From Ruminococcus albus 7 = DSM 20455 (GTDB lineage Bacteria; Bacillota; Clostridia; Oscillospirales; Ruminococcaceae), in NCBI RefSeq assembly GCF_000179635.2, contig NC_014833.1, positions 1,260,001-1,292,000 on the forward strand: 32,000 bases of DNA. Direction: 5' to 3'. Shown here piece after piece: positions 1-32,000 of this stretch. Position numbers and translations under genes: made by a program. Below the pieces are notes generated by a model, which had not been told where the DNA came from, did not search any database, and was given only the letters and a program-made list of their open reading frames with translations. The stretch's first letter is position 1. Every line of letters starts with the position of its first letter.

Positions 1-2
1 TG

Positions 3-257
3 GCAGGATTCTATGAATGTGCTGACTATGATATTGCTGAGAATGAATTTTACAGTGAATGCAACGCCGCAGATATGGATGATATAAAGGATATTGGCAA
101 TAATGTGCAGTCGGCTGAAAAAACATCCGGCAATAACTACTCACTGTATATCAGGGTGGGGAAGACCTGCCTGATGATGACAGGTCCCACAGAAAGATCT
201 GATGAAATGAAAGACCTCGCCGCTAAGCTGGGGTATAGTGATGGGAAAAAGAAGTAG
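3..257 (+). CDS. hypothetical protein, C-terminal part (5-prime end outside window)
   Basis: Frame 3 is open from the window edge (gca gga ttc tat ...) to the stop at 255-257. The first in-frame ATG is at 75. No motif recognised. Confidence 0.35.
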   Translation, partial: AGFYECADYDIAENEFYSECNAADMDDIKDIGNNVQSAEKTSGNNYSLYIRVGKTCLMMTGPTERSDEMKDLAAKLGYSDGKKK

Positions 258-296
258 ATGTCAGCTCGTCAGATCATTACAGAAAGGAAGTAAAAT

Positions 297-1874
297 ATGA
301 GCGAAGAAATAAAGAACAATGCTCCTGAGGAAGAAGAACTTACTCAGGAACAGGTGAATGAATATAAGAAGATAAGAATGGAAAAGCTGAAGGCTTTGCA
401 GGACGAGGGTGCTGACCCTTTCCAGATCACCAAGTATGATGTGACTGCAAGCTGCGAGGATGCCAAGGCTATCTATGAGAAGACCGAGGCTGAGTGCAAG
501 ACTCAGGCAGGTGAGGACGAGGAAACTCTGGCTGCCAAGCTGGAGGAGAACCGCGTTCGCGTTTCCATCGCAGGACGTATTATGTCCAAGAGAATGATGG
601 GTAAGGCAAGCTTCATGGATCTCAGAGACAAGAGCGGCAAGATACAGCTCTATGTCAGGATGAACGAGGTCGGCAAGGAAGCTTTTGACCGTTACGTAAA
701 GAAGGGCGACATTGGTGATATCGTCGGCATTACAGGCTTTGTTTTCAGAACAAGGATGGGCGAGATATCCGTTCATGCTGAAAGCTTTACTCTGCTTTCC
801 AAGAACCTGCAGCCCCTGCCCGAAAAGTGGCATGGTCTGAAGGATCAGGATACAAGATACAGACAGCGTTACACTGACCTGATATGCAACCCCGAGGTCA
901 AGGATACTTTCATCAAGAGATCCAAGATCATCTCCACTATCAGAAGATATCTGGACGAAAGGGGATTCATGGAGGTCGAGACCCCCATGCTGGTAAGCAA
1001 CGCAGGCGGTGCTGCTGCAAGACCTTTCGAGACGCATTACAATGCTCTTGACGAGGACGTTAAGCTGAGAATATCTCTCGAACTCTACCTCAAGAGACTT
1101 ATCGTTGGCGGACTTGAAAGAGTTTACGAGATCGGCAGAGTTTTCAGAAACGAGGGCGTTGACGCAAGACATAACCCCGAGTTCACACTTATGGAGCTTT
1201 ATCAGGCATACACTGATTATCACGGCATGATGGATCTGACAGAGGATATGTTCAGACATCTGGCTGAAACTGTCTGCGGCGGTACAACTATACCCTATGG
1301 CGAACATCAGATAGACCTGGGCAAGCCTTTCGAGAGACTGACCATGATCGAGGCAGTTAAGAAGTATGCAGGCGTTGATTTCAATGAGATCAAGACCACT
1401 GAGGAAGCAAAGGCACTGGCTAAGGAAAAGCACATAGAGTTTGAAGACAGGCACAAGAGGGGAGATATCCTCAATCTGTTCTTTGAAGAGTATGTTGAGG
1501 AGCACCTCATCCAGCCTACTTTCATAATGGATCACCCCATCGAGATCAGCCCCCTGACCAAGAAGAAGCCTGATGCGCCCGATTATGTTGAGCGTTTTGA
1601 GCTGTTCATCAATGGCTGGGAGATGTGCAACGCATACAGTGAGCTGAATGATCCGATCGATCAGCGCGAGCGTTTCAAGGCACAGGAAGAAGCTCTCAGC
1701 AACGGCGACGAAGAAGCAAACCGCACCGACGAAGACTTCCTGCGTGCGCTGGAGATAGGTATGCCTCCTACGGGCGGTATCGGCTACGGCATCGACAGAC
1801 TCGTTATGCTGCTGACAAATTCACCAGCTATCAGAGATGTACTGCTGTTCCCGACGATGAAGAGCATCGACTGA
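297..1874 (+). CDS. lysS: lysine--tRNA ligase (class II)
   Basis: 525-aa ORF with RBS gaaaggaag upstream of the ATG. It has an OB-fold anticodon-binding segment (VSIAGRIMSKRMMGKASFMDLRDKSGKIQLY). Class II motif 2 region is RVYEIGRVFRNEGVDARHNPEFTLMELYQAY and motif 3 region is GGIGYGIDRLVMLLT. Confidence 0.97.
   Translation: MSEEIKNNAPEEEELTQEQVNEYKKIRMEKLKALQDEGADPFQITKYDVTASCEDAKAIYEKTEAECKTQAGEDEETLAAKLEENRVRVSIAGRIMSKRMMGKASFMDLRDKSGKIQLYVRMNEVGKEAFDRYVKKGDIGDIVGITGFVFRTRMGEISVHAESFTLLSKNLQPLPEKWHGLKDQDTRYRQRYTDLICNPEVKDTFIKRSKIISTIRRYLDERGFMEVETPMLVSNAGGAAARPFETHYNALDEDVKLRISLELYLKRLIVGGLERVYEIGRVFRNEGVDARHNPEFTLMELYQAYTDYHGMMDLTEDMFRHLAETVCGGTTIPYGEHQIDLGKPFERLTMIEAVKKYAGVDFNEIKTTEEAKALAKEKHIEFEDRHKRGDILNLFFEEYVEEHLIQPTFIMDHPIEISPLTKKKPDAPDYVERFELFINGWEMCNAYSELNDPIDQRERFKAQEEALSNGDEEANRTDEDFLRALEIGMPPTGGIGYGIDRLVMLLTNSPAIRDVLLFPTMKSID
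1848..1872 (+). repeat. attL core: 25-bp direct repeat covering the last 8 codons of lysS
   Basis: ttcccgacgatgaagagcatcgact is repeated exactly at 21043-21067. Here it is followed by the stop TGA; the other copy is followed by TAA. Degenerate similarity continues for about 30 nt downstream of both copies. Confidence 0.8.
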
Positions 1875-1918
1875 GAAACGGCGTAAATACGCGGGGTTTA
1901 TGACCCGGCAAGCAAGAT

Positions 1919-1938
1919 TTACGACCAACTTACGACCG
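1919..1938 (+). repeat. arm-type integrase binding repeats (TTACGACC x2), left arm
   Basis: ttacgaccaacttacgaccg is identical to 20909-20928 next to the integrase gene. It lies about 45 bp inside the left core repeat. Confidence 0.55.
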
Positions 1939-1969
1939 AATTGTTGAGGACACGTTTGATAGAAAAAAA

Positions 1970-2016
1970 AATCCCGAAGCTGACTATGGTGGTTGGCTTC
2001 GGGATTATCTTTTCTC
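1970..2016. terminator. rho-independent terminator downstream of lysS (A-run/T-run flanked, possibly bidirectional)
   Basis: 11-bp perfect stem aatcccgaagc (1970-1980) / gcttcgggatt (1996-2006). It is preceded by an A-run and followed by the T-rich atcttttct. Confidence 0.8.
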
Positions 2017-2138
2017 GTAATTTTATCTTTCATCTACAAGATTAAATATCTTCTTGCCCTGTTTCTCCGCATATCATATCGTTGCATAAGCTCCACTGCT
2101 TTTGTGCTGTGATTTCCGTCCTTTTATTCTATTTCTAC

Positions 2139-2167
2139 TTGAAAAAACGTAGCTGTTGTGCTATAAT
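2139..2167 (+). promoter_or_regulatory. sigma-A type promoter of the SNF2/DUF4391/mod/res operon
   Basis: -35 TTGAAA (2139-2144), a 17-nt spacer ending in the TGTGc -16 motif, and -10 TATAAT (2162-2167). Confidence 0.6.
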
Positions 2168-2264
2168 AGTATTGATTATACAGAATTTATGAATTATGGT
2201 TAATACTCATATTCTATCTGTTATATTCTGGAAATAATTCCTTAGTCCGAATGAGGTGATGTAG

Positions 2265-5200
2265 GTGGAAATCTTCAACAATACTACGAAAACAGTGGGT
2301 GATGATCTTAAATCTTGCATTAATGCAGGTAATCGCATTGCAATTGCTGCGGCCTGTTTTTCTATCTATGCCTATCAGGAGCTTTGCGAACAACTTGAAT
2401 CATGTGAAGAACTTCGTTTTATTTTTACGTCTCCGACATTCATTGCAGAGAAAACTAAGTCCGAACGTCGGGAATTCTATATTCCACGTCTTGGTAGAGA
2501 ACGAAGCCTTTATGGTACAGAGTTTGAAGTGCGACTTCGTAATGAACTCAAACAAAAGGCAGTCGCAAAAGAGTGTGCTGACTGGATGCGCCGTAAGGTA
2601 AAATTTAAGTCAAATACAACTCGTGAAGGGATGAACAATCTTTTACTTGTCGAGGGTGATTCAGACATTTTTACTTATATGCCTATGAACACCTTTACAA
2701 CTGTTGATCTTGGATGCGAACGAGGAAATAATCTTACGAATATGGTAACTCGACTTGAAAATCCTGCAAGTTCAGAGTTTTTGCGAATGTTTGATTCTAT
2801 ATGGAATGATGCCGACAAGCTGAAAGACGTAACGGAAGATGTAATCGAAATGATTTCGACTGTCTATCAGGAGAATGCACCTGAGCTTGTGTACTTTATG
2901 ACACTGTATAATATCTTCAGCGAATTTCTTGATGATATCTCAGAGGACGTTTTGCCAAATGAAGCAACAGGATTCAAAGATAGTGTAATATGGAACAAGC
3001 TGTTTCATTTTCAGAAAGATGCTACTCTTGCGATCATCAATAAATTAGAGCAGTTTAACGGCTGTATTCTTGCAGATAGCGTTGGACTTGGAAAGACCTT
3101 TACAGCATTAGCGGTTATCAAGTATTATGAGGGACGTAATAAAAATGTCTTAGTACTATGTCCTAAAAAGTTGTCTGAAAACTGGATGACCTATCGAGGC
3201 AACCTTATCAACAATCCATTAGCGGCAGACCGCCTCCGTTATGACATTCTTTATCATACAGATTTGTCTCGTGACAGCGGTGACACCGTTATTGGATTAC
3301 CGATTGATCGGATAAACTGGGGCAATTATGATCTTGTTGTGATTGATGAGAGCCATAATTTCCGAAATGGTAATGGTACTAACAGCAAGGGCGGCGAAAA
3401 AGAAAATCGTTATATGCGCCTTATGAATCGTGTTATTAAGCCTGGCGTTAAAACGAAAGTTCTGATGCTCTCTGCAACTCCTGTCAATAACCGTTTCTAT
3501 GATTTACGCAATCAATTAGCCTTGGCTTATGAAGGAGAACCAGAAGAATTCAGCGATAAACTCAAGACAAAATCGGATATTGATACAATTTTTCGTCAAG
3601 CGCAAACGGTATATAATGCGTGGTGCAAACTTCCGGAAGAACAGCGTACAACTGCTACACTGTTATCAAGGCTGGACTTTGACTTCTTTGAGGTACTCGA
3701 TAGTGTTACAATAGCGCGCTCAAGGAAACATATCCAAACATATTATGATGTTTCAGATATTGGCACATTTCCAAAACGTAACAAGCCTATTACTTTACGT
3801 CCGAAACTTACAAATAAGCCAAAAGCAATTAACTACAAAGAAGTTTATGAGTTGCTTTCAAATTTGCAGTTGACGATCTATACGCCTACAATTTACATAC
3901 AGCCAAGTAAAATATCAAAATATCTTGATGAGGATGAAACTGAAAATTTCCGAAAAGGGCGAGAACTCGGCATCCAACGGTTGATGAAAATCAACCTGCT
4001 GAAACGAATGGAAAGTTCAGTTCATTCGTTCTTGCTTACTGTACGTCGCATTCACGACTTTTTACACGATACATCAGAGATTATTTCAAAATTTATGAAA
4101 ACTGGAATAGGTAACCTCGATGAAATGCGTGATCTTTTAAGTACAACTAATGATTTTGACTTTGATGACCAAAATACCGACTTCTTTAGTGTTGGTAAGA
4201 AAGTAAAGATTGACATTCGTGATATGGATTATATTAGTTGGAAGCGCGATATAGATAATGATATTGAAAATCTCCAACTACTGATTTTTATGGTTGAAGA
4301 TATCACTCCGGAGTATGATTACAAGTTGAATGAGCTGTTTCGAGTGATAAAAGAGAAGATAGCTCACCCCATCAACCCCGAAAACAAGAAAATAATAATA
4401 TTTACAGCATTTGCGGATACTGCTGAGTACTTGTATGATAATGTGAGCAAAATGGCATTATCTGAACTTGGACTGCATACAGCACTTGTGACAGGTTCTG
4501 TTGACGGGAAAACTACGATTTCAAAATTCAAAGCAGATATGAACCACGTTCTGACCTGCTTCTCTCCTCTATCCAAAGATAAAGCCGTACTGTATCCAAA
4601 TGAATCGGCGGAAATAGATATACTCATAGCAACTGACTGTATCTCTGAAGGTCAGAACTTGCAGGACTGCGATTATTGCATTAACTATGACATTCATTGG
4701 AATCCAGTACGTATTATTCAACGTTTTGGACGTATCGACCGAATTGGTAGTCGTAATGCCGTGATACAACTTGTGAATTTTTGGCCCGATCTTGACCTTG
4801 ATGAATATATCAATTTGAAATCCCGTGTGGAAACACGAATGCGTATTTCTGTTATGACGTCTACTGGTGATGATGACCTAATAAATCAGGAGGAAAAGGG
4901 CGATCTCGAATACCGACGCAATCAGCTTAAGCGCTTGCAGGAAGAAGTTGTTGACCTTGAAGATATGACAAATGGCATTTCTATTATGGATTTAGGACTT
5001 AATGAATTCAGAATGGATCTGCTTGCATATATGAAAGAACATGAAGATATCGATCACACGCCGTTCGGCATCCATGCTGTTGTAAAAGGCGAAAAACCGG
5101 GCGTTATATTCGTGATGAAAAATGTCAATGAGCATATAAACATTGAGAATCAGAACCGCCTGCACCCATTTTATATGGTATATGTCAGCATGGACGGCGA

Positions 5201-5495
5201 GGTGATCACAAATCACTTGCAGCCCAAAGATACGCTTGATATCATGAGACATCTTGCAAAAGGAAAGACACAGCCAGACAAGCACCTCTGTGATAAATTC
5301 AATAAAGCAACAAACAACGGTAAAAACATGGCTAAAATCTCGCAGTTACTGGAGGATTCAATCATGTCTATCATTGATGCAAAGGACGAGAGCGACATTG
5401 ACAGCTTCTTCGGAGGAGGACAGACCACATTCCTTTCAGGAGGATTCTCAGGACTGGATGATTTCGAGCTGATATGTTTCATGGTGGTGATTTGA
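2265..5495 (+). CDS. SNF2-family (SF2) helicase/ATPase, 1076 aa, with N- and C-terminal extensions of unknown function
   Basis: GTG start after RBS gaggtg. Helicase motif I is ILADSVGLGKTFTA, motif II is VVIDESHNFRN and motif VI is QRFGRIDRIGS. About 250 aa N-terminal and 300 aa C-terminal have no motif I recognise. Confidence 0.9.
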   Translation: MEIFNNTTKTVGDDLKSCINAGNRIAIAAACFSIYAYQELCEQLESCEELRFIFTSPTFIAEKTKSERREFYIPRLGRERSLYGTEFEVRLRNELKQKAVAKECADWMRRKVKFKSNTTREGMNNLLLVEGDSDIFTYMPMNTFTTVDLGCERGNNLTNMVTRLENPASSEFLRMFDSIWNDADKLKDVTEDVIEMISTVYQENAPELVYFMTLYNIFSEFLDDISEDVLPNEATGFKDSVIWNKLFHFQKDATLAIINKLEQFNGCILADSVGLGKTFTALAVIKYYEGRNKNVLVLCPKKLSENWMTYRGNLINNPLAADRLRYDILYHTDLSRDSGDTVIGLPIDRINWGNYDLVVIDESHNFRNGNGTNSKGGEKENRYMRLMNRVIKPGVKTKVLMLSATPVNNRFYDLRNQLALAYEGEPEEFSDKLKTKSDIDTIFRQAQTVYNAWCKLPEEQRTTATLLSRLDFDFFEVLDSVTIARSRKHIQTYYDVSDIGTFPKRNKPITLRPKLTNKPKAINYKEVYELLSNLQLTIYTPTIYIQPSKISKYLDEDETENFRKGRELGIQRLMKINLLKRMESSVHSFLLTVRRIHDFLHDTSEIISKFMKTGIGNLDEMRDLLSTTNDFDFDDQNTDFFSVGKKVKIDIRDMDYISWKRDIDNDIENLQLLIFMVEDITPEYDYKLNELFRVIKEKIAHPINPENKKIIIFTAFADTAEYLYDNVSKMALSELGLHTALVTGSVDGKTTISKFKADMNHVLTCFSPLSKDKAVLYPNESAEIDILIATDCISEGQNLQDCDYCINYDIHWNPVRIIQRFGRIDRIGSRNAVIQLVNFWPDLDLDEYINLKSRVETRMRISVMTSTGDDDLINQEEKGDLEYRRNQLKRLQEEVVDLEDMTNGISIMDLGLNEFRMDLLAYMKEHEDIDHTPFGIHAVVKGEKPGVIFVMKNVNEHINIENQNRLHPFYMVYVSMDGEVITNHLQPKDTLDIMRHLAKGKTQPDKHLCDKFNKATNNGKNMAKISQLLEDSIMSIIDAKDESDIDSFFGGGQTTFLSGGFSGLDDFELICFMVVI

Positions 5496-5496
5496 T

Positions 5497-6129
5497 ATGA
5501 TTGAGTTTCCAAGTGCAACGGTGGTAGGCAGAAGACTTCCGAAGGAGGCGTTCTATAAGCACTTGCCACTGACCAAGCCATTGAAAGACAAATTTGTGTC
5601 TGATGTTGAACGTATTGTAGTAGAAAACAGCTTGACCAAAAGTAATCTGAATTTGAACGATGATGCGGAAATCAACGAAATTATGCTGTTATCTATCACG
5701 TTAAAAAAACAGGAATTTGACGGCAAGGTAGTTGAAGCAATCGCAAGGCAGAATCAGCACAAACTGATTTTTCTTCTAATTTATGAAAATAGTTATCAGC
5801 TTGCATTGTATCATAGCAAGTTATACCGCACTTCATGGATGCAGAAAGATCAGGTTTCCCTGAGACCGCAGGGCTTTTCGCTTGACGAGATATGGAACTG
5901 CTTTATTGAGCAAATAGCACTGTTTGCTGAACAGGCTGAAAATATCCGAACACTCTCTATTGAGGAACGCCTGGCTTTACAAGAGAAAATACAGAAACTC
6001 GAAAAGCAGATACAGAAAACTGAAACTGCTGCCTGGAAAGAACAGCAGCCTAAGAAACAATTTGCATTATACACGAAATTACGTGAATATCAAAAACAAT
6101 TGGAGGAACTGAAACATGGACAAGCTTAA
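5497..6129 (+). CDS. DUF4391-like protein with C-terminal coiled coil
   Basis: The ATG lies 1 nt after the SNF2 stop (tgatATG). The N-terminal pattern FPSATVVGRRLPKEAFYKH ... INEIMLLSITLK ... KLIFLLIY matches my recollection of DUF4391. The C-terminus is a Q/E/K-rich coiled coil. The family assignment is from memory only. Confidence 0.65.
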   Translation: MIEFPSATVVGRRLPKEAFYKHLPLTKPLKDKFVSDVERIVVENSLTKSNLNLNDDAEINEIMLLSITLKKQEFDGKVVEAIARQNQHKLIFLLIYENSYQLALYHSKLYRTSWMQKDQVSLRPQGFSLDEIWNCFIEQIALFAEQAENIRTLSIEERLALQEKIQKLEKQIQKTETAAWKEQQPKKQFALYTKLREYQKQLEELKHGQA

Positions 6130-8167
6130 AATGCACACGCCCGATCTGGCGGATGAGAACTTTAAAAAGCTGGCATCGCTGTTCCCGAACGCTGTTACCG
6201 AAACAATTACAGGCTACGATGCAGATGGTAATGCAATCGTTGAACGTGCCATTGATGCAGATGTATTGCGACAGGAAATTTCTGCAACCGTCGTTGAGGG
6301 TGCGCAGGAGCGTTATCAGTTCACATGGCCTGATAAAAAGAAATCCATAGTGCTTGCCAATCAGCCGATTGCAAAGACGCTTCGCCTTGACCGTAAGAAG
6401 TCCGTTGGCAGAGACGGCACACCGGGTAGTATTGATACCGAGAACATCTATATCGAGGGTGACAACCTTGATGCTTTGAAGCTCTTGCAGGAAACATACC
6501 TTGGCAAGGTGAAGATGATTTATATTGATCCGCCCTACAACACCGGAAATGATTTTATCTATGAGGATGATTTTTCGCTGGATACAGGCGAGTATCTGGG
6601 AAACAGTGGGCAGTTTGACGAAGAAGGAAACCGCCTTGTACAGAACACGGAAAGCAACGGGCGGTTTCATACAGACTGGCTTAATATGATGTACCCGCGT
6701 CTAAGAATTGCTAAGGATTTACTGTCTGAGGACGGGGCGATTTTTATATCAATAGACGAACATGAAGTCGGTAATTTAAGAAAAATGTGTGATGAAGTGT
6801 TCGGCGGTGCTTGCTTTGTTTCTGATGTTGCATGGCAGCGCACTTATTCAATGAGAAATGATGTAAAAGGTATCGCTGCTGAAATTGAACATGTTTTAGT
6901 TTATGGGAAACAACCTGCCTGGCAACCCAAAAAACTCGCAAGAACAGAAAAAATGGATTCAAAATATAAAAATCCAGATAATGACCCTCGTGGCGCATGG
7001 AGAAATATCGTAGCGAGCGCTCCCAATGCAGCAACGCATCAAGGCATGGTATATGCAATTCAAAATCCTATTACGGGAGAATATGCATATCCGCCTCAAG
7101 GAAGGTGCTGGAGCTTAGGTCAAGATTTTATGCTTAATGCGATGAATCAGTGGTGCGATTATGAATTAAAAAACATTCACGATGATGAAAGAAGAGCAGA
7201 AGTTTGCGGCGTAAGTACGGCTGAAGTAAGAAAAGATGTTCTTGCAATTGTGTTGAAAGGCGCTTTAGCTGAGGCAAAACAAAAAGCTTTAGCAAAGTAT
7301 CAAGGAGTTTTACCCGAGTTTTTCTTTTCCAAAAAAGGTGAAGGAACTTTAAGCAGAAAAGCCTATATAAACGAAGTTGCTGGAAGACCTGTAACGAATT
7401 TCTGGTCATTTGAAGAAACTGGACATACTGATGAAGCATCCAGATTACTGAAAGAATTATTTGATGGTACAACAGTTTTTGATACGCCAAAACCTGTTCG
7501 CCTTTTAGACAGAATCATAACCATTGCGACAAATACCGAAGATGTAGTGCTAGATTTCTTCTCTGGATCGGGAACTACTGCGGAATCACTTTTGAAAATG
7601 AATATGTCTGATAGCGGAAATAGAAAGTATATTCTAGTTCAAATTAATGAAGAAACGCGGTTGCCTAGTTATGCTAATCTCTGTGAAATCGGAGAAGAAC
7701 GAATCCGCCGTGCCGGAAAGAAGATCAAGGAAGAAAATCCGCTTACAACCGCAGACCTTGATATTGGGTTCCGTGTGTTCAAGGTTGACAGCAGTAACAT
7801 GGAGGACGTGTATTATCGCCCTGCTGACCTGAAACAAGACCAGATCATGATGAACATAGATAACGTCAAGGCAGACAGAACGCCGGAAGATCTGCTTTTT
7901 CAGTCGATGCTCGACCTCGGCATTCTGCTTTCCTCTGAAATCGAAGAAACGGAATTTGCCGGAAAGAAGGTCTTTTCCGTTGCAGGTGGCTACCTGATTG
8001 CCTGCTTTGATTTTGAGATCACTGAGGAAACTGTTACGGAGATTGCAAAGAAAAAGCCTTTCTATGCTGTTTTCCGTGATGCAGGCTATGCAAATGACAG
8101 CGTTGCCACGAACTTTGAGCAGATTTTTGAAACCTATAGCCCGAAAACCAAGAGGAAGGTACTGTAA
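6116..8167 (+). CDS. mod: Type III restriction-modification DNA methyltransferase (Mod, beta-class N6-adenine/N4-cytosine)
   Basis: The start overlaps the upstream gene by 14 nt. Motif IV IYIDPPYNTGNDF precedes motif I VVLDFFSGSGTTAE, the beta-class permutation typical of Type III Mod. A variable middle region is the putative target-recognition domain. Confidence 0.92.
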   Translation: MDKLKMHTPDLADENFKKLASLFPNAVTETITGYDADGNAIVERAIDADVLRQEISATVVEGAQERYQFTWPDKKKSIVLANQPIAKTLRLDRKKSVGRDGTPGSIDTENIYIEGDNLDALKLLQETYLGKVKMIYIDPPYNTGNDFIYEDDFSLDTGEYLGNSGQFDEEGNRLVQNTESNGRFHTDWLNMMYPRLRIAKDLLSEDGAIFISIDEHEVGNLRKMCDEVFGGACFVSDVAWQRTYSMRNDVKGIAAEIEHVLVYGKQPAWQPKKLARTEKMDSKYKNPDNDPRGAWRNIVASAPNAATHQGMVYAIQNPITGEYAYPPQGRCWSLGQDFMLNAMNQWCDYELKNIHDDERRAEVCGVSTAEVRKDVLAIVLKGALAEAKQKALAKYQGVLPEFFFSKKGEGTLSRKAYINEVAGRPVTNFWSFEETGHTDEASRLLKELFDGTTVFDTPKPVRLLDRIITIATNTEDVVLDFFSGSGTTAESLLKMNMSDSGNRKYILVQINEETRLPSYANLCEIGEERIRRAGKKIKEENPLTTADLDIGFRVFKVDSSNMEDVYYRPADLKQDQIMMNIDNVKADRTPEDLLFQSMLDLGILLSSEIEETEFAGKKVFSVAGGYLIACFDFEITEETVTEIAKKKPFYAVFRDAGYANDSVATNFEQIFETYSPKTKRKVL

Positions 8168-11100
8168 TGGCTGACATGAAATTCAAATTTACCATACAGC
8201 CCTATCAGACAGAGGCTGTAGAAAGCGTCGTGAACGTATTTGCAGGTCAGTCTTTTAATGACCGTTTCACATATCGCAGAGATGTGGAAGTAGAACGCAC
8301 TCTTCTGAATGCACAGAAGTCTGACGAAGAATTGTATATGGGCTTCGCAAATGCCCGTGTGCAACTTGATGGGACTCAGCTCCTTGCAAATATCCGAAAA
8401 ATACAGGGCAGAAACAATATCAAGCTGTCCGATTCTCTGACAACCAAGCTCGGCTGCTGTTCTCTTGACGTAGAAATGGAAACAGGAACTGGAAAGACCT
8501 ATGTTTACATCAAAACGATGTTTGAACTGAACAAGCGTTACGGCTGGAGCAAATTCATTGTCGTTGTACCGAGCATTGCAATCCGCGAGGGAGTCCGCAA
8601 GAGCTTTGACGTAATGCAGGAGCATTTCCATGAGCAATACGGCAAAAAGGCGCGGTTCTTCGTTTACGATTCCAAAAACCTTTCCGAGATCGACGATTTC
8701 AGCCAAAGTGCAGATATTCATGTAATGATCATCAACACGCAGGCGTTCAATTCTTCGTTTAATGAGGCAAAGAATGTCGAGGGACGCAAGGGAGATGCCG
8801 CTGCAAGAATCATATTCTCCAAGCGTGATGATTTTAGTTCTCGCAGACCTATTGATGTGATTGCTGCGAATAACCCCATTATCATTATGGACGAACCTCA
8901 AAAAATGGGCGGTGACAAAACGCAGGCTGCACTGAAACAGTTCAAGCCGTTGTTTGTTTTGAATTATTCTGCCACCCATAAACAGCACCATGAGCTTGTC
9001 TATGTGCTGGATGCACTCGATGCCTATAATAAGCATTTGGTTAAGCGTATTGAAGTTAAGGGCTTTGATATTAAAAATCTGCGTGGTACTGACAGTTATC
9101 TGTACCTGTCAAGTATCATCATTTCTCCGAAAAAGCCCCCGATGGCTCGTATTGAATTTGAAATAGGCTATGATAAATCCATTAACAGAGAAACTCGTTT
9201 GCTGGGTGTGGACGATGATCTGTATTCCCTCTCAAAAAATATGAATCAATACCGTGGATATCGTATCAGCGAGATTGATCCTGTCCGAGGTATTGTGACT
9301 TTTACAAACGGTGAGATCATTCATTCAGGTGAAGTGCAGGGTGATGTTTCGGAATCTGATTTACGGCGTGTTCAGATCAGAGAAACGATACGCTCTCATT
9401 TTGAAAAGGAAAAAGAGCTTTTTGATAAGGGCATTAAATGCCTGTCTTTGTTCTTCATAGATGAGGTAGCAAAGTACCGCTGTTATGATGAAGACGGCAA
9501 TGAGGTCAATTCTGAATATGGTGAGATTTTTGAGCAGGAATATACCGACATACTGAATGAATATCTCACGCTGTTTGATACGCCATATGAGAAGTATCTT
9601 CGTTCTATTGAAGTTCATCAGACTCATGCCGGATATTTCAGTATTGATAAAAAGGGACGTAAGATAGATAGCTCTCTCAAGCGCGGCACTGATGAAAGTG
9701 ATGATATTTCTGCATATGATCTTATCTTGAAGGATAAGGAACGGTTACTCTCGTTCAATACGCCTGTTCGTTTTATTTTCTCACATTCCGCTCTCCGTGA
9801 AGGTTGGGATAACCCGAACGTTTTTCAGATTTGTACGCTGAAGCATGGCGGTAGTTCTCCTACGCAAAAGCGTCAGGAAGTCGGCAGAGGTCTACGCCTC
9901 TGCGTTAATCAAAACGGTGACCGAATGGACAGCGATACACTTGGGGATCTTGTGCAGCAGATCAATCAACTGACAGTTATCGCATCTGACGGTTACAGCG
10001 AATTTGTTGCTGATTTGCAGCGAGGTATCCGTGAAGATCTGTATGATCGCCCGACAAAGGCATCCGCAGAGTATTTCACCGGAAAGACACTTGTTTTGAA
10101 CGGACAGGATATTACAATTACCGAAAAACAAGGAAAGGATATCTATCGCTATCTTATCAAAAATGATTATATTGACGATGAAGATCATATCACCGATCAA
10201 TATCTTACTGATCTTGCCAATAGAGTTCTTGCATCGTTGCCGGAAAGCTGTATTGAAATCACTGAAGGGGTTCATGCTCTTGTGCAAAGCATCTATGATG
10301 AACACGCCCTTGATGACATGATTCGCAATGGTAACAGTACAACAATTCAGGAGAACGCACTGAATGATAATTTCTATAAAAAGGAATTTCAAACACTCTG
10401 GAATTATATCAACCATAAGTATGCCTACACTGTCGAATTCGACAGCGAGGAATTGATTAAAAAGGCTATTGCTTACCTTGACGAAAAAATGTTTGTTGCT
10501 AAACTTCAATATACAGTAACAACAGGTAAACAGGAAGATAAACTCAATAATGAAACGATAAAAACTGGCGCAGGCTTCTCTACTGAAAAAAGTAAGACCT
10601 ATACATTAGATAGAACTGAAGGCAGTTCTATCCCCTATGATCTTATTGGAGAAATTGCAGCCGGTGTAAAACTTACTCGACGTTCAACAGCAAGAATTCT
10701 GGCTGGTATAAAGCCTACTACATATGCGTATTATTGTAATAATCCAGAAGAGTTTATTTCAAAGGCAATTCGTTTGATTTTAGAGCAGAAAGCAACGATG
10801 ATTGTAGAGCATATTTCTTATAATCAAACTGATGGAACATATGATAGTGCTATATTCACTGCTGAAAAAAATAATGATTTTTCTAAGGCGTATAGAGCGC
10901 AAAAGCATATTCAGGATTATGTTTTTACAGACGGATATGCTAAAGACGGTCAAAGCGTTGAACGAAAATTTGTCGAAGACATTGATAAAGCTGATGAAGT
11001 TTGTGTTTACGCAAAACTTCCAAAGGGCTTTTCTATTCCTACACCTGTTGGAAACTATTCTCCTGACTGGGCAATTGCATTCCATGTAGGTATGGTGAAA

Positions 11101-11277
11101 CATATTTTCTTTATTGCTGAAACCAAGGGTACTATGGAATCACTGAATCTAAAACGCATAGAGCAAGCTAAAATTGATTGTGCAAAAAAGCTTTTCGCTC
11201 AGCTGTCAAAAGCAGATGTTGTATATCATGAAGTTGATAATTATCAGCATCTACTTGATAAAATAAATGAACTATAA
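8167..11277 (+). CDS. res: Type III restriction enzyme Res subunit (SF2 helicase plus PD-(D/E)xK nuclease)
   Basis: taATGg overlap with the mod stop. Motifs seen are METGTGKTYVY (Walker A), IIMDEPQKM (DEAD-like) and SHSALREGWDNPNVF (motif VI, typical of Res). The C-terminal nuclease motif is SPDWAIAF...FFIAETKG. Confidence 0.92.
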   Translation: MADMKFKFTIQPYQTEAVESVVNVFAGQSFNDRFTYRRDVEVERTLLNAQKSDEELYMGFANARVQLDGTQLLANIRKIQGRNNIKLSDSLTTKLGCCSLDVEMETGTGKTYVYIKTMFELNKRYGWSKFIVVVPSIAIREGVRKSFDVMQEHFHEQYGKKARFFVYDSKNLSEIDDFSQSADIHVMIINTQAFNSSFNEAKNVEGRKGDAAARIIFSKRDDFSSRRPIDVIAANNPIIIMDEPQKMGGDKTQAALKQFKPLFVLNYSATHKQHHELVYVLDALDAYNKHLVKRIEVKGFDIKNLRGTDSYLYLSSIIISPKKPPMARIEFEIGYDKSINRETRLLGVDDDLYSLSKNMNQYRGYRISEIDPVRGIVTFTNGEIIHSGEVQGDVSESDLRRVQIRETIRSHFEKEKELFDKGIKCLSLFFIDEVAKYRCYDEDGNEVNSEYGEIFEQEYTDILNEYLTLFDTPYEKYLRSIEVHQTHAGYFSIDKKGRKIDSSLKRGTDESDDISAYDLILKDKERLLSFNTPVRFIFSHSALREGWDNPNVFQICTLKHGGSSPTQKRQEVGRGLRLCVNQNGDRMDSDTLGDLVQQINQLTVIASDGYSEFVADLQRGIREDLYDRPTKASAEYFTGKTLVLNGQDITITEKQGKDIYRYLIKNDYIDDEDHITDQYLTDLANRVLASLPESCIEITEGVHALVQSIYDEHALDDMIRNGNSTTIQENALNDNFYKKEFQTLWNYINHKYAYTVEFDSEELIKKAIAYLDEKMFVAKLQYTVTTGKQEDKLNNETIKTGAGFSTEKSKTYTLDRTEGSSIPYDLIGEIAAGVKLTRRSTARILAGIKPTTYAYYCNNPEEFISKAIRLILEQKATMIVEHISYNQTDGTYDSAIFTAEKNNDFSKAYRAQKHIQDYVFTDGYAKDGQSVERKFVEDIDKADEVCVYAKLPKGFSIPTPVGNYSPDWAIAFHVGMVKHIFFIAETKGTMESLNLKRIEQAKIDCAKKLFAQLSKADVVYHEVDNYQHLLDKINEL

Positions 11278-11302
11278 AACTATGTGATTGAATAAATATA
11301 CG

Positions 11303-11334
11303 GGCTGTGGTTTGTGTGAACCGCAGCCTTTTTT
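11303..11334 (+). terminator. rho-independent terminator of the four-gene operon
   Basis: 10-bp stem ggctgtggtt / aaccgcagcc (one G-U pair), loop tgtgtg, then TTTTTT (11329-11334). Confidence 0.85.
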
Positions 11335-11535
11335 AGTATCAGAATGTTCCCACTCTATACCCCTGTCACCATTTAGCTCAATCAAAATGACACAAAACTA
11401 CTCCTCGTATAGCTCAGCGGCAGGAAAGTTGGCGCTCACAGTTGTTGTATATCTCATTAATCATTGTAAACCGCCTTCTAGTTTTAGGTTGAATATAATG
11501 TAAAACCAACCGCCAGAAAAAAACTATTTCCGAGA

Positions 11536-11659
11536 TATTACTACTTCGGCAATTAAACAATTGGCTCGATTTTACAAGGATTCGCAAATAGTACGCTATT
11601 ACACGTTTTTAAAAGATTGAGCTTGCGCCGGTCAAATTATATAATTGCCGAAGTAATAA
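11536..11659. repeat. 19-bp inverted repeat pair (1 mismatch) separated by 86 bp
   Basis: attactacttcggcaatta (11536-11554) versus the reverse complement of taattgccgaagtaataat (11641-11659). It lies in the intergenic gap between the AT-richer R-M operon and the GC-richer backbone. Confidence 0.5.
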
Positions 11660-11714
11660 TGTGTTGCTTACGACACCAATCACTATAATAACATGCACAT
11701 CAGTTGTTCAGCAT

Positions 11715-12689
11715 TTACATATCTGAATACTTGTCCGAAACCTTATTCAGTTCCTCGGCGAACCCCTTCCTGATGTCCTTCGGCGAGACTATTTCCAATC
11801 CGTCACCATAGCGCATCACCCACAGATAGAACTGCCTGTTTATTCCGCAGCTTACGCGGACTATTGCGTACTCGGGATCATCAAAATCCTCGCGAGAACT
11901 GACGGTGTCCCCAAGCTGCTCGATCATTTCATCAAGAAGATAGCGCCTGATCTTGAAGGTGACGATTTCGTATCTTTCCGGCGGGAATACATCGACTACA
12001 AAGCCCTGCGGTTTTTCGTCCGCGGGGGGCTTGACTTTGCTGACCTCGCCGCCTTTGATGTTCTTCATGCGGTCAATGCGGTATGTGCGGAACTGCCCTG
12101 TTTCCTCGTTAAAGCACCGAAGATAGAACCTCTCATTCATATAAATAACCTTGACAGGCAGCATATTTCGGCGTTTGTCGTAGTATATCACCTGCTGGTG
12201 TGTGTCGAATTTCCCATAGCTGAAATTGATCCTGCGTTTTTCGGAGATCAGCTTGTGTATCGTATCAAGGTTTCCGAGAAGGTCACGAGGTACTCTGCCC
12301 GCCTCGTTCAGCTCGATACGGCTGATGAGCTGCCTTATCTCCGCTTCGGAGCACATACTTTCAAACTTTTTTATCAGCTCCTGCTTCTGTCTTGCGGAGA
12401 GATACTTATTGATAGAAACAGAGTCAACGAGAAAGCGCAGTTCACCCACCGTGAAGCTCTTGTTCGTCAGATGATAGTATGTCGTGTTGTGAGCACCGAT
12501 AGTTTTGGTTATATGATAACCCGCAGTTTCAAGCCGCTCTATATCACGCCGGACGGTCAGCGCGGACACATCATACATACCTGCACTGTTTGCAAGGTGA
12601 TCTCTGATATTTCTGATCGTTACTCCATGCTCCTCGTCCGTTGCCCGGGTGAGGTAATTCAGAATATGTATTATCCGCTCGTGGTCCAT
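11715..12689 (-). CDS. WYL-domain transcriptional regulator (wHTH-WYL-WCX architecture)
   Basis: N-terminal winged HTH (IIHILNYL...LTVRRDIERLETAGYHI). WYL core is LPVKVIYMNERFYLRCFNEETGQFRTYRIDRMKNI. The C-terminal extension ends in GDGLEIVSPKDIR. RBS is gggagg. Confidence 0.85.
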   Translation of the reverse strand: MDHERIIHILNYLTRATDEEHGVTIRNIRDHLANSAGMYDVSALTVRRDIERLETAGYHITKTIGAHNTTYYHLTNKSFTVGELRFLVDSVSINKYLSARQKQELIKKFESMCSEAEIRQLISRIELNEAGRVPRDLLGNLDTIHKLISEKRRINFSYGKFDTHQQVIYYDKRRNMLPVKVIYMNERFYLRCFNEETGQFRTYRIDRMKNIKGGEVSKVKPPADEKPQGFVVDVFPPERYEIVTFKIRRYLLDEMIEQLGDTVSSREDFDDPEYAIVRVSCGINRQFYLWVMRYGDGLEIVSPKDIRKGFAEELNKVSDKYSDM

Positions 12690-12730
12690 AGCTGCCTCCC
12701 AACAAGAAAAGAAATAACGACTACAATAGA

Positions 12731-12759
12731 ATTATATCATAAAATCCCGTCGAAAGCAA
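12731..12759 (-). promoter_or_regulatory. promoter of the WYL regulator gene
   Basis: On the minus strand: -35 TTGCTT, a 17-nt spacer ending in TATGa, and -10 TATAAT. Confidence 0.5.
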
Positions 12760-12778
12760 TACTGAGGCAGCTTCATTT

Positions 12779-13351
12779 TCAATTCTCCCGTACTAATCCC
12801 ACGAAAACAAAGCTTTTATAGCGTTTACTGTAATCATATCCGATCTTTCTCATTTGATGGTATATAGGCAATTTTATTATTCTGTTGTATTCCATTCCCT
12901 CATACAGGTTTGATTTCATCAATATTTTCTCGATCTCGGAACTTTGATCGTATGTATCTTCTTCATCTTGCAGGCTCTCAGACCATTTCCCGGGCATAAT
13001 TCCGCGAGTATCAAAGAAAGGAATCTTTCCGATACTATCAAAACATAGATCAGCAGATTTTGTATCGTCCCCTGGGAACAAGTAGCCTCCGCAGACCTCG
13101 CATTTAATAACAAGATGCTTGTCCGGGTCGATCCACAAATAAGAATCGGCATCATCATCAACCGTCGGTTTACCATATACATGAGCTTTCACCGGAGTGT
13201 TAATAGTGCGGAAAGATAATTCTCTGCCGCATGTTTTACAGTAAGACACCAGATCATACGAACCAGCTTCGCAACAGGTCGCTCTTTTTACATTTTCACA
13301 TCTGATTTCAACAGTATGTTGGTGCTGTAATACAGTTGACATTTTAAGCAT
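12779..13351 (-). CDS. hypothetical Cys-rich (zinc-ribbon-like) protein, 190 aa
   Basis: RBS aaggagg lies 9 nt upstream of the ATG. The N-terminal half holds Cys clusters (RCEN, TCCE, YCKTCG, KCEVCG). The C-terminal half has no recognisable motif. Confidence 0.7.
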   Translation of the reverse strand: MLKMSTVLQHQHTVEIRCENVKRATCCEAGSYDLVSYCKTCGRELSFRTINTPVKAHVYGKPTVDDDADSYLWIDPDKHLVIKCEVCGGYLFPGDDTKSADLCFDSIGKIPFFDTRGIMPGKWSESLQDEEDTYDQSSEIEKILMKSNLYEGMEYNRIIKLPIYHQMRKIGYDYSKRYKSFVFVGLVREN

Positions 13352-13385
13352 AACGATTTACCTCCTTTTCCACTTCGTTACGTCT

Positions 13386-13394
13386 ATTATAGCA
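13386..13394 (-). promoter_or_regulatory. extended -10 element upstream of the Cys-rich protein gene
   Basis: The minus strand reads gaTGTGcTATAATag. The -35 is weak. Confidence 0.4.
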
Positions 13395-13464
13395 CATCAG
13401 ATGTTCAGTTTTTGCACAACTGGAGAGTTTTTTTAGCGAAGGGAAAGTGGAGATAGAAAATATC

Positions 13465-13748
13465 AAGGCTTCTGCATACAAACCAGCAGAAGCCTTTGCT
13501 ATATGAGCGTATGCTCTATTCCGGGGAGGTCTCGGAGGGTACTCCCTCTGAGCAGGTAGTACCGCACAGCCTATGCAAAGCCCGCCATGAGTCGGGGTTT
13601 GTATAGCCAGCGGTGCTACCTGCCTATGCTGCCATTTACGCAGCATGAACTTTTTTCGCCGCGCTTTTTGCGCGGCTGAACGCACAAACGAATAATAAAG
13701 CACGACAGCGATACCGAAACGCACTTTGTTCGGTACCGCTGTTTTTTT
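13465..13748 (+). other. hairpin-dense noncoding region (candidate ncRNA, single-strand origin or oriT)
   Basis: Consecutive strong hairpins, found by hand pairing: 13465-13496 (11 bp), 13531-13552 (9 bp), and a ~70-nt compound hairpin at 13553-13622 (13-bp outer plus 13-bp inner stem). These are followed by 13626-13646 plus T6, 13658-13676, and 13707-13740 plus T7. The only ORF here (minus strand, 165 aa) is R/K-rich and looks noncoding. Confidence 0.35.
13707..13748 (+). terminator. rho-independent terminator-like hairpin with no upstream plus-strand CDS
   Basis: Stem agcgataccgaa / ttcggtaccgct (12 bp, 1 mismatch) followed by TTTTTTT (13742-13748). Confidence 0.5.
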
Positions 13749-13872
13749 ATGCCTGTTTTTCATACCATTTTTGCTGCAAATTAGTATCAGGCGCGTATGC
13801 GCCGACGCGATTTTTGGTATCAGCGGAATTTTACATCGCAAAATTAATCCTTTTTCGCTCCTTTTTCACTCA

Positions 13873-13901
13873 ATGACAAATCGGAGAATCTGTGGTATAT
13901 T
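13873..13901 (+). promoter_or_regulatory. promoter of the parM-mob operon
   Basis: -35 ATGACA, a 17-nt spacer ending in TGTGg, and -10 TATATT. Confidence 0.5.
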
Positions 13902-13965
13902 AAAGCACGACGGAAGGCATCAGAGAGGTGCTACAACCGTCTGAATATGAAATGGAGGGATTTCA

Positions 13966-14886
13966 ATGAGAGAATTGAAGAACGGAACGAAGATCATAGG
14001 CGTGGATCACGGCTATGGCAACATCAAGACTGCCAACACGATCATGCCCACGGGTATCACGGCGTATCAGACTGCGCCGACCTTTGACGGGAACATTCTG
14101 ATCTATGACGGAGTGTACTACCGCATAGGTGAGGGACACAAAGCATTTATTGCTGACAAGTCGATGGACGAGGATTTCTATCTGCTGACACTCGCGGCTG
14201 CCGCACAGGAGCTTCGCTGTTTGTACTGCACCGAAGCCGATGTGCATATCGCGGGGGGGCTGCCTCTGACGTGGGTCAAGACCCAGCGTGAGGATTTCCG
14301 CAGGTACATTATGAAGAACAAGAATGTGAAGTTCACGTTTAATGACGTGGCGTACAAGCTTCACCTTGTCGGGTGCTCGATCTATCCGCAAGGGTATCCC
14401 GCTGTGGTTGACAGGCTTCCGCAGCTGACGGGCGTGAACCTGCTGGCGGACATCGGTAACGGCACCATGAACATCATGTTCATCAACAACAAGCGTCCGA
14501 TAGAAAGCAAGTGCTATACGGAGAAGCTCGGCGTGAATCAGTGTGTGATAGCGGCGAAAAATGCAGTCATGGATAAGTTCTGCACGAAAATCGACGAGAG
14601 CATTATCGAGCAGGTCATTCGCACCGGCAAGGCGGATATTTCGGAAAAGTATCTGAACTGCATAACCGTTACTATTAAATCGTACTGCGGCGAATTGTTC
14701 CAGACGCTTGACAAATATGAGTACGACCCCGAGCTGATGAGGCTCTATATTGCGGGCGGCGGGGGCTGCATCATCCAGAATTTTGGAGAGTATGACATAA
14801 GCAGGGTGACGATAATTGATGACATTTGCGCGGCGGCAAAGGGGTATGAAACGATCGCATATGAACAGCTGAAAAAGGAGGGTTAA
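13966..14886 (+). CDS. parM: ParM/StbA-family actin-like segregation ATPase
   Basis: RBS ggaggg. Actin-fold phosphate-binding motifs are IIGVDHGYGNIKT, LLADIGNGTMNI and LYIAGGGG. Confidence 0.85.
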   Translation: MRELKNGTKIIGVDHGYGNIKTANTIMPTGITAYQTAPTFDGNILIYDGVYYRIGEGHKAFIADKSMDEDFYLLTLAAAAQELRCLYCTEADVHIAGGLPLTWVKTQREDFRRYIMKNKNVKFTFNDVAYKLHLVGCSIYPQGYPAVVDRLPQLTGVNLLADIGNGTMNIMFINNKRPIESKCYTEKLGVNQCVIAAKNAVMDKFCTKIDESIIEQVIRTGKADISEKYLNCITVTIKSYCGELFQTLDKYEYDPELMRLYIAGGGGCIIQNFGEYDISRVTIIDDICAAAKGYETIAYEQLKKEG

Positions 14887-14887
14887 C

Positions 14888-15277
14888 ATGAGCAATATCA
14901 AATGTACCACGTTGCGATTCAATCTCGACAAGCCTCTTGACAGACAGGCGTGGGATTATCTGCAAGGCATGGATAAGGACGAGTTCAAGTCATACAGTCA
15001 GGCTGTCGCAGTTGCTGTGACGGATTATTTCAAGAATTATTATCGCAAGAAAGATGACCCGTATTTTGAGACCCGCGAGCGCGAGGATAAGTTCGTTGAG
15101 CAAATCGTTTCTGCGGTTGAGACTGCTGTCGAGAAATCTCTGCCTACATTCCTTGCGGCTTGCTTCACGAAAATGGTCATGCCGTATAACACGGCTGCAC
15201 CGACCATAAATATCACGAACACAAACGAGAATAATGTGTCTGCCGACGATATTGATTTCGATTTCGTCGGCGGGTAA
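14888..15277 (+). CDS. small protein, possible ParR-like ribbon-helix-helix adaptor
   Basis: The ATG lies 1 nt after the parM stop, with RBS aggagg. The N-terminus TLRFNLDKPLDRQAWDYL looks RHH-like. The call rests on position after parM, not on homology. Confidence 0.5.
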   Translation: MSNIKCTTLRFNLDKPLDRQAWDYLQGMDKDEFKSYSQAVAVAVTDYFKNYYRKKDDPYFETREREDKFVEQIVSAVETAVEKSLPTFLAACFTKMVMPYNTAAPTINITNTNENNVSADDIDFDFVGG

Positions 15278-15286
15278 GGAGGTCTA

Positions 15287-15625
15287 ATGAATAGAAACAG
15301 GGACAAGCAGTTTAATATAAGGCTGACCGAAAAGGAGTTGGAGGCTTTTGAAAAAAAGCGTAAGGCAAGCGGTATGAGCAAAACGGATTTTTTCATGAAG
15401 CTGGTGCGCGGCTCTAATATAAAGGTATACAGATTCGATGATGAGGTAAAATCTATCGTCCATGAGCTGAGAAAGATCGGCGTGAATCTGAATCAGGTGG
15501 CGTATTTTGCAAATACTTTTCAGAGCGATAAGGCGCAGGTCGCGCTGAGGTATTATCAGAAAAGCTTTTGTGAGGCGATGGACAGGCTGTCGGCATTCCT
15601 TGACAAGCCACTTGTGGAGGACTAA
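15287..15625 (+). CDS. mobC: MobC-family relaxosome accessory protein
   Basis: RBS aaggagg. N-terminal RHH-like FNIRLTEKELEAFEKK and the hallmark ELRKIGVNLNQVAYFAN. Confidence 0.8.
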   Translation: MNRNRDKQFNIRLTEKELEAFEKKRKASGMSKTDFFMKLVRGSNIKVYRFDDEVKSIVHELRKIGVNLNQVAYFANTFQSDKAQVALRYYQKSFCEAMDRLSAFLDKPLVED

Positions 15626-16731
15626 TGCCGTTCGGGAACGTCAATGTTGATTACGCGCCCTGCAAGTCGGTCGGGGCGCTGAAAGCCGCGGCGGACTATA
15701 TGCTCGGACAGAAAAAGGAGCAGATCGAAAGCGGTGTGAAAAAGACTTCCGAGGGGCTTTATACTGCCCTGGGCTGCAACCGCGAGAACTTCGCAAACGG
15801 CATACTGGTCACGCGCAAACTGAACGGTAAAAGCTACTCTAAGCACAAGGCGAATACTATTCTTGCGCATAAAATGTCGATCTCGTTTCACCCGCTGGAT
15901 AATGTGGATAACAAAACAGCCTTTGAGATAGCGCAGGATTTTGCGGAGCATTTTATTCACAGCAAAGGCTACGAGGTGCTGTTCGCGGTGCATACCGATA
16001 CCGATCACATTCACGCGCATTTTCTGATCAGTAACTGTAACATGGAAAACGGCAAGTCATATCGCAGAAGCCAGCATGATCTTTATGAGATGTCGAAGTA
16101 TTTCGGGCAGAAATGTCTGGAGCATGGTTTCACTCATTCGGTAAGGGATAGTTTCTATAATCACGATATGTCACGTCAAAAAGACAAGCTGACATTCGGT
16201 GAAGCACAAATGAAAAAGCGAGGCGCGGAGAGCTTTAAGGACGAATTGCGTGAGGTAATAAGAATAGAACTTGCAGACCCGAACAACCGCACTTTCGATG
16301 ATGTTATTCGTAGTTTGAAAGAGCATTACAATGTCGAGTGCAGGGTCGTGGGGAATACGGTGTCTTATAAGCACCCGCAGTATTTGGACAAGAACGGTAA
16401 GTCGGTCTCTGTCCGCGGAAGCAGGTTAGGAGATCTATACACGAGAAAGGGGATAGAATATGAGCTTACAAAGAAATGCCGAGAATACTCCACAGCAGGA
16501 GCTTTCCGGGCTGTGGGAGAACGTTATGAAACTGAAAGCAGAGGAACGTCAGACGGCAGAGGACAAGTACCAGACCGCACTGCTGCTCGCAACAGTAGAC
16601 AAGATGTGCACGGTCTTGACGGATTTTATGAAAGATACACAGACAGAGCTGCGGAAGATGAACGAGAATCAGCTGCGGCTGTTGGACATTCAGGAGCAGT
16701 ATCGCCAAAGCGTAAGAAAAGACGCCGCTAA
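15625..16731 (+). CDS. relaxase/mobilization nuclease (MobA/VirD2 family)
   Basis: taATG overlap with mobC. Histidine-triad metal motif HTDTDHIHAHFLISN. The last ~90 codons overlap ORF 16460-16963 and read as R/G/A-rich low complexity, so the true C-terminus is uncertain. Confidence 0.85.
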   Translation: MPFGNVNVDYAPCKSVGALKAAADYMLGQKKEQIESGVKKTSEGLYTALGCNRENFANGILVTRKLNGKSYSKHKANTILAHKMSISFHPLDNVDNKTAFEIAQDFAEHFIHSKGYEVLFAVHTDTDHIHAHFLISNCNMENGKSYRRSQHDLYEMSKYFGQKCLEHGFTHSVRDSFYNHDMSRQKDKLTFGEAQMKKRGAESFKDELREVIRIELADPNNRTFDDVIRSLKEHYNVECRVVGNTVSYKHPQYLDKNGKSVSVRGSRLGDLYTRKGIEYELTKKCREYSTAGAFRAVGERYETESRGTSDGRGQVPDRTAARNSRQDVHGLDGFYERYTDRAAEDERESAAAVGHSGAVSPKRKKRRR

Positions 16732-16963
16732 GGTGCTGAATGATAATCTTAACAATATCATCGGTCAGCAGAACAAGATGTTTGATAAACTATTGGCGAA
16801 CAGCAAAAACGCAGTTTCGGAGATGGAAACTGCGTTGGAAAAGAGTGCTGAAAAGTTGAACAAAGCAAGTCATGCGGCGGGACTTATTGGTTTGTGGTAC
16901 AGTCTTGCGCCCGTCGCGGTCATCGTGCAGACGGTCATTCTGCTGTGGCAGCATTTTCACTGA
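16460..16963 (+). CDS. hypothetical coiled-coil protein with C-terminal transmembrane helix
   Basis: RBS aaagggga precedes the ATG. Composition is coiled-coil like (Q/E/K/L). The C-terminus LIGLWYSLAPVAVIVQTVILLW is hydrophobic. It lies in the +1 frame relative to the relaxase tail. Confidence 0.55.
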   Translation: MSLQRNAENTPQQELSGLWENVMKLKAEERQTAEDKYQTALLLATVDKMCTVLTDFMKDTQTELRKMNENQLRLLDIQEQYRQSVRKDAAKVLNDNLNNIIGQQNKMFDKLLANSKNAVSEMETALEKSAEKLNKASHAAGLIGLWYSLAPVAVIVQTVILLWQHFH

Positions 16964-19250
16964 GCGCAAGGTATGATGGTAGGTTTGTTATTCCCGCACG
17001 ATTGAAATACTTGACCGCAAGTGCAGCTTTTTCGCGGAGGTCGTTATCAGGAAGAACATCGCGGTAAATCCTGAACGCACGAATAAAATACTGCTCGGCG
17101 GTTTGAATACCGCTTAACTGAGACGTAATGCCGGCTATGTCGAAAAGGAGGTCGGCGTAGTCGGAGGTCGTCTCGGAGTTGGTCGCTTTTACGAAATCGG
17201 CGCACTTTTGGAGCGCGGTTATCGCTCGGCGGGCTTCTCCTGTTTCCGCGAGAAGTCGGGCATAATTGCGCGACATGATTATCACATCGTGGGTCGGAGC
17301 GTTCACCTCCGCGATTATCTGCATAGCATTCTCCATACTCGGCTTCGCGAGGTCGATCTTGCCGTCCGCCTGGTAGAGATAGCCGAGGTTCATGTGGAGA
17401 TTGGCGGCGAGCAAGGGATTTTCCGTCGGGTCGCACATATTAATAGCGCGCTTTTCAAGGTCGATGGCTTTCTTGTAATTGCCGTTCAGCAGACCTTCGC
17501 AGGAGGCTTGGTTATTGAGAAGTAATGCGCGGTCATTTTGTGTAGCAAATGTATCATCTGAAAGCAGATCGGTCATATTGGAAAGGAGCTTGTTCATGCC
17601 GCTTGCATAACGGTACTTTTCCATGTAGGAAAAGCAATCCTCGATGAACAGCAGATAATCTGATGTGTTACATATTTTGATTTTATCCGAGATATTCTCC
17701 ACAGTACCGAACAGCGCAGGATAATATGAAATATCCATTCCATGCTGCAAGCAGATTCGGTGTATGCTGTCAAGCAGAGCGCGGCAATTATCGGTGTCGG
17801 GATTTAGGTCGGAAATGACTATCTCCTGCACAAGCGGGTGCAGAGTGATCTTGTCCGTTTCAAGGTTCTGTATGAAGCCTATCTCGATGAGATCATTTAT
17901 GGTATCCATAGTATCCAGCCCGAACAGTTTTGCGAAAAGACGGGCTCTTATTCCGGCGGTAGGGATAAATGCGGCGGAGCGCATGACAGCCTGCATTTCT
18001 TCGTTCAAGGCAAACAGCGAGAAAAGCGTCTGAATGTGGGCGTGGTAGGTCGCTTTCTTGGTACGACCGTCTTTGTTGATAGTTATCTTGTCGTTGGCTT
18101 CGGGCGCGGCGGAGCTTTCGGAGAGTTTTACAAGTATCTCGTCAGGTTCAAGGATACCTGTCTGCAAGAGTCTTGCGGCGAGCTCTACTGAAAGCGTGTG
18201 ACGGTGTACGGTCTCGATTATGTTTTCGACAGTAGAACGATTATTGTTGACTTCGGTATAATAATGTCCTGCGAGTGATACCAAACTTTCGAGGTCGGAT
18301 ATTTCGGAAAGTTCATAAGTATATCCTACCTCAAAATGACTGCGCGTGGTGAAAATGACTTTACAGCCGTATTTCATCAACACATCGAGCTGCGGTTCGT
18401 TCGCGGCGGTGGTATTAAAATTGTCGATAATCAGCAGCGTGTCGGGCTTGAGGCTGCGCAGAAAGCGGTTGTGCTTTTTGAAACGAGTGGTATTATCGTC
18501 GGTCGGGAGATCGTCGGCGAAGTCCATGTCCTCGATGAGCGTTTGCAGGCTGCCGGGGTATGTGAAGTAGAGAATGTTGGTGTAGTACTTTTTGTGGGTC
18601 TTCGCGTAGGCTTTGGCGAATTCGCTTTTGCCTATGCCCGCGAGACCCGTGACGAAGATCTTGCTGTGCTTTTCAAACAGAGTGTGCAGTTCGGATATTT
18701 CATTATCGCGCCCGCAGAAATGCTTGCAGGGATTTGGTACAGAGCCTGACATAATGAGGTCGGCGGCAGCGGGTGAAAGGGTGCCGCTTGTAATCAGTTT
18801 TGGATCACGTTTTTGAAATTTGCGCTCCATGCCGAAAAGCATTACTGCGGAAATGAAGTCTGCCGCGTCGGTAGAATTCCGCGGAGGATAAAGCTCCGTG
18901 AGGTCGGTTTTCTTTTGGTCGGACACGGAAATATCGTTCATCAGCAGATCGTATATTTCCTGCGCGGCTTTGTCAAGGTCAGTCATCAGAGGGAATATCT
19001 TTTCTTCAAGATCGGAGGCGAGGTATTCCGCATAACCGTCCTGCAAATAGAAGCGCGTTATTGTGGGACTTATGGGGTCTTTGCCCTTGAACCAGCGGTT
19101 GACTCTGCCCTGATCAAAATCGAAATCGTCATTCTCATTGGCGAACTCGTTGAACAGCTGAAACACAAGTTCGGTCTGGCTCAGGGCTTTTGCTTCGCTG
19201 ATGTAATCGGTTATGATGTTGATTATCGAGCAGAAATCGCAGCGGGTCAT
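16935..19250 (-). CDS. STAND NTPase (NB-ARC-like P-loop plus C-terminal TPR repeats), 771 aa
   Basis: RBS aggagg. Walker A is FVTGLAGIGKSEFAKAY and Walker B is DTLLIIDNFN. The C-terminus is TPR-like (LLAANLHMNLGYLYQADGKIDLAKPSMENAMQI). The ~185-aa N-terminal domain is unassigned and contains an XRE-HTH-like stretch, LSQTELVFQL...GRVNRWFKGK. Confidence 0.8.
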   Translation of the reverse strand: MTRCDFCSIINIITDYISEAKALSQTELVFQLFNEFANENDDFDFDQGRVNRWFKGKDPISPTITRFYLQDGYAEYLASDLEEKIFPLMTDLDKAAQEIYDLLMNDISVSDQKKTDLTELYPPRNSTDAADFISAVMLFGMERKFQKRDPKLITSGTLSPAAADLIMSGSVPNPCKHFCGRDNEISELHTLFEKHSKIFVTGLAGIGKSEFAKAYAKTHKKYYTNILYFTYPGSLQTLIEDMDFADDLPTDDNTTRFKKHNRFLRSLKPDTLLIIDNFNTTAANEPQLDVLMKYGCKVIFTTRSHFEVGYTYELSEISDLESLVSLAGHYYTEVNNNRSTVENIIETVHRHTLSVELAARLLQTGILEPDEILVKLSESSAAPEANDKITINKDGRTKKATYHAHIQTLFSLFALNEEMQAVMRSAAFIPTAGIRARLFAKLFGLDTMDTINDLIEIGFIQNLETDKITLHPLVQEIVISDLNPDTDNCRALLDSIHRICLQHGMDISYYPALFGTVENISDKIKICNTSDYLLFIEDCFSYMEKYRYASGMNKLLSNMTDLLSDDTFATQNDRALLLNNQASCEGLLNGNYKKAIDLEKRAINMCDPTENPLLAANLHMNLGYLYQADGKIDLAKPSMENAMQIIAEVNAPTHDVIIMSRNYARLLAETGEARRAITALQKCADFVKATNSETTSDYADLLFDIAGITSQLSGIQTAEQYFIRAFRIYRDVLPDNDLREKAALAVKYFNRAGITNLPSYLALSENAATAE

Positions 19251-19334
19251 GGGGTGCCTCCTACAAAGAATTATACAACTATTATATCACAAATTGGGGT
19301 GATTTGCAATGTTTTACTGTATGTTTGATAGAAC

Positions 19335-19574
19335 TTGAAAATTTTTTTTGGAAGGGATGATAGATTGAACAGAAAGACAACAAATGAAGTTCCTATTTGG
19401 GAGAAATCAAACCTGACGCTTGAAGAAGCCGCGGCATATTTCAACATCGGACAGAACAAGCTGCGGGAGCTTACAAATGACGAAAACTGCGACTTCGTTA
19501 TATGGGTCGGCACCAAAAGACTGATAAAACGCTTGAAGCTGGAGGAATATCTGGCAAAGGCATATTCGATATAA
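19335..19574 (+). CDS. xis: excisionase-type helix-turn-helix protein
   Basis: HTH LTLEEAAAYFNIGQNKLRELTND. Collinear with the paralog at 22520-22768. Sits immediately upstream of the integrase. TTG start; an alternative TTG at 19365 has better RBS spacing. Confidence 0.75.
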   Translation: MKIFFGRDDRLNRKTTNEVPIWEKSNLTLEEAAAYFNIGQNKLRELTNDENCDFVIWVGTKRLIKRLKLEEYLAKAYSI

Positions 19575-19656
19575 AAATATAGTTGACATCGGGGCGCGTT
19601 TGGTGTATAATAATTACATCAGACGTGTCCTCTATGTTATGAAAGAGAGGTTTATC

Positions 19657-20904
19657 ATGGCAATAGAGAGACGCAAGGATAACAAGAAAAGAGTCCTGAA
19701 AGAGGGCGAATATCAGAGGTCAAACGGTTCGTTTGAATTCAAGTGGCGCGACAAGATGGGCAAACGTCATTCGGTGTATGCCAAGACACTCGATGAGCTT
19801 CGTGAGAAGGAGCTTGATGTACTGCGCGATACACTTGACGGTATAAACGCGGACGTGAAAAATCTCACGATAAATGATCTGTACAACAAGTGGAAAACGC
19901 TGAAAAAGGGCTTGAAGGACAACACCTTCTCCAACTACAAGTATTCCTATGAGCAGTTTGTGGAGCCGAAGTTCGGCAGGATAAAGCTGACCGATCTCAA
20001 GCGCACCGATGTGAGAGCGTTCTACAATTATCTCGCTGACGAGCGGCACATCAAGGTCAACAGTATCGACTGCATACATACTGTGCTGCATCAGGTTCTG
20101 GAGCTGGCTGTCGAGGACGATTATCTCAGATACAATCCCTCGGACAACGCCTTGAAAGAACTGAAACGTGCGCACAGCAGCGACTTTGACACAAGACGAG
20201 CGCTGACTCTTGAAGAACAGCAGATCTTCGAGAACTATCTCGCAGACTCGGCTAAATACGCGCACTGGCTGCCGATATTCACGGTAATGCTGTGGACTGG
20301 CATGAGAGTCGGAGAGCTTACGGGGCTTCGCTGGGAGGACGTGGATTTTGAGGAGAACACGATCAGCGTAAATCACACGCTTGTATATTTCAGCATGGGA
20401 AAGCAGAATGGCTGCACCTTTGCGGTGAATACTCCCAAGACCGAAGCAGGCAAGCGGGCGATACCCATGCTGCCGAAAGTGAGAGAAGCTCTTTTGAAAG
20501 AAAAGGCGTTTCAGGAGGAAGTCGGCATCACCTGTAAGGCGGAGGTTGACGGGTTCAGCAATTTCATTTTCGTAAACCGCTTCGGGAACGTTCAGCATCA
20601 GGGAACGCTCAACAAGGCGCTGAAAAGGATAATCCGTGACTGCAATTATGAGTTGCTCGACAATAGCGGCGGCAAGGAAGTCACTACCCTGCCGAATTTC
20701 AGCAACCATTCGCTGAGACACACCTTCACGACGAGAATGTGCGAGGCGGGCGTGAACATCAAGGCGATGCAGGATATTCTCGGGCACGCCGACGTTGAAA
20801 CTACTTTAGGGATTTACGCCGATGCGACAAAGGAACTGAAGTCGAAAGAGATGATCGGTTTCGAGGAGTATTTCAAGTCGCTGACCGATGAGGATGCCGA
20901 GTGA
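19657..20904 (+). CDS. int: tyrosine site-specific integrase with N-terminal arm-binding domain
   Basis: ATG at 19657 after RBS gagagg. Catalytic signature is TGMRVGELTGLRWEDVD (Arg), HSLRHTFTTR (H-x-x-R) and LGHADVETTLGIYAD (His, Tyr). The N-terminus KRVLKEGEYQRSNGSFEFKW resembles Tn916-type arm-binding domains. Confidence 0.92.
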   Translation: MAIERRKDNKKRVLKEGEYQRSNGSFEFKWRDKMGKRHSVYAKTLDELREKELDVLRDTLDGINADVKNLTINDLYNKWKTLKKGLKDNTFSNYKYSYEQFVEPKFGRIKLTDLKRTDVRAFYNYLADERHIKVNSIDCIHTVLHQVLELAVEDDYLRYNPSDNALKELKRAHSSDFDTRRALTLEEQQIFENYLADSAKYAHWLPIFTVMLWTGMRVGELTGLRWEDVDFEENTISVNHTLVYFSMGKQNGCTFAVNTPKTEAGKRAIPMLPKVREALLKEKAFQEEVGITCKAEVDGFSNFIFVNRFGNVQHQGTLNKALKRIIRDCNYELLDNSGGKEVTTLPNFSNHSLRHTFTTRMCEAGVNIKAMQDILGHADVETTLGIYADATKELKSKEMIGFEEYFKSLTDEDAE

Positions 20905-20908
20905 AAGC

Positions 20909-20941
20909 TTACGACCAACTTACGACCGTTTTACGACCAAC
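20909..20941 (+). repeat. arm-type integrase binding repeats (TTACGACC x3), right arm
   Basis: ttacgaccaac ttacgaccg tt ttacgaccaac. The first 20 nt are identical to 1919-1938. Confidence 0.55.
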
Positions 20942-21042
20942 TGTGAAGACTTATGAAGAATTATGTAAAACCGAAAATGCAGACCCATTGAAAATACAGG
21001 GTTTTGAAGGGCTGCGAAGGGTTATGAATTGTCGGGGATGTT

Positions 21043-21067
21043 TTCCCGACGATGAAGAGCATCGACT
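21043..21067 (+). repeat. attR core: displaced copy of the lysS 3-prime end
   Basis: Exact 25-bp copy of 1848-1872. It reads ttc ccg acg atg aag agc atc gac taa, which translates as FPTMKSID followed by a stop. Confidence 0.8.
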
Positions 21068-21176
21068 AAGAAAAGTGCGTATTTAGGCGGTTTAAGAGGT
21101 GCTGAAATTACATTTTTTCGCATCAAAACATCAAATTCGCATCAAATTGAAGATTATAAATAACAGTGTATAAATA

Positions 21177-21210
21177 ATCACCGATGTGTTGCAGTGAACA
21201 CATCGGTGAT
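21177..21210. terminator. 14-bp perfect hairpin abutting the stop of the second integrase
   Basis: Stem atcaccgatgtgtt / aacacatcggtgat with loop gcagtg. T-rich sequence follows on both strands. Confidence 0.6.
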
Positions 21211-21213
21211 TTC

Positions 21214-22455
21214 TTATTCCTTTTCATCACCGCTATCGTTAAGATAACGATCAAATTCTTTGAACTCCCTCTGTTTCAAGTCCTTGGTGGCTTCAGCGTA
21301 GACGTTCATCGTGGTATTGAAATCAGCGTGACCTAATACGTCCTGAATGACTTTGATGTTAACTCCGGATTCGCACAGTCTGGTAGCGAAAGTGTGCCTG
21401 AGCGAATGACAGCTGAATCTTGGCAGTAATGTTACATTTGCCTTTCCCTTTGACTTGGCTATTATCTCTTCGTTGCAGTCACGAGTGATCCGACGTATAG
21501 CCTTATTCAGTGTACCCTGATTATGTACATTACCGAAACGATTGACAAACACAAAATTGGTGTAGCCGTCTATCGTGACAGTACATTCGATCTCGGCTTC
21601 ACGCTGATAGTGTTCTTCCTGTATAAAAGCCTCTTTTACACCGTTGAGGATAGGTATCGTTCTTACACCTGCCTTGGTCTTGGGCGTGTGAATGTTGAAA
21701 TAACATCCGTTTTCCTTATGTTTGTAATATACGAGTGTGTGGTTAATGCTGATAAATTCGCCGTCAAGATCAACGTCTTCCCAGCGTAAGCCTGTTATCT
21801 CGCCAACTCTCATGCCGGTATTTAGCATTATGTAGAAAATAGGATACCAGTGATGGTACTTCCCGTTTCTGGAAATGTAGTTCATAAAAATATCCTGTTC
21901 CTCGCGTGTCAGAGCACGTTTCTTTTCGGTATCAAAGTTACTAGCCTGCTTGAAATGTTTCAGCGCATTGTCAGAGGGGTTAGTTCTTAGATAATTGTCC
22001 TGTACTGCCAGATCAAGCACCTGATGCAGAATGTTTTGTATGACTTCGATTGTGTTCTCTTTTAGACCTCGCTCGTAAATAAGCCTATTGTAGAATGACA
22101 GTACATCGGAGTATCTGATGCCCTTAACCTTATATTTGCCAAAATCGTAACGAATAAAACTGTCATACATATACTTGTAATTCTGAAAGGTGTTGTCTTT
22201 AAGTCCTTTCTTCAAAGCAAACCATATGTCTGCGAGATTGTTGAGCAGTACACTGTCTGCATCGGGACGAATACCGTATGCATGACTGCTGACGATATCT
22301 TCCTCTTTCTGCCGAAGATCTTCCAGAGTCTTGGCATACTTGAAGCAGCGCTTGCCGTTTTTCATAATGTAATCGTAGCGATAAGTACCGTTAGCAAGTT
22401 CCTGCTCACCCTTTTTTAATACTCTTCCTTTGCTGTCTCTGCGTCTTTTAGCCAT
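21214..22455 (-). CDS. int: tyrosine site-specific integrase, paralog of the integrase at 19657-20904
   Basis: ATG at 22455 after RBS aaaggagg. Motifs are TGMRVGEITGLRWEDVD, HSLRHTFATR and LGHADFNTTMNVYAE. Collinear with the first integrase over its full length, with about half the residues identical by eye. Confidence 0.92.
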   Translation of the reverse strand: MAKRRRDSKGRVLKKGEQELANGTYRYDYIMKNGKRCFKYAKTLEDLRQKEEDIVSSHAYGIRPDADSVLLNNLADIWFALKKGLKDNTFQNYKYMYDSFIRYDFGKYKVKGIRYSDVLSFYNRLIYERGLKENTIEVIQNILHQVLDLAVQDNYLRTNPSDNALKHFKQASNFDTEKKRALTREEQDIFMNYISRNGKYHHWYPIFYIMLNTGMRVGEITGLRWEDVDLDGEFISINHTLVYYKHKENGCYFNIHTPKTKAGVRTIPILNGVKEAFIQEEHYQREAEIECTVTIDGYTNFVFVNRFGNVHNQGTLNKAIRRITRDCNEEIIAKSKGKANVTLLPRFSCHSLRHTFATRLCESGVNIKVIQDVLGHADFNTTMNVYAEATKDLKQREFKEFDRYLNDSGDEKE

Positions 22456-22519
22456 AAGAATTCCTCCTTTATAAATAACGGCGGACGCTAAACCTAACGT
22501 CCGCCGTATAGTCAATTTG

Positions 22520-22768
22520 CTAGATGGAATAGGCATTAGCAATAAATTCATCAAACGGCTTACGCTTGATGAGCCTTTTGTTGCCGATCCAAATCACAAA
22601 CTTGCAATTCTCGTCAGCGGTCAGCTCTCTGAGCTTGTTTTGCCCGATGTTGGAATACTCGGCAGCTTCCGCTATGGTAAGAGTACTCTTTTCCCAGATA
22701 GGGACTGTCTTGTTGTCCAACAGGTAGACGGTTTCGTTGCGTTCAGCAATGATTTCCTTAGTTCTCAT
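22520..22768 (-). CDS. xis: excisionase-type helix-turn-helix protein
   Basis: ATG at 22768 after RBS aaaggagg. The sequence PIWEKSTLTIAEAAEYSNIGQNKLRELTADENCKFVIWIGNKRLIKR is collinear with the protein at 19335-19574. Confidence 0.75.
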   Translation of the reverse strand: MRTKEIIAERNETVYLLDNKTVPIWEKSTLTIAEAAEYSNIGQNKLRELTADENCKFVIWIGNKRLIKRKPFDEFIANAYSI

Positions 22769-22931
22769 GTTCGAACCTCCTTTCATTAATGTGTAGTTGT
22801 CGGAAGCTCCTCTGTGAATGAGGAACTTCCAGTGTTGTATACTAAAATTATGTATAACTAAGAAACTTTGATATGCTGTATTACTGCTTAGATTGACCCT
22901 GAGGTACCTTTGATTTTGACTTGTTATTGGG

Positions 22932-24785
22932 CTAGTGGGATTTATTATCGCCCCAAGTACCATATTGCGCGGAACCTCTGTGATCGCCGGCCCAAGGAAG
23001 ATTGTAAAAATCTGTGTTGACTTTGCCATATTCTTTACGCTGTCTGTTCTGGTCTAGTTCTTCAAGACGAGACAGGTAGATCTGATAGTAGTCACCTTTA
23101 GGTTTTTCGGGGATGTTGATATGACTGACATATTCTCCACCTACAACTTTAAGAAGACCGTGATAATGCAGCTGTTTGGATACCGCCTGCTTAGTAGGCT
23201 TAACTTCGAGCTTGTTGACTTGTTTAAGCCATGCTACGAGAGTATCACCTTTTACACAAAGGCACTGTCCGTCATAGAAAAAAATAAATTTGGGCAATGT
23301 ACCACTTTTTGCAGCTGTTTTCATTGCCTTATGATACTCTTTCCAATTCTCTGTTACGATTTCACAGAATTGCCGATACAGCACTTTGTTGATCAAAGGT
23401 ATTATGAAATCATAGCCGGATTCGCATTTTGAAGTGTCGATATAACCTAGTGTATCATTTATACAGGTATCTATTGACGCTTCAAGCTTGGTTGAAAAAC
23501 GATCGATCATCTTAGTATCAAGTTTAAGCTTTTCTTTGAGGAAAAGCTTAAATATTGAAAGTGTTATCTCCAGTAGATGCTTGGTTCTCAAAACGCGGTG
23601 AAGTCCTTCGTATTTTGAAGCATCATACTTACGATAATCGGATCTCCACGCAGCAAGTTCATTGACTGCCTTTGTTCTGAGTTCATCGTAATTCTGGCAC
23701 ACCCATTCAAGAAAATCATAGATAAATGCCAGATATCTGGCCTTGTTTTCTGTGAAAAAGGAAAGCTCGGCAGGATCAAATGACTGATTCAGCTTGATAA
23801 GTAAGCAACGGTTTAGTGTGCTGTAATTATTCAGCACATATTCCGCTGTAACGTAAGCCACGTGATTCAGTTTTCCATTGATGCCTTTATCCATGCTGTT
23901 GCCTGCGCCTTGGTTATGCTGGATCCACATAGATAGCTTGGCTTCTTGGGCATTCGTTACCCTTGATGAGATCGACTTATTCAGATCGTCAACCAAAATT
24001 GGGATATCTGTAAAGATGTTCAGCTGATCGATAGCCTTCTTCTCACTTGAAAGTGAGGCTATGTTCTCGCTGCCGGAAAACAGATCCACATAAAATTTGG
24101 CTATGGTGGTTTTTCCACTACCGGTAGGTCCGAATATGTAGTTTGTATAACCATACTGCTCTTCGGTGCCATCTTCAAGTAAGTGCTTTACGAATGAAGA
24201 AAGCACAGTTAGTAACAAAACCGGTGGAAATACTGGCGAATTGGCTATCCTGGTAAGCAAATCCATATATCCGTAACCATGATTCCTTGGTCTGAGCTGT
24301 ATACCGCAATTGTTGATCAGATTCATACTCTTGTCAACATTTATCATCACATTGCCTAAGACAAAGTAATGGCGTTTCAGCACAGAATCGTAGTGTAAAC
24401 CCTGTTTAACGCTATTGAATTTTAAAGGTTCGATCCCGTCCAGGTTCAGATTTATTATCTCAGATAACACCTTGTTCATCGTGGCCTCACTTAAATAATA
24501 AACAAACCCTGGAGGTAAATGCTTTAATGCACGACGTTTTCTAACATCTTCATACGGAAAAACGATAGTTTGTTCCGTATTCTTCCTGCTGCGCAGTTTG
24601 AGCCAGACATTAATCTGGTCTTCTTCTGAATATGCGCCCATACTAACGATCGTGAAGTTAGTGATGGTCTCCAGTTCCTTTCCCTTACCTTGTTCTATGC
24701 TAAGGGTACCATCCGGATTTTCAACTATTCCCGGTTGGAATTCTGGCTTCAAACTAGAAGGTTTTTTCTTGTCAATATCTGACAT
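22932..24785 (-). CDS. SF3-type replicative helicase / P-loop NTPase of mobile elements (DUF927/primase-helicase-like)
   Basis: RBS aaggagag. Walker A is YIFGPTGSGKTTIAKF and Walker B is IPILVDDLN. Size and position next to xis/int match replication helicases of integrative elements. The family name is from memory only. Confidence 0.7.
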   Translation of the reverse strand: MSDIDKKKPSSLKPEFQPGIVENPDGTLSIEQGKGKELETITNFTIVSMGAYSEEDQINVWLKLRSRKNTEQTIVFPYEDVRKRRALKHLPPGFVYYLSEATMNKVLSEIINLNLDGIEPLKFNSVKQGLHYDSVLKRHYFVLGNVMINVDKSMNLINNCGIQLRPRNHGYGYMDLLTRIANSPVFPPVLLLTVLSSFVKHLLEDGTEEQYGYTNYIFGPTGSGKTTIAKFYVDLFSGSENIASLSSEKKAIDQLNIFTDIPILVDDLNKSISSRVTNAQEAKLSMWIQHNQGAGNSMDKGINGKLNHVAYVTAEYVLNNYSTLNRCLLIKLNQSFDPAELSFFTENKARYLAFIYDFLEWVCQNYDELRTKAVNELAAWRSDYRKYDASKYEGLHRVLRTKHLLEITLSIFKLFLKEKLKLDTKMIDRFSTKLEASIDTCINDTLGYIDTSKCESGYDFIIPLINKVLYRQFCEIVTENWKEYHKAMKTAAKSGTLPKFIFFYDGQCLCVKGDTLVAWLKQVNKLEVKPTKQAVSKQLHYHGLLKVVGGEYVSHINIPEKPKGDYYQIYLSRLEELDQNRQRKEYGKVNTDFYNLPWAGDHRGSAQYGTWGDNKSH

Positions 24786-25520
24786 ATTTTATCTCTCCTT
24801 ATGTTAAGTATGACAATAAGCTATGGACATTGTGATTTTATTATAGTATAATAGAAAATGACCATACGCTGTCTATAACACTGCACTTATTGTCAGTGTT
24901 TTTGTAACGTGTAATTCTGACCATAAGAGACAGATAAATGCCCCAATTACCGTCGATAACAGAACAATACGGCGAATGATTCCTGATGGAATCCTCTTGT
25001 GTTGTTCACTGTTATAAACACTGGTACAATAGCCGCTGAGTTACAAATTTTGCCATCAGTGATTTCTTCTTTGTAAAAGTCAACGGCACTTACCAAATTG
25101 GTAAGAGTAACTTGTGTTAGCGTAATTATACCATAAATATTATTACTTGAAAAGACAGGGATTTTGCTGTATATCATGACTAATATATCATTCTAGTATT
25201 TTACCAGTAATATAGTATAGAAAAATACTGATATATACACTGAAAGTAATTAAAAATCATGAATATATTAAAAATCAGGCAACTTTCTAATGCTTGATTA
25301 TTAGGCGAAAACTGATAATTTTTAGTAAGGTAAACATTTTTTAAATCTTATTTATTCTGGCTACCAGACACTTGTTAACCATATGTCAGAAACTTTTTTT
25401 CATGATGCTGGGAGGAAGACTATGAAGTATGGTAAAGGGTTTTGGCACGGCGAGTGAGAATAGTCGGTGAAAAAACAAGACATAGTATGCAACCGAATAA
25501 AATGCTTGGGAGGTTTTATA

Positions 25521-26756
25521 ATGTATTATTTTAATTATTCTGATAATTCGTGCACATTTAAGAATGACACTTGTGAAGTTGATGTAGTAAAAGAATCTTG
25601 GGGTAAAAACGACTATGCGTTTCGAGTGAAATGTAAAAAGCGATTTGCTGAGTTTGGATTCTATAATCATTCTTTAGGATTAGTAAAGCTTTCGACTAAT
25701 AATCCTAAAATGACGGACAATATTTTACTTAAGTTTATATCGATAGATACAGAAAATGAGAAAAAAGGTATCAAGCAACTTTATGATTTTTTTTCCAATT
25801 ATGGTTTCCTCTTCAAGATACCCGATGACGATTATGAAAAGATAAAATTTAATGACGTTAAGAATCTGGTAAACAGGCTCACGGCAATCGTAAAGTTATT
25901 TAACGAATTACAAACAACTAACACTAATTACGAAATGATAATAGTATACATGATGAAACTGATATTATCAGAACCATTTACGATAAATACCAGGTATTCA
26001 AAATACAGATCATATACTCATGAAATCAGATTGGTGCTTGATAACAATAGAGGCAGTAAGTCATATGGTAGTTGGGGATCGGAAGAAAATAGCGAACCTG
26101 ATAGGGTCGGTTCAGATCCATATGCCCCCATTCAGTATGACGACCAAGAGGAAGATGATTTGACTCCTAGTATTTGTGAACAGCTTGGTGTTTTGGATAA
26201 AAGACATAAGGATTTCAACGATCCTTTTTTTGACGAAATCAATGGTGAAACGGATTCTAAGAGAAGTGGAGTTGATGATGACATACTTAAACGAATTTCA
26301 GACGCATATCATAAAGTAAATGGATATAGTTATCACACTAATGTGTTGCTCGATTTTTTGTATTATTACTACGAAAATGTTGGAATAATAAAAGAATTTT
26401 CTGATAATGGATTAATATTTTACGACGATGATCAAGTCCATAGGGAAAATTTTAATGATGATGATAAAAACACACTTGTTCTTTGTGCCCGGGAAATACT
26501 GACAAACGAGATAAACTATAATTTGAGGGGTGTTAAGGTGGTATATAATCCTTATTTGAGAGTAAATGAAATTCACATGGAAACTCTTCTTGAGGGACTC
26601 TATTATTCGTTGTCATTTTCAAATCCTGACTTGGTCATATACAAACGATGCCCTACTTGTTTGAATTATTTTGAGGTCAGCAGTACCAATTCAAGAAAAA
26701 AATTTTGTAGTCCTGAATGTCAGAATAACAGAAAAGATAAACGTAAAATAAAATAA
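25521..26756 (+). CDS. hypothetical protein with acidic central region and C-terminal zinc ribbon
   Basis: Preferred start is the ATG at 25521 after RBS gggagg; the ORF is open from 25467. The central segment is D/E-rich. The C-terminus is CPTCLNYFEVSSTNSRKKFCSPECQNNRKDKRK. Confidence 0.7.
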   Translation: MYYFNYSDNSCTFKNDTCEVDVVKESWGKNDYAFRVKCKKRFAEFGFYNHSLGLVKLSTNNPKMTDNILLKFISIDTENEKKGIKQLYDFFSNYGFLFKIPDDDYEKIKFNDVKNLVNRLTAIVKLFNELQTTNTNYEMIIVYMMKLILSEPFTINTRYSKYRSYTHEIRLVLDNNRGSKSYGSWGSEENSEPDRVGSDPYAPIQYDDQEEDDLTPSICEQLGVLDKRHKDFNDPFFDEINGETDSKRSGVDDDILKRISDAYHKVNGYSYHTNVLLDFLYYYYENVGIIKEFSDNGLIFYDDDQVHRENFNDDDKNTLVLCAREILTNEINYNLRGVKVVYNPYLRVNEIHMETLLEGLYYSLSFSNPDLVIYKRCPTCLNYFEVSSTNSRKKFCSPECQNNRKDKRKIK

Positions 26757-26980
26757 AAAAATTAACATATCAGAATTATCTGTTACAATTCACAACTTAA
26801 TTTGTTGTCGGTTTTCTCGTTAAATTAATAATATATAGATTTCTGTTCTGACGATAGGAACGCAGCAAAAAATACCACAGAAATCGTTGAAAAGCGAACT
26901 GCTCTTTATTCCCGAGGAATAGTGATTTGACTTAAATTAATCGTATCATTATCTCACTGAAAATCAAATAATAATTTTTT

Positions 26981-27043
26981 ACCGCAAAATAATTATGCTT
27001 AGGATACTAAACCGTAATGATTTTGCGGTTTTTATATTTTTTT
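26981..27043 (+). terminator. terminator-like hairpin with a large loop
   Basis: Stem accgcaaaat (26981-26990) / attttgcggt (27020-27029) with a 29-nt loop, followed by tttttatattttttt. Confidence 0.4.
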
Positions 27044-27359
27044 CAAAAAACCGTATTGGATAATAATCCAATATTGCTGCTAGTCAGATTAATCCTACGC
27101 TTAAAATTAATGTAAAATAATCAGGTAAAAATCATTTCAGATAGTATATATATAAATAATGTAATATAAGTAATTAATCCATACCCTATTTTCATATTTA
27201 GGGTATATATTGATTATACTATACTAACTAATCTTGTATCATATAGTTATTTTCTTCTTGTATATCAAGCTGTATGATTTATACCTATTATCTCTATTAA
27301 ACCACTGTTGCAATTATTTTTAATTATTTTACAACAATAAACTAAAAATATGAAAGGCA

Positions 27360-28517
27360 GTGATTTTTTTGAAAAACTACTTTATACACACTATTGAATT
27401 TTTTAAGCCTATAGAAACAGAAATATATAAGGCTTTCAAGAACAATACGGATTATTCTGTTATACTAAATGATAATATATTTATAGACGAATATCTGGTA
27501 AACAATACCTATTCTCCAAAAGGACTGATTATCGAACTTCATAAATGCACTCCGAATGAAATAATGACCTACAGGAAACCATGTAAGCTGGTTCTAAAAG
27601 TTAATCCCAGTAAGCTGATATATGAAGGTGAAGCGATAAATCACATAACTGATAAAGATACCTTTAAGATGGCGTTTGACGAACTGGCTGAACTCATTGA
27701 CTCTGTATTTACTGAGTCTGATCTGAATGATATTGACGAATATACCATTGACCGTATAGACATCACTCGTGATGTACATGGTATCCCCGAGGATGTTATC
27801 AAGGAAGTGAACACAATGCTGTATCGTATGCCTATGTACGATGGATATGCACATAATACCCAGCTTGAAAAATACTGTAAGACCTTTCGCCGTGAGGATT
27901 CATTCAATGCTGTTAATTACTCGCGTGGTATAGAGTTTGTTATATACAACAAGCATCAGGCAGCTATTGATAACCATTACGATTTGGCTGCGGTGGATCA
28001 TTATAAGGACACACTAAGGATCGAACTCAGGTGTAACAAGAAGTACATAAACAAGCATTTTATAGGAAAGAATATCAGGAAAACTCTCCTTAACGCTTAT
28101 GATAATATGAAGGAGTCTGTTGAGGAAATATATTTCAGACTATTTAAGTTTCCGACCAGTCTATGTCATCTGCCGAGTAAACTTCTGATAAAATATATAT
28201 TTGACCGTTGTGACAACAAGAAAGCAAAATGCAGAAGAATGGTGACTCTACTCGATGAGCTTGATAAATACAAGCAAGATGATCTTCAAACGGCATTGAA
28301 CAATGTATATCTCAGTGAAAAACGTCAGCGTAAGATCAAGGAGCATTATGAAGAATATGGTGTTTCTCCTCTGACAACGAGGGTTAGGAACATACCTTTT
28401 ATCCAATCACTGGATTCTCTTCTGGAATTTGAAAAGCCGACAGGATTGGAATATGATCTTTTCAGGACTGTCAAAGAACAGTATAGTGAGGTGTTTTTTC
28501 ATGAACCTATCAGATGA
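27360..28517 (+). CDS. putative rolling-circle replication initiator (Rep_trans-like)
   Basis: Three collinear motifs resemble replication initiation factor proteins: TIDRIDITRDV, SRGIEFVIYNKHQA and DTLRIELRCNKKY. The GTG start is uncertain because of poor RBS spacing. It is preceded by 600 bp of AT-rich noncoding DNA with palindromes. Confidence 0.6.
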   Translation: MIFLKNYFIHTIEFFKPIETEIYKAFKNNTDYSVILNDNIFIDEYLVNNTYSPKGLIIELHKCTPNEIMTYRKPCKLVLKVNPSKLIYEGEAINHITDKDTFKMAFDELAELIDSVFTESDLNDIDEYTIDRIDITRDVHGIPEDVIKEVNTMLYRMPMYDGYAHNTQLEKYCKTFRREDSFNAVNYSRGIEFVIYNKHQAAIDNHYDLAAVDHYKDTLRIELRCNKKYINKHFIGKNIRKTLLNAYDNMKESVEEIYFRLFKFPTSLCHLPSKLLIKYIFDRCDNKKAKCRRMVTLLDELDKYKQDDLQTALNNVYLSEKRQRKIKEHYEEYGVSPLTTRVRNIPFIQSLDSLLEFEKPTGLEYDLFRTVKEQYSEVFFHEPIR

Positions 28518-28683
28518 ATTACTTACAGTAAAAGAGACCTGCAAGCTGTTGAAAATAAGCAGACCGACTCTTTTAAGACTGATAAAAAGCGGTGAGATAA
28601 AGGGATTCAAAATAGGTAAAAGAGTATGGAAAATACAGCGCAGTGAGGTATATAATTATATAAACCAAAAGGTATTGACATAA
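28501..28683 (+). CDS. excisionase/MerR-type helix-turn-helix DNA-binding protein
   Basis: The ATG at 28501 overlaps the upstream stop by 17 nt. HTH is LLTVKETCKLLKISRPTLLRLIKSGEIKGFKIGKRVWKI. Confidence 0.75.
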   Translation: MNLSDELLTVKETCKLLKISRPTLLRLIKSGEIKGFKIGKRVWKIQRSEVYNYINQKVLT

Positions 28684-28936
28684 TGATAAAATTATAATGG
28701 AGGGGCTGATATTATGATTGATATAAGACCAGTGACCGACCGGATAAATCATGAAATATTATAGCGCGAAACGCAGTTCAGTGTCTATTGATATTGCGCT
28801 CAAACTTTCTGTTTCACTTGCATTATCCAGTTCGACACATTGTTACGGGGAAAAGAAAAAGCTGCGGAGCGGAAACGCTCACACAGCTTTGAAAAGTATA
28901 CTCATATTTTGATGTATCGTAAATCGTTGTAAAGCA

Positions 28937-29362
28937 CTATGCTTCACCTACAACTCGATACTTCAACAGGTATCCGCCGAGATAGAATAATCGTCCCTCT
29001 ATAATCGCATGAAATCCATATTCTGATTCACAATACTCTGGTTGTCTATCCTTGCCATTGTAATAAGTATGCCCAAGGTCATGAAAACCTATCTTATCCA
29101 TAGCTTCAACAGCCGAATACTGATAGCTTACAAATACATATCCCTCAGTTGGAATGTCAGGATCTCCACCTGCATAAGTACCCTCTTGTATTTCGTAAAA
29201 ATCATTTCCGTCCACAGCCACAGATTTCCATATCGTGAATGAACTTATAGGATTAATTGTTTTAAATACAATTGCAGAGTAGCTGATAAACAGAATGATA
29301 AATATTGCAAGTGCAGAAACTATAACTTTTTTCTTTGACTTTTTAATACTCAAACAATTCAC
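28937..29362 (-). CDS. hypothetical membrane-anchored protein
   Basis: N-terminus KKSKKKVIVSALAIFIILFISYSAIVF is a signal anchor. The GTG at 29362 sits too close to RBS aaaggaga, so the TTG at 29353 is the more likely start. Confidence 0.6.
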   Translation of the reverse strand: MNCLSIKKSKKKVIVSALAIFIILFISYSAIVFKTINPISSFTIWKSVAVDGNDFYEIQEGTYAGGDPDIPTEGYVFVSYQYSAVEAMDKIGFHDLGHTYYNGKDRQPEYCESEYGFHAIIEGRLFYLGGYLLKYRVVGEA

Positions 29363-29415
29363 TCTCCTTTAAATAACCAATATTCTCCGTATAACAAGAC
29401 ACATTCACATTTCCA

Positions 29416-29444
29416 ATTATATCACACCCTCCCCGAAAAAGCAA
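29416..29444 (-). promoter_or_regulatory. strong promoter of the 141-aa membrane protein gene
   Basis: The minus strand reads TTGCTT tttcggggagggtgtga TATAAT: a 17-nt spacer with the TGTGa -16 motif. Confidence 0.55.
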
Positions 29445-29942
29445 CCAACACTTTCATCAAACTGCCACCCAGACTGCGCAATAACTGCGCCGTACCAGTT
29501 TACAATTTTGGAGATGATGATATTGAGGGCATCACGCAGGAGCGTGAGCGAGTATGACCGCCGACCAAAGCAGCGGAGAGATTAAGTCGCACAGCTCCAA
29601 ATTCGCTGACGGAGCATCGAAAGCCTGTGAGATACAGAGATACAGCAGGCAGAAAACTGTGCGACAGCGCATCAAAAATAGCAAGCATTGTATTTAGCGC
29701 CGCACACGGACGAAAATACATCTGCTTGTTGGAGACACCCCAAGCCCCGAAATGACCGCTGTGCGGTCATAATAAAATCGGCTTACGCCGAAATAGAAAT
29801 AAAGGAGACATTCCTCACCAAGCTTGAAACGGCGAAAAAGTATGTCCGACAGGTCAGAAACTATATCAACGAAGAACATAACAGGCGTGAGCATGAGAAG
29901 TACAGACAGAAGAAGCTCACACAGCAGAGAAAGATACTTTGG

Positions 29943-29976
29943 AATAAAAAACAGCAAGGAGAGCAATTCTCCTTGC
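29943..29976 (-). terminator. rho-independent terminator of gene 29997-30503
   Basis: Stem gcaaggaga (29954-29962) / tctccttgc (29968-29976). On the minus strand it is followed by tgttttttatt. Confidence 0.8.
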
Positions 29977-29996
29977 CATCCATACAGTTTATAAAT

Positions 29997-30503
29997 CTAA
30001 CCCGAATATGTATCTGACGACCAAGTTCGCCAGTTATCATAAAATGGAGCTTTATCTTTTGCGTGAATACTTCCAACGTAATTTGGTTCAACATACACAA
30101 GGTAATAACATCTTACATCAGGAGTTTCTATTCCATTACCGCCTTTTATTATTTCTTTCTTTGCTTGAATCGAAATAGCTAAGTTACCATTATTGTCACT
30201 GTAAACCTCGATTGCAGTGAATACGGGATAGTCACTATCTTTTTGATATTGCTTGTTAAGACTATCAAGTATTTCGTTTATTTCATTGGGAGTGTTCTCG
30301 TCACTAATTATAACTGTACCACTGAGGTTGTAATTTCTGATATATGTTGGGAGTGCATCAAAGTATTCTATGTTTGATTGCAAGCAATTCTCACAATAGC
30401 GATATGGAGCGCGATAAATAAATTGAATAATTATAGGTATGGATATTATCGCAATCATCAGTATTATTCCAATAACAAATCGCTGCTTTCGCTTGATTAT
30501 CAT
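29997..30503 (-). CDS. hypothetical membrane-anchored protein
   Basis: ATG at 30503 lies 8 nt after RBS ggagg; the ORF is open to 30518. N-terminal anchor is RFVIGIILMIAIISIPIIIQFIY. No motif recognised in the extracytoplasmic part. Confidence 0.65.
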   Translation of the reverse strand: MIIKRKQRFVIGIILMIAIISIPIIIQFIYRAPYRYCENCLQSNIEYFDALPTYIRNYNLSGTVIISDENTPNEINEILDSLNKQYQKDSDYPVFTAIEVYSDNNGNLAISIQAKKEIIKGGNGIETPDVRCYYLVYVEPNYVGSIHAKDKAPFYDNWRTWSSDTYSG

Positions 30504-30572
30504 TTCATTAACCTCCATAAACAGTAAAACAGCTATGTTTAGTCCGTATTGAAAGATTACACCTTATGTATA

Positions 30573-30601
30573 ATTATATATCGTCCCCCCGAAAAAGTCA
30601 A
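30573..30601 (-). promoter_or_regulatory. strong promoter of gene 29997-30503
   Basis: The minus strand reads TTGACT ttttcggggggacgata TATAAT with a 17-nt spacer. The spacer shares tttcgggg with the promoter at 29416-29444. Confidence 0.55.
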
Positions 30602-30799
30602 CCATAGTAACGACAGTTGCAATCGATTTTATAAGCGGGTCAGAGAAAGTTGTAATAATTATCTGCGTATTAAACAAACAGACCTTGATAATTATGTGTA
30701 TTATTCACATAGAATATCGGTCATGGGGTATCTTCCCGCTTGTTTTTATTCGAGTAAGATCATTCAACTAACATGAGTAAAATTCTCCCTATGTTCCTA

Positions 30800-30828
30800 T
30801 TGATTAAGATATTGAGATGTGCTATAAT
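30800..30828 (+). promoter_or_regulatory. promoter of the second WYL regulator gene
   Basis: -35 TTGATT, a 17-nt spacer ending in TGTGc, and -10 TATAAT. Confidence 0.55.
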
Positions 30829-30858
30829 ATACCCATAAATTCGGGAGGAGGAATAACG

Positions 30859-31902
30859 ATGGCAGTTAATGAGCCCAAGAAACTTGCGATAATATACATA
30901 CTGAAAGCCCTTGAAAGCCACAGCAGTCCTGAAAAAAGGTATTCACAGCAGCAGATAATTGATCTGGTGTACGATGAATACGGTATGAAGCTTGACCGCA
31001 AGACCATACGACATAATCTATCCATGCTTATCGAAGCAGGTTTTCCGCTGAAATATGAGGAATATCACCGCACAAATAAGGACGGCCAGCAAGAAAATAT
31101 ACTGACCAACTGGTACTACGATCATGAACGTAAGTGGGACGAAAGTGAGCTGAAGGTCATGATCGACAGTCTGCTTTTTTCAAACTATCTTCCTCCGAAA
31201 CAGTGTCATGAGCTGGTGAAAAAGATTGCTGAGCTTGGAGATGAGGGATCTCAAAAACATCTGGCTAATTCTTTTGGTACTGTGCAGCAGCGTCCTGTGA
31301 ATAAGTCACTGTTCTACAATATCTCCGTTCTCAGTGAAGCGATAGCTGCCAGGAAAAAGGTGACATTCCACTACTGCGACTACGACACAGATCTGAAGCT
31401 GCATCCCCGTGCTGACAGTGAAGGCAGTACTAAGCTTTACACCATAAGCCCGTACAAGCTGCTTTCAATGAATGGGAGATACTATATGCTTGGTAAGAAC
31501 GATACCCATGATGACATCAGTACATTCCGTATCGACAGGATAAAAGATATAGAGATGACCAGGATAAATGCTGTATCTGTGCGTGTGATCAAGGGGCTTG
31601 AAAACGGTATCGACCTCGCAGAGTTCACCGCCGAACACCCGAATATGTGGGGCGGTGATGTATGCACCTGTACGTTCATCTGCCCGAGATATATTATGGA
31701 TGATATAGTTGACTGGTTCGGCAGCAGGGCAAATATCCGTCAGCTCGAAAATGATATGCTGGAGATACGTGTGCGTATCAGCGAGAGTGCTATGAAGCAC
31801 TGGGCGATACAGTATGCTGACTGTGTCGAGGTGATATCTCCGAAGCGCGTGAGGGAAGATATTGCCGTAACTCTGAGAGAAGCGGCAGAGAGATATAAGT
31901 GA
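30859..31902 (+). CDS. WYL-domain transcriptional regulator (wHTH-WYL-WCX architecture)
   Basis: ATG at 30859 after RBS gggaggagg; the ORF is open from 30817. wHTH is IIYILKAL...KTIRHNLSMLIEAGFPL. WYL core is YTISPYKLLSMNGRYYMLGKNDTHDDISTFRIDRIKDI. The C-terminus is ADCVEVISPKRVRE. Confidence 0.85.
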   Translation: MAVNEPKKLAIIYILKALESHSSPEKRYSQQQIIDLVYDEYGMKLDRKTIRHNLSMLIEAGFPLKYEEYHRTNKDGQQENILTNWYYDHERKWDESELKVMIDSLLFSNYLPPKQCHELVKKIAELGDEGSQKHLANSFGTVQQRPVNKSLFYNISVLSEAIAARKKVTFHYCDYDTDLKLHPRADSEGSTKLYTISPYKLLSMNGRYYMLGKNDTHDDISTFRIDRIKDIEMTRINAVSVRVIKGLENGIDLAEFTAEHPNMWGGDVCTCTFICPRYIMDDIVDWFGSRANIRQLENDMLEIRVRISESAMKHWAIQYADCVEVISPKRVREDIAVTLREAAERYK

Positions 31903-31955
31903 GAAATTGATATCAACTACACCGCCGCTTTTTTACCCATCTTATATGTTATACT

Positions 31956-31992
31956 ATATACCGAAGATGAAAAAGCTTCGGTATATTTTTTA
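31956..31992 (+). terminator. rho-independent terminator after the WYL regulator gene
   Basis: Stem atataccgaag (31956-31966) / cttcggtatat (31976-31986) followed by tttttt. Confidence 0.8.
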
Positions 31993-32000
31993 TCATTGAA

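Follow-up and report, generated by a model that had tools for sequence, protein, structure and literature searches.

What do an SNF2-family ATPase and a DUF4391 protein contribute to an operon that encodes a Type III restriction-modification enzyme? The question is raised by positions 2139–11334 of a 32,000-nucleotide stretch of Ruminococcus albus DNA (the window), where a single promoter-like site, four coupled genes in the same orientation, and a single terminator-like hairpin follow one another. The features are listed below, together with the convergent gene that lies beyond the operon.

2139–2167, + strand: promoter-like site, sigma-70 type (TTGAAA-17 nt-TATAAT, extended −10 TG; 11/12 matches)
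2265–5495, + strand: SNF2-family ATPase gene, 1076 aa (GTG start; GAGGTG ribosome-binding site at 2253–2258)
5497–6129, + strand: DUF4391 gene, 210 aa (PF14335; first base 1 nt past the SNF2 stop)
6116–8167, + strand: Type III mod gene, 683 aa (N6_N4_Mtase; PADLOC MTase_III)
8167–11277, + strand: Type III res gene, 1036 aa (ResIII and RE_endonuc; PADLOC REase_III)
11302–11329, + strand: intrinsic-terminator-like hairpin (12-bp stem with 6 G-C pairs, then TTTTTT; 25 nt past the Res stop)
11715–12689, − strand: WYL/WCX-domain HTH protein gene (Pfam WYL, WCX, and HTH_DeoR; convergent with the operon)

Operon organization and genomic setting

The SNF2 and DUF4391 genes meet at TGAtATG (5493–5499), the ATG of mod at 6116 lies within the DUF4391 reading frame (TAA stop at 6127–6129) to give a 14-nt overlap, and mod and res join at TAATG (8165–8169). 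Within the 10.5 kb scanned, the promoter-like site scored highest, and it is located within the 390-nt gap that follows the lysS terminator (1970–2006); since the total number of such sites (27) equals the expectation from shuffling (25.9), this site is meaningful by position and score only. Further promoters may be internal to the operon. The locus is cargo on an integrative mobilizable element of ~19 kb inserted at the 3′ end of lysS, and its GC content (0.403) is below that of the remaining element (0.471) and of lysS (0.492). A preliminary description of the window had placed the reading frames, junctions, promoter, and terminator at these same positions and had judged the operon more AT-rich than the rest of the element; all of this holds, with the two signals designated here as promoter-like and terminator-like. 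The WYL/WCX protein may be a candidate regulator of the operon. A co-directional WYL gene adjoins the SNF2 gene on a Citrobacter plasmid, and homologues of the R. albus protein are missing from most related loci.

The Type III core enzyme

As in canonical Type III systems (EcoP15I, EcoP1I), mod precedes res, Mod is a β-class N6-adenine methyltransferase that draws its specificity from a central target-recognition domain (TRD), and Res joins an SF2 ATPase to a C-terminal PD-(D/E)xK nuclease. The Type III assignment made from sequence inspection was borne out by profile searches: Mod matches N6_N4_Mtase and PADLOC MTase_III (E = 9e-211), and Res matches ResIII, RE_endonuc, PADLOC REase_III (E = 2e-287), and, over its full length, NCBIfam PRK15483. 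Both proteins also match EcoP15I over their full length (Mod, 4zcf_A, E = 6.7e-55; Res, 4zcf_C, E = 1.4e-70). All catalytic motifs sought are present, namely motifs I and IV in Mod, with DPPY138 ahead of FSGSG482, and Walker A (GTGKT107), DEPQ242, motif VI (QEVGRGLR570), and PD...ETK (966–987) in Res. No simple-sequence repeat was found in mod, and thus no sign of phase variation. Two features set the operon apart from canonical Type III systems: the two additional co-transcribed genes ahead of mod, and a Res that belongs to a distinct clade, mostly annotated as "DEAD/DEAH box helicase family protein." EcoP1-like plasmid Res proteins share only ~31% identity with the operon's Res, over 59% of the latter's length.

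Comparison of three near-identical operons (L005, L006, and L008) indicates where specificity resides. DUF4391 is 100% identical among them, SNF2 99%, and Res 98%, whereas the center of Mod alone, a stretch of ~280 aa, has been swapped (~20% identity). This finding, new here, that the TRD is the sole part exchanged suggests that the SNF2/DUF4391 module acts independently of sequence, with specificity set by the swappable TRD.

An SNF2 ATPase with a dead PLD domain

The SNF2 protein comprises a degenerate PLD/HKD domain (aa 1–235), a bipartite SNF2 ATPase core (aa ~245–850), and a conserved C-terminal domain (aa ~850–1076) whose fold was not recognized. Its earlier assignment as an SNF2-type ATPase is upheld by Pfam matches to SNF2-rel_dom and Helicase_C, and its PDB matches are consistent with SNF2 remodelers such as RapA. 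NCBI names it a "helicase-related protein," and the PADLOC model C3a139, described as "HKD+Snf2," aligns with aa 170–1075 (E = 3e-125). The ATPase motifs GLGKT274, DESH361, SATP403, and QRFGRIDR819 are invariant in 24 orthologues at 44–92% identity. The structure model of the protein was of low confidence (pLDDT 41). Both termini had been left unassigned; this still applies to the C-terminal fold, but the N-terminus shares homology with PLDc_2 domains in related proteins (hhalign probability 96%, E = 3e-9). The HxK and GSxN motifs are substituted, no His occurs in aa 1–247, and no Pfam PLDc_2 domain is detected. The N-terminus, recognized here for the first time, is thus a catalytically dead PLD nuclease domain attached to an intact ATPase.

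The relatives hint at how this architecture may have arisen. PLD-SNF2 "helicase-related proteins" of Pelobacter pPRO1 and of Planktothrix and Haloquadratum plasmids have the same N-terminal PLD fold, linker, and SNF2 core, and their genes likewise adjoin that of a site-reading DNA methyltransferase, in their case of Type IIG/MmeI-like kind. Unlike the operon's protein, they retain HxK and GSxN and match Pfam PLDc_2, and their loci lack DUF4391 and Type III Mod–Res. Since these active-PLD relatives lie beside Type IIG/MmeI-like methyltransferases, pairing with a site-reading methyltransferase appears to be ancestral in the SNF2 family. The operon's protein would then descend from PLD-SNF2 helicase-nucleases that partnered with DNA methyltransferases, having lost the PLD catalytic residues and kept the ATPase.

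The DUF4391 protein

The second additional protein scores 155.6 bits against PF14335 (cut-off 29.9; E = 2.5e-45), in agreement with its earlier assignment to DUF4391. It had also been described as a 210-aa coiled-coil protein; the size stands, but the AlphaFold2 model (pLDDT 95.1) predicts an α/β domain (aa 1–142) followed by a two-helix hairpin (aa 155–207) and not a plain coiled coil. Foldseek searches with this confident model, which are new here, retrieved no structural relative in the PDB (best E 0.29) or BFVD (best E 0.026). Two residues, K16 and Q184, never vary among 59 diverse family members, and four more (E182, W114, G126, and L69) hardly do. DUF4391 is the fastest-evolving component, with 23–26% identity across phyla compared with 52–58% for SNF2, a rate ~1.9 times that of SNF2. 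In one family member, an ASCH (PUA-like) domain has been fused to DUF4391. The literature searched assigns DUF4391 no function and, as the preliminary description had supposed, gave no mechanism for the SNF2/DUF4391 pair.

Conservation of the four-gene order

The four-gene operon is widely conserved. The order SNF2-DUF4391-Mod-Res, on one strand, was found in 54 of 54 DUF4391-seeded loci in which DUF4391, Mod, and Res could all be placed. SNF2 was missing or a stub in four of these: in L060 and L077 the contig ends upstream, and L081 and L084 are deletion derivatives in which Mod and Res remain intact after SNF2/DUF4391 deletion. Hosts include Bacillota, Verrucomicrobiota, Chloroflexota, Planctomycetota, Synergistota, and Actinomycetota, as well as plasmids of Proteobacteria, Listeria, Enterococcus, Bacillus, and Vibrio (those of E. 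coli, Citrobacter, Acinetobacter, Listeria, B. cereus, E. faecium, and V. vulnificus). This recurrence across phyla and plasmids, newly documented here, substantiates the earlier belief that the arrangement is a repeated one, and it shows SNF2 and DUF4391 to be co-conserved with Mod–Res. SNF2, DUF4391, and Res diverge in tight correlation (r = 0.97), and in 65 of 74 loci the spacing at the SNF2-DUF4391 junction falls between −8 and +2 nt. Many relatives carry other defense genes inserted at the DUF4391-Mod or the Mod-Res boundary, so tight coupling of the two operon halves is not obligatory.

The dependence is one-sided. Among the loci examined, none carried SNF2-DUF4391 without Mod-Res; a candidate for such a locus (L031) was rejected upon finding its mod gene split by an inserted element. 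Related Mod-Res pairs, however, occur alone on C. taeniosporum pCt3, a 14-kb S. hominis plasmid, L. cremoris pJM2E, and an Aeromonas plasmid, which makes SNF2/DUF4391 an accessory to an enzyme that, judged from these sequences, is probably self-sufficient. The description of Mod and Res as locked into one operon with the extra pair is therefore accurate in one direction, as DUF4391 and SNF2 always accompany Mod-Res, but not in the other. In Cupriavidus, an SNF2 protein unrelated to the operon's (a DrmD, 713 bits) is encoded immediately ahead of a Mod-Res pair from the same broad clade, which suggests a general synergy between such motors and Type III enzymes.

Comparison with known defense systems

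Of the known systems, MANTIS (formerly Gao_RL) offers the closest formal parallel. It consists of a DUF499 AAA+ protein, a DUF3870 protein, a methyltransferase, and an active PLD-SF2 protein; its methylation needs the second ATPase and small co-regulator, its restriction needs all four proteins, and deletion is not toxic (bioRxiv 10.64898/2026.09.23.753747). Both systems encode, in order, an ATPase, a small protein, an N6-adenine methyltransferase, and a helicase-nuclease, with the site defined by the methyltransferase, two ATPases, and a member of the PLD-SF2 family; the best PADLOC match of the operon's SNF2 protein, the "HKD+Snf2" model, adds a tentative likeness. DUF499 MtsA, DUF3870 MtsB, and a PLD-SF2 MtsD acting as nuclease are particular to MANTIS, whereas the operon has a dead PLD, a Type III Res as its nuclease, DUF4391 as its small protein, and no AAA+ protein. 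With a differing gene set, the operon was rejected as Gao_RL/MANTIS, and the preliminary description's suggestion that defense-island surveys had already described this arrangement as restriction-like probably conflated the two. DISARM class 1 (DrmD and DrmMI) and ARMADA II (ArmA and ArmB) also place an SNF2-type ATPase beside an adenine methyltransferase in a methylation-based defense operon. DISARM was rejected because the window lacks DrmA/DrmB (DUF1998) and DrmC and the SNF2 protein's 138 bits fall below the DrmD cut-off of 610, and ARMADA because ARMADA II also needs a YprA-type helicase-nuclease and a UvrD-like protein (PMC13463889).

Possible roles of the SNF2/DUF4391 module

The explanation we favor, tentatively and short of calling it probable, is that two accessory proteins form a module of a Type III restriction-modification system and boost restriction after Mod has found its site. 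By homology to EcoP15I, Mod would read a short asymmetric site via its TRD and methylate one strand, and Res, using ATP as a switch, would cut unmethylated foreign DNA with its PD-(D/E)xK domain. DUF4391, a proposed adaptor co-translated with the SNF2 protein, would dock the motor onto site-bound Mod-Res, and the dead PLD domain would probably hold the motor dimeric. ATP-driven translocation or remodeling by SNF2 would then make encounters productive and favor cleavage, for instance where DNA is coated with protein or its sites are poorly oriented. Restriction would become stronger or broader through a module that is sequence-independent and unneeded for host methylation. We infer the physical SNF2-DUF4391-Mod-Res complex, the order of action, and the benefit to restriction. 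A precedent exists in MANTIS, whose PLD-SF2 protein acts downstream of site recognition by the methyltransferase (bioRxiv 10.64898/2026.09.23.753747). Because stand-alone Mod-Res pairs imply a core that needs no module, the benefit may be conditional or apart from cleavage. Against boosting, a motor free of nuclease could equally strip enzymes off DNA, which would be protection and not attack, and the fast evolution of DUF4391 also fits the target of a phage inhibitor or an inhibitor sensor. The defense genes that interrupt many related operons likewise weigh against it.

A protective role, which we consider somewhat unlikely, would have DUF4391-docked SNF2 strip or reset Mod-Res at unmethylated host sites and so limit self-restriction once DNA has been replicated or repaired, once the TRD has been exchanged, or upon arrival of the mobile element in a naive cell, much as restriction alleviation does in Type I systems. 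SNF2 enzymes remodel protein-DNA complexes, as RapA does; the motor itself lacks a nuclease, the operon opens with SNF2 and DUF4391 and closes with Res, and carriage on mobile elements and plasmids together with TRD swaps would make the risk at establishment recurrent. Deletion derivatives and stand-alone pairs with intact Res reading frames in several lineages nevertheless argue that Res is tolerated without the module, and canonical Type III enzymes are already spared self-cleavage by their site-orientation rule. An unlikely role is that of a guard or back-up: the pair would watch over Mod-Res or the incoming DNA and step in once Type III cleavage is blocked by phage anti-restriction proteins or by DNA modifications, perhaps clearing inhibitors or re-licensing Res. 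The rapid divergence of DUF4391 would be expected in such an arms race, the operon is a hot spot for added defense cargo, and PUA-like domains, of which the ASCH fusion provides one, often read modified nucleic acids. That single fusion may, however, be cargo inserted at the DUF4391-Mod junction; profile and Foldseek searches recognized no sensor or effector domain in either protein, and Type III inhibitors are not evidently common in relevant phages.

Two further readings alter the relation between module and core. In one, quite improbable in our estimate, SNF2 and DUF4391 would be obligate ATP-dependent loaders for Mod methylation and Res cutting, as in MANTIS or BREX, and Mod-Res alone would be inert. 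The requirements of MANTIS and its parallel gene order support this reading, under which non-toxic deletion derivatives are expected too. Yet Mod and Res are closely homologous, along their full length, to EcoP15I, for which Mod2Res suffices; same-clade stand-alone pairs keep long intact reading frames on small plasmids, suggesting that they still function; and the ATPase is SNF2 and not DUF499 AAA+, with DUF4391 in place of DUF3870. Very unlikely, finally, is an independent two-gene defense merely co-localized with Type III genes in defense islands. Defense genes do cluster, foreign ones are often found between DUF4391 and Mod, and in B. cereus the four-gene block adjoins DISARM DrmA and DrmB. 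Against this stand the constant order and strand across phyla, the correlated divergence, the pair's invariable company of Mod-Res, and, with the PLD dead, its lack of a recognizable effector.

Operon anatomy and genomic setting

The SNF2, DUF4391, Mod, and Res genes occupy one strand between a promoter-like site and a terminator-like hairpin, as follows.

Features of the operon and its element
2139-2167, promoter-like site (TTGAAA-17-TGnTATAAT), the best-scoring in the region, in the gap past the lysS terminator
2265-5495, same strand as the other three genes, SNF2 ORF (1,076 aa)
5497-6129, same strand as the other three genes, DUF4391 ORF (210 aa)
6116-8167, same strand as the other three genes, Mod ORF (683 aa)
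8167-11277, same strand as the other three genes, Res ORF (1,036 aa)
11302-11329, strong hairpin with T-run, terminator-like, 3' of Res
19600-20904, Tn916-type integrase

The four-ORF layout given in the preliminary description was reproduced, with junctions of TGAtATG (5493-5499), a 14-nt overlap (6116-6129), and TAATG (8165-8169). A purine-rich ribosome-binding site precedes all four starts, as at 2253-2258 (GAGGTG) and 6102-6106 (GGAGG). Promoter-like matches over the whole region total no more than the chance level, which leaves room for internal promoters. The operon comes first among the blocks of an integrative mobilizable element of ~19 kb, which lies at the lysS 3' end and is bounded by direct repeats of 20 nt (1919-1938/20909-20928) and 31 nt (1848-1878/21043-21073), the latter being the duplicated lysS 3' end. 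The element also encodes a WYL regulator, an actin-like partition protein, NikA/MobC, a relaxase, a STAND-TPR NTPase, and the Tn916-type integrase. The AT-richness noted earlier was likewise recovered (GC content of 0.403 in the operon, compared with 0.471 in the remainder of the element and 0.492 in lysS), and the element boundaries and mobility genes around the operon make its earlier reading as cargo reasonable. The encoded proteins are identical to Ruminococcus albus 7 ADU21615 and ADU21617, and GCA_000621285.1 matches the window. A megablast search of the operon against plasmids and phages returned no match.

Other features of the region were also recorded. A second element lies in tandem (integrase, 21214-22554; Xis, 22520-23029). 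The STAND-type NTPase of the first element (771 aa, 16935-19250, minus strand; AAA_16/nSTAND1 with TPR_12 repeats) may be a second, Avs-like, defense gene. Two WYL/WCX-domain HTH proteins are encoded in the window (11715-12689, minus strand; 30817-31902, plus strand); one is convergent with the operon, and on a Citrobacter plasmid a co-directional WYL gene abuts SNF2. A further small replicon may have integrated at 25000-28600, a very AT-rich stretch (GC content of 0.31-0.32) with ORFs of 429 aa (no Pfam match) and 385 aa (a weak match to G2P, the replication protein of filamentous phages; Phage_CRI).

Mod and Res as Type III proteins

Type III restriction-modification is the textbook two-subunit machine, for which mod and res suffice. 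Its hallmarks are a hemimethylated asymmetric site and ATP-dependent cleavage that requires two unmethylated sites in inverse orientation. Mod has the motif order of a beta-class N6-adenine methyltransferase, in which DPPY138 (motif IV) precedes FSGSG482 (motif I, FxGxG) with the target-recognition domain (TRD) between them. It matches the structurally solved EcoP15I Mod (E = 6.7e-55) and the PADLOC model MTase_III (E = 9e-211). Res combines SF2 helicase motifs (GTGKT, DEPQ, and QEVGRGLR) with a C-terminal PD-(D/E)xK nuclease (PD...ETK), and matches EcoP15I Res over two aligned stretches (E = 1.4e-70), RE_endonuc (E = 2.6e-28), and PADLOC REase_III (E = 2e-287). These profile searches uphold the earlier Type III assignment, and by homology Mod and Res are bona fide Type III proteins.

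Three contigs illustrate how target specificity could vary. Their DUF4391, SNF2, and Res proteins are 100%, 99%, and 98% identical, while the central ~280 residues of Mod are only ~20% identical. Because the swap is confined to the center of Mod in near-identical operons, specificity appears to change by TRD replacement alone; with SNF2 and DUF4391 unchanged beside it, the extra pair is probably sequence-independent. Judged from these alignments, specificity would reside in Mod alone, as in Type III systems. Phase variation of mod was ruled out, as the gene contains no simple-sequence repeat.

A degenerate PLD domain in the SNF2 protein

The SNF2 core motifs (GLGKT, DESH, SATP, and QRFGRIDR) are invariant across 24 orthologues. 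The flanks of this core had been described as unassigned, which remains true of the N-terminal 235 residues as far as Pfam is concerned: no family matched, and PLDc_2 was absent even at E = 10. Profile-profile comparison revises that description. The N-terminus aligns with the N-termini of distant "helicase-related proteins" that score for PLDc_2, and hhalign against these PLDc_2-positive relatives gave a probability of 96% (E = 3e-9, 202 columns), indicating that the window protein has the N-terminal PLD-fold plus SNF2 ATPase architecture of the PLD-SNF2 family. The relatives keep HxK and GSSN(L/F)(T/S); in the DUF4391-linked clade, HxK is replaced by G/P-M-N/Q and GSSN(L/F)(T/S) by P-x-x-x-F-T, with G/P-M-N/Q and P-x-x-x in 19 of 19 orthologues. 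The catalytic pattern HxK(x)4D...GSxN does not occur in the window protein, whose first histidine comes no earlier than residue 248. An active PLD nuclease was accordingly rejected, given the replaced HxK, the histidine-free residues 1-247, and the undetected PLDc_2. PLD homology together with replaced catalytic motifs points to a PLD-SNF2 helicase-nuclease no longer equipped for nuclease catalysis, with the domain itself apparently kept under strong constraint. A conserved insertion of ~45 aa lies within this dead domain. An AlphaFold2 model of the protein, built on an alignment limited to homologues of 77-92% identity, had a pLDDT of 41, too low for use.

DUF4391, a family without a detected structural relative

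The DUF4391 label, tentative in the preliminary description, is secure: PF14335 matches over profile positions 2-232 of 232 with 155.6 bits against a gathering threshold of 29.9 (E = 2.5e-45). AlphaFold2, supplied with 59 diverse homologues, predicts an alpha/beta domain followed by a helical hairpin (pLDDT, 95.1). E182 at the hairpin tip is nearly invariant, and Q184 at the tip and K16 are invariant. Alignments of diverse members contain no conserved stretch of 7-10 residues. Foldseek of the model against PDB and BFVD gave nothing significant, phmmer against PDB sequences gave nothing, PADLOC has no model matching DUF4391, and full-text literature searches yielded no functional statement, with two unrelated mentions of DUF4391 and none of PF14335. 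A PD-(D/E)xK nuclease was considered and rejected, since the Foldseek matches to resolvases and splicing endonucleases were insignificant (E >= 0.29, TM <= 0.26) and the family lacks a conserved acidic/Lys catalytic motif. One 380-aa family member (P0252) fuses DUF4391 to an ASCH (PUA-like) domain. Domains of the PUA-like type are frequent readers of modified nucleic acids, and the fusion could be a functional hint or could reflect cargo inserted at the DUF4391|Mod junction.

Conservation of the four-gene neighborhood

To assess recurrence, 78 loci from a DUF4391 scan (one genome per species) were each searched with the four window proteins. The scan was seeded with six closer sequences, which skews the sample to DUF4391 relatives of >= 47% identity; more distant members were represented by plasmids (tblastn plus annotation) and a few contigs only. 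Within this sample, order and strand of SNF2-DUF4391-Mod-Res were constant in all 54 loci with locatable DUF4391, Mod, and Res, in agreement with the earlier proposal that the arrangement recurs. SNF2 was missing or reduced to a stub in four of the 54, two where the contig ends upstream (L060 and L077) and two that are deletion derivatives (L081 and L084). The SNF2-DUF4391 junction measured -8 to +2 nt in 65 of 74 loci. A 67-aa XRE-type HTH gene, absent from the window, lay directly upstream of SNF2 in 18 loci.

Judged by locus titles and one relative of 26% identity, hosts span Clostridia, Negativicutes, Bacilli, Akkermansiaceae, Chloroflexota, Thermoguttaceae, Synergistaceae, and Rhodococcus. 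Plasmids carrying the block come from E. coli (IncFIB), Citrobacter, Acinetobacter sp. NEB149, Listeria, B. cereus, E. faecium, and V. vulnificus; in Listeria, a 185-aa "hypothetical" gene of the block proved to be a divergent DUF4391. Native E. coli plasmids have the four-gene system in 10 of 5,426 complete genomes; on pLAO18 (NZ_OP242248.1) the operon spans 3154-12215. One search returned at least 8,000 SNF2 homologues, and DUF4391 forms ~1,000 clusters at 50% identity. Across phyla, identity to the window falls from SNF2 (52-58%) through Res (47-56%) and Mod (40-52%) to DUF4391 (23-26%), and the divergences of the genes are correlated (r = 0.97).

Comparison with known defense systems

MANTIS, formerly Gao_RL, comprises a DUF499 ORC/Cdc6-type AAA+ protein (MtsA), a DUF3870 protein (MtsB), a methyltransferase (MtsC), and an active PLD-SF2 protein with a catalytic His (MtsD) (bioRxiv 10.64898/2026.09.23.753747). 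Where MANTIS has DUF499 and DUF3870, the window has SNF2 and DUF4391 (Pfam and PADLOC), and the PLD domain of MtsD is catalytically active whereas that of the window has HxK replaced. Identity with Gao_RL was thus rejected on gene content, and the earlier statement that defense-island surveys had noted this arrangement as restriction-like probably refers to Gao_RL, a different gene set.

Membership in DISARM or ARMADA was rejected as well. The DISARM class 1 core, consisting of the helicase DrmA, DrmB (DUF1998), and DrmC (PLD), is absent from the window ORFs scanned, and the NCBIfam model DISARM_DrmD scores the window SNF2 at 138 bits, far under its cut-off of 610, with the helicase core alone aligning. 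ARMADA depends on a helicase of the YprA type together with a UvrD-like protein (PMC13463889), and the gene sets of both ARMADA II and DISARM class 1 differ from that of the operon. The literature accessible to search yielded no description of the SNF2/DUF4391 accessory pair.

Possible roles of the SNF2/DUF4391 pair

In the loci examined, co-occurrence is strictly one-way: the pair is always found with Mod-Res, and Mod-Res also occurs alone. In L081, SNF2 residues 1-76 are joined to DUF4391 residues 131-200 ahead of intact Mod and Res; in L084, DUF4391 residues 167-196 are the sole remnant of the pair. Related Mod-Res pairs (Res 33-60% identical) without SNF2/DUF4391 were found on two plasmids with an IS element upstream, L. 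cremoris pJM2E (IS6) and one from Aeromonas (IS630), as well as on C. taeniosporum pCt3 and a complete 14-kb S. hominis plasmid. The window has four coupled genes, and the stand-alone pairs retain intact ORFs; SNF2/DUF4391 is dispensable for keeping Mod-Res. Lcr007I is a lactococcal Type III system tested in PMC12418389. No SNF2-DUF4391 without Mod-Res was found among these loci; in L031, which had appeared to be one, mod is present but interrupted by an inserted element. That the pair constitutes an independent system is, in our estimation, highly improbable. The natural losses are incompatible with the pair being required for methylation while restriction proceeds without it, since its loss would then kill the cell. 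An obligate loader as in MANTIS, required for both activities, is improbable too: the natural losses and the closeness to EcoP15I favor a self-sufficient Mod-Res, to which SNF2/DUF4391 would be an accessory module.

Alongside what was computed directly (the layout of the operon, Type III and SNF2 ATPase motifs that are intact, a PLD domain that is dead, and a DUF4391 fold for which no structural relative was detected), we infer a mechanism in which DUF4391 would link site-bound Mod-Res to an SNF2 motor, probably a dimer, whose ATP-driven translocation or remodeling would strengthen or broaden restriction. We hold this boosting of Type III restriction tentatively, at somewhat under an even chance. 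Protection of the host or control of restriction is an unlikely competitor, and a guard against anti-restriction is a little less likely again.

A further reading, which we consider doubtful, is that the dead-PLD SNF2 and its DUF4391 adaptor make a diffusion-based Type III enzyme motor-driven, with directed translocation from the Mod-bound site relaxing the strict rule of two inverted sites. T7 escapes EcoP15I through strand-biased site loss; were the motor-driven form correct, phages escaping classical Type III systems in this way would be restricted, two different motors on one nuclease would define a new mechanistic restriction class, and DUF4391 would be a new family of motor-to-methyltransferase couplers. 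More broadly, a large Type III branch, hosted by gut and rumen Clostridia and by E. coli, Listeria, Enterococcus, Acinetobacter, and Vibrio plasmids, is accompanied by another motor, itself highly conserved, and by a small protein that is uncharacterized. Annotation tools name Mod-Res only; the SNF2 and DUF4391 genes are labeled "helicase-related" and "DUF". A function for the pair would give DUF4391 a role, explain the recurrence of SNF2 motors in DISARM, ARMADA, and MANTIS-like methylation-based defenses, and tell whether a remodeler can boost restriction or tame its autoimmunity. Since native E. coli plasmids carry the system, the question is directly testable.

Insertions and hybrid-like loci

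Extra genes occupy the DUF4391|Mod or Mod|Res junctions (window equivalents ~6116-6129 and ~8165-8169) in about half of the related operons. Apart from one 636-nt gap in L058, no insert was seen at SNF2|DUF4391. The commonest Mod|Res insert encodes a ~350-aa YhcG/DUF1016 PD-(D/E)xK protein; others encode Fic, Schlafen-AlbA2/HATPase_c_4, DUF2971, PDDEXK_3, DUF4365, AAA_15/21 ATPases, or an OLD-type ATPase with DUF2130. L028 holds a 6-kb block with an Eco57I-type methyltransferase, GHKL ATPase, receiver domain, and HNH nuclease. Such repeated insertion at two junctions suggests that the operon serves as a docking site for other defense genes. On Acinetobacter sp. NEB149 pMsp65 (L091, 11299-12000), from a strain of the R. 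J. Roberts collection, an IS1-family element separates mod and res.

The mod ORF is cut at an identical position, immediately ahead of the codons for DPPY (motif IV), in four loci unrelated to one another.

Cut points in mod (window equivalent ~6524-6527, Mod aa 135-138)
L011, ~11018
L031, ~11048
L036, ~5780
L054, ~11018

The DNA beyond the cut differs among the four, and the L031 insert encodes two large serine recombinases and a phage tail lysozyme. It looks as though different mobile elements or prophages integrate site-specifically in the catalytic-motif codons of mod, which would silence both methylation and restriction.

Other loci look like hybrids of DISARM parts and this Type III clade. 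On B. cereus pMRY14-0105_1 (L094, 1-12366), DISARM DrmA and DUF1998 (DrmB) lie directly upstream of SNF2-DUF4391-Mod-Res on the same strand. A Cupriavidus plasmid (L101, 2338-10491) encodes HTH-DrmD-Mod-Res and lacks DUF4391; its SNF2 protein is a true DrmD (713 bits) unrelated to that of the window, and its Mod-Res belongs to the same broad clade. Active-PLD relatives of the window SNF2 adjoin Type IIG/MmeI-like enzymes. Taken with the Cupriavidus DrmD and the B. cereus DrmA/DrmB, these neighbors suggest that SNF2 motors have repeatedly joined site-reading methyltransferases.
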